IMG/VR virus record: IMGVR_UViG_3300044678_002717
Coordinates: 9,600-73,599 of that record
Strand: one strand, 5' to 3'
DNA from: a virus
DNA length: 64,000 bases
Shown here: one piece after another, positions 1 through 64,000 of the stretch
Layout: each line of letters starts with the position of its first letter
How positions within the stretch are numbered: the stretch's first letter is position 1
Position numbers and translations under genes: made by a program
The notes under the pieces: model-generated
Seen by the model: the letters and a program-made list of their open reading frames with translations, nothing else
What the model was told of the DNA's origin: nothing
Databases searched by the model: none

Positions 1-2
1 TT

Positions 3-299
3 TCAATACCACCATCAGAAAAGACAAAAATTGGTGGGCCTATGTTGGTTAATGAAAATGTTGAAACAGTTAAATTAGGTGTATATATTGATGAATTAGA
101 TAAATTAGGTATTGATATAAAAAGAGGTGATTATATACTTTTTGATGATAACGATACTAAAAGATTTTACGAAATTAATACAATAACTAATTTTACAACA
201 TCAAATCAAATGTATAACTATAAGGCTTTCTATAATGATATTACAGCTACATATGTAAAAGAATATAGATTGCCACAAAATCTTAAAAATTTACTTTAA
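3..299 (+). CDS. 5'-truncated probable neck/head-closure protein (T4 gp14-like)
   Basis: Frame open from the window edge; 'ELDKLGIDIKRGDYI...FYEI' resembles head-tail connector proteins; lies near the head module. Confidence 0.45.
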   Translation, partial: SIPPSEKTKIGGPMLVNENVETVKLGVYIDELDKLGIDIKRGDYILFDDNDTKRFYEINTITNFTTSNQMYNYKAFYNDITATYVKEYRLPQNLKNLL

Positions 300-300
300 T

Positions 301-372
301 ATGGAAAATAAAAATTGTGGCTGTGGTAGTACTAAAAAACCAACAGTAATTGTAAAAAGACCTAGAAGATAA
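301..372 (+). CDS. 23-aa basic Cys peptide MENKNCGCGSTKKPTVIVKRPRR
   Basis: ATG at 301; TAA at 370-372 overlaps the next ATG (TAATG coupling); not in ORF track. Confidence 0.55.
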   Translation: MENKNCGCGSTKKPTVIVKRPRR

Positions 373-665
373 TGGAACACATATTATTATCATTATTTAT
401 TGGTTTCTGCTCTGCTCAGATAACCAAAGTAGCTGATTTTTCTTTTAATGAAGGAAATATATTAGATTGGTATTATATATTTTTATTAAAATATATTCAA
501 CCTATATCAAAAAAATTAGCTAAACCTCTTGGAACTTGTATTAAATGCTTTTCAGTATGGGTTTGTTTTTTAATTTTTTTAATATTTACTATATACCTTT
601 CTATACCTTGGTATTATATATTTTTGTCGCAAGGTATAAGTGCATTTATTATTTACAGAGAGTAA
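372..665 (+). CDS. Small membrane protein with CxxC-x-x-x-W (DUF1360-like)
   Basis: Hydrophobic segments and KPLGTCIKCFSVWV. Confidence 0.6.
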   Translation: MEHILLSLFIGFCSAQITKVADFSFNEGNILDWYYIFLLKYIQPISKKLAKPLGTCIKCFSVWVCFLIFLIFTIYLSIPWYYIFLSQGISAFIIYRE

Positions 666-1051
666 ATATATCTAGCATTATATTTTTTAACATACATTTT
701 AATTAACCTACCTGCGATAGCATTGGCGGTATCTTCTATTATACCACCAATATCGGGTATGCTACCATGTATCTTTCCTTGTAAATCTTGTTTTTGATGA
801 ACAAGTTCATGTGCAATAGTTCTAAGTATATCGGCTATTTGTCTTCCTTCATATATTGCATATACGCATTTATCTTTTGGATTATAACCACCTGTAGTTA
901 TATTCAAATGATTTTTTTTATTCATTAAAAAAATTTGAATATCATTTGTAATTTTAAGTTCTTTTTTACAGAACTTTAAAAACCTTCCCATGACTTTAAA
1001 TTTCTTAGGATTCAAATCATGAATTTTTTTTGAATAAGATATTTTAATCAT
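653..1051 (-). CDS. HExxH zinc metallopeptidase-like protein
   Basis: RTIAHELVHQKQ...EDTANA; preceded by the late motif ACTATTTATA. Confidence 0.7.
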   Translation of the reverse strand: MIKISYSKKIHDLNPKKFKVMGRFLKFCKKELKITNDIQIFLMNKKNHLNITTGGYNPKDKCVYAIYEGRQIADILRTIAHELVHQKQDLQGKIHGSIPDIGGIIEDTANAIAGRLIKMYVKKYNARYIYSL

Positions 1052-1071
1052 TTTTATTATAAATAGTAAAT

Positions 1072-1102
1072 AAAAAAAGGGTGGAATAAATCCACCCCTT
1101 TA
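1072..1102 (-). terminator. Intrinsic terminator after the major capsid gene
   Basis: AAAGGGTGGA-ataaa-TCCACCCTTT hairpin with a T-run on the minus strand. Confidence 0.8.
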
Positions 1103-1121
1103 ATTTTTATTCTAAGTTAGA

Positions 1122-2918
1122 TTAAGCAATTGTATCTAATAAGAATTCGCTTGGACCTACAGTTGGTAAGCCTTGAACTAATACTTTACCATAGAACCTG
1201 TTATTAACAACTTTCTTCGCATAACGAGTCATGATACCCATTACAGGTTTGAAGTCAGCAGGGTTAATGGTTTTAGGCATAAGCATCAACGGAACATATG
1301 GAGCGTAGATGTAACCTGCGTGGAAGATTGAATCTCCTTTGTGTCCTACAAGAACAACACCTGCCGGAGCATAAGCATCAACATATACTGTGTATCTGTT
1401 AGCTACATTACCAACTTTTTCAATACCTAAAGAGAACTTAGTTTCTTCAGCAGCAGCGTTAGAAGCGTGGAAATATTCAAGGTCATTGAAAAGAGCAGCG
1501 ATTTCAGGAGAACATACAACCCAATTAGCACCACCACGAAGAGTATACTTCATGATACGAGCAGAGATTTGGTTAATCTTGGTAATCAAATCTTGGTTGT
1601 AATCCTTACGAGTAATACCAAGCGCACCTGTAGAAGTGTTTAATCTTCTGTCATATGCACTATAGTCAAAATATTCAACATGTGAAGCAGATTTACGAAG
1701 GTCACGAAGGATTTCACGGTCAATTTCACCTGATACTACTTCAGAAAGAAGAGCAGTTAATTCAGCCTCAACATCAATTGAGTGGAATGCGTTAACATCT
1801 TGCTGAAGTTCAGGAGTGAAGGTAGCACCTAACATTCTCTTTTCAACAGAAACGTCAATAAAGTCAAAAGTGAAAGTTACTTGAGGAATGTTAGCATCTT
1901 CTTCCATAGAAGAATATGTTCTATAATTACCTGTAAAAGCAACTAGACCTGTGGCAGCAGTAAGCGGAGAGGCGGTGGTATAAAATGCATTTGCATCAAC
2001 ACCATAAACACCTATGTTAGATGGAGAATCAAATAAAAGTTCAAGTAAAACATAACTATTACGAGTTGTTACACCTGCTGAAGTAGTTCTACCAACTATT
2101 TGCTGACCATAAACTTGCATTGGCATTCTAAATGGAATAGACTGACCTGCTGTAATTTTATAAGTAGAGCCAAGAGGTGAATCTAAATCTCTATTAGCAG
2201 TAACTTTAAGACCCATTAAGAATGATTCAGTATCAATTGGCGCACCAATTGGACCTTGTAATTTACCTTGGTTAGTAATTGAAAAACCTGTTAATCTAAC
2301 AAGAATTCTTTGAGTAATACCTGCTGCACCTGAAATAGCAGAACCTGAAATAATCTGAAGTGCAGTATTAGCGGTAACGATTGTACCTTTAGTTCTATCA
2401 AACAAACCACCATCATCATCAAGATTACTTCCACTATTGTAGAAAGAATCATAAAGAGATGTAGTTTGGAACTGAGTACCTCCTGTTTTTATGTTAGAAG
2501 AATTGTAAGCGTTAGCAGCATTACTGTAAACACCATCAAATGGAGTATGAGCAGCACCAACAGAGTTATTAGTTCTAACAGAAATTTTAGGGTTAATGAA
2601 ATACAAACGACCAATTGGCATGTTCATAGCCTGAACTGATACGATTTCATTTGCAAGCAATTTTTGGAAAACACGTCTGATGATTGGAAACGCAACTGTC
2701 TCAAAAGAACCTGAAGATGTAGCATCTGTAGATTCGTTAATGAGATAAGAAGCTTGGTTCTCATACAATTGTGCAATGTTTTCTGCCATGTGACCTTCAA
2801 GGCCATCAAGCAATCCGAATTGATTCCACTTTTCGGTAATCAATTCACGTTGTTCACGAAGTTGCTTATACTCCTGACCAACTTTTCCTGAATTTAGGAT
2901 TTCGGTAATTCCGTACAT
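1122..2918 (-). CDS. Major capsid protein, T4 gp23 family
   Basis: FPIIRRVF, VSVQAMNMPIG, ELQQDVNAFHSIDVEAEL, EIDREI, AGYIYAPYVPL, FKPVMGIMTRYA. Confidence 0.97.
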   Translation of the reverse strand: MYGITEILNSGKVGQEYKQLREQRELITEKWNQFGLLDGLEGHMAENIAQLYENQASYLINESTDATSSGSFETVAFPIIRRVFQKLLANEIVSVQAMNMPIGRLYFINPKISVRTNNSVGAAHTPFDGVYSNAANAYNSSNIKTGGTQFQTTSLYDSFYNSGSNLDDDGGLFDRTKGTIVTANTALQIISGSAISGAAGITQRILVRLTGFSITNQGKLQGPIGAPIDTESFLMGLKVTANRDLDSPLGSTYKITAGQSIPFRMPMQVYGQQIVGRTTSAGVTTRNSYVLLELLFDSPSNIGVYGVDANAFYTTASPLTAATGLVAFTGNYRTYSSMEEDANIPQVTFTFDFIDVSVEKRMLGATFTPELQQDVNAFHSIDVEAELTALLSEVVSGEIDREILRDLRKSASHVEYFDYSAYDRRLNTSTGALGITRKDYNQDLITKINQISARIMKYTLRGGANWVVCSPEIAALFNDLEYFHASNAAAEETKFSLGIEKVGNVANRYTVYVDAYAPAGVVLVGHKGDSIFHAGYIYAPYVPLMLMPKTINPADFKPVMGIMTRYAKKVVNNRFYGKVLVQGLPTVGPSEFLLDTIA

Positions 2919-2971
2919 AATTTTTTAAGTTTTTTAATTTAATTTAAATAGTAAGATTTTTTCTGTTTTTA

Positions 2972-4618
2972 TTATTTCTTACCAAAATTATAGTTAAGTA
3001 ATTGTTTAAACCTATTAGATTCATCATTTTCATTGATTAAGTTCTTTTCTCTAACAATTGCATTGTCAGTTCTATGAACTTTACCAACTTTGTTTTGTAC
3101 TGATTCATTTAACATTGAACCATCTTTAACTATTTGCCTTTTTGCAAACTCATTTGTTAATGAGATATAGGTTTCTTTAATTTGTTCTTTAGTTTGTGCA
3201 TTTGCAAAACGATAAACAATTTCAGTTTTTTCGTTTTCTCTTAAAGGATTCTCAAGTAAAAACTTATTTACAAATCCTGCCTTTAATGCACTAATTGTTA
3301 CATCGTATACTTTATTTTCAAGTAATTTAATTTTATTTACAAAACCTTCTTGAAGTTTTGCATTTTGTTTTTCAAGTTCTTTAACTTTTTCGTGAAGAGT
3401 AGACATTTCTTTCATTTGGTATTCACCTTCTTCTAAACCTCTAACTCTTTTAGGCATTGCTTTTTGATTTTGTAAAGAAATTTCAGTTGACATACTCTCT
3501 TCCACTTGGTCTTCATCTTTTTCAGAATAAAGCATTTCATCAATTACAGCATCTTCTTCCATGTATTTTGATTCTTCAACACCATCATCTTCAAGTATTG
3601 ATTCCATTTCCATCAATTCCTCCATTGTCATTTCGCTAAATGCTTCTTCAAGTTCATCAGTATGATAGTTATGTATATCACCTTTAAAATGTCTGTGTTT
3701 TTCTTGAGTACGATAAGCAGCACCTTGTTCACTAGAAGGTACTTCTTCATCTAAATCCATTTCAGAAAGCATTTCGTTAATTTCTTCATCGGTTAATTGA
3801 TAACCTTCTTCAGGTATATCAATTTCATACATGATTTCTTCATCTATTTCTTCATCACCATAATCATCACCACCTTTACGGACATCAGCATATGGTTCAT
3901 ATTCTTTTTTAGGTTCATCAAAATATTGTTTTTCACGACTAGTTGGTTTATATTCTTTAGAACCTTTCATTCTCTGTGCAAATTCGTTATCAAATTTTTT
4001 TAATATCGGATTTTCTTCATCTTCAGGATAATTTTCTTCCATATAATCCTCTTCATAGTAATCTTCTTCCATATTATAATCTTCTTTAACAACAAATGAA
4101 TCTGACTCATCCATATTATAATATGCTTCAACTAATTTATTAAAACTAACATCTCTTAAATCTTTAAGAACTTCTTTTTTATTATTTTTCATATTTTTTG
4201 TATTTCTAAATTTTGATTCTGCTATAACTTTTTCATCAACTTTTACTGACATGAAATCTTTTTCATCACCTTCTTCATCATCGAAGGTAATGTCTTCATC
4301 ATCTTCTTCCTCTTTATCTTCTTCATCACCTTCTTCCTCATCCTCATCATCTTCTTCCTCATCATCTTTAGAAGGTTCTTCTAAATCTTCACCTTCATCA
4401 TCATCTTCTTTTTTATCAGATGGTTTTTCTTCTTTGTCATCAGTTTTTTCTTCTTCAGCACCTTCTGAAATTAATTTTTCAAATAATGCAGCAGATTTTT
4501 TTTCAAGTAAGTCAGCACTTTCATTAATCAATTGCTCTTTGGCAAGTTCCAAAGATTCATTTTTAATATTTTCTAGTTCTTGCAAACTATCTTGTAATAA
4601 AGATTTTTTATTTTCCAT
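2972..4618 (-). CDS. Prohead core/scaffold protein (gp22-like)
   Basis: Extremely acidic and coiled-coil; lies between protease and capsid genes; many L/I/M-x-E sites. Confidence 0.8.
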   Translation of the reverse strand: MENKKSLLQDSLQELENIKNESLELAKEQLINESADLLEKKSAALFEKLISEGAEEEKTDDKEEKPSDKKEDDDEGEDLEEPSKDDEEEDDEDEEEGDEEDKEEEDDEDITFDDEEGDEKDFMSVKVDEKVIAESKFRNTKNMKNNKKEVLKDLRDVSFNKLVEAYYNMDESDSFVVKEDYNMEEDYYEEDYMEENYPEDEENPILKKFDNEFAQRMKGSKEYKPTSREKQYFDEPKKEYEPYADVRKGGDDYGDEEIDEEIMYEIDIPEEGYQLTDEEINEMLSEMDLDEEVPSSEQGAAYRTQEKHRHFKGDIHNYHTDELEEAFSEMTMEELMEMESILEDDGVEESKYMEEDAVIDEMLYSEKDEDQVEESMSTEISLQNQKAMPKRVRGLEEGEYQMKEMSTLHEKVKELEKQNAKLQEGFVNKIKLLENKVYDVTISALKAGFVNKFLLENPLRENEKTEIVYRFANAQTKEQIKETYISLTNEFAKRQIVKDGSMLNESVQNKVGKVHRTDNAIVREKNLINENDESNRFKQLLNYNFGKK

Positions 4619-4653
4619 TTTATTTTATTATCTATATTTAATTAGTAAAAAAA

Positions 4654-5355
4654 TTAACCACCAATTATTTTTCTTATTGAATCATCATATTTTTTTACAT
4701 TATTGTTTATTTCTTCAACAGATTCTCTTAATGGTTCATCTTTTGTTTCTAAAAATAAATAAGCATTAGGTGTTGATGGTGTAGCAACAAGGTCAAAACA
4801 AATTAATTCAAAATCATCTTGAACAATATTTTTTCCACCTACTTTTTTAACACTACCTAATCCTCTTGAAGAAATACCAAGTTTAAGATTTCTTTGTAAA
4901 TACAATGCAATTTTATCACCGATTGTCCAACCAAGACCTTCTCTTAAAAATGAATCACTAACGATAATATCAAGAGTTCCATAAACTGCATTACCTGACC
5001 ACCAAGTTTTTGCAATTCTATGTGATATATTTTGTAAAGAAATTGTAACTGATTCGGGATGGTCTGCTTCATTAAGTGCTGCATTGTCGTTAATTAATTT
5101 TTGATATTCTTCTATTTGTCTTTCAAGAATTAGTCTTGGATAAACTCTACCGTTTCTATTTAAAACATCAGCCTCTTGAAGTTTACAATCAATATAGAAA
5201 TGACCATCAAAATCATCTTTTTTTGCTCTGATATTTAAATCTTCAAAAACTTTTTTATTATGGATTGTTAAATCATTACTAATGATACCTGCATCAGTTT
5301 CTACTAATAAACCATATCCTTCCTGCCCTTCTTTTAGTAGTTGTATATTAGTCAT
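4654..5355 (-). CDS. Prohead core protease, T4 gp21 family
   Basis: NRNGRVYP, EADHP, SHRI, LGISSRGLGS, FDLVATPSTPNAY. Confidence 0.95.
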   Translation of the reverse strand: MTNIQLLKEGQEGYGLLVETDAGIISNDLTIHNKKVFEDLNIRAKKDDFDGHFYIDCKLQEADVLNRNGRVYPRLILERQIEEYQKLINDNAALNEADHPESVTISLQNISHRIAKTWWSGNAVYGTLDIIVSDSFLREGLGWTIGDKIALYLQRNLKLGISSRGLGSVKKVGGKNIVQDDFELICFDLVATPSTPNAYLFLETKDEPLRESVEEINNNVKKYDDSIRKIIGG

Positions 5356-6119
5356 TAATTATTTGAATTTAAATTTTTGATTTCAAAAAGTTTTGAAAAA
5401 TTATTTATAGCTGTTTCAGAATTGTATTCTAAAGTATCAATAAAATTAAATGTTTCAGTTAGAACTTCTGAACTAATATTATCTTTTTCTTTTAATAAAA
5501 AATTTTTTGTTGATTTTTTATAATTTTCAAAAATAACTTTCTTATTTTTTTCATCACCTTTTATAAAAGTTGAAATTATTTCCATTTCATCTTGCTCAAG
5601 ATTTGAAAACTTTTCCTCTAATTTCTTTTTTGCTAAATTAAAAACATGACTAATTTTAAAATTATTATCAGATTTTTTTAATTGAGTTTCATCTTTTTTA
5701 GTTAAAGACTCAATTAAAAAATTTACTGATTCATGTAATTTATTAACATTAGTGATTTTTTTAAATACACTTTCGTTAATAACATTTTCAATATTTTTAT
5801 TTAAATTAATTTTATCTTCTGATAATTCTATTTCTTTTAAATCAAACTTTTTAAGTTTTTTATTTTCTTTTAGTAAAACATCTTTGTCAATTTTGGATAA
5901 AGCTGAAATATTAGCTTCAATAAATCTTAATGATTCGTTATAATCTAAATTATGTTTTTTTAAATTCTCATAAATTGTGTATTCTAACATTAGAACAGGA
6001 GATGATTTAATTGTTTTTAAAAACTCTTCATATAGTTTTTTATACTTGCTAGTATTTTCAATTAAATCTTGAGAATAAGCTTTATTTAATTTTGACTTGA
6101 CATTACCAAAATTTACCAT
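5355..6119 (-). CDS. Head-module hypothetical protein (possible prohead core component)
   Basis: Between portal and protease; late motif at 6136-6145; several LxE/IxE sites. Confidence 0.6.
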   Translation of the reverse strand: MVNFGNVKSKLNKAYSQDLIENTSKYKKLYEEFLKTIKSSPVLMLEYTIYENLKKHNLDYNESLRFIEANISALSKIDKDVLLKENKKLKKFDLKEIELSEDKINLNKNIENVINESVFKKITNVNKLHESVNFLIESLTKKDETQLKKSDNNFKISHVFNLAKKKLEEKFSNLEQDEMEIISTFIKGDEKNKKVIFENYKKSTKNFLLKEKDNISSEVLTETFNFIDTLEYNSETAINNFSKLFEIKNLNSNN

Positions 6120-6153
6120 TTTTTTTAGTGTTTAATATAAATAGTAAAAATTA

Positions 6154-7959
6154 TTATTCTTTTATTAAAGTAGTTAATTCATTGGTCTTTTTAAATATTT
6201 CTTCACTTAAAAATCCTGCACCGCCACTTGCACCGCCACTTGCACCGCCACCTGCACCGCCACCTGCTTCAGGTCCACCGCCCATAGGAGGTGCGCCACC
6301 ACCCATTTCAGGCCCACCACCCATTGGAGGACCACCTAAAGGACCACCAAGACTATTATCAATTTGTTGTTGTTCACCACCTTGAGGTTGTGTTTCAACA
6401 TTAAATCCTGCATTTTTATACTTAATCATCTTATCCATTAGACCTGAAGATTTAAGTAACATACCTGCTCCTTTAACTTCTTCACCAATCTTAGATTCAA
6501 GCATTTGTTCTTGTAAGTCATTAATAATATCTTCTTCAGACATATGGAAGAATTTCTTTCTTGCCATCATTTCTGACATTGGTTTTAATCCTGTATTTTG
6601 ATTTGGTGTTGTAGCAGCCTGATATACTTCTAATTTAGATTTCCAAATTTCAAGTTGCAACAAATCTGATGCTGTTGATGGATTATTAAGTGATAATTTA
6701 AAATCATCAATATATGATTCATAATCACCACCAAGTAAACCTAAATGAATAATTGCAATTTTATTAAGTTCAGCAATCAATGCTTGTTGGATACGATTTA
6801 CTTTTCTTGCAAAACGAATATCAAGCATTGATAAGTTTTTACCTTCTCCTGATGCTTGGTCAGAAGAAAATCCAAGTAATGTTTTATGAATACCTAATCC
6901 TGTAAATAAATTATCACGAAGATAATTAATATCAGAAATTGCTTCAAGATTAGCTGCTCCCGGAAGTGTATCAACAAATTGTCCTGATGTATTACCTCTA
7001 TCAGCAATAAATATATCTTCATCCATTGATGCAATATTATATTTAAAGTTAATATCACCTGTTTTAGGGTCAACTAATTTCTTTTTCTTTACATTATTAG
7101 CAAATGCTTCAAGAATTTGTGGTACATCTTCAGGTGGAACATTACCAACAGGAACTTTATAAATTCTTCTTTCTGCTGCTCTTGTGATACGATAGACCAT
7201 CATCGCATCTTCCATCATAAAGAGTTGTTTATATGTTCTTCTTACTTTTTCATACACACTACAACCATATGGAAGTCTATCACCTACACCTAGCAATCTA
7301 AAATGAGCAATTTGATAATCCATATATTCTTCTTCACCACCTGAATTTGGGTCTTTATATTTGAAGAATGCTCTGAATCTATTTTTAGTATCATACTTTT
7401 CATTTCTTTCAACAAACTGTGATGCAAGTTGTCTAAAATCTACAATACCATTTTCTTTTGATAATTCAAGAAATACAAAGTTATCACCAAATTGACACAT
7501 ATTTCTACACCATTGAAATAAATGTGTATTAACATCCATAACTTTATAAAAAAATCTTTCAAGTTCTTTTTTAACCTTATCAGAAGAACAATAAATATTT
7601 AGAATTTGTCCATTATCACTTTTAGTTGTAGTTGCTTCTTCAGACAATAAATCTAAAGCTGCTCCTAAAATTGGATAACCATCCATTGATAGATAATCAT
7701 AGTAGAGCATCATTCTACTAGATTCATACATCAACTTGCGTTGGTCATTACCTTTATCAATTTTAGTGCTTTGGGTTCTATAAAACTTTATAGCACCATC
7801 TTCTACTGCTGTTTTAATAGCATCATCTTGCGAGGCTGCTGTAATAAATTCTTTTTCTATTGGTGCTTCAAGTCTACCTTGTGTACTATCTAAAGCATCA
7901 GTTGCTCTTCTAAAGAAAGTATTAATATTTGAAAATAGACCTTTATTATCTTCTGCCAT
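6154..7959 (-). CDS. Portal vertex protein, T4 gp20 family
   Basis: QLFMMEDAMMVYRITRAAERRIY, DTLPGAANL, DIRFARKVNRIQ; Gly/Pro-rich C-terminal tail. Confidence 0.95.
   Translation of the reverse strand: MAEDNKGLFSNINTFFRRATDALDSTQGRLEAPIEKEFITAASQDDAIKTAVEDGAIKFYRTQSTKIDKGNDQRKLMYESSRMMLYYDYLSMDGYPILGAALDLLSEEATTTKSDNGQILNIYCSSDKVKKELERFFYKVMDVNTHLFQWCRNMCQFGDNFVFLELSKENGIVDFRQLASQFVERNEKYDTKNRFRAFFKYKDPNSGGEEEYMDYQIAHFRLLGVGDRLPYGCSVYEKVRRTYKQLFMMEDAMMVYRITRAAERRIYKVPVGNVPPEDVPQILEAFANNVKKKKLVDPKTGDINFKYNIASMDEDIFIADRGNTSGQFVDTLPGAANLEAISDINYLRDNLFTGLGIHKTLLGFSSDQASGEGKNLSMLDIRFARKVNRIQQALIAELNKIAIIHLGLLGGDYESYIDDFKLSLNNPSTASDLLQLEIWKSKLEVYQAATTPNQNTGLKPMSEMMARKKFFHMSEEDIINDLQEQMLESKIGEEVKGAGMLLKSSGLMDKMIKYKNAGFNVETQPQGGEQQQIDNSLGGPLGGPPMGGGPEMGGGAPPMGGGPEAGGGAGGGASGGASGGAGFLSEEIFKKTNELTTLIKE
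6217..6265. repeat. 12-bp coding tandem repeat (TGCACCGCCACY x4) in the portal tail
   Basis: Encodes GGGA/SGGA repeats. Confidence 0.8.
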
Positions 7960-7999
7960 AATTAATAAAATACGTTTTTCTTAAATAGATACAAATATT

Positions 8000-9778
8000 T
8001 TATCTGACAAATATGTAAGGATTATTATTTATCTTTGGTGTTTGACGTTCAGGTATTTCAATACTATTACCATTTGTATACCAATCCTTTCCTTTTAGCA
8101 TATCGTTCTTTCTTTCATAATTTGCGTCTTGACCATCTTGACTTAACATCTTCTTTTGGAATTCAGTATTTGCATCAGTAAATTCATCACCCTTTCTAAT
8201 TATTGCTGATTTTGCATAATTTAAATAAATATTAAATTCATTTCCAATAGTTTTTGAAAACATATAAACTGCAAACAACATACCTGTTGCAATCAATAAG
8301 TCATCATGCGCTGAACGCATATGGTCATATCTATTTGTACTATCATTAAATACAAATGTTTTAATTTCACTCAGTAATCTAATTGAATGAATTAATGCTT
8401 CACCTTCTCTTAATCTTCTTTCAAATTCTCTAATTACATAATCACGAATTGCACCGCTTTTCATTGTAAATCCCGGTTGTAATTCACCTCTTTGTAAATT
8501 CTTTAACTGAATTTTTACATCATTTTGTCTTGGTCTATCGTAATGTATTTTTTTATATTTTTTATTAACCAAATATCTAATAACTGATATACCCCAACCT
8601 CCTGTAACATCAATAATTACATAAGCATTATTATATTTTTCTCCATATTGCAAACATAATTCACCCATTACTTCAAGCGGAACTCTTGATTGATATTCAG
8701 CTACTTGAACAAGTAACATATTTGCCATATCATTTTTAAATATTTGAATAGTAGAATAGTCACCATCACCACTACCTTTTGCAACGTCACAAGCTAAATA
8801 ATAATCATAACCAAATATTGGGTCTTCCCATATCCAAAAATGATTATCATATTCAGTTCTAATTGGTTCTTTACAAGTTTTTTCAATCCTCATAATGGTT
8901 TCCTCATCAACAAGGTTACCACCTGAACCTAAGAACTTATTTTCTAACTCTTGTGCAATCTTTCTTGGGTCATTATTGAATGTTTGACACATATCTCTAA
9001 ACCAAGAAGATGATGGTCTATAACCACCAACTCTTAATTGCATATATTTTTCAGGGTCTTTTTCCTCAATAAATTCATCACCTCTAATCCAAATTAAATC
9101 TTCATTATAACGAGGGTCTTCAAACCAATTGATTTCAACAACTTTAAAGTTATTTTTTCCTGTTCTTGCACCTTCATAACGAGCATAATATGTTGGGTCA
9201 AGACCTCTTGGTGTTGAGTTTAATATAATCTGACCACCTGCTGACATTGTACCTGATGCAGAAGACATAAATTCTTCACCTTCTTCAAGGAAGGCTGCTT
9301 CATCAATAAAAAGTATATCAGGTGTAAAACCACGAAGACCATCAGCAGATGCTGCGAAAGCTTGTAGTGTAGCACCATTATTATAAATCTTAATTTCTTT
9401 TGTATCTGAATCGGTTGGTATTCTATTAAATATCTCTCTTGGTAAATTATTAATGATTGATGCTATTTGATAGAAGATACTTTCCTTTGCAAGTTTTAAT
9501 TTGTTAGCTGCAACACCTACTTTAATATCTTTTCTAAAAACTAATGAATGTGCCAAATATAAACAAGTCACAGTTGTAATACCACCCTGACGATATTTTG
9601 CAACTAAAACTCTATTACTTGATTTATAAGTTTCTAATACTTGTATTTGTTGTGGTAATAATTGAAATGCCACAAACTGTTGTTTTTTCTTATCCCAAAC
9701 TTTACAATATTTTTTTGCAAAGTACTCTATATCAATAGCGCACTTGGCATACTCCATCATCAATTCATTTTTGGTCAT
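8000..9778 (-). CDS. terL: Terminase large subunit, T4 gp17 family
   Basis: Walker A KYRQGGIT, Walker B LFIDEAAF, NSTPRG, nuclease CDVAKG..DYS and HDDL. Confidence 0.95.
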   Translation of the reverse strand: MTKNELMMEYAKCAIDIEYFAKKYCKVWDKKKQQFVAFQLLPQQIQVLETYKSSNRVLVAKYRQGGITTVTCLYLAHSLVFRKDIKVGVAANKLKLAKESIFYQIASIINNLPREIFNRIPTDSDTKEIKIYNNGATLQAFAASADGLRGFTPDILFIDEAAFLEEGEEFMSSASGTMSAGGQIILNSTPRGLDPTYYARYEGARTGKNNFKVVEINWFEDPRYNEDLIWIRGDEFIEEKDPEKYMQLRVGGYRPSSSWFRDMCQTFNNDPRKIAQELENKFLGSGGNLVDEETIMRIEKTCKEPIRTEYDNHFWIWEDPIFGYDYYLACDVAKGSGDGDYSTIQIFKNDMANMLLVQVAEYQSRVPLEVMGELCLQYGEKYNNAYVIIDVTGGWGISVIRYLVNKKYKKIHYDRPRQNDVKIQLKNLQRGELQPGFTMKSGAIRDYVIREFERRLREGEALIHSIRLLSEIKTFVFNDSTNRYDHMRSAHDDLLIATGMLFAVYMFSKTIGNEFNIYLNYAKSAIIRKGDEFTDANTEFQKKMLSQDGQDANYERKNDMLKGKDWYTNGNSIEIPERQTPKINNNPYIFVR

Positions 9779-9793
9779 GGGATTTTATTTTAA

Positions 9794-10231
9794 TTAGTCT
9801 TCAAACTTAATATCATTGTTTATCAATACTTCACGAACATCATAATATGAATCGCCATATCTAAAAACAACAAGATTTTTGTTTAATGAAGACATTTTTC
9901 TATAATCCTCAACATACTCCCATGCTAACGCTACAACACCAAATACAGCATCAAGCATTCTAAATTCCCCTGAATCAACAATACAATCAAATTCAATTGA
10001 ATCTGATGTAACTTCCATTACTTTTTTAATGAATCCTTTTCTTGGTGGATAAACACCTAAATCACATATATCTTCCCATTGAGGACCAATACAATCATCA
10101 GGATTATTTGAAAATATAAATTCTAATTTTTGTGAACCATTATGCGTTTCACCAACAGGATTTACATAAACTAATTTTAAATTCTCTTCTTGAACCTTAA
10201 TAGGTTCGATATTGATATATTCTTTTTCCAT
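9794..10231 (-). CDS. Hypothetical protein upstream of terL
   Basis: 145-aa ORF co-oriented in the head operon. Confidence 0.75.
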   Translation of the reverse strand: MEKEYINIEPIKVQEENLKLVYVNPVGETHNGSQKLEFIFSNNPDDCIGPQWEDICDLGVYPPRKGFIKKVMEVTSDSIEFDCIVDSGEFRMLDAVFGVVALAWEYVEDYRKMSSLNKNLVVFRYGDSYYDVREVLINNDIKFED

Positions 10232-10247
10232 AAATAAATAATAAAAA

Positions 10248-10658
10248 TTATTTCTTTTCTAGAAATCTAGTAAAGAAATCATCTAACTTCTTAGTGTGTT
10301 CATTTAAGTTTTGAAGTGTTGCTTCTAACTTAGTAATAGCTTCCGTATTTTTTTGAATCATTAATTGAAACTTATCATTATTTTCTTTTTCAGTATCAAA
10401 TAATTCATCAATTAACTTATTCATTTTACTATCAGAATTTTCCAATATTGCTATTCTTGTTTTAATTTCTGATATATCATTACTTATTTTATCAAAAGTT
10501 TCATTTTGAGATTTTTTATTCTCTTCTAAACTATTGATTTTATTTTGCAAAACAGGAATTACAAATACATATGTTAATATAGTACCAATTATTGCAGACA
10601 AAGCTGCAAAAATAATCTGAGTACCCGATGGCATTATTTGTAATAACAACGCTAACAT
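10248..10658 (-). CDS. Membrane-anchored coiled-coil protein (possibly holin-like)
   Basis: N-terminal TM helix followed by heptad-rich region. Confidence 0.55.
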   Translation of the reverse strand: MLALLLQIMPSGTQIIFAALSAIIGTILTYVFVIPVLQNKINSLEENKKSQNETFDKISNDISEIKTRIAILENSDSKMNKLIDELFDTEKENNDKFQLMIQKNTEAITKLEATLQNLNEHTKKLDDFFTRFLEKK

Positions 10659-10659
10659 A

Positions 10660-11736
10660 TTATTTTAATTTTCTTTTAATACTTTCAATCAAAATACTTC
10701 TTTTTCTTTTTTCAATTTCTTGCTGTAGTTGCTCTTTTAACAATTTTTTAGATTCTAATTTTAATTGTCTTAAAAGATTTTCATCCAATTTTTCAGTAGA
10801 TGGTTCTTCAGCAGGTACTTCTTCAGCAGGTACTTCTTTTTCGGTATCATTACTACTAACTTGTGAACCTTCTAACCTATCTTTAATTTCTTTAATATCA
10901 TCACTATCAAGTTTCTTTAAAGCATCACCCCAATAACCTAAAAGTGAATTAATAGTTGTTTTAATAAAACTACTATCATATTTAGTTTCATCCTTTTTAA
11001 GGTCAGTAATAAGTTCTTGGGTCTCACCAAGTTTACTTTGAATCTCATCATTTAAATCTTTTTCTTCTCCACCTTCAGGTGCAGCAGGTTCTTGACCACT
11101 CATATCAGCAGCAGGTTCTTGACCACTTTCAGGTGTATCACCAATAGCAGGTAAAATTTCACCTGCAATATCTTTTGGTGTTTCTGCCCCTGTTTTAGTT
11201 GTATCAACATCACCACCCATTTCAGGAGCAGGTGTTTCAGCAGATGGCATTTCTTCACCACCCATATTATCAGCAGGTGCTTCAGGAGCAGGTTCTTCTT
11301 TGCTTTGTTTATCTAAATCACCCAAAAGTTTTTCCTCTGTATCACTTATTTTTTCTTCCAATTCTTCTTCTGATTCATTTAATAATCTTAATTTATGAGC
11401 ATTATTTTGTGCTTCACAAATAAAAGACATTTTATTTACAGCCCTATCAAAGGAATTAAATTTTTCAATACCAAAAGTAGCATTTAATCCATCTAAATGT
11501 TTAAAATCAGTTGGGTTTGTACTTCCATTTTTAGTAGTATATTTTAGATAATAGGTTTTATTTTCATGAATAATACCAAATGTTTTACCATCTAAAGTCT
11601 TTTGTGTTTTTAATAGAGAAGGTTTTAATTGAACCTTTTTATCGGCATCAATAGCTAACCTTTTAAAGTTTTCAGCAATCTGTTCTTTAGTTGCTTTTTC
11701 TCTACTAATTCTACTTGCGTCTGCTCTTTTAATCAT
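10660..11736 (-). CDS. Probable internal head protein with acidic Pro/Ala/Glu-rich linker
   Basis: LLNES, LKLES, LLKE, ILIES sites; low-complexity EPAP repeats. Confidence 0.6.
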   Translation of the reverse strand: MIKRADASRISREKATKEQIAENFKRLAIDADKKVQLKPSLLKTQKTLDGKTFGIIHENKTYYLKYTTKNGSTNPTDFKHLDGLNATFGIEKFNSFDRAVNKMSFICEAQNNAHKLRLLNESEEELEEKISDTEEKLLGDLDKQSKEEPAPEAPADNMGGEEMPSAETPAPEMGGDVDTTKTGAETPKDIAGEILPAIGDTPESGQEPAADMSGQEPAAPEGGEEKDLNDEIQSKLGETQELITDLKKDETKYDSSFIKTTINSLLGYWGDALKKLDSDDIKEIKDRLEGSQVSSNDTEKEVPAEEVPAEEPSTEKLDENLLRQLKLESKKLLKEQLQQEIEKRKRSILIESIKRKLK

Positions 11737-11764
11737 TTTATTATAAATTTTATTTTTTTATTTA

Positions 11765-12316
11765 TTAATATCTTCTTCTTTTACTTTCAGCTAAAGTACC
11801 ATCCATACTAGCTATTTCGCTGTTCATAGCTTCATCCCTACTCATACCACCTTTCAATTTTTTAAGTACATTATAATGAAACGCATCAATAAGCCCTTGT
11901 TTTGATGTTTTGTATTTCATCATCATTTTATCAAAGAATTTTTTACTATCAAGTTCATCTACAATACCATCAGCTATTGCCCTAACATTTCCACCTTTAG
12001 CAAAAATATTTGTAATTCCTTTCCAAATTTGTTTACTACCGGGTGCATTACCTTGAAAATCAGCACCTTGTCCAGCAGCACTATAACTACTTTCTTGTTT
12101 TAACCCTCTTTTATAGTTAATTTCTTTTTTCAACATTTCATTTTCTCTTTGAAGAGATTTAAGTTTTTCTTCAAGCATTTTGTGTTTTGTTTGTTTAAAC
12201 ACTTCATTGAAATCAACTTCTTTAAATGATTCTTTTCTATATCCTTCTTTAATCAATTCTCTTTTTGCTTGAATAAAATTTTCAAAAACTAAATTGTATA
12301 GTTGTTTATTAGTCAT
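11765..12316 (-). CDS. Probable internal head protein
   Basis: VFEN, LIKEG, LKQES, LAES sites; in the late operon. Confidence 0.55.
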   Translation of the reverse strand: MTNKQLYNLVFENFIQAKRELIKEGYRKESFKEVDFNEVFKQTKHKMLEEKLKSLQRENEMLKKEINYKRGLKQESSYSAAGQGADFQGNAPGSKQIWKGITNIFAKGGNVRAIADGIVDELDSKKFFDKMMMKYKTSKQGLIDAFHYNVLKKLKGGMSRDEAMNSEIASMDGTLAESKRRRY

Positions 12317-12334
12317 ATCAATATTTTTTTATAA

Positions 12335-13342
12335 TTAGTTAGAATTTATGGAAAATACGTTATTTACTATTTCTTTTTTATCATCCTTAATAATATCAAA
12401 TACTTTTTTGTTTCTTAATACTTTAAAAACTAAATTATTAACAGAAAATTCGCCTTCAGTTTGCGTAGCTTCTCCACGCTCCTTTTTAATTTTTTTAAGA
12501 ACCTTATTGTAATTATCAATTTTCTTCAATGAATCTTCCATCATTGATATCTTATTGAAGATATCTAAATATTTGTTTACTTTTTTAGTAATCAAATGTC
12601 TATCAACATCAGGTAATTTGTACTTTGGTTTTTTAATCCATTTATTATTAAGTATTGAATACATTGCACCCTTACCAACTGTTTGTTCATTTATGTCTTG
12701 AACATATATTTCAACAGGATATGTATCTATTTTTACATCATTTGATGATTCCCATGCTGCTCTTTTTTGTAAGAAATAATTCATTACAAAATCCGTATCA
12801 TCTGATATATCTTTATAGTCAATAACTATATGTAAATCAATATCTGAATTATCTGTGTAATTATAATTTGCTAAACTGCCTGTAAAAATTATATCTTTAA
12901 GTTTTACTTTTGAATCTAACTCTAAAGTTTTAAAATAATACTTACCAAGATTTAAAAGATTTTTTCTTATATTACTTTTTAAATGATTATTTAACCAAAT
13001 TTTTGGGTTTAATTTTTTATGATATTCAATTTCAACATCTGATTTTAATTTAGATGGAATATTTTCAGATTCTATAAAAGATGTTTTTAAAGAATCAATA
13101 ATAGTTTCTTCCAACTTTGCTTTTTTAAGTTTTGTATAATATTTTGGATTTTCAGCCAAATGGTCCATTGCAATTTCCTTTGCTTGTTTTTTACTATCAG
13201 TATGTTCTAATTCAGTTTTAATACCTAATTTAAGTTGTGATGTAAGTTCAGATGTCAAATCAGCAATAGAAATTTTATATTTTTTAGCATGTTTTTTAGC
13301 AATCTGAGGCAATGTTAATTTATCTGCTTTACCACCTTTCAT
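12335..13342 (-). CDS. Pol-beta-superfamily nucleotidyltransferase with an N-terminal DUF5661-like domain
   Basis: GSLANYNY...SDIDLH and VEIYVQ; N-terminus GIKTELEH...EIAMDHLAENPKYYTKL. Confidence 0.8.
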   Translation of the reverse strand: MKGGKADKLTLPQIAKKHAKKYKISIADLTSELTSQLKLGIKTELEHTDSKKQAKEIAMDHLAENPKYYTKLKKAKLEETIIDSLKTSFIESENIPSKLKSDVEIEYHKKLNPKIWLNNHLKSNIRKNLLNLGKYYFKTLELDSKVKLKDIIFTGSLANYNYTDNSDIDLHIVIDYKDISDDTDFVMNYFLQKRAAWESSNDVKIDTYPVEIYVQDINEQTVGKGAMYSILNNKWIKKPKYKLPDVDRHLITKKVNKYLDIFNKISMMEDSLKKIDNYNKVLKKIKKERGEATQTEGEFSVNNLVFKVLRNKKVFDIIKDDKKEIVNNVFSINSN

Positions 13343-13400
13343 TTGAAATATCGTATTTTATACATATAAGTAGAAAAAAACTATTTATAATAAAAATATT

Positions 13401-13844
13401 ATGTTTAGATTCAATCAAAAGAAAGCAAACAGCGAAGTTGATGAAGTTAAGAGATTGTTAGCGATTACAAAAGGTATGAGAAGACCTAACAATTCAATTT
13501 CATCTTCTTTTTTAAGAGAGGATGTTAACATGGGTGCAAACCCAAATCAACCTATGGATGGTTCAACTGCTCCACCTATTGATATGACAACTCCCGGTGA
13601 GACAGCAGAAAGTGATGATATGAAAGATATTCAAAATGCAATTGAAACATCTGAAATTTCAGAAATAAATCCCGATAAAGTAAAAGGTACAGCATTAAAA
13701 GGAAAAATTGAATTTAATTTTGATAAAAATGAATTAAGTCCTAGCGTAGATATTGATGATGATATTGAATTAACTGCTGATGTTAATAAAATTATGGACC
13801 AAATAGAAAGTTATTTTGATATTTGGAAAAAAAAACCAAAATAA
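13401..13844 (+). CDS. Late hypothetical protein
   Basis: ACTATTTATA at 13380; EVKRLL...FLRED leader. Confidence 0.7.
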   Translation: MFRFNQKKANSEVDEVKRLLAITKGMRRPNNSISSSFLREDVNMGANPNQPMDGSTAPPIDMTTPGETAESDDMKDIQNAIETSEISEINPDKVKGTALKGKIEFNFDKNELSPSVDIDDDIELTADVNKIMDQIESYFDIWKKKPK

Positions 13845-14176
13845 TGACAAAGTATAATTTATTAATTATTGTTCTTTTATTAATTGTAACAGGTATTCTT
13901 TCTTATTTTTTATATACAATAAACGATAAGACAGAAAAATATAGTGAAGAAGTACAAGTAGTTAAAAAAGAATCATCTGATTTTAAAATAAAATATCAAA
14001 CACTTAAAAGAGTAAATGATTCTATGTTTGTTTTGATTGACAATCAAAATATAAAAATTATTACATTTCAACAAAAAATAAAACAATTAGAAAACGATGA
14101 TAAGAATTTTAAAAAATTTATTAGTACTATTGATGATAGCACCCTTTATAGGATACTCTCAGAAACTACCTACTAA
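13844..14176 (+). CDS. N-terminal TM + coiled-coil protein (inner-spanin-like)
   Basis: ATG at 13844 overlaps the upstream TAA; TM helix then coiled coil; overlaps the next gene. Confidence 0.5.
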   Translation: MTKYNLLIIVLLLIVTGILSYFLYTINDKTEKYSEEVQVVKKESSDFKIKYQTLKRVNDSMFVLIDNQNIKIITFQQKIKQLENDDKNFKKFISTIDDSTLYRILSETTY

Positions 14177-14540
14177 TACTTTAAAACCTGAATTATTTAC
14201 AAAAGTAAACGGCATAACCATTTATGGGTTTAATCGTTCTCAAACAGAATTTCTTTTAACTGAAAAAAACTCAAAAGATATATGTGTTCAAAAAAGTTTA
14301 TATAAAGATTCTATTATAGATTCTAAAGATTCAATAATCAAAGATTTAAATACTATTAATAAATCAACACAAACATTATTAGATACTTGTGGTTTTAGAT
14401 ATGATAGAAGTGTTAAATTAAATATAAAACAAGAAGAAGAAATTAAAAAATTAAATGAGATTGTAATTAAAAAAAATATGGTAATTTCATTTTTTGGTGG
14501 AGCAAGTTTAGCACTTACTTTGTTCTTACTAGTTTTTTAA
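14097..14540 (+). CDS. Signal-peptide protein with coiled coil and C-terminal hydrophobic anchor (spanin-partner-like)
   Basis: Signal ...IGYS|QK; C-terminal FFGGASLALTLFLLVF. Confidence 0.5.
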   Translation: MIRILKNLLVLLMIAPFIGYSQKLPTNTLKPELFTKVNGITIYGFNRSQTEFLLTEKNSKDICVQKSLYKDSIIDSKDSIIKDLNTINKSTQTLLDTCGFRYDRSVKLNIKQEEEIKKLNEIVIKKNMVISFFGGASLALTLFLLVF

Positions 14541-14731
14541 ACAGCATCACTCCAAGTACCTTTTCTATTCCAAAGAACTCTAAATAAATTAGATAAGGTT
14601 TTCACGGTAACCTTTTTAATTTCATCTTCTGTAAACTTATCTTTTACAATATTTTTAATCTCTTTTTCGATAAAAGGTTTCAATTCTTTTACTATTTCCC
14701 TTTTTAAAGATTCCTGTTCCTTATTAGTCAT
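14537..14731 (-). CDS. Small late hypothetical protein
   Basis: Late motif variant ACTAATTA upstream. Confidence 0.7.
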   Translation of the reverse strand: MTNKEQESLKREIVKELKPFIEKEIKNIVKDKFTEDEIKKVTVKTLSNLFRVLWNRKGTWSDAV

Positions 14732-14781
14732 TTAAAGTTTATTATAATTAGTTGTTTTGAACTATTTAATAAAAACCTTAT

Positions 14782-16923
14782 ATGGAAAATCAACAAATAC
14801 AATCTAATGATGTTGATACTAGAGTTAGTGGTTCTAAAAAGAAAACAAAAAAACGAGAATTTAAAAATCGTAAGACTTTTTCTTTGAAGGCTATGGAAGC
14901 ATTGGTTGATAAAGTTAGTTTTTTAAAAACTAAGTATGATGCTTTAGCGGTTAATGCTCAAGAAAAACTAGGTTATCATTATAATGAAATCTTGAACATT
15001 TTATTGTTTCATAAATATGTAAAAGGAAACAAAAAATTGTTTGATAATTATAAAAAAATAAAAGATGCAATAAATAAAGGTTACGAATTTAAAAAAAGTA
15101 AAAAAGTACAAGAAAATAAAATGGGAAAAATGATGAATGAGAGCAATGCTACGCATTTTGCTATTAACAAAAAAACTAACAAGATTTTAGAATCTTGGAA
15201 TTATGAAGGTTATGACCATAATGAACTAAAAACTTTTAAAAATGAATATTTTGCAAAAGATGTTAAAAAAAGTTACCCTTCTCTAAAAGAAGGTGATTAC
15301 ATGGTTGTCACCAAATCAAACTTACACAAAAGAAATCTAAATGAAAGTTCTAAAGCAGATTGGCAAAAATATACCTATACACATTTTGCTTTATTAAAAG
15401 AAACAAATCATATTCTTTATGGATATAATTATGAAAATCATTCCCAAAAAGAATTAAATGAAAACAAAAATAATTACTTTTTAAATATTTTAACTGAAAC
15501 TTATGGTTCTGAAATTCAACCTAAAGAAATAACTATTGTTAAAGCTGATAAATTAGAAAAGTTAGGCATTAAAAATGCTTTAAGTAAAAAGAATTGGGTT
15601 GGTTTAATTAATGAAGCGTATTGCGAAGATAAGATGGAAGAAAAACTTGATGAAGATATTCTTCAAGAAACTGAATCAGGTGGAGATGTTGGTAGTGCTT
15701 TTCCGGGAGGTGGTATCCCTGTTAAACCCGACTCTATGAGTTTAAAACCGGGTCAAAATATGTTTGACAAACCTGTTAACATGAGTTCTGCAATGGAAAA
15801 AGGTTTAAAAGGTTTTCAAAATTTTGGTGCAGGTAAAGCAAAAGGTAAAGGAAATATGAAAATTGATTATTCAACAGGTATTGTAAAACCTGATACTAAA
15901 AGACATGGAGCAGGTGGTGGAATTAAAGTAAATGAATCAACAAATAGTCTTATTGATTTAAATGCTTTAATGAATGATGAAATTGAATATAGAAAATCTG
16001 AAAGTCGCACACCTGAAAATAAATTTAAAAGTCCAAGTATTCAGTTAATCAGAGAAAATAATAGAGATTCTATTGTTGATTTCCTAATTAAAAATCAAGG
16101 TCGCTTACTTCCTGAAGTATATAATTTAAGACAATTTAATACAATGTCATTAAAAACTTTAAATGAACATTATTCAAAAGTAGTTAGACTTCTTGAATTA
16201 AATGAAGAGGTTAAACCAAAAGCTTTAACTAATATTGACTCTCTAAAGAATCAATCTCAAAAAAATTCTAATTCTTATTATAAAAACGATGCAAGTAATA
16301 AAACAACTACTATGCTTGTTCAAAAAGGTGAAGGCGATGGTTTAGTATATGATAAAGATTCTAAACAAAGAAAAGATATACCAAAATATAAATATCAATC
16401 TGAACATCAAAAAGATTATCTTGAAAAGATTCATAGAGGTTTAGAAGATTTTGAACCTGAAAAAGGTCCAAATGGTGAAGTTGACCCTGTATGGTTAGCA
16501 AGAAAAGAAGCATTGATGTCAAATACCGAAGCAGGTAAAGAGGCTTTCAAAAATGCACAGAAAAGAATGAAAGCAAAAGATGATTACCATTTGAGAACTG
16601 TAAAACCTATCTTTAATCAAGATGACTTACCAAAAGTTAAAAAACAAGACAAGGTATTAAAAGAATCTAATTTTCAAGTAGTTAAAGAAAGTGGCATTTT
16701 GGACCAAATCCAATCTTTTTATATTGATGAAGATAATAGAAAAAAACCTGTTATATTTGATGCAAATAAACTCGTTGAAAGTTTTAACGAAAAAGAACTT
16801 ATGGGTTGTAAAGAATTAACTTATAAGGGTTTGGGTCAAACTCTAACAGAAGATTTTAAAAACAAAGTCTTAAACAAGAAACTTCTTTACTCTCCTGAAA
16901 GTAAAAAAGTTTACTTGGCATAG
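14782..16923 (+). CDS. Large probable internal head protein with a duplicated domain
   Basis: ACTATTTA at 14761; THFA..K.TN.IL..YNYE..ELxxxKNxYF present twice; many LxE/VxE sites. Confidence 0.7.
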   Translation: MENQQIQSNDVDTRVSGSKKKTKKREFKNRKTFSLKAMEALVDKVSFLKTKYDALAVNAQEKLGYHYNEILNILLFHKYVKGNKKLFDNYKKIKDAINKGYEFKKSKKVQENKMGKMMNESNATHFAINKKTNKILESWNYEGYDHNELKTFKNEYFAKDVKKSYPSLKEGDYMVVTKSNLHKRNLNESSKADWQKYTYTHFALLKETNHILYGYNYENHSQKELNENKNNYFLNILTETYGSEIQPKEITIVKADKLEKLGIKNALSKKNWVGLINEAYCEDKMEEKLDEDILQETESGGDVGSAFPGGGIPVKPDSMSLKPGQNMFDKPVNMSSAMEKGLKGFQNFGAGKAKGKGNMKIDYSTGIVKPDTKRHGAGGGIKVNESTNSLIDLNALMNDEIEYRKSESRTPENKFKSPSIQLIRENNRDSIVDFLIKNQGRLLPEVYNLRQFNTMSLKTLNEHYSKVVRLLELNEEVKPKALTNIDSLKNQSQKNSNSYYKNDASNKTTTMLVQKGEGDGLVYDKDSKQRKDIPKYKYQSEHQKDYLEKIHRGLEDFEPEKGPNGEVDPVWLARKEALMSNTEAGKEAFKNAQKRMKAKDDYHLRTVKPIFNQDDLPKVKKQDKVLKESNFQVVKESGILDQIQSFYIDEDNRKKPVIFDANKLVESFNEKELMGCKELTYKGLGQTLTEDFKNKVLNKKLLYSPESKKVYLA

Positions 16924-16924
16924 G

Positions 16925-17365
16925 ATGATGAATTTAAAAAATAAAGATAAAATATCAAAAGATAATTATTACCTTTTGTTTACAGAAAATGTAAACTATC
17001 AAAAAGTAGAAGTATGTAAAGAGTTTATGATTGACTATACTAAGTTATTCATAAACTCTTTTTTAGGTTTAGATGCTTTTGATAGTAAAGAAGATATTGA
17101 TAACTATATTAAATGGTGTTTTAATAAAACTTGTCAAGAATATAAAGAAATTTACAATTTTGATTTTTCAAATAATAGTAAATTATTATTATATATTAGA
17201 ACATATTCAAATGAAATAATTTCAAAAGAAATTGATTTAAATATGTTAATGGTAAAACTTTTACAACTTATAAAAGAAAGGTTTTATATTTATGAAAATA
17301 AAAATACTACACAATTAAAAGAATTTTTAAATTTATATTTTTTATTTTTTAAAACAAACATATGA
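16925..17365 (+). CDS. Hypothetical protein
   Basis: Abuts the previous gene; 146 aa. Confidence 0.7.
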   Translation: MMNLKNKDKISKDNYYLLFTENVNYQKVEVCKEFMIDYTKLFINSFLGLDAFDSKEDIDNYIKWCFNKTCQEYKEIYNFDFSNNSKLLLYIRTYSNEIISKEIDLNMLMVKLLQLIKERFYIYENKNTTQLKEFLNLYFLFFKTNI

Positions 17366-17631
17366 AAGCTAGATATTTTACTTACGACAAAACACAACCA
17401 AAAGCTGTTTATTATTTAACAGACATTAAACAAGAGTCCTACCCACATCATACTCCTGAAGAATTTTTCAAGGAACTAGAATCTAAATGGATTACTAATC
17501 CAAATGTTGTAATTGTTGATGATAGAGAAACTGCATATTCAAGTGGTGAAATTGAAATTTCTCAAATAGAGAAATATTTAGAAAAATTAGAAGAAATAAA
17601 AAAACAATTGGATTTGGATGATGAAATCTAA
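17362..17631 (+). CDS. Hypothetical protein
   Basis: ATGA overlap with the upstream gene. Confidence 0.7.
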   Translation: MKARYFTYDKTQPKAVYYLTDIKQESYPHHTPEEFFKELESKWITNPNVVIVDDRETAYSSGEIEISQIEKYLEKLEEIKKQLDLDDEI

Positions 17632-17824
17632 AGAAGAAAACGAAATTAATCTTCTTAAAGAAGAGGAATTAAAAGAAGAAGTTTTTTGGAAAGGATATTC
17701 AAATAAATTAAAAGAACAAATCCGTTCTGAAAATATTTTTGAAGAAGTTGAAAATTTTAAAAAAATTAAAAACAAAGAAAAAAATAATTTTTTTAAAAAA
17801 ATTTTGAAAACTTTAGGATTTTAA
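17618..17824 (+). CDS. Small charged hypothetical protein
   Basis: Co-oriented and overlapping. Confidence 0.55.
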   Translation: MMKSKEENEINLLKEEELKEEVFWKGYSNKLKEQIRSENIFEEVENFKKIKNKEKNNFFKKILKTLGF

Positions 17825-17855
17825 CTTTATATTTATCACATAAACTTAAAAAATT

Positions 17856-18017
17856 ATGCCTGTCTCAAAACAAAGAAAAAATCAAAAGAAAAAAAGTTTG
17901 GCAAGAACATCAAGATTGAAAGATGATGCTAAAAGACTTTCTAAAAAATTCTTAGAGAATTATAGAAAAATTATGGAAGCAAGAAATCAATCTCAAAATC
18001 CTCAAACTGAAGAATAA
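17856..18017 (+). CDS. 53-aa basic protein MPVSKQRKNQKKK...
   Basis: A-rich leader; TAATG coupling to the next gene; not in ORF track. Confidence 0.6.
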   Translation: MPVSKQRKNQKKKSLARTSRLKDDAKRLSKKFLENYRKIMEARNQSQNPQTEE

Positions 18018-19096
18018 TGAATTTTATTAATAATATGGAATCACCTAAGTTTGATTTCCATGATATCGCTTTAGTACCATCCATTCTATCTAATATAGAA
18101 TCAAGAAGTGAAATCAATTTACCATTCCCACTTCCATTGGTTGCATCACCAATGAACTCTGTTCTTTCAATTAAAAAGAAAGAACGGTTTAACGAAAATT
18201 TCTTTTATCAATTGCTTGATGAAATGATTGTCTGTGTACCAAGAGGTTATGAATATAGTTCTGAAAATGAAAATTTAGAATGGGATGAATTAACCTTTAA
18301 ATCAATTTCATTACAAGAATTTAGATTGATTGAAACTAATCCTGAACATTTTGAAGGATTGATTAAAGAAAACAATGGTGTATTAGTTGATATAGCTAAT
18401 GGTCATATGAAAAAACTTCTTGATTTATCTAAAATCTTTATTAATAAGTTTCCCAATAAACAAATAATGATTGGTAATATTGCTAATCCACATACATATG
18501 ATGCATTTGCTAAGATTGGTGTTCATTATTGTCGTATTGGCATTGGTGGTGGTAGTGTGTGTACAACTAGTGCTAATGCATCTATTCATTATCCAATGGC
18601 ATCATTGATTTATGAATGTAATAGTATAAGACAAGCAAATGCACATAAATCTAAAATTGTTGCAGATGGTGGATTTAAAAATTTTGCTGACATTATTAAA
18701 GGACTTGCTCTTGGTGCTGACTATGTTATGCTTGGTGGAATCTTAAATAAATGTTTAGATTCAGATTCTTATCCTTATCTTTGGAAAAAAATTAAAATAA
18801 CCAATATGTCTTTAGCTAAATGGTTATATAAAAATAAATTTTCTTTATATAAAAGACATGTTGGTATGTCCACAAAAGAAGTTCAAAAGATTTGGGGCAA
18901 CTATAAACTTAAAACATCCGAAGGTATTGCCAAATGGAATAAAATAGAATATACTTTTGATGGATGGGTTGAAAATTTTAACGATTATCTAAAAAGTACA
19001 ATGAGTTATTTAAATTGTACAAATTTGGAAGAATTAAAAGAAAAAGCTACCTTTGCATTTATTACTGAAAATTCATTCAGGAGATTTCATAAATAA
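18017..19096 (+). CDS. guaC: GMP reductase / IMPDH-family protein
   Basis: ASPM, VDIANGH, GIGGGSVCTT (catalytic Cys), ADGG, VMLGG, GMST, TSEG; no CBS domains. Confidence 0.8.
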   Translation: MNFINNMESPKFDFHDIALVPSILSNIESRSEINLPFPLPLVASPMNSVLSIKKKERFNENFFYQLLDEMIVCVPRGYEYSSENENLEWDELTFKSISLQEFRLIETNPEHFEGLIKENNGVLVDIANGHMKKLLDLSKIFINKFPNKQIMIGNIANPHTYDAFAKIGVHYCRIGIGGGSVCTTSANASIHYPMASLIYECNSIRQANAHKSKIVADGGFKNFADIIKGLALGADYVMLGGILNKCLDSDSYPYLWKKIKITNMSLAKWLYKNKFSLYKRHVGMSTKEVQKIWGNYKLKTSEGIAKWNKIEYTFDGWVENFNDYLKSTMSYLNCTNLEELKEKATFAFITENSFRRFHK

Positions 19097-19101
19097 CAAT
19101 A

Positions 19102-22100
19102 ATGGCAGTAAAAGAAAAAATTACTTACAAAACATTTAAAGATGAAGAAATAGAAAAATTTTTAAATGGTAAAAATGTAAATCAAAAACATATTGTATGT
19201 ATACAAGGTAGTAATTACTCTAACGAAGTTTATTTAGTTATTGATGATAATGAAAATAAACAAAAATATAGTAAAAAAGATGAATATAGACCTTTTATAT
19301 ATGTAAAAGATTTAGATAAACTTAAAATTCCATTTTATAAAGATAATCTTGAAGCAAAATTAGAAAATAAAGATAAATATAGAATTAGTTATAAAAGACT
19401 AAGAACTACTGACAACAATGGTGCTGTAGTTGATAGGCTTGAAAATGGATACAAATATATTTTTTATACAGATTCTGCTTATGGAATGAGAGATTTACTC
19501 TTATTCTTTAGACATGGTGGTATAGATATATTTTGGAAAAAAGATGAATCATTTACAACAAAACTTTTCATCCCCGAAATAAAAGGGGATGAACCTTTTA
19601 TTTATGATTCTGAAAATGAATACATAATTTATAATACTGTATCTGAAAATTATGAATTAATTATTAAAGATATTCATAAAGTTGTTTACAATTCAATACA
19701 AATAAAATATTCAGGAGAATTTGAAGAAGAAAATATCATAGATGATGATAACGATTTTGATGATTTTATTGAAGAAAAACCTAAACAAAAAGAAAAGAAT
19801 AATCTGTTAAAAAAATTAGGATTATTTCATAATTATGAAATTTTTCATGATAACGATGTTTATAGAATTATTTTTAAAGATAAATTAAAAGCAGGTGAAA
19901 AAATTAGTGTAAATTATCAATTATCAAATAAAAATCTTTTTTATACTCTTAAACCTGAAGAACAATATTTAATACAAAAAGGTATTAGAATGTTTAATGG
20001 TTATAAAACTTATGATGATGTTCACAAATTTGTATTTGATATTGAAACCACAGGTCTTAATCCTTCTAAAGATAGAATATTTGCAATAGGTTCTAAAGAT
20101 AATCGTAATTTTGTTTCTATTGATTTTGTCAAAGAAATGAATAATGATGATGAAGAAAAAAAATTAATAATTAATCTATTTAAAATCATTGATAGACTAA
20201 AACCTTCAATTATATTTGGGTATAATAGTGAAGATTTTGATTTTAATTTTATTCTTAAAAGAGCAGAATTATTAAATATTAATATTGAAGAATTAAAAAC
20301 AACATATAAAAATGATAAGTCAATAAGAAGATTAGAAAACTCTTCTTTAAAAGTTGGTAATGAAACAAAATATTATACCAAAACTTCAATGTATGGTTAT
20401 AATGTTTTAGATATTATACATGCAGTTTGGAAAACTCAAGCAATCAATTCTAACATGAAAGAAGCAGGTTTGAAATATGTCTGTAAATTTGCAGGTATTG
20501 CTAAACCTAATCGTATGTATGTTAAAAATGGTGCTAAGATTTATGAAATGTGGAAAGAAAATAAATTCTATATTAATAAATCTGAAACAAATGATTATGA
20601 ATTAATACCTGATGAATATCAAAATAATACAATATCATATCTTGAAATAAATCCTGAATATGATGAAATTATAACAGGTAAAAAAATTATTGAGCAATAT
20701 CTTGAAGATGATTTGTGGGAAACATTGCAAGTTGATAAGATTTATAATGAATCAACATTCATGCTTTCAAAACTTCTACCAACAACATTAGAAAGAACAG
20801 CAACTATTGGTGGTGCAGGTTCATGGAATCTTATTATGACCGCTTGGAGTTATGAAAATAATCTTGCTATTCCTGTAACACCTAATAAAAGAGATTTTAC
20901 AGGTGGTCTATCAAGAACATTTAAAGTTGGATATTTTGAAAATATCTACAAAGAAGACTATGCAGGTCTATATCCATCTATTCAACTTGAACATTATGTA
21001 TTCCCAAGACACGATGTAACTAATATCTTATTTAGATTATTGAGTTATTTTAAGTTTACAAGGGATAAATATAAAAAATGGGCAAAAGATGAAACTCTTC
21101 CTGAAGCAGAAAGAAAGTTTTATGATGCTCTTCAACTTCCAATTAAGATTCTTAACAACTCAAACTTTGGTGCATTTGGTTCTGAATATTTTAATTGGGC
21201 AGATTTTGATTGTGCTGAACGAATTACTTGTACAGGTAGACAATACCTTAGAAGAATGATTCACTATTTCATGCAGTTTGGTGCAATTCCAATTACTGAA
21301 GATACTGATGGTTGCAACTTTTCTGTACCCGAATATACAAATATTGATTTAGATTTTAATGTATTATCTACACCAATTAAGATTGATGATTTAACATATG
21401 AATATGAAGGTATAATATATAAGGGTGTTGATGCAATGGTTGAAAAATTCAATAATGATATTATTGCAGGTCAGTATATGAAACTTGATAATGATGGTAT
21501 GTGGATATCTGCTGCTAACTTTGCAAGAAAAAATTATGCAAATCTTGAATACTCAACACTTGAAGATAAAAATAAAAAGAAAATATTTAATATACCAAAA
21601 GAATATTTAGAAAATGAAATTAATTATCTTGAGGAATACGCACAGAATAATAATTATTCGGGAGAACATATCAAAAATCTTAAAATTAAGAAATCCAAAC
21701 CAAAGGTTACAGGCAATACAATCAAATCTAAAACCATGCCCGAATACATTGAGGACTTTGTTAATCAAGCGATAAAACTTATTCTGACAAACAAACCAAA
21801 AGAATTTATAGAATTTTATTATGAATACTTAACAAAGATTTATTGTAAACAAATTCCAATTAAAAAGATTGCATCCAAGTCAAGATTAAAACAAACTGTT
21901 GAAGAATACCAAAATAGAGGTACAGATATAAATGGTAAATCAAAAGCTAAACAAGCACATATGGAACTTGTTATCGCTAATAATATTAATACAAGTGGTA
22001 TGGACTTTATTTATTATGTAAACAATGGTACTGCCAAATCTCATGGTGATGTATCTATCAATAAAAAAACAGGAATGTACAATTCATATGTTATTACTGA

Positions 22101-22734
22101 AAAAGAATTAAAAGACAATCCCGATATGCTTGGTGAATACAATGTTGCTCGTTATGTTAATAATTTTAACAAGCGTGTAACTGCTTTATTAACCGTATTC
22201 TCTCAAAAAGTAAGAGATACATTAATAAAAGAAAAACCAATGGATAGGGAATATTATGGTGATAATGAAATTCAACTTGTAAATTTTGATAGAGACTCAA
22301 TCGAAGATTTCTTTTACTTAGAAGAAAAAGAAGTTAAGTTTTGGAATAGAACAGGACTTAGACCTGATGATATATTTAAAGAATTTAAATGTGATTATGA
22401 ATTAAAATCACAACAATACTATGATAAATATGTTGAAATTAAAGACAAAATGAAAAGATTAGGTATAACAAGTAGATTGAGAATGCAACATCAAAGATAT
22501 AAGAATGATGATATTGTATTGTTATTAAAAAAGAGTTATACAATTGATAATATATCAATTGATTTAAATTATAGTAAATATCTTTCAAGTGAAAATGTTT
22601 ATTTACCTTTAAAAGGATATAAAGATTTATATACAATTTACAAACAAACTAAATCTAAAAAAATAACTGAAATAAATAAATTCTTTATTGCTAAAGTTAT
22701 TGATGGTAATTTACAAATTATTAAACAAGTTTAA
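19102..22734 (+). CDS. polB: Family B DNA polymerase with 3'-5' exonuclease
   Basis: FDIETTG, YNSEDFD, YLEDD; DYAGLYPSI, KILNNSNFG, EDTDG, RKNYA. Confidence 0.95.
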   Translation: MAVKEKITYKTFKDEEIEKFLNGKNVNQKHIVCIQGSNYSNEVYLVIDDNENKQKYSKKDEYRPFIYVKDLDKLKIPFYKDNLEAKLENKDKYRISYKRLRTTDNNGAVVDRLENGYKYIFYTDSAYGMRDLLLFFRHGGIDIFWKKDESFTTKLFIPEIKGDEPFIYDSENEYIIYNTVSENYELIIKDIHKVVYNSIQIKYSGEFEEENIIDDDNDFDDFIEEKPKQKEKNNLLKKLGLFHNYEIFHDNDVYRIIFKDKLKAGEKISVNYQLSNKNLFYTLKPEEQYLIQKGIRMFNGYKTYDDVHKFVFDIETTGLNPSKDRIFAIGSKDNRNFVSIDFVKEMNNDDEEKKLIINLFKIIDRLKPSIIFGYNSEDFDFNFILKRAELLNINIEELKTTYKNDKSIRRLENSSLKVGNETKYYTKTSMYGYNVLDIIHAVWKTQAINSNMKEAGLKYVCKFAGIAKPNRMYVKNGAKIYEMWKENKFYINKSETNDYELIPDEYQNNTISYLEINPEYDEIITGKKIIEQYLEDDLWETLQVDKIYNESTFMLSKLLPTTLERTATIGGAGSWNLIMTAWSYENNLAIPVTPNKRDFTGGLSRTFKVGYFENIYKEDYAGLYPSIQLEHYVFPRHDVTNILFRLLSYFKFTRDKYKKWAKDETLPEAERKFYDALQLPIKILNNSNFGAFGSEYFNWADFDCAERITCTGRQYLRRMIHYFMQFGAIPITEDTDGCNFSVPEYTNIDLDFNVLSTPIKIDDLTYEYEGIIYKGVDAMVEKFNNDIIAGQYMKLDNDGMWISAANFARKNYANLEYSTLEDKNKKKIFNIPKEYLENEINYLEEYAQNNNYSGEHIKNLKIKKSKPKVTGNTIKSKTMPEYIEDFVNQAIKLILTNKPKEFIEFYYEYLTKIYCKQIPIKKIASKSRLKQTVEEYQNRGTDINGKSKAKQAHMELVIANNINTSGMDFIYYVNNGTAKSHGDVSINKKTGMYNSYVITEKELKDNPDMLGEYNVARYVNNFNKRVTALLTVFSQKVRDTLIKEKPMDREYYGDNEIQLVNFDRDSIEDFFYLEEKEVKFWNRTGLRPDDIFKEFKCDYELKSQQYYDKYVEIKDKMKRLGITSRLRMQHQRYKNDDIVLLLKKSYTIDNISIDLNYSKYLSSENVYLPLKGYKDLYTIYKQTKSKKITEINKFFIAKVIDGNLQIIKQV

Positions 22735-25700
22735 TATTGGTCAGTTTGTGCATCCCTTACTGATGTAAACCTTTTATTATCTTTATATCTTCCACTATTA
22801 AATGATGTATTAGCAATAAATGCGGAATCATTAGCAGTTTGAATTCTATCAATTGGACCTTTAAGAGATTGACCACCAAGAAGAGTTAAATCCATCGTTA
22901 TATTACAATACAATGGAATAACACCCATTCCTTCAGGATTTAAATCCCATGTTGCTTCGCTTATATCAAAATTAATTGACCTTGCAATTGCTTTTGTATG
23001 TAAAAAATCACCATAACGAAGAATAAATACAGGCATTTTACCAAATACAATATTATTTACTTTACTATTATCTCCTAATTTAGATGGTCTTGTTAATTGA
23101 TGTAAAAATACATAACGCTTTGTAAAATCAAATGGTGTTTGACTATTAAATGAAGGTGTAAATACTTTTAATTTTTCATAACCAATAGGAAATTTATGGT
23201 TTTTTTTTAATTTATCAAATTTTAAACTTAATATAGGGTCACAATCTGCACCACTAGCAGGAAGAGTTGGATTAGATGGAGCAGGATTTATATTTATAGT
23301 TGTTGTTATTGGTGTTATAAGTTGACTTGTAAGTAAAGAAGATGGAAGTACAAATGGGTCTTCAATATATGTAAAATCAACAAGAGATGCTTTTCTTTTT
23401 TTAGCATATTTTATGTCGTGTCTTCTTACCATGATTTCATCAGATACAATTGATTCAAATATTGTATCTTTTTCCACCTTTTTGGTTTCAATTTTTATTG
23501 ATACTTTACAAAAACTATTTGTACCTTGTCTACTAGAGTGTGTAAAATTACTTTCAAATTCATAAGATTTATCTAACCCTATTCTTAATAAATAATTTTG
23601 ATTACTTTCTAATTCATCAAGAAAATCATTTATTTTTAATGGTGCAGTTAAACCTACAACAGGAAGAAAACTATCAAAAAATTGTAATTCATCATACAAT
23701 TTTTTAGTATCATTAGTGGCATTAGGATTATCATTATTATCTGTTAATAATGATTCGATAAATCTTATAGCATGTATATATGCAATTTGTTTATTAGTAT
23801 ATCCATTATCGTTTCTATTATTTGCAAACTTATCACATTCATCATTTGTAAAGTTTTCATCACCTTGCGTACAACTTATAGTCATATTAATTTCAGTAGA
23901 TGTTCTTAATAATTCATCTAATGTTTCTGCAAATATTTTTTGAATAGATGTTGCACTTATAACATTAGCAGAATCATCAGTAAATCTTTGATTATATGTC
24001 AACCCTGATAATTCAATATTAGTAAACTCAGTATCGCCTGTGGCATCAAGTTTATTATCAATAGTTGTATAAACAGGGGAATCATTATAAATAAGACCTT
24101 GAATTCTTTTATCCCCATCCATTCTAAAAGGTTTAAAATAATAAAAAATATCTTTTTCTGTAATTCCTGAAAAATTAAAATTTTTAGGTTGATTTTTAAT
24201 TTTTTTTGGTTTATTATTGCTAGTAATTGCTGCACTATTATTAAAAGCTTGAGCAAGAGCATTAGGATTAATAACAATAGGAGGTTGGGTTGTAAAAGTA
24301 ACAGACTGTGGCACAACTTGATTACAAGCATATATATAATTATAATAATTTTGTATTGTCGGAGCGATATTTTGTATATCGCTAACAGTATCAATTAACA
24401 AACTAAATGATAAACTTAAATTTCTTGTTGTATTTTGATATGAATAAATTGGTTCAGGTCTTCCAAGAAAATTAATTTCAGACCAATTTACTTGATTATT
24501 ATCACTAATTTTTACATTATATGGAACAAACCACATCCATTTTCCACCATTTGGACCTATATCACAATCTTCAGCATTACCACCTGTAGCTAAATTTTCC
24601 ATTGTAAAGAAAAAATTTCTTTTTTCCTCCTTATCTGCTCCTGAATCATTAGGTGCTACTTTTGGTAATATGGTATCTTTTAATACTGAATGGGTTTCAC
24701 CATTACCATCAAATTTTATTACTTTATTATAATTATCATATTGGTCATAAATTGTAAATGTTCTACATTCTCCATTTCCCTTATAAAATTGTTTGCTATT
24801 TGCATATAATTCTTTGGTATTTTGAGCAATTGCTAAGTCTTCATTTTGTGCAAGTCTAGAAGTAAAATACACAAGACCTCTTTTAACACCAAATTTAGTA
24901 TTTATTGTAGAAGCAGATTTTGAATCATAATGATAAACATTACCTTCATTTAAATAACTATCTCTATTAGTAACACTAGGATTAGTTGTTTCTTTTCTTA
25001 AAGCAATAGAACTATTAGCCCTGTTAAGGGTGGCAATATAATCTAATTCTGTAGATAAATTACCAAAACCTTGTGCAACTTCTAAATCCTTTAATTCTAA
25101 AAGATAATTTTTTGTAAGTGAATTTATTTGTAATGGATAATTTTTAAAATATGATTTAGTATAAATTCCATAAATTGCGTTTATTTCATATAAACCTTGA
25201 CTATAATCAGGGTCAGAATTATCTATAAAATCTCTGTCATATGTATTAAAGAAAACCAAAGATTTATTTTCAAAATCAATTTTACTCGTGTTCTTAACAT
25301 TATAAGTTGAAAATACTGAATTATCATTTAATTGTAATATTTTTTCTTTAATCATATCACCTGAATAAAGATAATTTATATTAGACTCGTAATCTTGAAT
25401 TGATATTATATTTTTATCTAATTTTTTATAAAGACCCTTTAAATAACTTTCATTATCAATATAACCAATTGTATTTTGTAAAAGTTTATTTGCAACAGAT
25501 TTGTTTGGGTCTTTAAGAGGGTCTGTTATATAAGAATCTGCTCTTTTATATTCGGTATTTTTAAAAAATTTTCTAAAATTTGGTGTTAAATCAGTAGGTG
25601 TCGGTATTAAATCATCAAAATTTCTAGTTAATGCTCTTCTATTAAATTCAGTTACTAATCTTCTAGCACCTATTGTAACAATTTTACTATCAGCACTAAC

Positions 25701-25892
25701 ATCAACAAGTCTTTCAATAATATCTAATGTATCGTTTGTTCTATAATCATAACCTGTTAAAGTTTGTAAAGCATTTAAGCTTTGAGTAACAGCATCACTT
25801 GTTAAATCATAAGCAGAATCTATTTTATAAAGATTTTTCTGTAATGATTCAGGTCTTTCAATATCTGCAATATTTAAAATTGGACTAGGCAT
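22731..25892 (-). CDS. Large late structural protein, probable baseplate/tail-tube-initiator-like
   Basis: WSEINFLGRPEPIYSYQNTTRNLSLSF and PVFILRYGDF...WDLNPEG; late motif upstream. Confidence 0.55.
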   Translation of the reverse strand: MPSPILNIADIERPESLQKNLYKIDSAYDLTSDAVTQSLNALQTLTGYDYRTNDTLDIIERLVDVSADSKIVTIGARRLVTEFNRRALTRNFDDLIPTPTDLTPNFRKFFKNTEYKRADSYITDPLKDPNKSVANKLLQNTIGYIDNESYLKGLYKKLDKNIISIQDYESNINYLYSGDMIKEKILQLNDNSVFSTYNVKNTSKIDFENKSLVFFNTYDRDFIDNSDPDYSQGLYEINAIYGIYTKSYFKNYPLQINSLTKNYLLELKDLEVAQGFGNLSTELDYIATLNRANSSIALRKETTNPSVTNRDSYLNEGNVYHYDSKSASTINTKFGVKRGLVYFTSRLAQNEDLAIAQNTKELYANSKQFYKGNGECRTFTIYDQYDNYNKVIKFDGNGETHSVLKDTILPKVAPNDSGADKEEKRNFFFTMENLATGGNAEDCDIGPNGGKWMWFVPYNVKISDNNQVNWSEINFLGRPEPIYSYQNTTRNLSLSFSLLIDTVSDIQNIAPTIQNYYNYIYACNQVVPQSVTFTTQPPIVINPNALAQAFNNSAAITSNNKPKKIKNQPKNFNFSGITEKDIFYYFKPFRMDGDKRIQGLIYNDSPVYTTIDNKLDATGDTEFTNIELSGLTYNQRFTDDSANVISATSIQKIFAETLDELLRTSTEINMTISCTQGDENFTNDECDKFANNRNDNGYTNKQIAYIHAIRFIESLLTDNNDNPNATNDTKKLYDELQFFDSFLPVVGLTAPLKINDFLDELESNQNYLLRIGLDKSYEFESNFTHSSRQGTNSFCKVSIKIETKKVEKDTIFESIVSDEIMVRRHDIKYAKKRKASLVDFTYIEDPFVLPSSLLTSQLITPITTTININPAPSNPTLPASGADCDPILSLKFDKLKKNHKFPIGYEKLKVFTPSFNSQTPFDFTKRYVFLHQLTRPSKLGDNSKVNNIVFGKMPVFILRYGDFLHTKAIARSINFDISEATWDLNPEGMGVIPLYCNITMDLTLLGGQSLKGPIDRIQTANDSAFIANTSFNSGRYKDNKRFTSVRDAQTDQY

Positions 25893-25962
25893 TAATCTTT
25901 TTTCATAAATAGCGTATTTTATTTGTTATAGTAAATTTAAAAAAAAGTTTTATATTTGTCTT

Positions 25963-26601
25963 ATGAAAGCAGAACTCTTATCCCATTTTGGAAGTGACTT
26001 GACCATAACTAACACAGCAAGAGTGAGTTATGGAAAACAAGTTGATGAATTTACAGAAAAAGATATTAAACTAATTAACTATCTTGTTAAACACGGTCAT
26101 ACTTCACCATTTAGACATTGTAGTTTACAATTTAGAATTAATTGTCCAATCTATGTTGAAAGACAATTATTTAAACATCAAGTTGGTTGGGCAGCAAATT
26201 CTATTTCAGGTCGCTATGTAGACTTTTCTGATACATATTCAACTGTTACTGAATGGAGAAAACAATCCGCATCTTCTAAACAAGGTAGTGAAGGTACTGT
26301 TGAAAATCAATTAGCCTGTAAACATATTGAACAAAGAGTTATTGATACTTGTAGAGAAGCATATTCAATGCTTTTATCATTGGGTGTATCAAAAGAACAA
26401 GCAAGAACTGTCCTACCATTGAATTTAAATACAACATTTATTTGGACAGGTTCTTTTCAAGCATTTGTTCATCTTTGTAATCTTCGCTTAAAGCCTGATG
26501 CTCAACAGGAAACAAGAGAGGTTGTTGCTGAAATGCTTGAATGTGTAAAAAATATTGAAAATAATCCATTTCAGCATAGTCTTGCAGCATTTGGGTTTTA
26601 A
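25963..26601 (+). CDS. thyX: FAD-dependent thymidylate synthase
   Basis: ARVSY, HTSPFRH, RQLFKH..SISGRY, ARTVLP, LRL..AQQETR. Confidence 0.93.
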   Translation: MKAELLSHFGSDLTITNTARVSYGKQVDEFTEKDIKLINYLVKHGHTSPFRHCSLQFRINCPIYVERQLFKHQVGWAANSISGRYVDFSDTYSTVTEWRKQSASSKQGSEGTVENQLACKHIEQRVIDTCREAYSMLLSLGVSKEQARTVLPLNLNTTFIWTGSFQAFVHLCNLRLKPDAQQETREVVAEMLECVKNIENNPFQHSLAAFGF

Positions 26602-26621
26602 AAAAATTGTATATTTGAATT

Positions 26622-27173
26622 ATGAATAAACTAGAAAACAAAATTTCCTCACTAAAGGAATATCAAGAACTTGCTCAAAGAACTTGTGCTGATTTAGATA
26701 ATAAAAAACTTAATAATCTTCACATGAAGATGGGATTGATTACTGAACTTGCTGAAGCAATTGATGTATATAAAAAGAAAATTGCATATAAAAAGGATAT
26801 TGATTATGTTAATCTTCAAGAAGAATTGATAGGTGATACTCTTTTTTACGCAGTTAACTATTGCAGAATCAATAAGTTAGCATTACCTGTAATGCCTGAA
26901 TCATTATGGGAAAGTCAAAAACCTTCATATACTGAAGAGCAATATGTAAAACATTTGATTGATTTATTAAAATTGGCAATGAAGCCAAAAAAAAATATTT
27001 CAATGATAATGATTAAAATATTTATTTTATCATATTATCTTAATTTTGATTTTTATCAATCGTTGACAAATAACATTAATAAACTTATGGTTCGTTATCC
27101 TGAAAAATTTGATACTAATAAAGCTGTCAATAGGGATTTAAAAACCGAAAGAAAAAGACTTGAGGATAAATAA
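26622..27173 (+). CDS. MazG-like NTP pyrophosphohydrolase
   Basis: GLITELAEAID.YKK, EELIGDTLFY, NINKLMVRYP. Confidence 0.8.
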   Translation: MNKLENKISSLKEYQELAQRTCADLDNKKLNNLHMKMGLITELAEAIDVYKKKIAYKKDIDYVNLQEELIGDTLFYAVNYCRINKLALPVMPESLWESQKPSYTEEQYVKHLIDLLKLAMKPKKNISMIMIKIFILSYYLNFDFYQSLTNNINKLMVRYPEKFDTNKAVNRDLKTERKRLEDK

Positions 27174-27380
27174 GTGAAATTAGTTACACTCAGTAGAATA
27201 TTAGGCAGACAAGGACTCATCAGAAATTTTAATTTATCAAAAATAAAAAATAAATTAAGAGAAGAAGATGAATTCACAAGTGGGTGTGTTTGCACAAATA
27301 TGGAAAGATATTATAATATTGATGAAAGAGACCAAAATAAAATTATTGATAAAAAAAGATATAGATATTTAAAAGTTTAA
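27174..27380 (+). CDS. Hypothetical protein
   Basis: GTG start abutting the upstream stop. Confidence 0.45.
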   Translation: MKLVTLSRILGRQGLIRNFNLSKIKNKLREEDEFTSGCVCTNMERYYNIDERDQNKIIDKKRYRYLKV

Positions 27381-27387
27381 AAATCCT

Positions 27388-28776
27388 ATGAACAATAATC
27401 TTCGCTTCCCAATTTCTGAAATTGCTCAAGAACTTTATTTACGAATGGTTTTTTTTGCTAAAAGTGCAAATACCAATCATGACCATCAAGAAGGTGATAT
27501 TACTTTTATTGATGAACCAAATAAGTATGAGTTGAGATTTAATAATTATCAGAAATATTTAAAAAAGGGTAGTGATAGTGATAGTATTCATGCCACTTTC
27601 TATAGTGCATTTCATCATGTAACAGAAAAAGGTCATTCAATTATTTTAACTCTTACTGAATTTAAAAGTAGAAGACTTTCTTTTTCAGGGGAACATCTTA
27701 AAATGAGAAAAGAAGGGTATGAATATTTTTGTTATCCATTTAAAAAAAATGTATCATTTGTTTTTATTTCACCAAGTGGTTCAATAAAATTTAATTTACA
27801 ATCATCAAATAAAGTAATATGGCTTTCATTGAGTAATATTAAAAATTTTCCTTTTAGTTATTTTGGTATTAATGATAGTGATGCAAAAATTAATCTTAGT
27901 TGTAAACTCTTATTTAATAATAAAAAAAATGAATGGTGTGAAAATCATATAAAAAGAATAACAAGTAAAGACGATATGTTTAGTTTAGCAACTAAAACCA
28001 ACTTTACTAAAACAATTTATGGTACTTGTTCTAATCTTCAACAGTTTATTAATAAAATTAAAACCATTGATGAACCCTTATCATATAAACAATTTAGTGA
28101 TTTGTCATTTGATGATATATATGAAATAATGTCAATTGCACCTATCTTTAAAAATCCTGTTAATTTTATTGGTAAATTTAAAGAGTTTAAAAAACTTTCA
28201 AATAAAAGTTCTAATTATAGGACTTACTTTGATGATTTAGTTAAAATTGCCAATGAAACCGATAATAAGATTAATTTCTCATTGAATGAATCTAATATCA
28301 AAGAACAACATGATAAAATGTTATTGGAGAATCTTGATAAGATGAAAGCAAAACCAATTCATGTTGATGATAAATTTCTTGTCTTGGAAAATTATTTACC
28401 AAAAGAATTTAAAATTATTAAAACAGGTAAAGAACTTTTATTTGAAGGTCTTACTCAAAAACATTGCGTGAATAGTTATTCAAGTAATATCAATAGAGGT
28501 GAGTGTTGTATTATAACAACTCAATATAATGATAGAAGATATACTGCTGAAATTAGATTTGGTAAAAGTTGGCTTGCTGATGATAGTAAACCTAAATATA
28601 TAATAAACCAATTTAAGGGTTATGCTAATATATCAGCACCAAAAGCATTAGAAGCTGAAATAAATAGCATTATTGATATTGTTAATGAAAAAGAATTAAA
28701 GATAAAAAAGAAAAAGGAGGTATTTAATACCTCCCATAATTATGAAGTTGTTGAATATATTGATAATCCTTTTTAA
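27388..28776 (+). CDS. PcfJ-like domain protein
   Basis: C-terminal LLFEGLTQKHCVNSY...YTAEI...QFKGYAN. Confidence 0.75.
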   Translation: MNNNLRFPISEIAQELYLRMVFFAKSANTNHDHQEGDITFIDEPNKYELRFNNYQKYLKKGSDSDSIHATFYSAFHHVTEKGHSIILTLTEFKSRRLSFSGEHLKMRKEGYEYFCYPFKKNVSFVFISPSGSIKFNLQSSNKVIWLSLSNIKNFPFSYFGINDSDAKINLSCKLLFNNKKNEWCENHIKRITSKDDMFSLATKTNFTKTIYGTCSNLQQFINKIKTIDEPLSYKQFSDLSFDDIYEIMSIAPIFKNPVNFIGKFKEFKKLSNKSSNYRTYFDDLVKIANETDNKINFSLNESNIKEQHDKMLLENLDKMKAKPIHVDDKFLVLENYLPKEFKIIKTGKELLFEGLTQKHCVNSYSSNINRGECCIITTQYNDRRYTAEIRFGKSWLADDSKPKYIINQFKGYANISAPKALEAEINSIIDIVNEKELKIKKKKEVFNTSHNYEVVEYIDNPF

Positions 28777-28781
28777 TTAAT

Positions 28782-29642
28782 TTAAAATCCACCTTGGCTT
28801 CTTTTTTTACCCATAGGGTCGGTGTATATATCTTTTTCTCTATAAGGTTTATCTGACATAAAAGAAGATTCATTAATAACTGCAAAATTAATAGAAATAT
28901 AATCCATTCCATTTACATTAAAATATTCATCATAACCCCAATTAGAATAATTTTCTTCGGGATGTTCTGTTAATGCATAATTATTTGGATTTGCTGAAAA
29001 AAACTTTTCAATCCTATTTTTTATTTCAGGCACATTTAATCTTCTTAAAAACATAGCAACATTATAAGAATCATTTTTACCACCCCTAGTGTTTAATTTA
29101 TCACTTTTTTCTATTCTACCTAATAAATGAACTTTAAAAAATAAATGTTTCCTACCCTTTGTATTATCAGATGTAGAAGTGTAAATATGTCTAAATTCAG
29201 GACTCACTTCTACTGATTTAACATCAAGACCTTGTAAATAATTTTCCAATCTTTTTGCTAACTCTATATCAGAATCTGTTACATCAATTTCACCTTTAGG
29301 AGAAAACATGCTATAACCTTTTTTTACAATAACTTCTTCTCTAATTATCCTTTTAACTAACCCTCTTAATTGAGATTCTCCAATAGTTGTCGTACCCATT
29401 TTTACTTTATCAGGTTGTAATAACATTGCATGAATAGTTGGTTTATCTGAATTTTTTATATCTCTATTTAAATCCATATTGTTTAATATTTGTACTGCTG
29501 AGAAATTATTTTTTATATTTTGAATTTCTTGTGGGTTAAATCCTTTCTTGGCTAATTCTGTATATTTAATTTCTACATTTTCTCTAATCATTTTTCTAAC
29601 CAATCCTTTCAATTGGGATTCAGTAATTCTTACTTTTTTCAT
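28782..29642 (-). CDS. MKKVRITESQL-leader protein (two leader copies)
   Basis: N-terminal leader plus internal GESQLRGLVKRIIREE; late motif at 29661-29670. Confidence 0.8.
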   Translation of the reverse strand: MKKVRITESQLKGLVRKMIRENVEIKYTELAKKGFNPQEIQNIKNNFSAVQILNNMDLNRDIKNSDKPTIHAMLLQPDKVKMGTTTIGESQLRGLVKRIIREEVIVKKGYSMFSPKGEIDVTDSDIELAKRLENYLQGLDVKSVEVSPEFRHIYTSTSDNTKGRKHLFFKVHLLGRIEKSDKLNTRGGKNDSYNVAMFLRRLNVPEIKNRIEKFFSANPNNYALTEHPEENYSNWGYDEYFNVNGMDYISINFAVINESSFMSDKPYREKDIYTDPMGKKRSQGGF

Positions 29643-29672
29643 ATAAAATTCTTATTTATTATAAATAGTTAT

Positions 29673-29963
29673 TTAGTAACTTTTTTGTATTATTGGGTAT
29701 ATTTGATTCCCCTTACCATCAGAAACAATAATAGTATCATTAGGATAATCTTTTTTTACATCCTCATAATAGCGAAAAACATTATTAGGATTTAGTGTCG
29801 TAAAACTTTTTTTACTTTCTTTTGCTGTGATAATATAAGGAGCAGGGTTACTCTTAACTAAATCTTCAATAGTTCTTTTAATTACATCCATAGTTAATTC
29901 TTCTTTAATTAATTTTTTAACCATTCCTCTTAATTGAGATTCAGTAATTCTTACTTTTTTCAT
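29673..29963 (-). CDS. MKKVRITESQL-leader protein
   Basis: Leader and 5' region nearly identical to the neighbouring gene. Confidence 0.8.
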   Translation of the reverse strand: MKKVRITESQLRGMVKKLIKEELTMDVIKRTIEDLVKSNPAPYIITAKESKKSFTTLNPNNVFRYYEDVKKDYPNDTIIVSDGKGNQIYPIIQKSY

Positions 29964-30025
29964 ATAAAATTCTTATTTATTATAAATAGTTATTGTTTAT
30001 AATTCACCTTACTATTTAAATAAAA

Positions 30026-30730
30026 ATGTTTTTAAATAGATTACTAACCATTGTAATACCTTGTAAAAATGAAGGTCTTACAATAAAAAAAACATTATCA
30101 CTATTAAATCAACAATTTGATATTCATGGTGTTGATGTAATCATTGCAGATTCATCTGATGATAATATTACAAAACATATTATTGAGTCTGAATCAAATA
30201 AGAACATAAATATTAATATTGTAGAAGGTGGTTTACCTGCTATTGCAAGAAACAATGGTTCAGATTTTGTAACAACAAAATATGTTTTGTTTTTAGATGC
30301 TGATATATTTTTAGAGAATAAATATATATTACATAATATTGTATCTGATATAGATTTTAATAAATTAGATTTAGCAACTTGTAAAATAAGAACTAAAGAT
30401 ATATACACTATTGTTTTTATTTTATTTGATATTATTCGTTCATTTATAATTAAAAAAACACCTTTCGCAGTAGGTGGATTTATGTTGTTTAATTATCAAA
30501 CATTTAAACAACTTGATAAATTTAATGAGAATGATAAAATAGCTGAAGATTATCATCTATCAAAAAAAGTTAATCCAACTAAATTTAAAATCTTTAACTA
30601 TAAAACATTCACAACTTCAAGAAGATTTGAATCAAAAGGTATTTTTTATATGATAAAAATAATGTTATCTTGTTGGTTTAATAAAGATAATGAAGAATTC
30701 TATAAAAAAGATTTTAATTATTTTAATTAA
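30026..30730 (+). CDS. Family 2 glycosyltransferase
   Basis: IVIPCKNE, DSSDD, ARNNG, FLDAD, AEDY, TSRRF. Confidence 0.9.
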   Translation: MFLNRLLTIVIPCKNEGLTIKKTLSLLNQQFDIHGVDVIIADSSDDNITKHIIESESNKNININIVEGGLPAIARNNGSDFVTTKYVLFLDADIFLENKYILHNIVSDIDFNKLDLATCKIRTKDIYTIVFILFDIIRSFIIKKTPFAVGGFMLFNYQTFKQLDKFNENDKIAEDYHLSKKVNPTKFKIFNYKTFTTSRRFESKGIFYMIKIMLSCWFNKDNEEFYKKDFNYFN

Positions 30731-31444
30731 ATGAAATTTAAAACCATCATATTATCTGATGTTCATTTAGGTTCAAAAGCATCAAGAACAAAAGATGTTT
30801 TAAAATTCTTAGATGAAAATACCTGTGATAGATTAATTCTAAATGGTGATATAATTGATATGTGGGCATTAAAAAGAGGTGGTAAATGGAAAGAATCTCA
30901 TTCAAAATTTATAAAGAAAATATTAAAAATAGCTAAGAAAAAAGAAGTTATTTATCTAATAGGTAATCACGATGATTTCTTACATAAATTCCAACCACTA
31001 CATCTACCTAATATAAAATTATTAAAAGAATATATATTAACTGATTCTAATAATAAAAAACTTTATATCTTTCATGGTGATGTTCTTGATATTTTTATTA
31101 CTAAAATAAAATGGTTAGCTGTAATTGGTTCAATTGGTTATGATATAGCACTATGGCTTAATAGAATGTATAATTGGTATAGAGAAAAAAGAAATCTACC
31201 ATATTACTCAATTTCAAAAGAAATAAAAAATAAAATAAAAAGCGCAGTTAACTTTATTAATGACTTTGAAGACAATGCTATTAATTTAGCTAAATTAAAA
31301 AATTGTGATATAGCAGTATGTGGTCATATTCATCAACCTGATTTAAAAGAAAATTATATGAACTCAGGAGATTGGTGCGAAAACTGCACAGCATTGGTTG
31401 AAACACTAGATGGAAAATGGGAAATATTTCATTTTCATAAATAA
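30731..31444 (+). CDS. UDP-2,3-diacylglucosamine hydrolase / PlcP-like metallophosphoesterase
   Basis: SDVHLG, GDIID, GNHD, HGD, CGHIH, NSGDWCE. Confidence 0.85.
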   Translation: MKFKTIILSDVHLGSKASRTKDVLKFLDENTCDRLILNGDIIDMWALKRGGKWKESHSKFIKKILKIAKKKEVIYLIGNHDDFLHKFQPLHLPNIKLLKEYILTDSNNKKLYIFHGDVLDIFITKIKWLAVIGSIGYDIALWLNRMYNWYREKRNLPYYSISKEIKNKIKSAVNFINDFEDNAINLAKLKNCDIAVCGHIHQPDLKENYMNSGDWCENCTALVETLDGKWEIFHFHK

Positions 31445-31445
31445 A

Positions 31446-31486
31446 AAAGAAGATTGGTACGATGTATACCGTACCGACTATCTTTT
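31446..31486. terminator. Probable bidirectional terminator
   Basis: GGTACG/CGTACC stem flanked by A and T runs between convergent genes. Confidence 0.55.
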
Positions 31487-31504
31487 AAATGTTGATTAGT
31501 GAAT

Positions 31505-31939
31505 TTAGAAGTTAAACCCTTTTCTAAGTTGTCTTGAGTACCTTCTGTCTGTTGTTAAATATTTCCACAATTCTTCATTACTCATTCCCATAATAGGACT
31601 AGATGCACCACTCATTCTAGCATTTGTCCTTTGGTACTCATTTCGTCCTTTATTAGCAAGCCAAGAATTAATAATTTGTTTACCATCTTTACTTAATTGA
31701 TAAAGTTCACCATCTTGTGCAAAATCACTATCATTAATATCGGTTGAATAAGTCCAATAATCAGGGCTATACACAGAATCATCATCTTCATCTGAATAAT
31801 AAGCATCAGTTCTACCTATATATGCTCTTTCAGTATCACTAAAATAATCTTCATTTATTAAGTTTTTTTTAGTTTCTTCTTTAATCATTTTTCTAATCAA
31901 TCCTTTCAATTGGGATTCTGTAATTCTTACTTTTCTCAT
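31505..31939 (-). CDS. MRKVRITESQL-leader protein
   Basis: Start corrected to the ATG at 31939; late motif at 31958-31968. Confidence 0.8.
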   Translation of the reverse strand: MRKVRITESQLKGLIRKMIKEETKKNLINEDYFSDTERAYIGRTDAYYSDEDDDSVYSPDYWTYSTDINDSDFAQDGELYQLSKDGKQIINSWLANKGRNEYQRTNARMSGASSPIMGMSNEELWKYLTTDRRYSRQLRKGFNF

Positions 31940-31983
31940 ATAAATATTTATTTTTATATAAATAGTTATCATATATTTGCTTT

Positions 31984-32667
31984 ATGAAAATTTTTGCAAT
32001 CTCAGATACTCATGGAAGGCATGAGCAAGTTCAAATACCTGAAGGTACTGATATGCTTATTCATGCAGGTGATTTTTCAAATACAAAACTTCCTGCAATG
32101 AACCATAATGAAGTTAATTTATTTTTAATTTGGTTAGAAAAACAACCTGTTAAATATAAAGTCATTATTGCAGGTAATCATGATACTTCTATTGAAAGTA
32201 GATTCATTACTAAAAAAGATTTTAAAAATAGAGGTATTATTTATCTTGAACATGAATCAATTGAGATTGAAGGAATTAAAATATTTGGCTCTCCATATAC
32301 TCCTGAATTTCATAATTGGGCATTTAACCGTACAAGGGCTAAACTTGGAAAAATTTGGGATTCAATACCTGATGATACTGACATCTTAATTACTCACGGA
32401 CCTCCTAAAAGTATTTTAGATTCTGTTGAAAGAGGTAGAAACAATCATGAACATGTAGGTTGTTCCGCTTTACTTAAAAAAGTATTAAAAGTAAAACCAA
32501 AATACATGATATTTGGTCATATTCATGACAATGGTGATAATTTAAACAATGGTATGTTTAAATTTAATGAATATAGAACAATCTTTGCGAATGTATCTTG
32601 CGTTAGAGATGGTAATAACTTACCATTTGTACACAATGGATATAGTTTTGATTATCCTCCTGCTTGA
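31984..32667 (+). CDS. Calcineurin-like metallophosphoesterase (MPPED-type)
   Basis: SDTH, HAGD, AGNHD, THGPP, FGHIH. Confidence 0.9.
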   Translation: MKIFAISDTHGRHEQVQIPEGTDMLIHAGDFSNTKLPAMNHNEVNLFLIWLEKQPVKYKVIIAGNHDTSIESRFITKKDFKNRGIIYLEHESIEIEGIKIFGSPYTPEFHNWAFNRTRAKLGKIWDSIPDDTDILITHGPPKSILDSVERGRNNHEHVGCSALLKKVLKVKPKYMIFGHIHDNGDNLNNGMFKFNEYRTIFANVSCVRDGNNLPFVHNGYSFDYPPA

Positions 32668-33668
32668 GTTTGAATATTTCTAAAACCTAAAGCGACATTT
32701 CTACCAGCAGTAGCAGTATTATTTTCTTCAACACTTGTTTTACTTGTTATAAAATTTATTATAGCAGTTAAATCATTTGCAGTTTTAATATTTTTTAGTT
32801 TAGTAATTAAAGGTGTATTTCCATTAGGTCCATTAATAATAGTTATAACACTTTGAGCAGCAGGAGAAACTTTTGGTTGTTGAGTTTGTTGTTGCCCTGT
32901 TTGAGGTTGTTGTCCTGTTTCAGACTCAAATCCACTAGTACCAACAGGTGTACTTCTAATTGGTTGTTCCATTAACATTTTACGAACCATTGCCCTTAAT
33001 TGAGATTCTGTAATTAAAACTTTTTTCATCTTTTTTTTATTGTAAATAGTTGCTTTATTAAAATGTTCACTAATATTTTTACTCATATTAAATTTTTTCA
33101 CTTTATTAAGTGAAGCTAATATTTCTTCTTTATATGGTAAAACTAAAACATTATATACAAAAGCAATACTACCAACTATTTTTAATAATAATGATATATA
33201 ATCCGCAATATCTGTAAAAGAACTTGAAATAGTATTAATCATTCCATCGGCAACTAATTTATTTAACCATTCTGTTAATTTTGGTGTATTAGAATATATA
33301 CTAAGTATAAAATTAAAAATACATGCAACTGCTGATAATTTTAAAAGATTTTTAATATTAGCACTATTATTTATTTTACTTATAAAATTATCAATAAATT
33401 TTCCAAAACCTATAGTTTGTAATGTTGCCTTAACAGTTTGTGAAATACGTTTAATATTCGCTATTAATAAATCTAAATATTTGGTTAATAAAAAATTATT
33501 CTCTGCTTTTAATAACATATTAAAAAAAGAAACCAATTCCTTAATATTAAATATTTTATCAAAAAAACTAATATTATCTTCCTCATTTAATTGATTTAAT
33601 TCCAATCTTGATAATAATACATTGCTACTTTCAATAAATAATTTTCTATGTTGTAACTCAGTTAACAT
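32652..33668 (-). CDS. Late protein with a nested in-frame gene starting at 33029 (MKKVLITESQL)
   Basis: ACTATTTACAATAAAAAAA precedes ATG 33668 and ATG 33029; the track's extension to 33824 overlaps tRNA-Leu. Confidence 0.65.
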   Translation of the reverse strand: MLTELQHRKLFIESSNVLLSRLELNQLNEEDNISFFDKIFNIKELVSFFNMLLKAENNFLLTKYLDLLIANIKRISQTVKATLQTIGFGKFIDNFISKINNSANIKNLLKLSAVACIFNFILSIYSNTPKLTEWLNKLVADGMINTISSSFTDIADYISLLLKIVGSIAFVYNVLVLPYKEEILASLNKVKKFNMSKNISEHFNKATIYNKKKMKKVLITESQLRAMVRKMLMEQPIRSTPVGTSGFESETGQQPQTGQQQTQQPKVSPAAQSVITIINGPNGNTPLITKLKNIKTANDLTAIINFITSKTSVEENNTATAGRNVALGFRNIQTQAGG

Positions 33669-33730
33669 TTTTTTATTGTAAATAGTAAATTTTAAAAAAA
33701 AGTCATATATTTGAATTGTCAAAACAATAT

Positions 33731-33814
33731 GTCGGGATGTTGGAATTGGTAGACAAGATGGACTTAAAATCCATTGGCAGCAATGCCGTGAGGGTTCGAT
33801 TCCCTCTCCTGATA
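33731..33814 (+). tRNA. trnL: tRNA-Leu(TAA)
   Basis: Acceptor GTCGGGA/TCCTGAT, ATGGA-CTTAAAA-TCCAT, long variable arm, GAGGG-TTCGATT-CCCTC; TATATTTG upstream; no encoded CCA. Confidence 0.93.
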
Positions 33815-33847
33815 CATAACTCATTGATTATCAATGATTTAAGATAT

Positions 33848-33945
33848 GGCCTTGTAAGTAAATGGATATACTGATTGCCTTCTCATTCCATTCTGAGGAA
33901 TGGAGAGAGAAGCAATTCTTCTAGGTTCGATTCCTAGCGAGGCTA
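33848..33945 (+). tRNA. trnR: tRNA-Arg(TCT) with a 26-nt insertion in the anticodon loop
   Basis: GGCCTTG/CGAGGCT, D arm AGTA-AATGGATA-TACT (A20), ATTGC/GCAAT, CTAGG-TTCGATT-CCTAG; loop is 33 nt. Confidence 0.8.
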
Positions 33946-33967
33946 CTATTTAAGATAAATATATAAT

Positions 33968-34465
33968 ATGAATTTATCAAAGAATCTTACACTTTTTGAA
34001 ATGACAAGAAGTGAAACAGCAAAAAGAAAAGGAGTTAGCAATGAACCAACTCCACAACACATTGAAAATATGAAAGTGTTGGCTGAAAAAATATTTGAAC
34101 CAATTAGAAGACATTTTAATTCACCAATCTATATATCATCAGGATATAGAAGTGCTGCTTTAAATAAAATAATTCCCGGTGCATCCAAAACTTCTCAACA
34201 TTCTAAAGGAGAAGCGATGGACATTGATATGGATAATAGTGGTTCTAAAGTTACCAACAAAGAAATTTTTAATTGGATTAAAGATAATTTAGACTTTGAC
34301 CAATTAATAGCTGAATTTAAACAAGGAAATGATTTAGGTTGGGTACATGTATCATATAATACAAATGGTACTCAAAGAGGACAAATACTAATTGCTTCTA
34401 AAGGAACATTTGGAACAAAGTATTCGCCATACACAAAAGAATTATTTCAAAAAATTTATGGATAA
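33968..34465 (+). CDS. Peptidase M15A (cell-wall peptidase, endolysin candidate)
   Basis: SSGYRS..LN, SQHSKGEAMD, WVHVSY; late motif at 33945. Confidence 0.88.
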   Translation: MNLSKNLTLFEMTRSETAKRKGVSNEPTPQHIENMKVLAEKIFEPIRRHFNSPIYISSGYRSAALNKIIPGASKTSQHSKGEAMDIDMDNSGSKVTNKEIFNWIKDNLDFDQLIAEFKQGNDLGWVHVSYNTNGTQRGQILIASKGTFGTKYSPYTKELFQKIYG

Positions 34466-35096
34466 TATATGTTTCCTATATTGCTTGTTTGATAAAAAAG
34501 ATTGTAGAATAAGATATATTGGTGTATCCGTGCAACCTGAACAAAGATTTAAAAATCATCAATATGAAAGTAAAAATCCTTCTACAAGTAATTTGGGAAA
34601 ATCTAAATGGTTAAAAACTGTAAAAGAACTTTCTTACAAAATTTTATTTTCAGGAACTGAAAAAGAATGTTATCAGAAAGAAATTGAATTAATTTTTAAA
34701 TATAAAAAGAAAAAAAATCTTGTAAATAGTACGGTTGGAGGTGATAAACCACCTAAATTAAATGAATTAGACCCAATACATTATAATAAGACAATTTCTA
34801 AAATTTCAGAAAAAGCAAAAAATAGAAAAGTTTCTGATATAACTAAACAAAAAATGTCTGAGACTCATAAAAAAATTCCTCCTATTTGGTTAGAATCAAA
34901 AGGTTGTAAAAACGGAAGAGCCTATTCTGTAAATCAATATGATTTAAATGGTAATTTTGTCAAAAAATGGGATTGTGCTAAAGATGCAATCAATGAATTA
35001 AAATTAAATAAAACCGCAATTACTGATTGTTTAAAAGGAAGACAAAAAACAGCAGGAGGTTTTATATGGAAAAAATATACCCCTTACAAAGCTTAA
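34458..35096 (+). CDS. GIY-YIG homing endonuclease with NUMOD3/NUMOD1-type DNA-binding repeats
   Basis: FLY..IRYIG..RFKNH..E..N; TKQKMSETH; VNQYDLNG...TAGGFIW; start corrected. Confidence 0.85.
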   Translation: MDNICFLYCLFDKKDCRIRYIGVSVQPEQRFKNHQYESKNPSTSNLGKSKWLKTVKELSYKILFSGTEKECYQKEIELIFKYKKKKNLVNSTVGGDKPPKLNELDPIHYNKTISKISEKAKNRKVSDITKQKMSETHKKIPPIWLESKGCKNGRAYSVNQYDLNGNFVKKWDCAKDAINELKLNKTAITDCLKGRQKTAGGFIWKKYTPYKA

Positions 35097-35554
35097 TTTT
35101 TCTTTTTCTTTTTATCTGTTATTGGACCACCAACAACCCATGCATCACAGGTTCTTTTTGCAGCACATTTAAATTTTAAAAATCTGCAATAACCTAATTG
35201 ACCTGCATCAATTACATCATGTGGGTCTTCAGAATCTTCATCATCACCAATACCTTTAGCAATACAATCTAAAGTTTTTTTGGTAATATCAAATGCTGCA
35301 CAATTACCACAAATAGATTCCTTTGCTTCATTGATTGAATCAAGTTTCCACATCTCTGCTTTTTCTTTCCAAAACTTTGTATTTGGTCGATTAGGATTTA
35401 ATGGTCCATATCCTTTACTTTCAATAGCTTCTTGTCTATTTTCAAGATTTAAATCAATATCTTGTGTTGCAGGTGGACATTTAGAACTTTCTTCATTCAT
35501 TTGAACAAAATTTTTAATATCTTTGTATTGATTTTCGCTAATAAAAATTTTCAT
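35093..35554 (-). CDS. Cys-rich late protein with ISENQ-type leader
   Basis: CPPATQD, CGNCAAF, GYC..LKFKCAAKRTCDAW; late motif at 35561. Confidence 0.8.
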   Translation of the reverse strand: MKIFISENQYKDIKNFVQMNEESSKCPPATQDIDLNLENRQEAIESKGYGPLNPNRPNTKFWKEKAEMWKLDSINEAKESICGNCAAFDITKKTLDCIAKGIGDDEDSEDPHDVIDAGQLGYCRFLKFKCAAKRTCDAWVVGGPITDKKKKKN

Positions 35555-35595
35555 TTTTTATTTAAATAGTAAAAAAAACGTATTATATTTGAGAT

Positions 35596-35886
35596 ATGAA
35601 AATCGTTAACTCTGAAGAATTTAAAAATGCAATTAACGAAGATTGTATTATTGCATTTTCAACATCTTGGTGCGGTCCTTGCAAAATGTTAGCACCAACA
35701 CTTGAAACAATTACTGAAGTTCCTGTATATAAAGTTGATGCCGATTCTGAAGCACAATTATGTATTGAATATGGTATTAGGTCAGTTCCAACAATTATTT
35801 CCTTTAAAGAAGGAAAAGAATATAAAAGATTGGTAGGCAATCAAACCAAAACTAAAATTTTAGAAATGTTAGACTATGGATTGTAA
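35596..35886 (+). CDS. trxA: Thioredoxin
   Basis: WCGPC, IRSVPT. Confidence 0.95.
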   Translation: MKIVNSEEFKNAINEDCIIAFSTSWCGPCKMLAPTLETITEVPVYKVDADSEAQLCIEYGIRSVPTIISFKEGKEYKRLVGNQTKTKILEMLDYGL

Positions 35887-35996
35887 AATAATTAATTTAG
35901 TAAAAGAAAAAGGAGAAGTCATTGGTGTTGTTATCCAAGTTGATAATGGGGATACACAATACTTAACAATAGAAGAACATAATATATATAATAAAA

Positions 35997-36560
35997 ATGG
36001 CAAATAATTGTTACAACATTATTACCGTTGAAGGTAATATAGAAACACTTAATAAAATTAAGGATATAATTACACCTTTAGTTCAAAGTGGTTTGAATTA
36101 TGAAAACTATAAGGAAGTTTTTAATGGTGAACAAATCTTTATTGATTCTTATGAAGATTATGATTTTAAAGATGAACATCCAAAATGGTTTACTCCTGAA
36201 GAACCTTTTATTATTGATGAACAATTAATTATTCAAGGTGATTCAGCTTGGAGTCCTGTTACTGAATTTACAGGTATGATTAGTCATGTTTATAAAGTTA
36301 ATACAAGAATTGTTTATGATGAACAAGGTATGAACTTTGCAGGTGAACAAGAATATAATGAAGATGGTGTTTGCACTCTTGATGAAGAATATACTTATTG
36401 GGAATGGCAATTTAAAGAAGGTAACTTCTATGATGAATTTGAATATAGCGCAGAATATATGGATGACCTTGATGAATTCTTAGAAGAAAATAATCTTACC
36501 AATAAAGTTGATATGGATAAAGTTACGGAAATTTGGAATCAATATCATAGCGAAGAGTAA
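35997..36560 (+). CDS. Api92/YubB ferredoxin-like (DUF1281-related) protein
   Basis: MANNCYN start; DSAWSP; YDEQGMNFAG. Confidence 0.7.
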   Translation: MANNCYNIITVEGNIETLNKIKDIITPLVQSGLNYENYKEVFNGEQIFIDSYEDYDFKDEHPKWFTPEEPFIIDEQLIIQGDSAWSPVTEFTGMISHVYKVNTRIVYDEQGMNFAGEQEYNEDGVCTLDEEYTYWEWQFKEGNFYDEFEYSAEYMDDLDEFLEENNLTNKVDMDKVTEIWNQYHSEE

Positions 36561-36728
36561 GAAGAAAATGAAGAATAATTTTTTCTTTGAATATAATTGG
36601 AATATTTATAAGGGTGAATACAAAACCCTAAGAAAAGATAATGTTCTATTGATAATTTCCATAGTAAATTTTATAATAACTTTAATAAATTTATATCTAC
36701 ATCTAACTAATTAAATAGAAATAAAAAT

Positions 36729-37547
36729 ATGAAAGAAGCATACCAATATCATCAGACAGTAAACAAACTAAGAACATTTTTCCAAAAGAAAAACTTCATT
36801 GAAGTACCAACACAATCTTGCTTATCAATCTTAGCAGCTTGTGAAAACCCTCACTCAATAACACAATTTGAATATGTCAATCAAATTTGGCCTCTTCCAC
36901 AGACAGGGCAAATGATTTTGGAGGAAAGATTATTAACTAACCCAACTTGGGAAGGTTGTTTTTGTGTGTCAACATCTTATAGACAAGAAAAAAATCCAAT
37001 CAAAGGTAGACATGAACTTATCTTCCCAATGTTTGAATTTGAATCTAAAGGTACAATGAAAGATATGCTTCAATTAGAAGCTGAACTTTTAGAACATCTT
37101 GGATTTGATAAACCAATCGAAGTAAATTATGATGATGTTTGTCAAGAATATGGTGGTGTTGAAATTCTTGAAAACGAACATGAAACAAGAATGTGGGAAG
37201 AAAAAGGTCCTGTGGTATCTTTACAAAACTTTCCATTAAGAACTAATCCATTTTGGAATATGCAACATAATGATAACGGAATCTTTAATAAAGTTGATGT
37301 TATCCTTTATGGTCAAGAAACAATCGGTTCTGCTGAAAGAAGTTCTGATGTAGAAAAAATGAGAGAAATGTTTTATACCATTGAAAATGGAGCATACTCA
37401 CAAAAATTATTTGAACTCTTTGGAAAAGAAAGGGTAGAAAAAGAATTGGAAGATTTCTTCTCTCATGATTTCTTTGAAAGATTTGGTGGAGGAATAGGTA
37501 TGACTAGAATGGCTAGAGCATTAAAACTAAATGGTTCTATCATTTAA
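36729..37547 (+). CDS. Class II aminoacyl-tRNA synthetase catalytic-domain paralog (Asn/Asp/Lys type; asparagine-synthetase-like)
   Basis: FIEVPT, LPQTGQ, SYRQE..RH..FPMFEFE, ETIGSAER, GGGIGMTR; no anticodon-binding domain. Confidence 0.8.
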   Translation: MKEAYQYHQTVNKLRTFFQKKNFIEVPTQSCLSILAACENPHSITQFEYVNQIWPLPQTGQMILEERLLTNPTWEGCFCVSTSYRQEKNPIKGRHELIFPMFEFESKGTMKDMLQLEAELLEHLGFDKPIEVNYDDVCQEYGGVEILENEHETRMWEEKGPVVSLQNFPLRTNPFWNMQHNDNGIFNKVDVILYGQETIGSAERSSDVEKMREMFYTIENGAYSQKLFELFGKERVEKELEDFFSHDFFERFGGGIGMTRMARALKLNGSII

Positions 37548-37557
37548 AAAATAAAAA

Positions 37558-37755
37558 ATGATTTATTATATTATATTATTGCTATTAGCATTAATTGTAA
37601 CTGCTATAGGTATATTGGTTATTAAAGTTGCCATTGAAATGTATGAACAACTTTATTGGCATAAACCTAAACCTTCATTTAAACAAGAAGCTAAAAAAAG
37701 ATACCAAAAAAAATATGCAACTAAAAGAATTAGAAAATCTACTAGAAAAGTATAA
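37558..37755 (+). CDS. Small membrane protein
   Basis: N-terminal TM helix, basic tail. Confidence 0.6.
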   Translation: MIYYIILLLLALIVTAIGILVIKVAIEMYEQLYWHKPKPSFKQEAKKRYQKKYATKRIRKSTRKV

Positions 37756-38020
37756 AGCATTTTCAGATAAATTATCAGAACTCTATGACCTAGGTTTTGA
37801 TTTCTATGAAGGTAAATTTGAACTAATGTCAGATGTGGAAAAATTATTTGATATTACAATAGAATCTCACTATAAAAAAGAAGGTGTGGATTGGATTAAT
37901 TGGTTTATCTATGAAAATGATTATGGAAAAAATAAACTAGAAGCTAAAGATGGAGATGAACTAATTTGCTATGATGTAAAATCATTGCATGAGTACATAG
38001 AGAAGTATCATAAGAAGTAA
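37715..38020 (+). CDS. Hypothetical protein (MQLKELE...)
   Basis: ATG after an A-rich leader; DWINWFIYENDYG. Confidence 0.65.
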   Translation: MQLKELENLLEKYKAFSDKLSELYDLGFDFYEGKFELMSDVEKLFDITIESHYKKEGVDWINWFIYENDYGKNKLEAKDGDELICYDVKSLHEYIEKYHKK

Positions 38021-38044
38021 CTAATTATATAAAATTATTATATA

Positions 38045-38845
38045 ATGAAAAAGTTAAGAATCACAGAATCTCAATTAAAAACAATTGTAAAGGGCATTAT
38101 AAAGGAAGAAAGAAAAAAACAAATAATTAAAGAAGGAATTCTTTCAGGAGGGTTAGATAAAATAAAAAATGCAATATTGGATTCACCATTGTTTGATAAA
38201 CTAATCAATACAATTGTGGCTAACATGACTCCTAAAAACATTCAAATGTTTAAGATGATATTTAATCTACAGGAGAGTGTAGGTGGTCCATCTCTTGAAT
38301 CGATTATGACAATGGTTCATAAAAAGAATCCTGATAAGAATCTTACAGCAGCTATGAATGAAGAGCAAGCTGCAATAGATAAAGAATCACTTGAAGGCAA
38401 AGTTGTAAATTTAGTAAGAAATGTAACAGGTTTAAATCTATTAGCATTAGGAGGTTTACCATTAGGATTATTAATCAATTCAATTATTAATCTTGGCCCA
38501 TATGCATTTGGTAGTTTTTTAGGACCATTGATTAGCTTGATAGCATCATTGATTATTCATGGTATATCTAGAAAATTAATTGGTGTTAGTAGTGATGAAG
38601 GAATTATTGGCGAAGAATCTCAAATTATGGAAATGAGTAGAGATGATGTCAACTTAAAAGCAATACTTGCAAAATATGATAGTTCTAGTGAAACAACACA
38701 AAAGGCAATAGCTAATATGATACTTGGTAGTTTTGATAGATTAAACTTTAATCCAAAAATGGCTAGAGTTAAAATCTATAAAGAGTTAAGAGATATGGAT
38801 TATCAGGAAATATCAGGTATAAGAAAAAGATTAAATATTAGATAG
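38045..38845 (+). CDS. MKKLRITESQL-leader protein with a hydrophobic hairpin
   Basis: Leader; two Gly-rich TM-like helices; late motif variant ACTAATTA. Confidence 0.8.
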   Translation: MKKLRITESQLKTIVKGIIKEERKKQIIKEGILSGGLDKIKNAILDSPLFDKLINTIVANMTPKNIQMFKMIFNLQESVGGPSLESIMTMVHKKNPDKNLTAAMNEEQAAIDKESLEGKVVNLVRNVTGLNLLALGGLPLGLLINSIINLGPYAFGSFLGPLISLIASLIIHGISRKLIGVSSDEGIIGEESQIMEMSRDDVNLKAILAKYDSSSETTQKAIANMILGSFDRLNFNPKMARVKIYKELRDMDYQEISGIRKRLNIR

Positions 38846-39257
38846 TCTTTAATTGAAAGTGCATTCCATCCTTTCTTTTCCATAAACCGCCCCAATCAAA
38901 TCCTGCATCTGTAAAACATTTTACAAAACCATTGCTAAACTTTGGTGTTTGATTTAATCCATTTTCAAAAGCATTAAAATCAATAGCAACTCCCCATGAG
39001 TGTAAAGACATTGAATTTAATCCTCTCTTTTTTCTTATATTAAAACATCCATCAAAAGTTTTTAACTCTGATACATATCCTGTATCAATTAAATTTTTAA
39101 AAGCATTTGATAAAGGATTAATCATATCCTTATTGCAATATATCTTTTTTGGAATCAAACCTATTTCTAAATTGCTTGGAACATCCCATAATACCATACA
39201 AGAATTTGTCTTTGATGGCTGACCATACTTTTTTAAACATTGCTGACTTGTTAACAT
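38838..39257 (-). CDS. Peptidase M15 (M15C/M15_4-like) endolysin candidate
   Basis: GCFNIR, SLHSWGVAIDFN, FDWGG, DGMHFQ; late motif at 39273. Confidence 0.88.
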   Translation of the reverse strand: MLTSQQCLKKYGQPSKTNSCMVLWDVPSNLEIGLIPKKIYCNKDMINPLSNAFKNLIDTGYVSELKTFDGCFNIRKKRGLNSMSLHSWGVAIDFNAFENGLNQTPKFSNGFVKCFTDAGFDWGGLWKRKDGMHFQLKTI

Positions 39258-39367
39258 AGATATATATTTTATATAAATAGTTTTATTTTACATTTTGTAA
39301 AGATACTATTTTACAAAAAAATAAAATTTTGTAAAAAATTTACACTATTTACATAAAAGAATAGTAT

Positions 39368-40153
39368 ATGAAAATTTGTAAGAAATGTTTAAACCCAAAA
39401 GATGAATCAGAGTTTGGTGTTGATAAATCCAAAAAAGATGGTTTATCAATCTATTGTAAGGATTGTCAAAAATTAATTAGAGAAAAATATAAAGGTAAAT
39501 ATGACCATAATGAATATTATGAAAAATATAAAGATAAACGAAAAGAATATTACCAAGAAAACAAAGAAAGGATAAAAGAATATTATCAAGATAATATAGA
39601 AAAGAAAAAAGAATATGGAAAACAATATAGAGAAGAAAATAAAGAAAAAAGAAAAGAAAAATATAAAGGTAAATATAAATACCCTTATAAACCTAGAAAA
39701 TTAACAGAAGAACAAAAATTAAATAAAAAATTATACGATAAGGAATATAAACAAATTCACAAAGAAAGATATAATCAATATAGAAAAACATATAAAAAAC
39801 TAAAAAAAGAAAATGACCCTGTTTATAAACTAAAGGAAGCGTGTAGAAAATCAATCTATATGTCCATTAAAAGAAAAGGTTTTTCAAAAGAAACAAAAAC
39901 CTATGAAATATTAGGTTGTAGTTATGAAGAATTTAAAACTCACATTGAATCGCAATTTGAAACTTGGATGAGTTGGGATAATTATGGTTTATGTAACAAT
40001 GAATTTAATTATGGATGGGATATAGACCACATTGTTCCTTGTGCTTCTGCTACAACAGAAGAAGAACTTTTAAAACTTAATCATTATACTAATCTTAGAC
40101 CACTATGTTCTCACATTAATAGAAATATTAAAAGAGATAGATTGGATTTTTAA
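39368..40153 (+). CDS. HNH-type homing endonuclease with N-terminal Zn finger
   Basis: CKKC..CKDC, KEYY helical repeats, WDIDHIVP..NHYTNLRPLC. Confidence 0.8.
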   Translation: MKICKKCLNPKDESEFGVDKSKKDGLSIYCKDCQKLIREKYKGKYDHNEYYEKYKDKRKEYYQENKERIKEYYQDNIEKKKEYGKQYREENKEKRKEKYKGKYKYPYKPRKLTEEQKLNKKLYDKEYKQIHKERYNQYRKTYKKLKKENDPVYKLKEACRKSIYMSIKRKGFSKETKTYEILGCSYEEFKTHIESQFETWMSWDNYGLCNNEFNYGWDIDHIVPCASATTEEELLKLNHYTNLRPLCSHINRNIKRDRLDF

Positions 40154-40277
40154 AACGAAAAATTTATAAAAAAAATTTTTAAGGTGGCATTGTTTTTCTA
40201 AATAAAAAAGTTACACAAGAATTTTTTACAAAATTTTTTTTAAATTGGAAACTAAAAATTGTAGCCGATACATCTTT

Positions 40278-40354
40278 GTAGCCCCCACACCTATAGGGGG
40301 GTCGGGAGGGGGGTGGCTATAGGGGGATACAGGGGGAGGGGGTATACCCCCCCT
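40278..40354. other. G/C homopolymer island (six G tracts on +), downstream of a minus-strand promoter
   Basis: G6,G3,G6,G5,G5,G5 then TATA-C7; -7 box at 40355-40362. Confidence 0.85.
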
Positions 40355-40433
40355 CAAAGATAAGTAATAGTTTTGAGACTACCAAATTTATTTTAAAATA
40401 AACTTACATAAATCTTACATACAAAAAAAGCAA

Positions 40434-40847
40434 TCATTGCTGATTGCTTTTAATAAGACCATGTCTTTGCAATACCTTTTCATTCCATTTCCAATTGGTT
40501 TTTGATTTGGTATTCTTATTGAAAGAACTATTCCCAAAGTTTACGAATACCTGATTGGTATCGGTATTGTATTCCATTGCTGTATTTTTGTACAGATTAG
40601 CATCCCATTGCCAAATCGAGAAAAAGGAATTAGAAAAATCAATTGCTTTGATTTCCAAAACACCATTTTCAGAAATCCTTGTTTCGGTTACTTGAAACAC
40701 TTTGTAAATGTCTTTTGACTTTTTAGCATTTGGATTAACCTTGGTAATGCAAGACCAACCATATGGCTTGCCATTGAAGAAATGTGGCTTAGTAAGTTCT
40801 TCGCCACACATGGTACAAAAACAAAAGGAAGAAGCGGAGGTCTGCAT
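40434..40847 (-). CDS. Early protein with CxxC zinc-finger-like N-terminus
   Basis: Start corrected (MQTSASS); CTMCG...YGWSC. Confidence 0.7.
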   Translation of the reverse strand: MQTSASSFCFCTMCGEELTKPHFFNGKPYGWSCITKVNPNAKKSKDIYKVFQVTETRISENGVLEIKAIDFSNSFFSIWQWDANLYKNTAMEYNTDTNQVFVNFGNSSFNKNTKSKTNWKWNEKVLQRHGLIKSNQQ

Positions 40848-41056
40848 AGTGCGAGGGGGTAAAAGTGCTGTCACCGTGACAACAATACAAAGGTAGTAAA
40901 ATAAATTGAATTTGCAAGTGGTAAAGCAAAATTTATTTAAATTATTTTTTCCTTTCATAATCGCTATATAACGAATGCAAACCTTAAATGGTATCAAAGT
41001 ATCAGTTTAATATTTGCTTTGATTATACGCAATGTTTTATAAGTGAAAGAATACAA

Positions 41057-41084
41057 AAAAAGGCAACCATTTCTGATTGCCTTT
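41057..41084 (-). terminator. Cassette terminator family (related copies near 41851, 42886, 49413)
   Basis: AAGGYARCC-atttc-TGAYTRCCTT hairpin with a T-run on the minus strand. Confidence 0.75.
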
Positions 41085-41107
41085 CCTGTTTTGCTTTGCC
41101 AGCAACC

Positions 41108-41341
41108 TTACTTACACATTGCTTTCAGTTCAGCTTTGATTGCTTTGGCTTTTTCGCCTTTCCAAGTTGAAGCATTGCATAAGAAATACAACACAACACT
41201 TTTACCACTATCAAAGTAATAGTCATCGGTAATGTAGGTTAATTGCGCCATAGCGTCTAAGTAAGGCTTTGCAGCAAAGTTTACCTTTGCCCAATCTTTG
41301 CGGATTTCAGAAGCGATTTGATAAAGAGGTCTGTGTGTCAT
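41108..41341 (-). CDS. Early hypothetical protein
   Basis: Own promoter and terminator; AKPYLDAM..YFLCNASTWKG. Confidence 0.8.
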   Translation of the reverse strand: MTHRPLYQIASEIRKDWAKVNFAAKPYLDAMAQLTYITDDYYFDSGKSVVLYFLCNASTWKGEKAKAIKAELKAMCK

Positions 41342-41400
41342 AAAAGTTATTTATTTTGATTACGAAGTAAAGATATAACGAATATATTTAATTTGCAAAT

Positions 41401-41631
41401 TTAATTTAAACTATTTTCAAATTCGATTTCCGCACATTGAAAATCATCATCCGATATATATTCAACTATTTTTCCGTCACGCATATAGTATTCCTTATTA
41501 GGTTTAGAAATTATAGTTTGTGTAGGTGCTTTGAACCAATCCTGATTTAATAACCAATCCTGATAAGATTTAGGTGTTGATAAAAAATCCTGACCTTTAT
41601 ATTTTCCGAATGCTAATTTGAAATTATTCAT
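41401..41631 (-). CDS. Early protein with FGKYKG..PxSY..WL motif (DUF3820-like)
   Basis: Start corrected; motif at N-terminus. Confidence 0.7.
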   Translation of the reverse strand: MNNFKLAFGKYKGQDFLSTPKSYQDWLLNQDWFKAPTQTIISKPNKEYYMRDGKIVEYISDDDFQCAEIEFENSLN

Positions 41632-41742
41632 GTTTTTTTGTGTTAGTGTTTCTTCCTGATGACAATACAAAGGTAGTAAAATAATTTGAATTTGCAAGTG
41701 GTAAGCGAAAATAAATTAAATTTTTTTTCTTTTTTTTTAAAA

Positions 41743-41804
41743 GACAAGCTACCCCCGATTAACCTTCCCTTCTTTTCGGGCTTCTACCATAGTGTTTCAA
41801 CGGC
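41743..41804 (-). ncRNA. Structured sRNA family, copy 1
   Basis: Promoter box 41809-41816; core GTAGAAGCCC-GAAAAGAA-GGGAAGGTTAATCGGGGGTAGCTTGTC. Confidence 0.75.
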
Positions 41805-41895
41805 ATAACAAAGGTGGCAAAAAGAAATGAGAAATGCAAATTTATTTTAAAAAAAAAGGTAGCCATTTCTGACTACCTTTGAAAGGCTTTTTGGT

Positions 41896-42369
41896 TTACC
41901 CTACCTTAATGATATTGCTTTCTTTCGGGCAAATTACCAAGGTGCTTTTACCCATTTTTTCAGCATCAGAAGCGGTAAGGTAGCTTTTAAAGGTTTCCTT
42001 ACTGATTTCCACACCATCGGCAAAGTATTGAACTTTGAGGTGGCAATTTTCAGTCGGGTAAAGCCGAATGTACCTATTGCCGTTGTGGGTAATTGTGTAG
42101 GGAAAGTGTTCCCATACACCCCAAGGTAAAGAACCAACTTCGCCCCTTGTACCATCGGCAATGCCTTCAAGTACAGGTTTTAGGTTTGCATAGTCAATAC
42201 CTGCCCTAAACACACCTTCTGTGCGCTTAGTAAGTTTGACTTCTTTGAAAGCCGCTTTTGGCTTTGCTTCGGAAACAAAGGTAGCGTTAATAAACTGACC
42301 TTTGCAATTAAAGAAGCGTTCTGCCACTCCCGACAGACCGCTTGGCACTTGGAGTGTTTCGTTTTCCAT
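41896..42369 (-). CDS. Early hypothetical protein (leaderless candidate)
   Basis: LPWGVW..FPY.ITH.G..YIRLY; ATG 4 nt after the -7 box. Confidence 0.8.
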   Translation of the reverse strand: MENETLQVPSGLSGVAERFFNCKGQFINATFVSEAKPKAAFKEVKLTKRTEGVFRAGIDYANLKPVLEGIADGTRGEVGSLPWGVWEHFPYTITHNGNRYIRLYPTENCHLKVQYFADGVEISKETFKSYLTASDAEKMGKSTLVICPKESNIIKVG

Positions 42370-42449
42370 AAGACAAAGGTGAGAAAAAGTAACGAGAAAA
42401 AAAAGTCTTTTTTTGCAAAAAACTTACATTAAATCATGTAAGGTATTTT

Positions 42450-42519
42450 AAAAAAAAAAGGGCAAGCTACCCCCGATTAACCTTCCCTTGTTTCGGGCTT
42501 CTGCCACCTCGATGATGAC
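42450..42519 (-). ncRNA. Structured sRNA family, copy 2
   Basis: Promoter box 42524-42531; conserved core; T-run. Confidence 0.75.
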
Positions 42520-42613
42520 AATACAAAGGTATGCATTTCCAATGACATTTCCAAATTTAATTTAAAAAAAAGGACTGATATAAATCAGCCCCTCAAATTT
42601 GGTTTTCTCAGGA

Positions 42614-42820
42614 TTATCTTGTAAAGATAAATCCGTTGTGGATTGGATGCCAAGCACCTGTTTTCCGCACTAAGGTTTTTACACCTTGGCAAGTAATAAA
42701 GCATTCAGTTAATTGGTTGTTTTGGATATACTTTACAACCTTTGCTTGGGTTTCAGTCATTGACTTTGCCTGAAGTGTGAACCTTTTGCCGTTATCGAAT
42801 TGAAGTTTGTAAGTGAACAT
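42614..42820 (-). CDS. Early hypothetical protein
   Basis: Own promoter and terminator. Confidence 0.75.
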   Translation of the reverse strand: MFTYKLQFDNGKRFTLQAKSMTETQAKVVKYIQNNQLTECFITCQGVKTLVRKTGAWHPIHNGFIFTR

Positions 42821-42937
42821 ATCTTGTTGTTTTTAATTGATATGCGAAGGTATGTGTTTTCAATGACATTTCCAAATTTAATTTAAAAAAAAGGGTAGCC
42901 ATTTCTGACTACCTTGCTGATTGCTTTGCTTATCAGA

Positions 42938-43315
42938 TTAAATGAAATCTGATTTCTCTTCCCATTTCTTTTGGGCAAAGGCATTGCCTTCGATATCATC
43001 ATTGGCAACCACCAAACCTGTAACTTTGGTTCTTCCTTCGCCAAATTTGGCTTCCCAAAGGTATGCATTGGCTTCCACAATCCTTTCGTTTGAGAAAGCC
43101 ACACCGCATTTGTAAATGCCATCTGACTCAGGTGGCATACCATACCACTTGAATTTATCCCAACCACCAAGGGTTGATGATTCGCTATCTAATGTGCCGT
43201 GCAAATACACCCAAGGTGTATAAGACAAAACAACAAGGGTATTCTTACCAAAGGTAGCCATTGGTTCGCCTGACTCCATTAGAGTAGGGAAGATTAATTT
43301 AGGGGAGTTTGACAT
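42938..43315 (-). CDS. Early hypothetical protein
   Basis: Own promoter, hairpin leader and terminator. Confidence 0.75.
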   Translation of the reverse strand: MSNSPKLIFPTLMESGEPMATFGKNTLVVLSYTPWVYLHGTLDSESSTLGGWDKFKWYGMPPESDGIYKCGVAFSNERIVEANAYLWEAKFGEGRTKVTGLVVANDDIEGNAFAQKKWEEKSDFI

Positions 43316-43456
43316 ATGCGAAGGGGGTTAAGAGTGCCATCACCGTGATGACAATACAAAGGTAGTAAAATAAATTGAATTTGCAAGTGGTAAGTGAAAA
43401 TAAATTAAAAAAAATGGAAGTATTTCTACTTCCATTCTGATTGGGTTTGCTTTAGG

Positions 43457-43750
43457 TTATTCTATTTCAGAAACATCGTAACCCATTTCTCTTAGCTTTT
43501 CGATAATGCAGCGAGGCAAGGCAAATACACCATCGTAATCAACGATTGTCATTCCTTTAAACCATATGCCACCTTCAGCATACCATTCATCACCTCCGGT
43601 CTCTACATCGTATATTTCAAACCAACCATAATCATCGGAATTGATTCCAATGGTAACCTGAAGTTCGATATCGTTTTGCTCTTTAATTGTGCCAAACGAG
43701 TTTTCAAGTGAAAGACTTTCGGTGGCGATAAATTCAATTTCCATTTTCAT
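43457..43750 (-). CDS. Early acidic hypothetical protein
   Basis: Start corrected; DYDGVFALP. Confidence 0.75.
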   Translation of the reverse strand: MKMEIEFIATESLSLENSFGTIKEQNDIELQVTIGINSDDYGWFEIYDVETGGDEWYAEGGIWFKGMTIVDYDGVFALPRCIIEKLREMGYDVSEIE

Positions 43751-43828
43751 AAGTGTTATTGTTTTTAATTGATATGCGAAGGTATGTATTTTGAATGAGA
43801 CTACCAAATTTATTTTAAAATAATTTCC

Positions 43829-44023
43829 TTATACCATTTGCTCTAACATATACCGAATGCTTTCAAGTTTATCTCTTTCTATATCAATTTCTCCACAAGA
43901 GGTTTGTGCAATCCAAGTATTGCTTCGATATTGTTTCATTATATTTACTTCTTTCCCATTTACTATGGTCGTATAATCACCACCACCTTGCTTGTATGTT
44001 TTTTTGAACTTTAGAGATGCCAT
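43829..44023 (-). CDS. Early hypothetical protein (MASLKF...)
   Basis: Start corrected to follow the promoter at 44050. Confidence 0.7.
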   Translation of the reverse strand: MASLKFKKTYKQGGGDYTTIVNGKEVNIMKQYRSNTWIAQTSCGEIDIERDKLESIRYMLEQMV

Positions 44024-44087
44024 TGTTTTTGTTGTTTTTAATTGATATGCGAAGGTATGTATTTTGAATGAGACTACCAAATTTATT

Positions 44088-44237
44088 TTAAAATCTTTTT
44101 GGGCCACTACACCTTGCTGAATGGGTTTGATTCCAACCACGCTTATGTGGATTCTTTTGAGCATGGTAACCGATTCTATTATCCACCGCACAAGATGCAA
44201 GGCAAACAAGGATTAAAAGCGCAATTATGTTTTTCAT
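44088..44237 (-). CDS. 49-aa lipoprotein
   Basis: MKNIIALLILVCLAS|C lipobox; not in ORF track. Confidence 0.65.
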   Translation of the reverse strand: MKNIIALLILVCLASCAVDNRIGYHAQKNPHKRGWNQTHSARCSGPKRF

Positions 44238-44356
44238 TTTACCGCAATTAAGATGATTTTACAAATGATTATAAATATTCCGAATGAAATACCCACAAAA
44301 GTGAATGCATCATAAAACATATTCATTCTACGCTGTTGTTTAAAGAAGTCTTCCAT
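44234..44356 (-). CDS. 40-aa membrane peptide
   Basis: MEDFFKQQ... with C-terminal TM helix; ATGA overlap. Confidence 0.55.
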   Translation of the reverse strand: MEDFFKQQRRMNMFYDAFTFVGISFGIFIIICKIILIAVK

Positions 44357-44408
44357 TGTTTTAGTATTTAATTTGATGTGTGAAAGATTTGATATTTCCA
44401 AATTTATT

Positions 44409-44516
44409 TTACCAAGGTTCTATTTGACCAATATATTCAACAAATTTAATAGCTGTGTAGCACAACATACCAACAATGGCAATGACTACAAGGGTTTCGA
44501 TTAATGTCTTTTTCAT
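44409..44516 (-). CDS. 35-aa peptide resembling a type IV pilin N-terminal helix
   Basis: MKKTLIETLVVIAIVGMLCYTAIKFVEYIGQIEPW; own promoter at 44540. Confidence 0.6.
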   Translation of the reverse strand: MKKTLIETLVVIAIVGMLCYTAIKFVEYIGQIEPW

Positions 44517-44646
44517 ATTCTTAATGTTTTAATCTGATACAAATATAAGTGAAAGATTTGAGACTACCAAATTTATTTTACTTCAAACATAAAATTTATT
44601 TTAAAATAAATTTGGAAATATCATTTCCTTTGCATACATTTGTATT

Positions 44647-44718
44647 GTCTTACAGCGAATGGGGCAGAAGCCGGAGAAAACGGAAGGTTCATCGCAGGTA
44701 ACTTGTCCTCTTTTTTTT
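44647..44718 (+). ncRNA. Structured sRNA family, copy 4
   Basis: Promoter TTTGG..TACATTTG (44635); CCG/CGG compensatory pair; T-run. Confidence 0.75.
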
Positions 44719-44742
44719 ATATATGGGCAAAAAAAAATGCCC

Positions 44743-44886
44743 TTAGAAGGGCAATTCAATCTTTTCTTCGATTGTCAGAGGGCTTTCTTCGATTTCCTCT
44801 GTGGCTTCCCTGATTAGGTTTCTTGCCATTTCCATAATCATTGCCTCATTTTCAAGTTCTTCGATGCTGATGCGATAGTCTGTCAT
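44743..44886 (-). CDS. 47-aa acidic peptide ending ELPF
   Basis: MTDYRISIEELENE...; own promoter at 44909. Confidence 0.6.
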   Translation of the reverse strand: MTDYRISIEELENEAMIMEMARNLIREATEEIEESPLTIEEKIELPF

Positions 44887-44946
44887 AATTGTTTTGTTTT
44901 TGATGATACAAATGTAATACGGATTTCTGATATTTCCAAATTTAAT

Positions 44947-45180
44947 TTAAAATTTTGTTTCAGCATAAAACTGCTCATAAGCGTGTGTATATTTTTTATC
45001 ATCAAAATAAACATCACCATAACCCAATCTAACACCAAAGGTAATTGCCTTTGCGGTTTGAGCATTCTCATAAGGTTTGATAAATTGTTTGTAAAAATCT
45101 AAATCAGATTGAGTAATTTGCCGACCATTATCTAATGATTTCTGAATTTCGCTGATGATAAGTTCTACTGCTGTTGTCAT
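44947..45180 (-). CDS. Early hypothetical protein (MTTAVE...)
   Basis: Start corrected; leader identical to the previous cassette. Confidence 0.7.
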   Translation of the reverse strand: MTTAVELIISEIQKSLDNGRQITQSDLDFYKQFIKPYENAQTAKAITFGVRLGYGDVYFDDKKYTHAYEQFYAETKF

Positions 45181-45236
45181 AATTGTTTTTGTTTTTGATG
45201 ATACAAATGTAATACGGATTTCTGATATTTCCAAAT

Positions 45237-45347
45237 TTATTTAAAAAAACTTTGGATAATTAGTGAAGCCACAAAGGTCAGGAACATATTCCGTAAAGCC
45301 TTCTTTTGGTCAGATGGCATATTCATTAGGTCTTGAATGTCTTGCAT
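45237..45347 (-). CDS. 36-aa membrane peptide
   Basis: MQDIQDL...; stop lies inside the next promoter repeat. Confidence 0.5.
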   Translation of the reverse strand: MQDIQDLMNMPSDQKKALRNMFLTFVASLIIQSFFK

Positions 45348-45464
45348 TTTGTTGTTGTTTTAATTTGATAATGTAAAAGTATGGCAAAGATTTGATATTT
45401 CCAAATTTATTTTAAAAAAAAGGACTGATATTTATCAGCCCTTCAGATTTGGATTTGTCAGGAT

Positions 45465-46337
45465 TTATGCTAACAAGGTAGCAAGTTCATTTACCAACTT
45501 GAAAGCATCATCGGTTATCTTTTGATTACCACCTAAAAGGTTTCCATAGGCATCAGTACTGAACTTTTTGTGGGTTGTGAAGTGTGTTACTCCGTTGAAT
45601 GCACCGAATAAGTTCATTCCCAAATCATTGGTTTCCCTTGTAAAGGATTCCATTAGGTCTGCTTTGCGCCTTCCGGTTGATGATGGCAAGATATTCTCTT
45701 TCAGCAACTTTTCATCAATGTTGAGAAGTCGGTTTGCAAGGCCATCCAAAATGGCATGGTCAATTTCAATTTCGGATAGCTTTTTGAGTTGCAATGCTTC
45801 CCTTTCCTTTTCTTCCCTGAAGCCTTTTACAAGGTCAATAAACATTTCAATTCGGAAGTCTTGATTCTTTGTATGGCGAACCTTCAGACCTTGCATAACC
45901 CTGCCCCAAGCATTGTGGCAACGAAGTAGAATGTTTACAGAACCCACAAAGATTGGTGTTGTACCATTGTGGGAATTACCGAAAACAAGGTAGTTTTCTG
46001 ATGGCAAACCCAAATGTTTGTGTACCATATCATCTGTTGCTTTCAGATAGGCAAGTACCTTTTCACCTTCCCTGAATTCAGCAAACCCTTCCAAAGCATA
46101 ACCACTTGCTTCAGACAATTTGTAAGCATAATCTACAAATGCTGAATTCTTTGTTTCCTTGTAGGTTGCATTGGTCAGGTGCAAGGTTCTACCATTGTCA
46201 GACCTTTTCAGGGCAACATAATCATCTTCAGGTACATATAGACCTGCCTTGTTGATTGTCATTGGTGTATGCCTTTGAACTTCCCAATTTAAAGAATCCT
46301 TAAAATCCTTTACTGCATTACTTGTGCTTTTTGCCAT
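45465..46337 (-). CDS. DUF932/DUF945-family protein
   Basis: LNWEV, NSHNG, LRCHNA, VRHT, FGAFNGVT. Confidence 0.8.
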   Translation of the reverse strand: MAKSTSNAVKDFKDSLNWEVQRHTPMTINKAGLYVPEDDYVALKRSDNGRTLHLTNATYKETKNSAFVDYAYKLSEASGYALEGFAEFREGEKVLAYLKATDDMVHKHLGLPSENYLVFGNSHNGTTPIFVGSVNILLRCHNAWGRVMQGLKVRHTKNQDFRIEMFIDLVKGFREEKEREALQLKKLSEIEIDHAILDGLANRLLNIDEKLLKENILPSSTGRRKADLMESFTRETNDLGMNLFGAFNGVTHFTTHKKFSTDAYGNLLGGNQKITDDAFKLVNELATLLA

Positions 46338-46409
46338 AATTGTTTTGTTTATTATTTATTGTTTGATGATACAAAGGTAAACGAAAGATTCGACAATTCC
46401 AAATTTATT

Positions 46410-46652
46410 TTAAAATAAACTAATATGAGTGGCTTGTACTTCTTTCCACAAAGAAAGGTGTAATTTACCCAATACTGATAAATTAACACAATTTGGACTT
46501 TCATCAACTTTAATAGTTTCATTATCTTTGGGTAAAGAAATGTAACCAAGGCAATCTTTTGGGTTGCTATAAAGACTTATGGAATAATCACTTTCCATAA
46601 TTGCATACCTTTCGATTACTGACTGAGGGATTTGACTTAGGATGTTTTGCAT
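46410..46652 (-). CDS. Early hypothetical protein
   Basis: Cassette structure. Confidence 0.7.
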   Translation of the reverse strand: MQNILSQIPQSVIERYAIMESDYSISLYSNPKDCLGYISLPKDNETIKVDESPNCVNLSVLGKLHLSLWKEVQATHISLF

Positions 46653-46696
46653 AATTGTTATTGTTTGATTACAGAGGCAAATGTATAATGAATATT

Positions 46697-46891
46697 TTAA
46701 TTTTCCAAATTTATTTTAAAATCTTTGCAAAAAAGTTCAAACTCTTTATTTGGGTCAATCTTTTCACCCAATCCAAAATAATGAATCAGATACTTTGCAA
46801 AGGCAATCTGAATGTTCCTTACTTCCTGATTAGGATTTACCATTGCATCTGATAGATGCGACTGAATAACCATGCTGACTTGTACTTTCAT
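46697..46891 (-). CDS. Early hypothetical protein
   Basis: Start corrected (MKVQVSM); cassette structure. Confidence 0.7.
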   Translation of the reverse strand: MKVQVSMVIQSHLSDAMVNPNQEVRNIQIAFAKYLIHYFGLGEKIDPNKEFELFCKDFKINLEN

Positions 46892-46974
46892 ATTTTCTTG
46901 TTGTTTGATTACAGAGGCAAATGTATAACGAATATATTTAATATGCAAATTTATTTTAAAATATTTTTATATAT

Positions 46975-47045
46975 AAAAAAAAGGACAAGTTACCCCCGAT
47001 TAACCTTCCCTTCTTTTCGGGCTTCTGCCATAGTGTTTCAATGAC
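46975..47045 (-). ncRNA. Structured sRNA family, copy 3
   Basis: Promoter box 47050-47057; nearly identical to copy 1; T-run. Confidence 0.75.
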
Positions 47046-47149
47046 AATACAAAGGTAAGTAAAAGAAATGATATTTCCAAATTTATTTTAAAAAAAATTC
47101 CCTCCGAAATTCAGAGGGAATTTTCAAATGAATCATATGTCCTAAACTT

Positions 47150-47413
47150 TTACATTTCCAATAGCTTTTGAATTGCTTCTTCAATTTGTTCTTCTGACTG
47201 CCAACCAAGTATTTCATCGTGTTCTGATAGCATAATAAATTCGGGATTTCCTTTATGCCAAGCAGCCATTTCAAATGAATTTCTGCCATTGCCATACAAT
47301 CCTGTTCCTCCCACAATGGAAATCATTATTCCGTTTGGTAGTTCGTGCAATGCCTGTACTGCATCGGGCATCTTATTTGCGTGGGGCTTGAAAACTAAAT
47401 CTTGAAATGTCAT
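47150..47413 (-). CDS. Early hypothetical protein
   Basis: MTFQDLVFKPH..PNG..ISIV..YG...FEMA. Confidence 0.75.
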   Translation of the reverse strand: MTFQDLVFKPHANKMPDAVQALHELPNGIMISIVGGTGLYGNGRNSFEMAAWHKGNPEFIMLSEHDEILGWQSEEQIEEAIQKLLEM

Positions 47414-47476
47414 ATGTTTTTGTTTTTTGATTACGATGTAAATTACGGAATAATAATCGAGAATTGCAAATTTATT

Positions 47477-47800
47477 TTAAAATTTATTGAATCCTTTTTC
47501 TTCGTACTTTCCTGCCAATGTTTTAGCAACCAAACCACTAACAGCAAAACCAAGCGGAATCCAAATCATCGTTTTTTGTGTTTTACCTAAATGGTAACCT
47601 AATATTGCACTTGCAAAAGCACCTGCAACAAGACCATCACCAATGCCATTTAAGACCTTTGCTTTGGTAAGGTTTAATTTGATTTCCCTTTGTACTGAAT
47701 CCTTTCTTTGCTTACAAGGGTTCATACAAGTGTTGTAATTGGTTTGAGCCATTGCTGAACCCGAAACCATTAGTGCGAATGCTATTAGTGTTTTTTTCAT
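47477..47800 (-). CDS. Secreted/membrane early protein (leaderless candidate)
   Basis: Signal SAMA|QT; two C-terminal hydrophobic helices. Confidence 0.75.
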   Translation of the reverse strand: MKKTLIAFALMVSGSAMAQTNYNTCMNPCKQRKDSVQREIKLNLTKAKVLNGIGDGLVAGAFASAILGYHLGKTQKTMIWIPLGFAVSGLVAKTLAGKYEEKGFNKF

Positions 47801-47876
47801 ATGACAAATGTATGTAAAATTAAATTAAATTCCAAATTTATTTTAAAAAAAAAGGGAAGATTTCTCTTCCCAAATT

Positions 47877-48056
47877 TTATTTTGTTTTCTCTGTTAAATT
47901 TAATAATTCTAATACTTCTTCAATTTGCATTTGCAAATACTCCTTTGTAATGATGGAGTTTTTAGGAAAGTTTTCCTTTTCAATAAGGTCAATGTAATGA
48001 CCTAATGCTTGACCAATCACATACTTGTGAAACCCTGTTAATGCTACTTTTTTCAT
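47877..48056 (-). CDS. 59-aa early protein
   Basis: MKKVALTGFHKY...; own promoter; below the track cutoff. Confidence 0.6.
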   Translation of the reverse strand: MKKVALTGFHKYVIGQALGHYIDLIEKENFPKNSIITKEYLQMQIEEVLELLNLTEKTK

Positions 48057-48166
48057 TTTGTTTTTGTTTTAATTTGATGTTACAAATGTAATACGAAGAT
48101 TTTAATTTTCCAAATTTATTTTAAAATAAATGGGCTGATTTTTCTCAGCCCAATTTAAGTTATTGA

Positions 48167-48664
48167 TTATGAGTGCATATCAACAAACACAAACCAAATT
48201 TTGTCGCCATCGGTTGTTGAATGTGTTAGGTCTGTAAAACCGCATTCATCATATTTGTAAGAAAAGAAACAATCATCTTTCATACAATCAAAAGGATTTT
48301 CTCTAAATGGATGTGCTTCGGATAAATGCTCCGCATACTTTGACAATGACCATAGTTCGTGTGAATCCCATTCAGTTAAATTAAAGTTGCCTTCTGCAAA
48401 TTTATCTTCTGCAATTTTACCATACCAACTTGATTTAATCCATCCATTCACACATTCATTGATTTGCTCAATGGTAGCAATATCGGTATCTTTGGGTTGG
48501 TATCTTCCATCCCCTGCATTGTAAACTTCATTATCTTCCGATACTGCACCACATATAGTTCGCCAATTATTTTCATTACCGAAATCCATTATTAGGATTT
48601 CAACTTCTTTACAAGCCTGTTCTCCCGAATCAGCTTTTACTTTTACTAAATGTAAGTTATGCAT
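48167..48664 (-). CDS. Early hypothetical protein
   Basis: MH start and DMHS end; cassette structure. Confidence 0.8.
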   Translation of the reverse strand: MHNLHLVKVKADSGEQACKEVEILIMDFGNENNWRTICGAVSEDNEVYNAGDGRYQPKDTDIATIEQINECVNGWIKSSWYGKIAEDKFAEGNFNLTEWDSHELWSLSKYAEHLSEAHPFRENPFDCMKDDCFFSYKYDECGFTDLTHSTTDGDKIWFVFVDMHS

Positions 48665-48931
48665 ATTGTTTTTTGATTACGATACAAAGATAAGTAAAAG
48701 AAACTTAATATCCAAATTTATTTTGATTTCTTTTTTGCTCATTGCGGTCATACTTCTTTTTATCCTTACCTACCTTTGTGGTAAAACGAGAATCCAAACC
48801 CGAATCCCTTTTAAGGATTTCCCTTTTGATTTTGCCGTAATTGATAGTGTTACTTGTCATTTTGCTTTTGTTTTTGATGCTACAAAGGTAAGTAGGATAA
48901 ATGAGAAAAACAAATTTATTTTAAAATAATT

Positions 48932-49126
48932 TTAGTCTTCAATCTTCTTTTCAAGTATGTAAAAGAAGTAACAGACAATTCCCATTGGTATTCCCATTAC
49001 AAACCAAATGATTGCGAACATATCCCAATTAGGTTTTGCACCTGATTCTTCTGCAAACTTTACCATTGTGGGAAGTAAGAGCCACAAAGCCATTATTGTG
49101 AATGATAAATAAGTGAACTTTTTCAT
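48932..49126 (-). CDS. Two-TM small membrane protein
   Basis: Start corrected. Confidence 0.7.
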   Translation of the reverse strand: MKKFTYLSFTIMALWLLLPTMVKFAEESGAKPNWDMFAIIWFVMGIPMGIVCYFFYILEKKIED

Positions 49127-49467
49127 AATTGTTTTTTGATTTTGATTACGATACAAATGTAAGTGAAAGTTTTGACAATTCCAAATTTATTTTAATTTAT
49201 TTTTCTCTTTTAATTCCTCCATTAAAAGAATCAAAAATAAAATAAATGAGAATCCAAATATAAAACTCATTACAATAATATTTCCAATATCCTGAAGGCA
49301 AAAAAGAAAAAAGGATGAGGAAAGACAAGCCATACCAATAAGAATCAATGCGATGTTTTTCATAATGTTACAAAGGTAAGTAAAAGATTTTAATTTTCCA
49401 AATTTATTTTAAAAAAAAGGCAACCATTTCTGATTGCCTTATTCTTAAAGTCTACTTTTATTTTAGA

Positions 49468-49869
49468 TTAAAGTTCGTTTGGGGCTGCTTCTTTAACAAT
49501 CACACGAAGAACCGAAGCATTGAGGCGAGAGCCTTCTCTGTTCACCGCATCAATCACGATTGAGAATGCGATGTTTGAGAACCTTTTCTTTCCCGAAAGG
49601 ATTGCATTGGCAATAGCACCATTAACCAACTTATCCTTACGAAGCGGAAAATCGGAGTGAGGGAACGAAATTTGCGCTTTGCCATCATTGGCTTGTGCGT
49701 AATCAATCGCAGCCTTCATCTTGTCGAACACGGCTTGTACTGCCGGACTTAGGGTTTTTCCACCCCTTGCTGAACGGATGTTTTCATCAAAAGATTGAAC
49801 TTCGATGTTTGCAACTTGTGCGGTAACCTCTCCCGATTCCTGCACATTAGACTTAGATTTGTTTGACAT
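49468..49869 (-). CDS. Early hypothetical protein
   Basis: Start corrected; visibly higher GC than the core genes. Confidence 0.75.
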   Translation of the reverse strand: MSNKSKSNVQESGEVTAQVANIEVQSFDENIRSARGGKTLSPAVQAVFDKMKAAIDYAQANDGKAQISFPHSDFPLRKDKLVNGAIANAILSGKKRFSNIAFSIVIDAVNREGSRLNASVLRVIVKEAAPNEL

Positions 49870-49944
49870 AATCTTTATTGTTTTTGTTTGATGATGCAAA
49901 GGTATGTAATTGAAATGACTTTTGCAAATTTTTTTTCAACTTTT

Positions 49945-50217
49945 TTAATTCATGCAAATTTGATTCATTTTGGTTGCCCAAAACTTGGCAACAAATTCCC
50001 AAACCATATCCGCATAATAAGGAGTACCATTGTCGCAAAGGAAATAGTAAATATCATTTTCAGTAAACAGATTGAAATTATCTGTAATGTATTCTCTGAT
50101 TACTTCTTTGGTATTCCAATCCATAAAGGCAATGGATAAAATGTTTTGAGCATTGTCATAATTGACTTCGATGATTCCACCGATTACATACTCTCCAATT
50201 CTGAATGTCTTTTTCAT
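49945..50217 (-). CDS. Early hypothetical protein
   Basis: Start corrected (MKKTFRIGEY). Confidence 0.7.
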   Translation of the reverse strand: MKKTFRIGEYVIGGIIEVNYDNAQNILSIAFMDWNTKEVIREYITDNFNLFTENDIYYFLCDNGTPYYADMVWEFVAKFWATKMNQICMN

Positions 50218-50346
50218 ATCATTTGTTTTTGATAAGACAAAGGTATGTAATTGAAATGACTTTTCCAAATTACAATGAAAAATAAATGAAATATTTTTTT
50301 TTAAAATAAATTTGGAAATATCGAATCTTTCACTTACTTTTGTATT

Positions 50347-50420
50347 GCATTACAGATGATGGTGTAGAAGCCCGATGCAAGGGAAGGTTCATCGCCTGTA
50401 ACTTGTCCTTACTTTTTTTT
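50347..50420 (+). ncRNA. Structured sRNA family, copy 5
   Basis: Promoter TTTGG..TACTTTTG (50335); TTACAGATGATG pairs with CATCGCCTGTAA; T-run. Confidence 0.75.
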
Positions 50421-50487
50421 AGTGCAATGCAAAAAAAATTCCCGACACTTTTTTGTCGGGAATCCTAAATTTTGTCGGGAATGATTT

Positions 50488-50772
50488 TTAAATCATCCTC
50501 AAGAAATCCGATGGATTCCAATGACCATTCTCTTTTTTGAAAGTCTCAAGCATCTTCTTGCAGGTTTCGTGGCTATCCTGATTGCGAAGGTCATGGCGAT
50601 AGTCATCAGAACCCACAAACTCAATCCATTTCAAACATAGCTTTGTGAAGGACTGCTGCAAAGTGCGATGGTCTTTGCCCATTTCGGTAATAAAACCCTG
50701 ATGGTCAGAAGAAAATGAATTTACGAAGTTTGACATTTCGTTTGCGAGGTGTTTTGCTTTATTGTTTTCCAT
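50488..50772 (-). CDS. Early hypothetical protein
   Basis: HRTLQQSF..DLRN; start corrected. Confidence 0.75.
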   Translation of the reverse strand: MENNKAKHLANEMSNFVNSFSSDHQGFITEMGKDHRTLQQSFTKLCLKWIEFVGSDDYRHDLRNQDSHETCKKMLETFKKENGHWNPSDFLRMI

Positions 50773-50870
50773 ACTTGTTATTGTTTGATGATACAAATGT
50801 AAATAAAAGATTTTAATTTTGCAAATTTATTTTAAAAAAAATGGGAGGAACAATGTCCTCCCAAACAATG

Positions 50871-51173
50871 TTAAGCATTTAAAAGTGCAAGAACTTCTGT
50901 TTTACCTTGCAAACAACTTTCTTCATTAAATCCTCCAATATGCCATTCAATCTTTTCATTCATTTCCAATGGTCTGTATTCTTTCCAATCATAAATTGTA
51001 AACACATCACCACTTTCGGTTTCTAAAGTAAAATCAAAATTTGATTTATCACTCCCATCATTATGAGAATAAAAAGAATTTGGGAAAAGGTCAATAAGTT
51101 GTTGAGGTGTTGCTTTAAATACAACACTATAAAAACTTGTACCACCTGCTGATTTTTCTGTGTGTTTTGCCAT
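50871..51173 (-). CDS. Early hypothetical protein
   Basis: FTIYDWK..WHIGG. Confidence 0.8.
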   Translation of the reverse strand: MAKHTEKSAGGTSFYSVVFKATPQQLIDLFPNSFYSHNDGSDKSNFDFTLETESGDVFTIYDWKEYRPLEMNEKIEWHIGGFNEESCLQGKTEVLALLNA

Positions 51174-51236
51174 TTGTTTTTTGATTTTGATTACGATACA
51201 AATGTAATATGAATTTTTGACTTTTGCAAATTTATT

Positions 51237-51449
51237 TTAAATAAATAAACTAAGTTCTTGTAACTCACCAACATTACCTTCCAAGTGCATACACATTAAT
51301 GCATCATCCATTGTAGCATTTTCGTATTTGAAAGATGATTCTGCCAAATCTACTTTAAGGAAATTCTTAAAAGTATCATCCCAAGAATTGTATAAAAACA
51401 AATCATTGGTGTGTGTGTAAAAACCAATTACTTTAATTTCTTTTTTCAT
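51237..51449 (-). CDS. Early hypothetical protein
   Basis: Start corrected. Confidence 0.65.
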   Translation of the reverse strand: MKKEIKVIGFYTHTNDLFLYNSWDDTFKNFLKVDLAESSFKYENATMDDALMCMHLEGNVGELQELSLFI

Positions 51450-51576
51450 TTTGTTTTGATTTTGATTACGATACAAATGTAATATAAGTTTTTGACATTT
51501 CCAAATATATTTTAAAAAAAATCCCTCCGAATATCAGAGGGAATTTAAAACTAATATATTATGTTGATTATCATCT

Positions 51577-51870
51577 TTAATCGCCAAAATAATTTAGGCG
51601 AAAATGTTTTTCATCACCAATAGTTTTGGAAATAAAGTTTACTTCCTTGCCATATTGATTTGTTCCTTTATATGCAATGAGCCAATTAAAAGAATGTTCT
51701 TTTAGTTCTTCATCAATTAGTTTTCTCACTTGACCTGCAATTTCAATAGGGAATACAAGTTCTGTAATTCTTTTTCCTTGCACAAGATTGTTTTTAATTG
51801 AATCCATTGCAATTTTAAAATGATGCTGAATCATTAAATCTTCTGCTGATTTGTTAAATTTTAAGTCCAT
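51577..51870 (-). CDS. Early hypothetical protein
   Basis: Second gene of a two-gene cassette. Confidence 0.7.
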   Translation of the reverse strand: MDLKFNKSAEDLMIQHHFKIAMDSIKNNLVQGKRITELVFPIEIAGQVRKLIDEELKEHSFNWLIAYKGTNQYGKEVNFISKTIGDEKHFRLNYFGD

Positions 51871-51875
51871 AGTTT

Positions 51876-52043
51876 TTATTTTTGTTTTAATTCTTTTTCA
51901 ATCCATTCAATGATTGTTATCATATCATCAAAAGATTCTCTACCTTCTTCTGTTGTACAATCCCAAGTACCATTCAATCCTTCATTGCAACTCATTTTGA
52001 GTACGGCAAGTAAGTCAAAAACTTTTTTCATATTATTTTCCAT
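51876..52043 (-). CDS. Early hypothetical protein
   Basis: Start corrected (MENNMKK). Confidence 0.65.
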   Translation of the reverse strand: MENNMKKVFDLLAVLKMSCNEGLNGTWDCTTEEGRESFDDMITIIEWIEKELKQK

Positions 52044-52178
52044 ATTTTTTTGTTGTTTGATTATGATACAAATGTAAGTGAAAGTTTTGAGATTTCCAAA
52101 TTTATTTTCAAAAAAAATCCCTCTGAATTTCAAAGGGATTTTACCTAAATAATCAATGAAAAAAACAACAATTAAACA

Positions 52179-52436
52179 CTATATCTTTCCAATGTTTTCA
52201 AGTACATAGTCTTGAACAAAGTCATCAACTTGATTCTTAATGTCATCATCTTCCAATATAGATTCATCACCATTAACAACTTCCCAATTTATTTCGGTAA
52301 AACCAAAATTGGGTTCATCATCATACTTGACATTGAGTTCCAAATCATACTCATTACCATCTTTTTCAATGGTTAGGTCAAGACCAATTACAACCAATGT
52401 GCTAATCACATCTTTGTTTGTTACTTTAATATTCAT
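52179..52436 (-). CDS. Acidic early protein
   Basis: D/E-rich; own promoter. Confidence 0.7.
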   Translation of the reverse strand: MNIKVTNKDVISTLVVIGLDLTIEKDGNEYDLELNVKYDDEPNFGFTEINWEVVNGDESILEDDDIKNQVDDFVQDYVLENIGKI

Positions 52437-52489
52437 TTTGTTTTTTGATTATGATGCAAAGGTAAAAAGAATTTCTGACATTACCAAAT

Positions 52490-52675
52490 TTATTTTACTG
52501 ATATTTCTAATACTTCTTGAAATGATGTTTCACAATCAAAGCAATCAAATTGCCCATACAATTCATTATCGAATTGACCAAGTGTTAATAAATCTTCGTT
52601 AATTGCTAATGGTTGGTAGTCAGTCATCCTGACATTTGTGCTACCACAAGACTTGCAATGAATTTTCTTTTCCAT
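52490..52675 (-). CDS. Zinc-ribbon peptide
   Basis: CKSC..CFDC. Confidence 0.7.
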   Translation of the reverse strand: MEKKIHCKSCGSTNVRMTDYQPLAINEDLLTLGQFDNELYGQFDCFDCETSFQEVLEISVK

Positions 52676-52687
52676 TTTTAATTAAAT

Positions 52688-52903
52688 TTAAGAACCACTA
52701 CTCATTAAAGCTGAATTGATTCTATTTGAATCAGCATTGTTTCTTTTCTTTCTTGCTTCTTCAATATGGTCTTTACAACCACCAATGAAAACTGAATTAA
52801 TAGCATCAGCAAAAGCAGGTGTATAGACAAAATACTTCTCAATGTCTTCTGACTTGCAGACACAACATTGAACAACATTACCATAATAATTTGTTACTTT
52901 CAT
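52688..52903 (-). CDS. Zinc-finger-like peptide
   Basis: CCVC..CKDH. Confidence 0.7.
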   Translation of the reverse strand: MKVTNYYGNVVQCCVCKSEDIEKYFVYTPAFADAINSVFIGGCKDHIEEARKKRNNADSNRINSALMSSGS

Positions 52904-52956
52904 TTTGTTGTTTGATTACAATACAAATGTAAAACGAATTATTGACTTTTCCAAAT

Positions 52957-53277
52957 TTATTTTACTAATTCATTTAAAATAATATCTTGAATTTCAAATT
53001 CGGTTTCATCATCAGTATCAATGCAGTTCTTTACAAAACCTTCTTGAACTAATTTATCTACAATCCTAATGGCAATATCTCTGCAATCATCAAGAAACTT
53101 TTGTGCTTCTTTTTCAGTAGCGAAATACTTTCTATTAGGTGTATGTAATTCAAAACTTACATCATCCCAACAAGAACAAACTATTTCACCATTGTCAATG
53201 GTATAATAATCATCACCTTCATCAATCCACAAACCTTTTCTTCCATAAAAGGAAGGGATAAAACCTTGCTTCTCCAT
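52957..53277 (-). CDS. Early hypothetical protein
   Basis: Cassette structure. Confidence 0.7.
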   Translation of the reverse strand: MEKQGFIPSFYGRKGLWIDEGDDYYTIDNGEIVCSCWDDVSFELHTPNRKYFATEKEAQKFLDDCRDIAIRIVDKLVQEGFVKNCIDTDDETEFEIQDIILNELVK

Positions 53278-53279
53278 TT

Positions 53280-53471
53280 TTATTTTAAATAAGGTGATGA
53301 ATCTGATGCTACATTTAGTATTTGGTCTACACCTTGCTCTGCAACAAGTTCTTCAAGCATTGGCTTGGTGTATGTTTTGTAAACTAAATCTTCTGCTTCA
53401 GAAGGCGAGTTAGCTTCAATAAGCACTTCAGCGTGATAAGTTCCGGTTATCCAAACTCTGTAAGTTTCCAT
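53280..53471 (-). CDS. Early hypothetical protein
   Basis: YRV..IEANSPSEA. Confidence 0.7.
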   Translation of the reverse strand: METYRVWITGTYHAEVLIEANSPSEAEDLVYKTYTKPMLEELVAEQGVDQILNVASDSSPYLK

Positions 53472-53572
53472 ATTTTTTGTTGTTTTGATTACGATACAAA
53501 TGTAAAACGAATTTCTGACTTTTCCAAATTTATTTTAAAAAAAATGGGGGAACTTAATCCCCCAAATTTAAT

Positions 53573-54001
53573 TTAATTTTCTGATTCTTCTTTCAAAGCC
53601 TCTTGATACATTTCTTCGGTTTTGTCATTGTGTTCTATAATAGAAATGATTTCATCTTGAATTTCATCGAAGTATTCTTCAATTTGATTTTCCACATATC
53701 CCTTTAAGGAACAAGCATCAACTTCATACGAATCAACTTCAATGGTATTTCCATATCGAATTTCAAATTCAAATTCGTTTATATCAAACATATCCGAATC
53801 ATTGAAATCTACATTGCGAATTGTTTTAAGAATACCATCTTTGATTTTGTTTAACCATTCCTTTGATGGATAACCTGCTTTGGTTTCTTCAACCTTTGGC
53901 TTTTCTTCAACCACCATATTAAGGCAGTTGATTACATCATCTTTGGTAAAAAGGCTACCAAGTGAATTTTGAACTTGAGAAATTACTTCTTGTTTTTTCA
54001 T
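53573..54001 (-). CDS. Acidic early protein
   Basis: SLFTKDDVI; D/E-rich. Confidence 0.75.
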   Translation of the reverse strand: MKKQEVISQVQNSLGSLFTKDDVINCLNMVVEEKPKVEETKAGYPSKEWLNKIKDGILKTIRNVDFNDSDMFDINEFEFEIRYGNTIEVDSYEVDACSLKGYVENQIEEYFDEIQDEIISIIEHNDKTEEMYQEALKEESEN

Positions 54002-54062
54002 TTTGTTTTTTGTTTTAATGATTATAGGACAAATGTAAGTGAAAGTTTTGAAACTACCAAAT

Positions 54063-54386
54063 TTATTTTAAATAATCTGCAATAAATGAAAGTTCATTTA
54101 CGCTTAGTACATAACAACTAAAGAAGCCACTTTCACCAAAGTTTTCACCAAGTGCTTTGCCGTGAAAATGAATACTTTCACCAATTCTTTCAACTGCAAC
54201 AATAGAATAACGAACAATTTCATCATATCTATTTTCACAACTTACTTGTGGTAATTCGGTAAGAAGCCAATCATCTTCACAATTTTCTTCTGAAATTAAT
54301 TCAATTTTTTCACCATCCTTTAATTTAGTAAGGATGTAGTCTTTGATTTCTTGCTCAAGAGCAATAACTTTTTCTGAGAAATTCAT
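54063..54386 (-). CDS. Acidic early protein
   Basis: First minus-strand cassette; stop inside the next promoter repeat. Confidence 0.75.
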   Translation of the reverse strand: MNFSEKVIALEQEIKDYILTKLKDGEKIELISEENCEDDWLLTELPQVSCENRYDEIVRYSIVAVERIGESIHFHGKALGENFGESGFFSCYVLSVNELSFIADYLK

Positions 54387-54531
54387 TTTATTTTTGTTTT
54401 AATGATTACAGGTGCAAATGTATATGAAAGTTTTGAATCCACCAAATTTATTTTAAAATATTTTTTTTCAATTTAATTTGGAAATGTCAAATATTATGCT
54501 TTCCTTTGCATCATCAAAAACAAAAAACAAA

Positions 54532-54741
54532 ATGAGCAATTACATAGCGCAATTAGGTAAAATCGAAAATGGTAAAGATAAAGTAGTTGTCTTTGCTACT
54601 GAAGAAGGTTTTAAATTAACCTTTACTTCCAATGGTATAAGAAAGGAATGCGACTTACTTGATTCAGACCATGTGGCAAGAGAGTTAGAATATCTTGGTT
54701 ACTCTGAATCCTACATTGATGTAATCCTATCAATGCTGTAA
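54532..54741 (+). CDS. Early hypothetical protein (divergent)
   Basis: Start corrected (MSNYIAQ); plus-strand promoter. Confidence 0.7.
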   Translation: MSNYIAQLGKIENGKDKVVVFATEEGFKLTFTSNGIRKECDLLDSDHVARELEYLGYSESYIDVILSML

Positions 54742-54780
54742 AAATAAATTTGGGTTAACTATTTATATGAAAATATATAA

Positions 54781-55206
54781 ATGGAAAACCCAAGTTTAAA
54801 AGATAAATTATTTGAAGAGATTAAACAGCAAAAAGAAACTAAAATAACTTTTGTTTCACTTGTTTCAAAACTTTTAGATTCACAGCGTCAAGTTCACATC
54901 TTTCATCTTCAAACAAAGTCTTTTGCTGAACATAAAGCATTGCAAGATTACTATGATGCTATTGGTGATTTTGTTGATTCAATTGTAGAATCAACTCAAG
55001 GAAAGTATGGAATACTTACAGGTTGGAAATCTTTCCCAACTCAAGAATATCAGTCATCAGAACAATGTATCTCTTACTTTAAAACATTGTTAGATGATAT
55101 TAGTTCAGCATACAACATTGTCAAAGATACTTACATTCAAAATCAATTGGATGAAGTTACAGCATTGATTAACTCAACATTGTATAAACTTAGATTTTTA
55201 AAATAA
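54781..55206 (+). CDS. Ferritin/Dps-like DUF5856-type protein
   Basis: HIFHLQTKSFAEHKAL..YY..D..VE..QG; TLYKL; late motif at 54758. Confidence 0.8.
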   Translation: MENPSLKDKLFEEIKQQKETKITFVSLVSKLLDSQRQVHIFHLQTKSFAEHKALQDYYDAIGDFVDSIVESTQGKYGILTGWKSFPTQEYQSSEQCISYFKTLLDDISSAYNIVKDTYIQNQLDEVTALINSTLYKLRFLK

Positions 55207-55620
55207 CATTGTCAATGTCTAGACATTGTTTGGGCCAACATTGTTGGTCCTTTTTTATTTCTAAAACATTGTCTATCGAACATTGTTGGTTTGAACAATG
55301 TCTATCGAACATTGTCTATTTCTAAAACATTGTCTATCGAACATTGTTGGTTTGAACAATGTCTATCGAACATTGTCTATTTCTAAAACATTGTCTATCG
55401 AACATTGTTGGTTTGAACAATGTCTATCGAACATTGTCTATTTCTAAAACATTGTTTGTGTAAACATTGTCATAAGAATGTGCATTATATTGCACTATAC
55501 ATTGTAAAACATTGTCCGTTTAGAACATTCTTATTAACATTGTGCATTATATGGCACTAAACATTGTGTAGTGTTAAAGAATGTTAAGTATTAGAAAAAA
55601 ATAATGTAAAAAAACAATGT
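55206..55620. repeat. ACAWTGT motif array (about 22 copies), including three exact 61-bp tandem units
   Basis: Units start at 55261, 55322, 55383 (partial at 55444); motif spacing 14/15/14/18. Confidence 0.95.
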
Positions 55621-55927
55621 ATTTTAAATAAGTTTATTAAGAATGTACTATATATATGTGTAAGGATTGAAAAAAAATTAGTTTATCGCTTTCTTTTTAG
55701 AAAATGTGTGGCCTACACTTATCATAAAGAATGTATAGCTAAAACCCATTATATCAATCACTTACAATAATCTCAATGTCAATAAACATAACTCATTGAC
55801 ACTCAATTCCTCCAACTTATTGTTAATTAACCACTTATAAAAGAACTATTATAAGTATCTAAAATAGTGATTATTAAGTATTATAGTACCACAATTCACC
55901 ACTTCTCCCCACAATCTACCACAAATA

Positions 55928-55953
55928 AAAAATGCCCCTTTATGGGGCATTTT
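55928..55953 (-). terminator. Intrinsic terminator
   Basis: AAAATGCCCC-ttat-GGGGCATTTT hairpin. Confidence 0.75.
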
Positions 55954-55978
55954 CAATAACATATAATGATTTTAATTA

Positions 55979-56716
55979 TTATCCTTCGTTATTTTCTTCA
56001 AGTTCTTTAACTATCATTTTAAGAGCATCAACAAGAGTTAGTCTTTCATGGTCTCCACGAAAAATTAATTCAACTTCTTCACATTCTTCACCATTGACTT
56101 CAATGGCTGCACCTTCATTACTAAAACTCATTCTAACATAACCGCCATGACCTGCATCACCACCTTGATATCCGTTATGTTCTAATGTTACATGTAAGAT
56201 ATTACATAGAGTAAAATCTTGTTGAATTTTTGTAAGCATAATTTTATTTTTTATTAATTCAAAATGTTGCCAACCTTCAGTTTCATCATAATCACCATCA
56301 AAAATATTATAATGAAGTCTTGCTTCAATATTATATTCTTTACTAATCATTTCTACTAATTTAGAAATGGGTGATGATGAAATACCTTCAATTGCTAAAC
56401 CATCTTTAAATTTGGGTGGGCCATAGGAATAATCATAATCTTCTATTTGATTATAGTCATAATAGTCATAATCTTCATCTTCATAAATACATACAAAACT
56501 TGGAACTTCAGGATGAAACCATTCAGGTGCATCATTTTCAAAATTATAATTTGATTTATCAGATTCAAATAATTTATGATAAGTTTTATAGTCATATTCT
56601 AGTTTGTAATATGAATCATCATATAATAATGTTTTAGGTATTGAATTAAACTTATCCTTAATTTTATTAAGGGTATTCATTTCGCCTACAAATACGGCAT
56701 AGTTTTTAATTTTCAT
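55979..56716 (-). CDS. Api92/YubB-like paralog fused in frame to a second gene (internal ATG 56239)
   Basis: N-terminal part resembles 35997..36560; A-rich leader before MLTKIQQ. Confidence 0.6.
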   Translation of the reverse strand: MKIKNYAVFVGEMNTLNKIKDKFNSIPKTLLYDDSYYKLEYDYKTYHKLFESDKSNYNFENDAPEWFHPEVPSFVCIYEDEDYDYYDYNQIEDYDYSYGPPKFKDGLAIEGISSSPISKLVEMISKEYNIEARLHYNIFDGDYDETEGWQHFELIKNKIMLTKIQQDFTLCNILHVTLEHNGYQGGDAGHGGYVRMSFSNEGAAIEVNGEECEEVELIFRGDHERLTLVDALKMIVKELEENNEG

Positions 56717-56718
56717 AA

Positions 56719-56997
56719 TTATTTTTTTTTATTTAATTCTTCTAATAAATTTTCATTGTATTCAAACCAATGGATTATATTTCCATCACAAGTTGGTGCA
56801 TTAGGGCAAACGATAAATTCTCTTTTATCGTAATAGGGTAATTTTTCTGATATTTCAACTTTGTAATCTGCCACATTAATAACGCTTTTGCAATTAATGC
56901 AGATTCTTTTTTCATTAAAGTTTGGTTTTTCTGTGGAGGGATAATTATCCATAAAATACTTTTCCCTCTCTTCTTGTTTGATTTCTTTTAGAGTCAT
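56719..56997 (-). CDS. Zinc-ribbon protein
   Basis: Start corrected; CINC...CPNAPTCDG. Confidence 0.7.
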   Translation of the reverse strand: MTLKEIKQEEREKYFMDNYPSTEKPNFNEKRICINCKSVINVADYKVEISEKLPYYDKREFIVCPNAPTCDGNIIHWFEYNENLLEELNKKK

Positions 56998-57118
56998 AAT
57001 TTTTATTTTTTGTTTCCACAAATATAAAAACTCTTTTTTTCTTTTCCAAGGGGAAATTTTAAATTGACCACAGATGACTAAAGATGATAGAAGATGATAG
57101 AAGAATTTTTTTCTTTTC

Positions 57119-57361
57119 TTATTTTGTTTTTTTAACGCAGTTAGGATATCTTTTTCCAAACATAGTTTTCATTCCCTTTTGTGTATATCCTTTCCAACAC
57201 TTTTCATTTAATAGAATAGGATTATTATCATGTCCACATTCATGACATACATATAAATCTTTTCCACCATCCTTTATATTCCATTCATGACCACATTTAT
57301 CACAAATGATTTTTGTTTTTGTAATCTCTTCTTTTATAATTTTTTTAATTAAATTTACCAT
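57119..57361 (-). CDS. Late Cys-rich protein with IIKEE leader and CWKGY...PNCV motif
   Basis: CDKC, CHEC, LLNE; late motif at 57378. Confidence 0.75.
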   Translation of the reverse strand: MVNLIKKIIKEEITKTKIICDKCGHEWNIKDGGKDLYVCHECGHDNNPILLNEKCWKGYTQKGMKTMFGKRYPNCVKKTK

Positions 57362-57385
57362 TATCTATCTTTTAATAGTAAATAG

Positions 57386-57880
57386 TTATTGAATCAATTC
57401 AAATTGATTGTCTTTATTTTTTTTCCATAACTTAAAGTTTTTAGAATCTCTATATTGAGGTTTTAAAACTCCTACATTTTGACTATCTTCAAAATTATCA
57501 TAGTTCCTACTATTCCAATTAGGTTGAAATGCTTCATCAGGTAGTTCTGTTGTTATTAAATATGGATGTTGTTCAAATCCTTGAAATATAGAACCCTTTT
57601 TAAAATTAGGTGAGTGCTGATTTACAAAAGTTGCAAAAGGTCCTTTATTTGGTATATTGAATTTAGTTAAATCTTCTTTATTACCTATAAAATTACCACC
57701 ACTTTTTAATTGATTTATTAAATCTTCTGAATATGTTGTATGTGTCCAAGTATTAGGTGTTTGTTTAAATAATATTGGGTTGGTTTTAGGATTGGTTTTA
57801 AATCTATCAAAAAATCCTTCACCTATAGGTTTCTTGAAAACATCAATGATGCGTTTCATTTCTTTGCTATTAGAATTCAT
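57386..57880 (-). CDS. Hypothetical protein
   Basis: EMKRI...IGEG leader-like N-terminus. Confidence 0.7.
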   Translation of the reverse strand: MNSNSKEMKRIIDVFKKPIGEGFFDRFKTNPKTNPILFKQTPNTWTHTTYSEDLINQLKSGGNFIGNKEDLTKFNIPNKGPFATFVNQHSPNFKKGSIFQGFEQHPYLITTELPDEAFQPNWNSRNYDNFEDSQNVGVLKPQYRDSKNFKLWKKNKDNQFELIQ

Positions 57881-57960
57881 TACTATCTTTTAACCTATAT
57901 AGCCTGAAAACAAAAAACCCCATCATTGCTGACAGGGTTTAAATGATTTTATATGAAAAG

Positions 57961-58197
57961 TTATTTAATTACTTCAACTCTATTATCTGTTTCAATCCAT
58001 ACCTTTGCACCGCAGGATAAAGGTTTATCTTTTGAATAAACTATTCTACAGACTTCATTATTATCTTTATCATAGATTATTGCTTGATGACCATAATCAT
58101 TTGACTTATAAGTTTTACAAGTGATAACAGGATTATTTTCACCATTCTTTGAATTAGCCTTTATCACATGTTGATTGATATGGATTATTGTTTTCAT
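57961..58197 (-). CDS. Phage hypothetical protein
   Basis: IHINQH..KPLSCGAKVWIET. Confidence 0.75.
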   Translation of the reverse strand: MKTIIHINQHVIKANSKNGENNPVITCKTYKSNDYGHQAIIYDKDNNEVCRIVYSKDKPLSCGAKVWIETDNRVEVIK

Positions 58198-58445
58198 ATT
58201 AATTGAGTTATTTTATCTTCCACTTCCTTTTCTTGTTCTCTTGTTAAACCATTACAATAAAATCTACCCATACCAAATTTAATTTTAATTTGAGCATAAT
58301 TAAAATTAGGTATTTTAATGAATTCTTGAAACTTTTCATCAAGCCATTTGATGAACTCTTCGTGTTCAATATCTAAACCATAATGACCTTCTTCCAAATA
58401 GTCATTATACTTTTCATTAAATTCTTCTGTTGTCATCTTTTTCAA
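58194..58445 (-). CDS. Hypothetical protein
   Basis: QIKIKFGMGRFY. Confidence 0.7.
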   Translation of the reverse strand: MKKMTTEEFNEKYNDYLEEGHYGLDIEHEEFIKWLDEKFQEFIKIPNFNYAQIKIKFGMGRFYCNGLTREQEKEVEDKITQLI

Positions 58446-58552
58446 GAGTTAATTTTTGCGAAAGGTATCACTTTTCGGTACTTTTTGCAAAAAATCTATT
58501 TTATATTTTCATTTTATAATATCTTCAAGCCATTCTACTGCTGTCTGTTTCA

Positions 58553-58918
58553 TTAAGTCTTCAACCATCCTTCTTCTTCTAATTTCTTTAGAAATAATTT
58601 AAATTCTTTAATACCTTGCTCACACATACTTTCCCTTGCATCTTTCATAGCATCAGGGTCATCATTGATTACACCTACCATCCAAAGATTACTATCCCAA
58701 TAATCTTCTTTCCAAGGTTTAGTTCTTTTATCGGTAAACTTAATATCAATATCAGGATAATAAGATATCTCATCATCTTTCATTAATCTTGTTGCTTCCC
58801 AAAAATAATCATCAGTTTCATAATGACAATTCATTGAATATGTAACTTGAATATCTTTTTGTTCTGATATATCTTCCCTGACATACCAAACACCATTTAT
58901 TTGAATTCTATCTTGCAT
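58553..58918 (-). CDS. Hypothetical protein
   Basis: Operon context. Confidence 0.7.
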   Translation of the reverse strand: MQDRIQINGVWYVREDISEQKDIQVTYSMNCHYETDDYFWEATRLMKDDEISYYPDIDIKFTDKRTKPWKEDYWDSNLWMVGVINDDPDAMKDARESMCEQGIKEFKLFLKKLEEEGWLKT

Positions 58919-58919
58919 C

Positions 58920-59114
58920 TTATTTTTTTATTTTAGCATATGTTGCAACACCATCTAGTTTTTGATGTTCAATTATTTCAAACTCAATTTCCATACCTTC
59001 AGTTATACCTTCAGTATCATCAGGATGTAGTTGGTCTTCTTGGTGGAATTCTATCATTTCAATGTATCTGACAACCCAACCCATATCTTCTGTGTAATGT
59101 AATGTTCCTTTCAT
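58920..59114 (-). CDS. Hypothetical protein
   Basis: Operon context. Confidence 0.65.
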   Translation of the reverse strand: MKGTLHYTEDMGWVVRYIEMIEFHQEDQLHPDDTEGITEGMEIEFEIIEHQKLDGVATYAKIKK

Positions 59115-59374
59115 GTTATGTATATTAGTGTTGCTCCAATTGCATAACCAAAAGCTGAAGAGAATGCTAATTTTAATCTATCATTCCAATCCTTTGTTTC
59201 AACCATATAACCAACAAATGGTAATGAAAGAAAAGGTCCAATAAATGCCCAAAAAATCATCCAATGAGATTTTGATGATACACTACTTATGTACATAGTA
59301 GATGCACATTCAATTATAAATGTTGATATGATTGTAATTAAATACTTATTCATTTTCAACCCACATATAACCAA
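59111..59374 (-). CDS. Small multi-TM membrane protein
   Basis: Three hydrophobic helices; start uncertain. Confidence 0.65.
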   Translation of the reverse strand: MVICGLKMNKYLITIISTFIIECASTMYISSVSSKSHWMIFWAFIGPFLSLPFVGYMVETKDWNDRLKLAFSSAFGYAIGATLIYIT

Positions 59375-59753
59375 AACAATTTACAGTTTCAATCTTTGCA
59401 TTAGGAAGTTTTACCCTTAAATGTCTAATATGAACATCAACAGTTCTATCAACAACACATAGTCCTACCCATATGTTTTCAAGTAATTCATCCCTTGAAA
59501 TAACTCTGTTTGGATTATCATAAAGATATTTTGCCAACAAATATTCTTTTTTGGGTAAAGTAACTTTAACACCATCATCTGTTATACTGTATTTATTTTC
59601 ATTAAATTTAATCTTGCTTTCTTTTTGTTTACTTAAAAACTTAGACATGAAATTAAATACATCAACTGCTTCCTGCCAATATTTATTGGGATTTTCATTT
59701 GCATACTGCTTGGCAGCTTTCTCAACTTGTTTTTTTGTTATTGTTTGTACCAT
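59346..59753 (-). CDS. OmpR/PhoB-type winged-helix DNA-binding protein without a receiver domain
   Basis: LPKKEYLL..L..NPNRVISRDELLENIW..DRTVDVHIRHLRVKL..IETV..GY. Confidence 0.88.
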   Translation of the reverse strand: MVQTITKKQVEKAAKQYANENPNKYWQEAVDVFNFMSKFLSKQKESKIKFNENKYSITDDGVKVTLPKKEYLLAKYLYDNPNRVISRDELLENIWVGLCVVDRTVDVHIRHLRVKLPNAKIETVNCFGYMWVENE

Positions 59754-59809
59754 AAATTTTTGTTTTAGTATGGTGCAAATATAAATGTTATATTTTTAAG
59801 AAAAAAATA

Positions 59810-60103
59810 TTATTTCTTTTTTTCGATTTTTGATTTGTTATTTTTCAAGAAATCATATAATTTTTTTAAGATTTTATATGGTGCTTCCCCTAATTTAATG
59901 ATTTTGCTATGAGTAACCTCTGTTAAATTAACATATTTTCTTATGTAAATATTTTCAGTATCAAACCCCTCAACTTGGATATGACTTTTACAATTATCCC
60001 AACAAAGATAAAGCATAGTTGTTCCATCAACCTCAATAGTTGAATGGACTTTATATTTTAAAATAAAGTCAATAATCCATTCCACTAATTCTTTTCTGTT
60101 CAT
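59810..60103 (-). CDS. Late hypothetical protein
   Basis: Late motif at 60122. Confidence 0.7.
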   Translation of the reverse strand: MNRKELVEWIIDFILKYKVHSTIEVDGTTMLYLCWDNCKSHIQVEGFDTENIYIRKYVNLTEVTHSKIIKLGEAPYKILKKLYDFLKNNKSKIEKKK

Positions 60104-60194
60104 TTATTATTTACTTGTTTTTATAAATAGTATCAATATAATAAAAAAATCCTGTTTTTTAACAGGATTCAATTAAAAATGATTGATTTACATA

Positions 60195-60401
60195 TCATAA
60201 ATGTACTTCATACTCACTTAATTTGTCAACAAGATATTGTCTTAATTCATCCAAAGTTATAGTTTCTTCATCTAAGTATTTTTCTTTAGAACGAATCATT
60301 TCTCTAATATCATTTAAAATTAACCTATACTTCCAACCATCAAGAGCAGTTCTATATTCTTCTTGTTCTTCAGAACCATCAAATTCAAGTATCACTTTCA
60401 T
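60195..60401 (-). CDS. Hypothetical protein
   Basis: Operon context. Confidence 0.7.
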   Translation of the reverse strand: MKVILEFDGSEEQEEYRTALDGWKYRLILNDIREMIRSKEKYLDEETITLDELRQYLVDKLSEYEVHL

Positions 60402-60413
60402 AATGATATTTAG

Positions 60414-60806
60414 TTATTTAATATTAAAACATAGTATCAGATTACTATAATCAACATAGATTTGAGTTAGTGTTGTTCTTTTAACAATTCTAATTCTACA
60501 TTTTGCTCCATTTTCATCTACACAATAGTAATTAAATGTTGGGTCACCTTTATCAGATAATGATTCACCTTCATTTTCAATAATATCAAATATTTGTGTT
60601 GTTTCAGTATAAATTGTAATCCTATCTTTTTGACTATCTACAACGATTAATATGTTTGCTTCTTTCCATTCACTCCAATCTGTCCAATTACCATAATAAT
60701 CGATATGTTTTTCGCAACTATGACTCGTTCTTATTTTAAGAACACTTTGTGCATTACTTACAAAAGATAGTAATAAAACAATGAGGGATAAAAATAGTTT
60801 TTTCAT
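60414..60806 (-). CDS. Secreted protein
   Basis: Signal MKKLFLS...SNA|QS. Confidence 0.75.
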   Translation of the reverse strand: MKKLFLSLIVLLLSFVSNAQSVLKIRTSHSCEKHIDYYGNWTDWSEWKEANILIVVDSQKDRITIYTETTQIFDIIENEGESLSDKGDPTFNYYCVDENGAKCRIRIVKRTTLTQIYVDYSNLILCFNIK

Positions 60807-61117
60807 TTTCTTCTTAAAAAGTTTAAACATTGAGTTAAATATTTTAATGATAGTTTATCATAATTAATTGAAAAACTATCAAAAGGTTTAGCATTTTTAT
60901 AAAAGACAACTGTAACATGATTCATATGGTATCCTTGAATGAATCCTCTTTTAACACCATCATCATAAAATACACCATCAACTACTCTTGTTGCACCTAA
61001 ATTTAAGTATGCTGGTTTTGGTGACATACAATTACCAATAATATCCTCATAACAATGCATATAGCCATAGTTTTGGATGATTTCCTGAATTTCTTCGATT
61101 ATATTTTTTGCTTCCAT
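60803..61117 (-). CDS. Hypothetical protein (leaderless candidate)
   Basis: Start corrected (MEAKNII); TATCTTTG 4 nt upstream. Confidence 0.7.
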   Translation of the reverse strand: MEAKNIIEEIQEIIQNYGYMHCYEDIIGNCMSPKPAYLNLGATRVVDGVFYDDGVKRGFIQGYHMNHVTVVFYKNAKPFDSFSINYDKLSLKYLTQCLNFLRRK

Positions 61118-61181
61118 TTTGCAAAGATAACAACAAAAAAAATCCCCTGCAAGAGGGGATTTAAAATTTTTATAAATATTT

Positions 61182-61625
61182 TTATTTATATCCCAAACCA
61201 AATGCAACGCATTTATTATTTGGGTTTTTAATATCTTTTTTATCAAAGATATATTCAATAGTATAGTCACCTGAGTATTTTGCAGTAAAGTCAAATACTT
61301 TACCATCACCCATATAAACATTTGAAACAAATAATCTACCTTTAGAATCATAAAGATTAATTATAACTCTACCCTCAAACCCTTCAGACACATCAACTAA
61401 TCTATATTGTTCATTCTTAAATATACTAAAAGTTGCTTGAACTGCATCTTTCTTTTCAAATTCATTGTATGACTTGTATGCAAGAGATTCGTATATATAT
61501 TCATCCAAAGAAAAATTTATATTTTTCCTTATTGTTTTAGTGTCGCATTGTGCGAAACTAGTTTGTGTCATTAGTAATATCATACTAACGATTGCTGCGA
61601 TGATTAAACCGACTCTTCTTTTCAT
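61182..61625 (-). CDS. Secreted beta-sandwich-like protein
   Basis: Signal MKRRVG...SFA|QC. Confidence 0.75.
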   Translation of the reverse strand: MKRRVGLIIAAIVSMILLMTQTSFAQCDTKTIRKNINFSLDEYIYESLAYKSYNEFEKKDAVQATFSIFKNEQYRLVDVSEGFEGRVIINLYDSKGRLFVSNVYMGDGKVFDFTAKYSGDYTIEYIFDKKDIKNPNNKCVAFGLGYK

Positions 61626-61860
61626 TTTGTTTTTTGTTTTTATTGTTTTTGTTATTATTGTTTTGTAATAAAACCACAAAAACACTCTGCGATTATTTCG
61701 GATAAGAAATAATTTTATATAAACAATACAAAATGGGGAGATTAATTATAGAAACTATACCGAATAGGTTATAGATATTTCTTATATATAGTACAAAAAA
61801 ATAAGGATGTTAATAAAAACACCCTTATTTAATAAAGTTTTTTGTTAATAAATGTTAATT

Positions 61861-62238
61861 TTAGCTTTCGCTACTTCTATCCATTAATTCCTGATATGTG
61901 ATGGTATCACTATCTGAAAATACAATAGATAATGCACCATTATTTTGTAATTCTCTTAATCTATTAATAATTTCATCACTAACATTTTCGTTATAAATAT
62001 CTTCTAAATGAATTTCATCAGTAACTTCAGAATATGATGCTGTAACTAAAACTTTACCATTATTATCTGTAATTGTATAAATAGTATCTTCATCTGATAA
62101 ACCATATGATTTATTTTCAGGATTTCTTGGGTCTTTAGCAGCACCTAATGGTAAATTATCATCATAACCTTCATTGATAAAAGATTTCATATACTTTCTC
62201 AATGTTTTTAATTGCTTTTCTGTAATTAAATATTTCAT
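61861..62238 (-). CDS. MKYLITEKQL-leader protein
   Basis: Leader ending FINEG; late motif at 62251. Confidence 0.8.
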   Translation of the reverse strand: MKYLITEKQLKTLRKYMKSFINEGYDDNLPLGAAKDPRNPENKSYGLSDEDTIYTITDNNGKVLVTASYSEVTDEIHLEDIYNENVSDEIINRLRELQNNGALSIVFSDSDTITYQELMDRSSES

Positions 62239-62260
62239 TGCTTTTTAATTATAAATAGTT

Positions 62261-62629
62261 TTATTTAATTAGCTTATCACTATGATATTTTATAAAAATA
62301 GATATGAATTTATATATAATAATTGTTGTTAAAACAATTGGGAAAAAAAATAAAGGAATAAAGGACTCTAAAAAATTTTTTACTTCTACATCTATTTCAT
62401 AATCTTCGCCATATAATTCTTTTAAAACAGTAACTCTATGATGACCATCCATTACTAAATAATATTGTTTATAAAAATTAGTAACAGTTATTGAATGATA
62501 TTTTTTTATATCATGGCCGTTGTTTTTTAATGATTCTTTAAGCGTATCCCATTTATAGGTCTTATCATATTTAGAATTAGATATGCCTGTTAAATACTTT
62601 AATTTAACTTTTTTAATATTACTTGCCAT
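62261..62629 (-). CDS. ParB/Srx-like domain protein with C-terminal TM helix
   Basis: LKESLKNNG..LVMDGHHRV. Confidence 0.7.
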   Translation of the reverse strand: MASNIKKVKLKYLTGISNSKYDKTYKWDTLKESLKNNGHDIKKYHSITVTNFYKQYYLVMDGHHRVTVLKELYGEDYEIDVEVKNFLESFIPLFFFPIVLTTIIIYKFISIFIKYHSDKLIK

Positions 62630-63236
62630 AAACTAAATTATTTTTACTACCTTCTGCTCTTTGAATTGCAAAGTTAGATGAATAATCTTGAGTAACTTTA
62701 TGTAAAAAATCTTTAACTGTTTGTCTTTCAATTTCAACTTCAGTTAAAGGTAATTCTAATGATTTAACTTTTAATGCTTTCTTTAAATCTGATTTAAAAG
62801 ATGATGGTTTTAATTTACCTGTACTATCAGTTTTATTTTTAGTTGTCATAAATACACCTTTATTTGTATCTTTTGTATTATGGTCAACTCCGCTAGTTGT
62901 TTTAATAAGTCTTTCTAATTTTGTTTTTAAATCACTAACAACATCACTACTAAATTTAATTTCTTTTTCAAATTTAGATTTAATTCTTGTTGGAACTTTT
63001 AAACCTTGATTATGTTGTGCAATAACTTGTAATACCTTTTCCAAGGTAGGTACTGATTCAATTTTTAATTTACTATTATCAATTTTTGGTTTGATTTCGA
63101 TTTCTTTCTTTTCTTCTTTTTTAGGTGCAATTGGTTCAACACTTTTTAATTCAACACCTTTTCTAACTTTTGATTCTTTAAGCAAAAGAAATGCTTTTAG
63201 CCATTTTAATTGTTTTTCAGTTAAAATTAATTTCAT
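62619..63236 (-). CDS. MKLILTEKQL-leader protein
   Basis: Start corrected; leader ending LLKES. Confidence 0.75.
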   Translation of the reverse strand: MKLILTEKQLKWLKAFLLLKESKVRKGVELKSVEPIAPKKEEKKEIEIKPKIDNSKLKIESVPTLEKVLQVIAQHNQGLKVPTRIKSKFEKEIKFSSDVVSDLKTKLERLIKTTSGVDHNTKDTNKGVFMTTKNKTDSTGKLKPSSFKSDLKKALKVKSLELPLTEVEIERQTVKDFLHKVTQDYSSNFAIQRAEGSKNNLVYGK

Positions 63237-63327
63237 AATCTTTTTATACATATATAGTCTTAAAATAAAAAAAAGCTATCAGAATATCCAATAGCTTTTT
63301 CACAAATTGTAATCAAAAACAAAAATT

Positions 63328-63537
63328 TTATTTTTTCATTGCATCGTAAATGTCAAGCAAAAACAATGCAATAAACATCAATGCCATAAAGACATCGTTA
63401 TTGGTAACCACATAGTTAAAAAATGTGATTGAAATGACTTTCATAAAGAACAAAATAATAAATGTTCCATAGAACACAGCAGATAGGAATCTTTTTGTGG
63501 AACTCCAAGATGGAAGATAGTTTAGTAATTTTTTCAT
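63328..63537 (-). CDS. Small membrane protein (leaderless candidate)
   Basis: Two TM helices; TATATTTG 4 nt upstream. Confidence 0.7.
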   Translation of the reverse strand: MKKLLNYLPSWSSTKRFLSAVFYGTFIILFFMKVISITFFNYVVTNNDVFMALMFIALFLLDIYDAMKK

Positions 63538-63753
63538 AATACAAATATACGATTTTTTTTAGAAAAACAGAAAAATTCCAAATAAAATAAAAAATAAATT
63601 TACAAAAATTGCTGTAAACAATATAGGTTTAAAATTTTTCATTTCTTCAGGAAGTTTTGATAGTTGTCCAAGCAAATTTGCGCTTGACAAAATCATATAA
63701 ATAATAATTAATGAATTGAAAATTATTTGTGCCATAGTAATAAATAAATTTAG

Positions 63754-63827
63754 TGTTCCCTACAGGGTTTGAACCTGTGACCTACTGATTATGAGTCAGT
63801 TGCTCTAACCAACTGAGCTAAGAGAAC
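63754..63827 (-). tRNA. tRNA with CAT anticodon (elongator Met or Ile2)
   Basis: GTTCTCT/AGGGAAC, GCTC-AGTTGGTTA-GAGC, ACTGA-CTCATAA-TCAGT, ACAGG-TTCAAAC-CCTGT; no encoded CCA. Confidence 0.92.
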
Positions 63828-63888
63828 AAATACATAATGCAAATATAAGAATTTTTTTTGAAAAAAAACTATTTATAAAAAAAATAAA

Positions 63889-64000
63889 ATGAAAACACTT
63901 TTGGATGAAATCTTTAAATCCCTAACTTCATTACAAGAAAATTTAAATGAAGAAAATAAAAATAATATAAAACAAAGAAAATATTTTCACGCTCATTTAG
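63889..64000 (+). CDS. 3'-truncated late protein
   Basis: ACTATTTATA at 63868; MKTLLDE..LQENLNEE; open to the window end. Confidence 0.6.
   Translation, partial: MKTLLDEIFKSLTSLQENLNEENKNNIKQRKYFHAHL

What the first reader, a model, noticed from the sequence alone, without database searches (positions are those of the whole stretch)
33848..33945. tRNA-Arg(UCU) whose anticodon is masked by a 26-nt hairpin insertion
Seen: all arms are intact, including the A20 Arg identity base, but the anticodon loop reads CTTCT-[cattccattctgaggaatggagagag]-AA. The insert folds as TCCATTC/GAATGGA, and TTCTC pairs with GAGAA, which buries the UCU anticodon. It is far too small for a group I intron, restores a canonical loop best if removed at 36/37 rather than 37/38, and shows no clear bulge-helix-bulge. 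Inference: a protein-spliced or nuclease-activated 'locked' tRNA (AGA is the dominant Arg codon here), an anticodon-nuclease-proof decoy, or a pseudogene.
Basis: partly seen in the sequence, partly recalled or inferred. Interest (0 to 1): 0.7.

Follow-up and report, generated by a model that had tools for sequence, protein, structure and literature searches.

The report
Hairpin mini-intron in phage arginine tRNA
A lake-water giant phage carries an arginine tRNA gene interrupted right after its anticodon by a 26-base hairpin that is conserved letter for letter across related phages, and its shape suggests a cut-and-rejoin way of splicing tRNA that has not been shown for bacteria or their viruses.

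Summary
Window 33848-33945 (+) is a real tRNA-Arg(UCU) gene (Rfam 46.3 bits) with a 26-nt insert at 33884-33909. An insert-free homologue with identical exons fixes the junction at 36/37.

The insert is not an assembly artefact. It occurs in 10 contigs and in contigs of three further lake-water runs. It sits in three different tRNA-Arg bodies whose exons differ at 26-29 of 74 columns, yet it is identical apart from one G-to-A allele. Neutral sites in flanking genes differ by 29-44%. A decaying pseudogene is therefore unlikely.

The insert extends the anticodon stem into a helix of about 19 layers. The two junctions lie 2 bp apart and would leave 2-nt 3' overhangs on both products, which is the RNase III signature.

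My best reading (0.4) is a mobile mini-intron cut out by an RNase III-type enzyme and resealed by a 5'-P/3'-OH RNA ligase. No RNA data and no ligase gene were found, but the phage records held are only 12-52% complete.

The closest published case is the 'enigmatic' tRNA introns of Lak megaphages. This scan earlier noted a 21-nt hairpin insert in tRNAs of another huge phage, on other DNA.

The parts
33731..33815 (+). tRNA-Leu(UAA), first gene of the small tRNA cluster. It is preceded by an upstream motif conserved in 9 of 10 aligned loci.
   Evidence: ARAGORN; Rfam 53.8 bits; alignment A1
33848..33945 (+). tRNA-Arg(UCU) gene including the insert (98 nt)
   Evidence: Rfam RF00005 46.3 bits, model positions 1-71; fold z = -4.34
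33848..33883 (+). 5' exon, tRNA positions 1-36. The anticodon TCT is at 33881-33883.
   Evidence: Sequence; junction fixed by the insert-free homologue L035
33884..33909 (+). 26-nt intervening hairpin CATTCCATTCTGAGGAATGGAGAGAG. Upper stem 33886-33893 / 33898-33905; loop TGAG 33894-33897; A.A mismatch 33885/33906. The only variant seen is G to A at 33902 (insert position 19).
   Evidence: It is identical in 7 of 10 contigs and carries the single G19A change in the other 3.
33880..33911 (+). Lower helix TTCTC (33880-33884) paired with GAGAA (33907-33911). It buries the anticodon and holds both junctions 2 bp apart, which would give 2-nt 3' overhangs.
   Evidence: MFE and suboptimal folds; consensus fold. 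The stagger is read from these pairs.
33910..33945 (+). 3' exon, tRNA positions 37-73. No CCA is encoded.
   Evidence: Sequence; Rfam alignment
34392..35096 (+). Free-standing GIY-YIG homing-endonuclease gene about 450 nt downstream. It is a possible DNA-level partner of the insert and is context only.
   Evidence: Pfam GIY-YIG, NUMOD1 and I-HmuI_NUMOD-like; PHROG 314. A 67%-identical homologue lies about 1 kb from the tRNAs in G002. It is absent from G001 (insert present) and from G003 (no insert).

Best explanation
This is a working tRNA-Arg(UCU) gene of a T4-like jumbo phage from lakes. It decodes AGA, the phage's dominant arginine codon.

The gene carries a 26-nt intervening hairpin exactly between positions 36 and 37. 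The hairpin is a young or strongly constrained element that has spread within one phage lineage.

In the precursor the insert turns the anticodon stem into one irregular helix of about 19 layers, roughly two turns, with the anticodon paired to the 3' end of the insert.

I propose that a double-strand-specific RNase III-type enzyme, probably the host's, cuts both strands at the two junctions. This would release a 26-nt hairpin made of 10 stem layers, a tetraloop and a 2-nt 3' overhang. It would leave tRNA halves with 3'-OH on U36 and 5'-phosphate on A37.

An ATP-dependent RNA ligase of the T4 Rnl1/Rnl2 kind could seal these ends directly, giving the canonical loop CUUCUAA.

Shown: the gene, the insert, its exact site, its fold, its conservation, its presence/absence polymorphism and its restriction to this phage group.

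Inferred: that it is removed from the RNA, and by which enzymes.
For: (1) It is a real tRNA with Arg features.

(2) L035 (no insert) and L061 (insert) have identical 74-nt exons and the same downstream flank, so gain or loss is exact at 36/37.

(3) The insert is present in 10 contigs and in contigs of 3 further runs with 0 differences.

(4) The exons of body types W and D differ at 26-29 of 74 columns while the insert differs at 0 of 26. Fourfold-degenerate sites of flanking genes differ by 0.29-0.44. If the insert were neutral, 0 of 26 changes would have a probability of at most about 1.4e-4.

(5) The exons covary: 6 of 31 predicted pairs show compensatory double changes, all of them in exon stems.

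(6) AGA is 78% of Arg codons. No second tRNA-Arg was found in the three insert-bearing virus records.

(7) In the fold the pairs are U34:A37, C35:G(i26), U36:A(i25) and C(i1):G(i24). Cuts at the two junctions would therefore leave 2-nt 3' overhangs on both products.

(8) RNase III products have 2-nt 3' overhangs with 3'-OH and 5'-P ends. The ideal substrate is 22 bp, with a recognition box about 11 bp from the cut (Nicholson 2014, PMC3867540, passages read). RNase III already excises intervening stems from 23S rRNA (PMC8708148, passage read).

(9) Jumbo phages commonly encode Rnl1, Rnl2 or RtcB ligases (PMC7824862, passages read).

(10) Insert-free tRNA-Arg genes with the same anticodon arms are common in other phages: 27 of 28 loci for the W arm and all 80 listed of at least 120 for the D arm. 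The insert therefore goes with the phage lineage and not with the tRNA lineage.
Against: There is no RNA evidence at all: none of the 24 listed runs is on record as RNA.

No RNase III, Rnl1, Rnl2, RtcB, EndA or AAA_33-type kinase (the polynucleotide-kinase-like family searched) was found in the four virus records held. Nor was any found among 84 window and genome ORFs scanned against Pfam. These records are only 12-52% complete, and the Rnl1 control rang nowhere.

The 2-nt stagger is a single observation from one insert family, and perhaps one hairpin insert in five to seven would show it by chance.

Letter-perfect conservation is more than a shape-reading enzyme would demand. The only variant (G19A) weakens the stem (-20.7 to -14.1 kcal/mol) and is not compensated, so the insert shows no covariation.

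On the tRNA side of the cut only about 7 bp plus a bulge remain, which is short for RNase III.

A second odd tRNA in relative G001 has 18 extra loop nt and no comparable helix (z = -1.7).
Confidence: 0.4

Rival explanations
1. The insert is spliced, but by another protein pathway. A sequence-specific or metal-independent endoribonuclease encoded by the phage lineage cuts at the junctions, leaving 2',3'-cyclic phosphate and 5'-OH. RtcB, or a kinase/phosphatase plus ligase set, then rejoins the halves.
For: Perfect sequence conservation of the insert across diverged tRNA bodies fits an enzyme that reads sequence better than one that reads shape. The insert is confined to one phage lineage, while the same tRNA types without it are common elsewhere, which suggests a factor supplied by that lineage. 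About half of the estimated genome is unseen (CheckV completeness 22-52%).
Against: No candidate nuclease, RtcB, kinase or EndA was found in the held records. The neighbouring metallophosphoesterase is an MPPED2-type cyclic-nucleotide phosphodiesterase homologue and not a known RNA end-healing enzyme. This reading does not explain the exact 2-nt stagger.
Confidence: 0.2
2. The insert is not removed from the RNA. It is selfish DNA. For example, it could break the recognition site of a tRNA-gene-targeting homing endonuclease such as the nearby GIY-YIG enzyme, and so be carried along by homing while the tRNA is dead or dispensable.
For: A free-standing GIY-YIG gene lies 0.45-1 kb downstream in 2 of 3 insert-bearing virus records and is absent from the one insert-free record. 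The tRNA region is a recombination mosaic, with Leu types A/B, a spacer present or absent, Arg types W/D and reassorting flanks. T4 SegB is a GIY-YIG enzyme that cuts tRNA genes and drives inheritance of the tRNA region (PMC2330249, abstract read). All insert-bearing alleles share the 13 bp TGCCTTCT|AAGCA around the site.
Against: G001 has the insert but no GIY-YIG homologue. The W-type exons are unchanged or differ at 1 of 74 columns between phages with 29-44% neutral divergence, which a dead gene would not show. This is the only tRNA for the codon that makes up 78% of Arg codons. Immunity at the DNA level and splicing at the RNA level are not mutually exclusive.
Confidence: 0.2
3. The unspliced RNA is itself the product. 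It would be a locked tRNA or a decoy that presents or hides an Arg anticodon loop towards a host anticodon nuclease or another tRNA-binding factor.
For: An alternative register of the insert (CAUUCC/GGAAUG) would display a 7-nt loop AUUCUGA with the same UCU triplet (my reading of the sequence). Nucleases that cut tRNA-Arg anticodon loops exist: colicin D, seen only as an entry in the reference list of PMC7824862. The anticodon is fully paired in the predicted fold.
Against: The alternative register does not appear among the six lowest-energy suboptimal structures printed. The G19A allele would break its closing pair. A decoy does not need intact acceptor, D and T arms that keep covarying. The phage would still lack a decoder for its main Arg codon.
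Confidence: 0.12
4. The insert is an assembly or sequencing artefact, or a private mutation of one assembly.
For: None was found.
Against: The insert is in 10 contigs from viral and metagenome collections. Independent contigs of 3 further runs span it with 0 differences and no indel or joint.
Confidence: 0.01

Closest known systems
'Enigmatic' tRNA introns of Lak megaphages (Devoto et al. 2019, PMC6784885; passages, and part 5 of supplementary file 3, read)
   Same: They are inserts in the anticodon loop of phage tRNA genes. They are identical in sequence across cohorts and present or absent between related phages. The excision point was set by alignment with insert-free genes, and the splicing mechanism is unknown.
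   Different: The 15 entries marked 'Possible intron' span 23-141 nt. The Lak ones are 79-141 nt, and several contain a tRNA-like T arm. The hosts are gut Prevotella. By eye there is no sequence likeness to this 26-nt hairpin. The passages and the supplement part that I read do not describe junction geometry.
RNase III-excised intervening sequences (IVS) of bacterial 23S rRNA (PMC8708148, passage read)
   Same: An extra stem is inserted into a stable RNA gene and cut out of the transcript by a double-strand-specific nuclease. The junction stagger predicted here fits that enzyme's products (PMC3867540).
   Different: IVS are 100-200 nt, and the rRNA pieces are not rejoined. A tRNA cut in its anticodon loop must be religated to decode. 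No tRNA example turned up in my literature search: one search gave 3 papers, none describing one.
Bulge-helix-bulge introns of archaeal and eukaryotic tRNAs
   Same: A short intron in the anticodon loop that pairs with the anticodon and is removed by cutting and ligation.
   Different: The canonical site is 37/38, but here it is 36/37. There are no two 3-nt bulges around a 4-bp helix; instead a 2-bp central segment lies within a continuous helix. No EndA-family gene is in the held records, and bacteria lack that enzyme (recalled knowledge).
Group I introns in bacterial and phage tRNA genes, with homing or 'collaborative homing' by free-standing endonucleases (PMC3984707, passages; PMC2988022 and PMC2790892, search listing only; T4 SegB, PMC2330249, abstract)
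   Same: The site is in the anticodon loop. The pattern is presence or absence among relatives. A free-standing GIY-YIG gene is nearby in a T4-like phage. The 5' exon ends in U and the insert ends in G.
   Different: Twenty-six nt cannot hold a ribozyme core. Rfam found no intron family in the window.
Phage T4 tRNA repair (anticodon nuclease PrrC, then Pnkp and Rnl1; recalled knowledge, with RNA ligases of jumbo phages in PMC7824862)
   Same: It seals a break in a tRNA anticodon loop with 3'-OH and 5'-P ends, which is the rejoining step proposed here.
   Different: There it answers a host attack, and the ends need healing first. Here it would be a constitutive maturation step. No ligase gene has been found yet.

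Membership tests
tRNA (Rfam RF00005), arginine acceptor | Cloverleaf that matches the covariance model above the gathering score | tested here: met
   46.3 bits against 29, model positions 1-71
tRNA (Rfam RF00005), arginine acceptor | Arg anticodon and A20 (identity elements as recalled for E. coli ArgRS) | tested here: met
   The loop is CUUCU...AA, and the insert-free homologue L035 is called tRNA-Arg(tct) by ARAGORN. A20 is read from the D loops of the W and D types.
Bulge-helix-bulge (EndA-spliced) tRNA intron | Two 3-nt bulges separated by a 4-bp helix, with the cuts inside the bulges | tested here: not met
   MFE and suboptimal folds show a continuous helix with a 1-nt bulge (C32) and an A.A mismatch. 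My hand attempt to force a BHB at 36/37 gave at most 2 standard pairs of 4.
Bulge-helix-bulge (EndA-spliced) tRNA intron | Splicing endonuclease of the EndA family available | tested here: not met
   PF01974 matched 0 of 4 virus records, while the control rang in 4 archaea only. The records are fragments, and the host is unknown.
Group I self-splicing intron | Catalytic core (P3-P9), at least about 200 nt | tested here: not met
   The insert is 26 nt. The Rfam scan of the window at gathering scores gave only 3 tRNA hits.
RNase III-processed intervening stem | Irregular double helix of about two turns around the cut sites | tested here: met
   The layers are 5 bp, a bulge, 5 bp, a mismatch and 8 bp, about 19 in all, with arm energy -20.7 to -23.0 kcal/mol. 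This compares with the 22-bp ideal substrate (PMC3867540).
RNase III-processed intervening stem | Cuts on both strands offset so as to leave 2-nt 3' overhangs | tested here: met
   The junctions U36|C(i1) and G(i26)|A37 are 2 bp apart in the predicted helix. This is in silico only and assumes that the junctions are the cut sites.
RNase III-processed intervening stem | Cleavage depends on RNase III | not testable with these tools
   No RNA data. No RNase III gene in the phage fragments. The host enzyme is presumed.
Lak-type phage tRNA introns | Insert in a phage tRNA anticodon loop, conserved in sequence, present or absent among relatives | tested here: met
   compared with the paper's text.
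Lak-type phage tRNA introns | Shared intron sequence or architecture (79-141 nt, T-arm-like element) | tested here: not met
   The supplementary sequences read are 79-141 nt and unlike this insert by eye.
Dispersed palindromic repeat (REP/MITE-like) | Many copies at different kinds of sites in a genome | tested here: not met
   There is 1 copy in the window at up to 3 mismatches. All true hits in the collections lie in tRNA-Arg: 2 of 3 loci and 7 of 10, the remainder being chance matches in GC-rich DNA. There were 0 hits in 185,579 species genomes.

The most novel reading that the evidence does not exclude
This would be a previously undescribed tRNA splicing pathway in bacteria and their viruses. 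Host RNase III excises a 26-nt hairpin from the anticodon loop, and an Rnl-type ligase rejoins the 3'-OH and 5'-P halves without end healing. The mini-intron is a mobile element that moves between unrelated tRNA-Arg genes of co-infecting lake jumbo phages, possibly helped by a free-standing GIY-YIG endonuclease.
Probability: 0.3. Interest if true: 0.9.

Novelty: new variant of a known kind. Interest (0 to 1): 0.7.

Why it matters
Bacteria and phages are textbook cases of tRNA genes without protein-spliced introns. The only accepted bacterial tRNA introns are self-splicing group I ribozymes.

Short, ribozyme-free inserts in phage tRNAs have been reported once as 'enigmatic', in Lak phages, and nobody has given a mechanism.

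This case is small and clean enough to test. It has one 26-nt hairpin, an exact junction, an insert-free twin allele and a concrete enzymatic prediction: RNase III cuts at two named bonds and a 5'-P ligase seals them.

If the prediction holds, it adds a third way of splicing tRNA. It would also mean that default bacterial tRNA finders overlook such genes: ARAGORN missed this one by default and misnamed it Leu in intron mode. It could further point to a way for a phage to couple supply of its main arginine decoder to processing enzymes.

If the insert is not spliced, it is a tidy example of a selfish insert fixed in a gene that the phage seems to need.

Tried and rejected
RNA evidence: no RNA holder is listed among the 24 runs, so expression and splicing could not be examined.

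Enzyme hunt: Pfam on 21 + 63 ORFs, PHROGs on 28 and NCBIfam on 17 gave no RNA ligase, RNase III, EndA or polynucleotide kinase. Family searches of G000-G003 for PF14622, PF09414, PF09511, PF01139, PF01974 and PF13671 all gave 0 of 4. The records are fragments, and the PF09511 control rang nowhere, so this does not show absence.

Alternative genetic code for the ORF-poor half of the window: there was no gain from reading TAG or TGA through.

Covariation in the insert: impossible, because there are only two alleles.

More diverged copies: the tolerant patterns and the neighbour-based scans returned only the same insert.

Bacterial genomes: 0 hits.

ARAGORN intron mode on all held loci: apart from this family, the G001 third tRNA and the odd G008 tRNAs, the calls that I folded (L010, both L021 calls and L004) were type II tRNAs misread as introns (L010, L021) or an implausible 138-nt call (L004). 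The remaining 'Ser'/'SeC' calls of 85-92 nt I took to be the same kind of misreading without folding them.

ARAGORN's own call for this gene, 'tRNA-Leu(tag) i(35,26)', is rejected. The insert-free homologue shows that the loop is CUUCUAA.

G008's odd tRNAs and the third tRNA of G001 did not give a second clean hairpin on which to test the 2-nt stagger rule.

Literature: searches found no description of a hairpin intron of this kind, nor of RNase III-mediated tRNA splicing. Papers outside the held library were not searched.

Earlier-findings look-ups by sequence and by 'RNase III overhang' returned nothing.

Metallophosphoesterase as an RNA end-healing enzyme: rejected as support, because its closest solved relative is MPPED2.

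Full report
WHAT IS THERE

The window is 64 kb of a single 73.6-kb virus record. CheckV rates the record 22% complete, which implies a genome of roughly 330 kb. GC content is 25-35%.

The genes are those of a distant T4-like myovirus:
- a major head protein, a portal and a large terminase;
- an S77 prohead protease and a family B DNA polymerase.

The best terminase match among cultured phages is only 29.6% identical, to a Flavobacterium phage.

Rfam finds three tRNAs in the window: Leu(UAA) at 33731-33815, Met(CAU) at 63753-63827, and the flagged one at 33848-33945 (46.3 bits, full model). The last has 29 unaligned nt in the anticodon loop. ARAGORN with default settings does not see it.

From the sequence:
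- the 5' exon is 33848-33883, ending in the anticodon TCT;
- the insert is 33884-33909 (CATTCCATTCTGAGGAATGGAGAGAG);
- the 3' exon is 33910-33945.

THE FOLD

The RNA fold (-37.9 kcal/mol, z = -4.34, 0 of 200 shuffles as stable) continues the anticodon stem through these elements:
- a bulged C32;
- five pairs, UUCUC/GAGAA;
- an A.A mismatch;
- eight pairs, UUCCAUUC/GAAUGGAG;
- a UGAG loop.

The arm alone folds at -20.7 to -23.0 kcal/mol, against -4.3 for the insert-free arm.

THE EXACT SITE

Locus L035 lies in a 129-kb viral contig with the same gene order. It has tRNA-Leu followed by a normal 74-nt tRNA-Arg(UCU). Locus L061 has exactly the same exons and downstream flank, plus the 26 nt.

The insertion point is therefore CCTTCT|AAGCA, between positions 36 and 37. 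The letters at the junctions do not allow it to slide.

ARAGORN in intron mode reports 'tRNA-Leu(tag) i(35,26)'. That boundary is wrong, given L035.

IT IS REAL AND WIDESPREAD

The insert-bearing gene occurs in 10 contigs:
- the window itself;
- L024 (170 kb) and L029 (39 kb) from viral contigs;
- 7 of the 10 hits of a tolerant metagenome pattern. The other 3 hits are chance matches in GC-rich DNA.

L052 and L057 share flanks and may be one population.

Contigs of X2 (33787-33946), X3 (33787-34275) and X4 (33787-34176) cover the whole gene with 0 differences. There is no indel or joint at the insert. A loose end in X1 independently showed the insert joined to the L035-type 3' half.

ONE INSERT, THREE tRNA BODIES

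The insert sits in three tRNA-Arg bodies:
- type W: the window, L024, L052, L053, L054, L056, L057 and L060;
- type D: L061;
- type D': L029.

W and D/D' exons differ at 26-29 of 74 alignment columns. D and D' differ at 7. The insert differs at 0 of 26.

The only insert variant is G to A at insert position 19 (window 33902), found in L052, L056 and L057. It turns C6:G19 into a C.A mismatch and lowers arm stability to -14.1 kcal/mol.

Among the 5 distinct insert-bearing sequences, 6 of 31 predicted pairs show compensatory double changes, all of them in exon stems. The 13 insert pairs never vary except for that one.

Fourfold-degenerate sites in the two flanking genes differ by 0.29-0.44 between the window and L024, L029 or L038. 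A neutral 26-mer would stay unchanged with a probability of at most about 1.4e-4. The 72-nt W exons, which are identical in the window and L024, would do so far less often.

So the gene is not decaying. The insert either is under strong constraint or has spread recently.

THE INSERT GOES WITH THE PHAGE LINEAGE

Insert-free tRNA-Arg genes with the same anticodon arms are common in other viral contigs. For the W arm, 27 of 28 loci lack the insert.

The insert was found only in the syntenic group with this gene order: metallophosphoesterase, a variable ORF, tRNA-Leu, tRNA-Arg, sometimes a third tRNA, then endolysin. Within the group the region is a mosaic. tRNA-Leu types A and B, a 32-nt spacer, Arg types W and D, and the downstream flanks all reassort.

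In the one scan that did not select for the insert (the tRNA-Leu pattern, plus the window), 3 of 4 loci carry it. The insert occurs once in the window. It is absent from 185,579 species genomes. It is therefore not a dispersed repeat.

HOW IT MOST LIKELY WORKS

AGA is 346 of 446 Arg codons, and no other tRNA-Arg is in the insert-bearing records. The phage's other tRNAs, Leu-UAA here and Ile-UAU in G002, also read its favoured A-ending codons. The gene should therefore be needed as a decoder. A 33-nt anticodon loop with a paired anticodon cannot decode, so I infer removal at the RNA level.

Twenty-six nt cannot be a ribozyme of any known class (no Rfam family matched). There is also no bulge-helix-bulge.

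What the structure does show is this. U34 pairs with A37, C35 with the last insert base, U36 with the second-last, and the first insert base with G24. The two junctions are therefore offset by exactly 2 bp across a continuous helix. Cutting there leaves 2-nt 3' overhangs on the tRNA and on the released hairpin (10 stem layers + 4-nt loop + 2-nt tail = 26 nt).

That is the hallmark of RNase III. Its products have 3'-OH and 5'-phosphate ends, and its ideal substrate is two helical turns with a recognition box about 11 bp from the cut (PMC3867540, passages). RNase III is known to excise intervening stems from 23S rRNA (PMC8708148, passage).

The resulting ends would be direct substrates for an Rnl1/Rnl2-type ligase. 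Such ligases are frequent in jumbo phages (PMC7824862, passages), and T4 uses one to seal anticodon-loop breaks (recalled).

I put this specific pathway at 0.4, and 'removed by some cut-and-rejoin route' at about 0.6.

WHAT SPEAKS AGAINST IT

There is no RNA evidence. No ligase or nuclease gene was found. The four records together cover perhaps half of the genome, and one control (Rnl1) failed.

The stagger is one datum from one insert family. Letter-perfect conservation is more than a shape-reading enzyme needs, and the one variant is not compensated.

A second unusual tRNA in G001 has 18 extra loop nt and no comparable helix. It sits where G002 has a normal tRNA-Ile(UAU).

DNA-LEVEL BEHAVIOUR

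The exact presence/absence pair (L035 and L061) shows recent precise gain or loss. The identical insert in unrelated bodies points the same way.

A free-standing GIY-YIG homing-endonuclease gene lies between the endolysin and thioredoxin genes in the window (34392-35096). A 67%-identical copy is in G002. G001 (insert present) and G003 (no insert) have none.

T4 SegB, a GIY-YIG enzyme in the T4 tRNA cluster, cuts tRNA genes and drives inheritance of that region (PMC2330249, abstract). Free-standing endonucleases that target intron insertion sites are known as 'collaborative homing' (search listing only).

The insert may thus also act as immunity against such an enzyme. That is compatible with splicing and is untested.

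COMPARISON WITH WHAT IS KNOWN

The nearest published case is the set of tRNA introns of Lak megaphages. They are called enigmatic, are identical across cohorts, are present or absent among relatives, and were delimited by alignment (PMC6784885). They are 79-141 nt, partly tRNA-like and unlike this insert. I did not read parts 1-3 and 6-8 of that supplement.

This scan earlier noted 21-nt hairpin inserts in tRNAs of another huge phage (e1-6086262). I could not see those sequences, so that note is a lead and not support.

My literature searches found no description of RNase III-mediated tRNA splicing, nor of this insert.

VERDICT

I class the finding as a new variant of a known but unexplained kind, phage tRNA introns. 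It carries a concrete, testable mechanism that would be categorically new if it holds.

Noticed in passing
L047:1500-1591 (-), which is G001:C1:48184-48274: A third tRNA lies downstream of tRNA-Arg in relative G001 (51.4 bits). Its anticodon loop has 25 nt (CUCAAAAAAACUUUAGAAAAGAGGC), 18 more than normal, and only weak structure (z = -1.7). The same position in G002 holds a normal 73-nt tRNA-Ile(UAU). The anticodon and the insertion point could not be settled.
   Followed up: partly
L053:300-500 (+): In this close relative of the window, the 5' half of tRNA-Leu(UAA) is replaced by unrelated sequence right up to the anticodon loop. The 3' half and the insert-bearing tRNA-Arg are intact. This looks like a recombination or insertion breakpoint inside an anticodon loop.
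   Followed up: no
L063:66-294 (-) and L065:38-129 (-), in record G008 (58-kb phage fragment with 26 tRNA hits): This record holds several oddly expanded tRNAs. One has about 38 extra nt forming two hairpins in the D loop and a 6-nt anticodon loop. One has about 40 extra nt in the anticodon arm. One has about 18 extra nt, and ARAGORN calls it tRNA-Stop(tta). Inserts in phage tRNA genes seem commoner than default tRNA finders suggest.
   Followed up: partly
window 31984-32667 (+): A metallophosphoesterase is conserved (84-94% aa) just upstream of the tRNA cluster in all relatives. Its closest solved relative is MPPED2, a cyclic-nucleotide phosphodiesterase (E 4e-36). A role against cyclic-nucleotide defence signalling is possible. 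A second metallophosphoesterase lies at 30731-31444.
   Followed up: partly
window 36729-37547 (+): A 272-aa protein consists of a class II aminoacyl-tRNA-synthetase catalytic core only. Pfam tRNA-synt_2 gives E 8e-12, PHROG 29758 gives E 1e-91, and there are weak matches to AsnRS, EpmA and AsnA. Its function in a phage is unknown.
   Followed up: partly
window 33660-33730 (+) and alignment A1, columns about 50-110: The motif AAAAAAAAGTCATATATTTGAATTGTGAAAACAATATG directly upstream of tRNA-Leu is conserved in 9 of 10 aligned loci. It is probably the promoter of the tRNA cluster. The sigma-70 consensus scan found nothing above the shuffled background there.
   Followed up: partly
window 32652-33824 (-): The 390-aa ORF as listed runs across tRNA-Leu, so its true start must lie further in. 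The protein has low-complexity, Q-rich stretches, is poorly conserved (40% to the L038 relative) and matches no family.
   Followed up: no
window 28782-29642 (-) and 31505-31972 (-), with several places in L024, L029 and L038: The first 20-40 residues or so of these ORFs recur at the start of several neighbouring ORFs in the relatives (tblastn). This suggests a shared N-terminal module in a small paralogous gene set.
   Followed up: no
window 40000-64000: This half of the window has almost no ORF over 150 aa and mostly small minus-strand ORFs without family matches. Reading TAG or TGA through does not open frames. It is probably an early-gene region and does not reflect a different genetic code.
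   Followed up: partly

Follow-up and report, generated by a model that had tools for sequence, protein, structure and literature searches.

Most known trans-acting small RNAs (sRNAs) of bacteria and their phages act by base pairing. Sponge sRNAs of the CsrB/RsmZ type show short purine-rich motifs on their hairpins and titrate a protein through high expression, while the lambdoid nut and HK022 put elements are promoter-proximal hairpin RNAs found in early transcripts. ToxI units are tandem direct repeats beside a toxin gene, and both ToxI and pseudo-ToxI are repeated RNAs, those of phages being directed against a host system. The small stable RNAs of T4-type phages and the early sRNAs of jumbo phages are early or abundant and mostly lack an assigned function. 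Finally, type VI-B CRISPR is a system of Bacteroidota. According to the accessible text of the work on it, its repeats are 36 nt long, with complementary 5'-GUUG and CAAC-3' ends and a poly-U open loop (10.1101/092577). As far as the accessible text of the study of RNA anti-CRISPRs (Racrs) goes, no type VI candidates were found there (Camara-Wilpert et al. 2023, PMC10651486).

The DNA considered here, referred to as the window, is a stretch of 64 kb from a large lake phage of the T4-like kind, probably one that infects Bacteroidota; it encodes a T4-like capsid, portal and terminase as well as five separately promoted copies of a structured RNA. With its start placed at the first G of its first hairpin (P1) and its end at a U-run, the RNA would measure roughly 65–75 nt. 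Like the T4-type and jumbo-phage RNAs, with phiKZ and T4 compared by description only, these are small non-coding RNAs of a large lytic phage; unlike the T4-type small stable RNAs, they each have their own promoter, form a multi-copy covarying family and lie outside any tRNA cluster. As repeated phage-encoded RNAs they also recall phage pseudo-ToxI, use against a host system being a proposal in the present case. Unlike ToxI units, the copies lie 0.7–3.4 kb apart on both strands, each behind a promoter, and this dispersal led to the rejection of a type III antitoxin RNA, which would form tandem direct repeats by a toxin gene.

Five copies and a wider family

Both alignment and a covariance model of the family, run with filters off, find in the window exactly the five cassettes listed by the sequence-only reading. 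The matches score 66.3–79.2 bits and the runner-up, within a coding region, 19.2 bits; over the whole 73.6-kb record the only strong matches are the same five copies. Several other features which that reading had attributed to all five cassettes also hold: the shared core AAGGTKNATCG occurs five times in the window against 0.04 expected, the initial G stands at a constant offset 5 nt past the -7 motif (5/5), a full promoter of the form TTTG-N(about 20)-TAnnTTTG precedes every copy, with a CAnn variant in copy 1, and there is no ORF common to the copies. In 66 of the 81 distinct members of the family the conserved core spans 29 nt, and in the other 15 it spans 30, so that its length modulo 3 differs; 35 of the 81 contain stops in all three sense frames, and a small protein gene was rejected on these grounds. 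When AAGGTTAATCG is sought with at most one mismatch, six matches appear against 0.86 expected, a number reached in none of 100 shuffles, and the sixth (40732–40742) falls within an ORF.

The five lie scattered at 41.7, 42.5, 44.6, 47.0 and 50.3 kb. Copy 1 (41739–41804, minus strand; model match 41741–41804, 74.6 bits) consists of P1, AGAAG, the second hairpin P2 (CCC/GGG), AAGGUUAAUCG, GGGG and a tail, and its promoter (41805–41845, minus), recognised from sequence and alignment, reads TTTG ... CAccTTTG with a variant -7 motif. Copy 2 (42450–42521, minus; match 42459–42521, 72.0 bits) combines a variant P1 of 17 nt with a run of U10, and among the window copies it alone passes the terminator scan at its 3' end (terminator-like site 42474–42458); its promoter (42522–42563, minus; site 42531) reads TTTG-N-TACCTTTG. 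Copy 3 (44647–44718, plus; match 44647–44709, 72.0 bits) carries CCG/CGG in P2, C as the variable core base, CAGG in the variable block of 4 nt and a U8 run after it; its promoter (44603–44646, plus; site 44635) reads TTTG-N-TACATTTG. Copy 4 (46975–47045, minus; match 46982–47045, 79.2 bits) has a U8 run directly followed by the next early promoter, its own (47046–47089, minus; site 47057) being again TTTG-N-TACCTTTG. Copy 5 (50347–50420, plus; match 50347–50409, 66.3 bits), with C at the variable core base, CCUG as the variable block and a U8 run after it, is preceded by TTTG-N-TACTTTTG (50303–50346, plus; site 50335) and converges on a strong terminator at 50435–50466. The CCG/CGG variant and the UUAC..GCGA/UCGC..GUAA complementarity, formerly assigned to copy 4, are in fact those of copy 3.

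The RNA recurs in many related uncultured phages, with 81 distinct copies with full flanks in about 50 lake-metagenome and IMG/VR phage loci. No match to the family was found in 50,697 phage records, and one scan of 185,579 cellular genomes (genome_contigs) with a 20-base core pattern returned a single match, a chance one by its score of 17 bits. The family thus appears to be restricted to phages, the cellular side of this statement being that of one pattern scan. Each window copy has a counterpart in another contig that is 95–98% identical, as opposed to 67–92% between paralogs, so that paralog identity is maintained and the five paralogs are old and individually conserved. A match to a known Rfam family had been named as what would remove novelty: at the gathering score Rfam 15 recovers only tRNAs, and at E<=10 the 21 weak matches over 41500–50600 include none aligned to any copy in sense orientation, the few that overlap copy coordinates lying on the opposite strand or extending from flanking sequence. 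The RNA thus matches no described RNA family. ARAGORN and Rfam place tRNAs only at 33.7–33.9 kb and 63.8 kb, and a tRNA or tRNA-like element was rejected. Taken as a whole, the data support a genuine family of independently promoted structured RNAs, neither a peptide nor a chance repeat.

Structure of the RNA

Over the 81 sequences, the 5'-terminal hairpin P1 is 97.8% paired, with compensatory changes on both sides at all five of its pairs, and the 3-bp hairpin P2 is 100% paired, its inner pair being CG in 56, AU in 19 and GC in 6; slid controls for the whole structure reach 33–42%. Single-sequence folding energies are indistinguishable from those of shuffles (z -1.6 to +0.9). Judged from the alignment, the structure is real at the RNA level and on the sense strand, because P1 and P2 covary and the G-U or U-G pairs of P1 (94 of 405 cells) would be mismatches if read on the other strand. 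Between P1 and P2 lies an invariant AGAAG, the P2 loop is A-rich with GA at its start and AA at its end in 81/81 copies, and 3' of P2 follows the 11-mer AAGGUU-N-AUCG and then a weakly structured 3' part.

The sequence-only reading had drawn a different fold, in which the 5' and 3' parts formed a long hairpin around an invariant purine-rich internal loop (AGAAG/AAG). Copies 3 and 5 do show the extended complementarity, yet the family as a whole does not: over the 81 sequences 33.3% of cells are paired, which is the chance level, as sliding the partner by 1–3 columns gives 27–41%. The variable 5' part folds on itself as P1, and AGAAG and AAGG... are therefore linkers between consecutive hairpins rather than the sides of an internal loop under a long-range helix.

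The same pairing data bear on the view that there is no RNA gene here, only a DNA-level site, such as a protein-binding or mobile palindromic element, or a gene for a tiny peptide. Copy pairs in related phages do make palindromes, and a peptide of 13 residues could be read from copies 1 and 4, yet the G-U pairs are abundant on one strand only, the transcribed part stays in register with promoters of two different types, the would-be start codon covaries within P1, and the core length changes by one base in 15/81 members with every sense frame closed in 35/81, so that this view is extremely improbable.

Invariant unpaired nucleotides between covarying helices are also typical of aptamers and ribozymes, and short covarying helices could keep invariant junction nucleotides in a compact fold that binds a small molecule, for instance to soak up a host signalling nucleotide, or that acts as a small ribozyme. 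Two overlapping 3' pairings fit the variation, columns 50–54 with 63–67 (88.9% paired) and columns 61–63 with 69–71 (three inner pairs, about 75–96% paired), and together they could form a pseudoknot. However, both show one-sided changes only, with predicted pair probabilities of at most 0.32, and the one-nucleotide connector would make the pseudoknot geometrically doubtful; the hairpins are consecutive and lack a closing helix, and no Rfam riboswitch or ribozyme model matches at E<=10. An aptamer or ribozyme is accordingly quite improbable.

A base-pairing riboregulator would use AAGGUU-N-AUCG, perhaps with AGAAG, as a seed for a conserved host or phage RNA, with P1 shielding the 5' end and the 3' part ending the transcript. 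This is how most known trans-acting sRNAs work, and a 5'-terminal hairpin plus a 3' U-run (44/81) is the usual anatomy of an sRNA. The 11-mer is invariant in the 81 copies, which form class A, save at one position, and about half of it is unpaired in predicted ensembles (mean unpaired probability 0.56, with 0.77 for AGAAG); an invariant single-stranded stretch would suit a seed against a highly conserved host RNA. Against this, the seventh position, in the middle of the seed, is free (A 56, C 21, U 4) and varies even between orthologs, while class B, in which P2 is flipped in strand polarity and still covaries, also changes position 6, and two adjacent differences would be intolerable in a continuous duplex. 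The variable positions 65/66 keep pairing with G51/U52 of the 11-mer (GC 51/GU 28; UG 41/UA 37), which suggests that some of the seed is taken up by pairing within the RNA itself, and the 64-kb window contains no complementary site. Since the seventh position is free, class B alters position 6 while its flipped P2 covaries, AGAAG and the 11-mer have the unpaired probabilities given above and the window lacks a complementary site, we infer that the 11-mer would serve for recognition and not as an unbroken antisense seed, and regard the riboregulator as rather unlikely.

Promoters, termination and orientation

As the sequence-only reading had proposed, the copies sit in a dense array of early promoters, with the same promoter type ahead of about 25 small ORFs at 44.5–54.4 kb. 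Because they share this promoter type, the RNA genes would be transcribed simultaneously with these small early genes, and dose is suggested by the presence, within 9 kb, of five copies that all have a consensus early promoter. In two related lineages (L102 and G001) the same P1-core follows another recurrent promoter motif, which also fronts small ORFs of those phages; at the 16 such sites of L102 the RNA lies downstream at four and ORFs at twelve. On this comparison it is the RNA rather than the promoter that is conserved.

The claim that each copy ends in a U-run stands for four of the five, which have 8–10 U; in copy 1, four U are followed by nine A. Over the family a U-run of at least five occurs in 44/81 copies. 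Since only one of the five window ends passes the terminator scan and the U-run is this irregular, transcription of some copies may continue into the gene that follows, with an effect in cis. An intrinsic terminator or simple 3' element was rejected, as 1/5 copies pass the scan and the conserved part is 5'-terminal in its transcription unit.

Action in cis could take the form of a structured leader transcribed from an upstream tandem promoter, of a nut- or put-like antitermination signal, or of a convergent insulator against read-through. Copies 1 and 4 lie directly before the next early promoter without a convincing terminator, many copies are head-on to neighbouring genes, and P2, which looks like a small hairpin with a purine loop, is reminiscent of lambdoid boxB-type hairpins; like nut and put, the RNA is a promoter-proximal hairpin RNA, as compared by description only. 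Unlike these elements, the RNA is oriented independently of downstream genes. Copies 3 and 5, on the strand opposite to their flanking genes, have no codirectional genes downstream on which to act, and in the L102 locus (4 copies) and the four G001 loci examined all copies lie on the strand opposite the ORF array, observations on which nut/put-like antitermination was rejected. All 13 pairs of class A with class B copies are convergent with a fixed 19-nt gap and would send polymerases into each other. Strong intrinsic terminators, which insulate the copies on their upstream side, are already present (21 terminator-like sites in the region against 6.2 expected), and an insulator would have no need of invariant linkers and covarying hairpins. 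A cis element is hence distinctly unlikely, and the free orientation, copies 3 and 5, the convergent A/B pairs and the upstream terminators point instead to action in trans. The paired copies of related phages make up imperfect palindromes of about 145 bp.

A putative protein partner

We tentatively favour, at somewhat less than an even chance, a trans-acting, high-dose, protein-binding early RNA. The five paralogous genes would each give a small stand-alone RNA whose hairpins would have the sole role of presenting and stabilising the invariant purine-rich module, and a host or phage protein would recognise this module. The RNA would then work by dose, either titrating that protein as a decoy or sponge while the host is taken over, or supplying the RNA subunit for an early ribonucleoprotein of the phage. 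The proposed arrangement resembles CsrB and RsmZ in its purine-rich motif presented by hairpins, high expression and protein titration; unlike them, each RNA has one module instead of many repeated GGA loops, and their Rfam models (E<=10) match none of the copies.

In a narrower and rather unlikely form of this proposal, the RNA would be a counter-defence or host-takeover device of an undescribed kind that traps a conserved host protein, for example a nuclease or sensor of a defence system, or part of the machinery for Shine-Dalgarno-independent translation or RNA decay in Bacteroidota. If so, the diverged paralogs and the flipped-hairpin class would cover variant targets.

Such a device would be distinct from a mimic of CRISPR repeats, in which the core would act as a solitary repeat unit that traps Cas proteins. 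The accessible text on Racrs (PMC10651486) describes short phage non-coding RNAs just after their own promoter and away from cas genes, dose-relevant and acting by stoichiometric protein titration, to which the window RNA is similar, titration being inferred in its case; unlike them, it has a core for which exact-pattern search found no similar CRISPR repeat, adds a covarying hairpin at the 5' end as well as a conserved 3' module, and has up to five diverged paralogs per genome. A promoter lies directly upstream in 5/5 copies, and a Pfam scan of 29 ORFs of the window shows no Cas family. That the Racr study, in its accessible text, found no type VI candidates, and that VI-B belongs to Bacteroidota, speaks for a mimic. 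Nonetheless, the exact 20-base core pattern occurs in no array of the cellular genomes, a scan that repeats with one or two differences would escape, and the matches in 57 metagenome loci either follow phage promoters or stand alone by chance, never with repeat-spacer periodicity. The type VI-B features described in the accessible text of 10.1101/092577 are likewise absent, and a mimic of the Cas13b repeat was rejected for its A-rich GA...AA loop and want of GUUG/CAAC ends. An RNA anti-CRISPR is therefore very improbable, and CRISPR-repeat mimicry is disfavoured in the same way as cis antitermination, a peptide or a tRNA.

As regards partners, the gene for an 87-aa protein (47150–47413, minus) lies directly upstream of copy 4. 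Of all the neighbours it recurs most widely next to RNA copies in other lineages, with tblastn matches in 13 loci, in several of which it adjoins an RNA copy. The protein has no Pfam or PDB match and no recognisable RNA-binding fold or family, is predicted by AF2 with a pLDDT of 94, and is by adjacency only a candidate partner of the RNA. In four related loci, a tRNA-Trp gene lies within about 0.2–1.5 kb of the RNA.

Five small RNA genes and their phage family

Function has been established for few of the non-coding RNAs that phages encode, and none from phages of Bacteroidota is known to have been characterised. The window holds five copies of a small RNA (sRNA) gene, numbered 1 to 5 and located at 41739-41804 (-), 42450-42521 (-), 44647-44718 (+), 46975-47045 (-) and 50347-50420 (+); all five cassettes that a sequence-only reading had placed here are present. 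The exact core AAGGTKNATCG occurs five times against 0.04 expected, and a covariance model (R1), run on both strands of the window with filters off, gives the five copies 66.3-79.2 bits; its next match, within an ORF, reaches 19.2 bits. No further copy was found in the whole 73.6-kb IMG/VR record, of which the window is bases 9600-73599 and which is 22% complete according to CheckV. Two candidates within ORFs were rejected: a would-be sixth copy (40732) and, at 14590-14649, a weak match to the model.

Outside this record, degenerate core patterns recovered four copies in one 170-kb IMG/VR contig, one copy each, later confirmed, in a 178-kb and a 465-kb contig, and 57 metagenome loci. The family set comprises 81 distinct copies, each with at least 45 nt of flank and with chance loci removed; at 47.7 bits or more the model returns 93 matches in 56 sources, some of them duplicates from overlapping loci. 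The family is abundant in lake viromes. Eight pattern-matching loci (L087, L092, L095, L098, L100, L117, L130 and L131) were dropped as chance: they are without promoter or P1, the 5'-terminal hairpin of the RNA, they lie in coding-looking DNA that is GC-rich in several cases, and their model scores are 11-25 bits for five, with no match for the other three. Copies of a second class (class B) score 18-33 bits, the same range as these chance loci, and are therefore recognised not by score but by promoter, P1, covarying P2 (a 3-bp hairpin) and fixed position. In IMG/VR, scanning with a class-B pattern turned up three loci, none of which the model recognises.

One pattern scan of prokaryotes, with one genome per species (185,579 species), yielded one match, by chance only. 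Blastn against 50,697 GenBank phage records returned chance matches of 18-25 nt only, megablast of 16 kb gave zero matches, and no Rfam family matches at gathering score or at E ≤ 10. A literature search covering titles and abstract openings found no description of it. As far as these searches reach, the family has many members and occurs in phages only. It belongs to a known kind, the phage-encoded small RNAs, and is unusual in its copy number, in having two classes and convergent pairs of fixed spacing, and in being driven by two different promoter types.

Structure of the RNA and its status as a gene

From 5' to 3', the RNA consists of P1, an AGAAG linker, P2, an 11-mer (AAGGUU-N-AUCG) and a 3' part. 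P1 extends from a G located 5 nt past the -7 motif up to the base directly before AGAAG; over the 81 sequences it is 97.8% paired, with both-sided changes at all five pairs. G-U or U-G pairs occupy 94 of its 405 cells and, since these are mismatches on the opposite strand, P1 is selected in the sense-strand RNA. P2 is 100% paired, its inner pair being CG in 56 sequences, AU in 19 and GC in 6, and its loop always begins with GA and ends with AA; the CCG/CGG variant of P2, formerly assigned to copy 4, actually belongs to copy 3. Compensatory changes at every P1 pair and at the inner P2 pair, over 81 distinct sequences, are a useful property of the family. AGAAG, the two outer P2 pairs and the 11-mer are invariant in 81/81, although the patterns that served to collect the set fixed or demanded these positions.

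Two overlapping pairings are candidates for the 3' part: pairing of GGUU(A) and (U)ARYU reaches 88.9%, and GGU with RYC has its three inner pairs about 75-96% paired. Because changes in both are one-sided transitions only and predicted pair probabilities are ≤0.32, the 3' part is treated as weakly structured. The sequence-only reading had proposed a long hairpin in which the variable 5' part pairs with the 3' part, leaving AGAAG/AAG as an internal loop. This helix is rejected, as standard pairs fill 33.3% of its cells, and controls in which the partner was slid by 1-3 columns reach 27-41% over the whole structure tested; the second example of 5'/3' complementarity, attributed to copy 4, is likewise that of copy 3. 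Ensemble predictions leave AGAAG unpaired for the most part (0.77) and the 11-mer for about half (0.56). Folding energies of single sequences do not stand out from those of shuffles (z from -1.59 to +0.93), no further helix emerged from mutual information across all pairs of columns, and RNAalifold on the model-fitted alignment recovered two P2 pairs and nothing more, because the 17-nt and 19-nt variants of P1 are misaligned there. Three possible pairings (P2 loop and tail, AGAAG and U-run, tail and P1), as well as self- or A/B-dimerisation via the quasi-palindromic GGUUAAUC, were judged by eye, and none is kept across the family.

The claim that the copies share no common ORF extends to the whole family, in which core length varies by one base in 15/81 copies and stops occur in all sense frames in 35/81. 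In the sister lineages of locus L102 and of contig G001, the same P1-core stands behind a different recurrent promoter motif, which also fronts the small ORFs of those phages; in L102, 4 of the 16 sites lie before the RNA and 12 before ORFs on the other strand. On account of the varying core length, the stops and this second promoter type, the element is an RNA gene, neither a peptide gene nor a promoter by-product, and a reading as a DNA site or a peptide is hardly credible. The apparent tblastn conservation of the ORF at 46856-47044 (+) arises because the underlying RNA is conserved. Three more mechanically listed ORFs lie over sRNA genes, at 44601-44759 (-), 41686-41808 (+) and 50340-50468 (+), the four being 40-62 aa long. 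Such overlying ORFs should not be annotated as genes; the family model also explains several spurious small ORFs in the genomes of these phages, which makes it useful to annotators.

P1 keeps its position just downstream of the promoter with either promoter type, and from this fixed distance we infer the position of the 5' end. The 3' end is uncertain. A run of at least five U comes within 16 nt downstream in 44/81 copies; 18 have an A-run instead, and the remaining 19, for the most part members of convergent pairs, have neither. Within the window, only copy 2 has a 3' end of its own that passes the terminator scan, and copy 1, said to end in a U-run, has UUUU followed by A9. Preceding genes end in strong terminators, located upstream of copies 1 and 2 and facing copies 3 and 5.

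Probable early-gene array, classes and convergent pairs

The window codes for a T4-type major head protein, portal, large terminase and DNA polymerase. The closest cultured relative of the capsid is that of a Flavobacterium phage (38% identity), and uncultured phages of 484-595 kb match better than any cultured relative. At about 44.5-54.4 kb almost all small ORFs stand behind individual promoters, built as TTTG-N(about 20)-TAnnTTTG, and short A-rich leaders; a dense run of ~25 near-identical promoters (AAAATAAATTTGG...TAnnTTTG) covers 44500-54450, mostly on the - strand, with A/C-rich leaders of 15-30 nt between promoters and small ORFs. We take this form to be the Bacteroidota housekeeping promoter type and, on that reading, infer an array of early genes here; the host is probably a member of the Bacteroidota. 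The region is present in lake or freshwater DNA metagenomes, which make up all 24 sequencing runs among the matches listed, with no RNA run among them. Strong hairpin terminators are frequent at 41.5-50.7 kb, with 21 in the terminator scan against 6.2 expected. The sister lineage has an equivalent small-ORF array (L102 1-10426; loci L083-L086, at 29.5-38 kb of G001) with the motif TTGTWAGA-N15-GATATATTA. Its small ORFs often have leaderless starts, and in these loci the ORFs and all sRNA copies are on opposite strands.

The window holds solitary copies of class A only. Class B, which accounts for 21 of 24 additional cores, has a different linker, the core AAGGUG-N-AUCG and a P2 of flipped polarity that covaries in its own right. 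Class-A and class-B genes are often convergent, with a gap between model ends of exactly 19 nt in 13/13 pairs; the partner of the class-A copy is class B or a divergent A. Convergent pairs were seen in L105, L110, L112, L116, L119, L127, L134, L135, L093, L094, L106 and L139. Their 19-nt spacer carries a conserved motif that may stand in either orientation, and a pair, taken as one strand, folds with P1 and P2 at one end, their antisense forms at the other and a long, imperfect hairpin in the centre.

Each window copy has a 95-98% identical counterpart in another contig, and paralogs within the window are 67-92% identical. In the counterpart contigs the flanking proteins are about 36-100% identical, and these contigs therefore represent different phages. 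By these identities the paralogs are old, and each is kept individually.

Possible function and candidate partners

The sRNA family sits in the gene class in which phages keep host-takeover and anti-defence functions. Its function is constrained by invariant unpaired purine-rich segments between helices that are free to change sequence. The central position of the 11-mer drifts even between orthologs, and class B changes the adjacent position too; a base-pairing regulator is rather unlikely with such a variable seed centre, and no complementary site was found in the window. The orientation of the sRNA is independent of neighbouring genes, which speaks against an element acting in cis or at the level of transcription and leaves that reading distinctly unlikely. 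There are several copies, each with a consensus early promoter. The linkers, the drifting centre, the lack of a complementary site in the window, the free orientation and the copy number, when combined, fit best with a trans-acting RNA that would be recognised by protein and work through its dose; it would serve as a decoy or sponge, or be the RNA component of an early phage complex. We favour this reading tentatively. Host-RNA mimicry, an idea prompted by putative resemblances to rRNA segments, is not relied on.

An aptamer or ribozyme is quite improbable. Mimicry of a CRISPR repeat (Racr) is very improbable, as pattern scans of genomes and metagenomes found no matching repeat array, and the hallmarks given for type VI-B repeats (10.1101/092577) are missing here. 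PMC10651486 has a supplement listing 2,103 viral solitary repeat units, which could bear on the CRISPR-repeat reading.

For the favoured protein-recognised RNA, three small proteins are candidate partners by association only. The gene of an 87-aa protein (47150-47413, -) lies directly upstream of copy 4 and is conserved in 13 loci; in several loci outside the window, the most distant subfamily included, it lies within about 0.1-1 kb of an sRNA copy. Its confident AlphaFold model (pLDDT 94) has four strands and a C-terminal helix; the protein belongs to no Pfam family, and no PDB entry matches its fold at E ≤ 0.001. Another candidate, very basic and 51 aa long (48705-48860, -), for which no family was found, is 65-98% identical in 11 loci, the distant lineages G001 and L102 among them, and a 77-aa protein (41108-41341) is likewise conserved across lineages. 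Since the sRNA is defined, short and easily synthesised, it suits pull-down and expression tests, and positive results would point to a new RNA-based takeover or anti-defence mechanism, or to a new phage ribonucleoprotein.

RNA-related functions are also encoded elsewhere in the phage, namely a class II aminoacyl-tRNA-synthetase-like protein of 272 aa (36729-37547, +; PF00152, E = 8e-12) and a protein with DUF5661 and a nucleotidyltransferase domain (12335-13342, -). Directly after the tRNA-Leu gene, a 98-nt element at 33848-33945 (+) matches the Rfam tRNA model with 46.3 bits and gets no call from ARAGORN; possibly this is a tRNA that carries an insertion or has an atypical arm. A C-rich stretch in the otherwise AT-rich genome (~40290-40356, -), directly behind an early-type promoter (site 40362), has repeated CCCCC blocks split by TATA and the same folding energy as shuffles (z = -0.29). 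Finally, in the subfamily with a CCA/UGG P2 (L090, L097, L101 and L141), a tRNA-Trp gene is found within about 0.2-1.5 kb of the sRNA.
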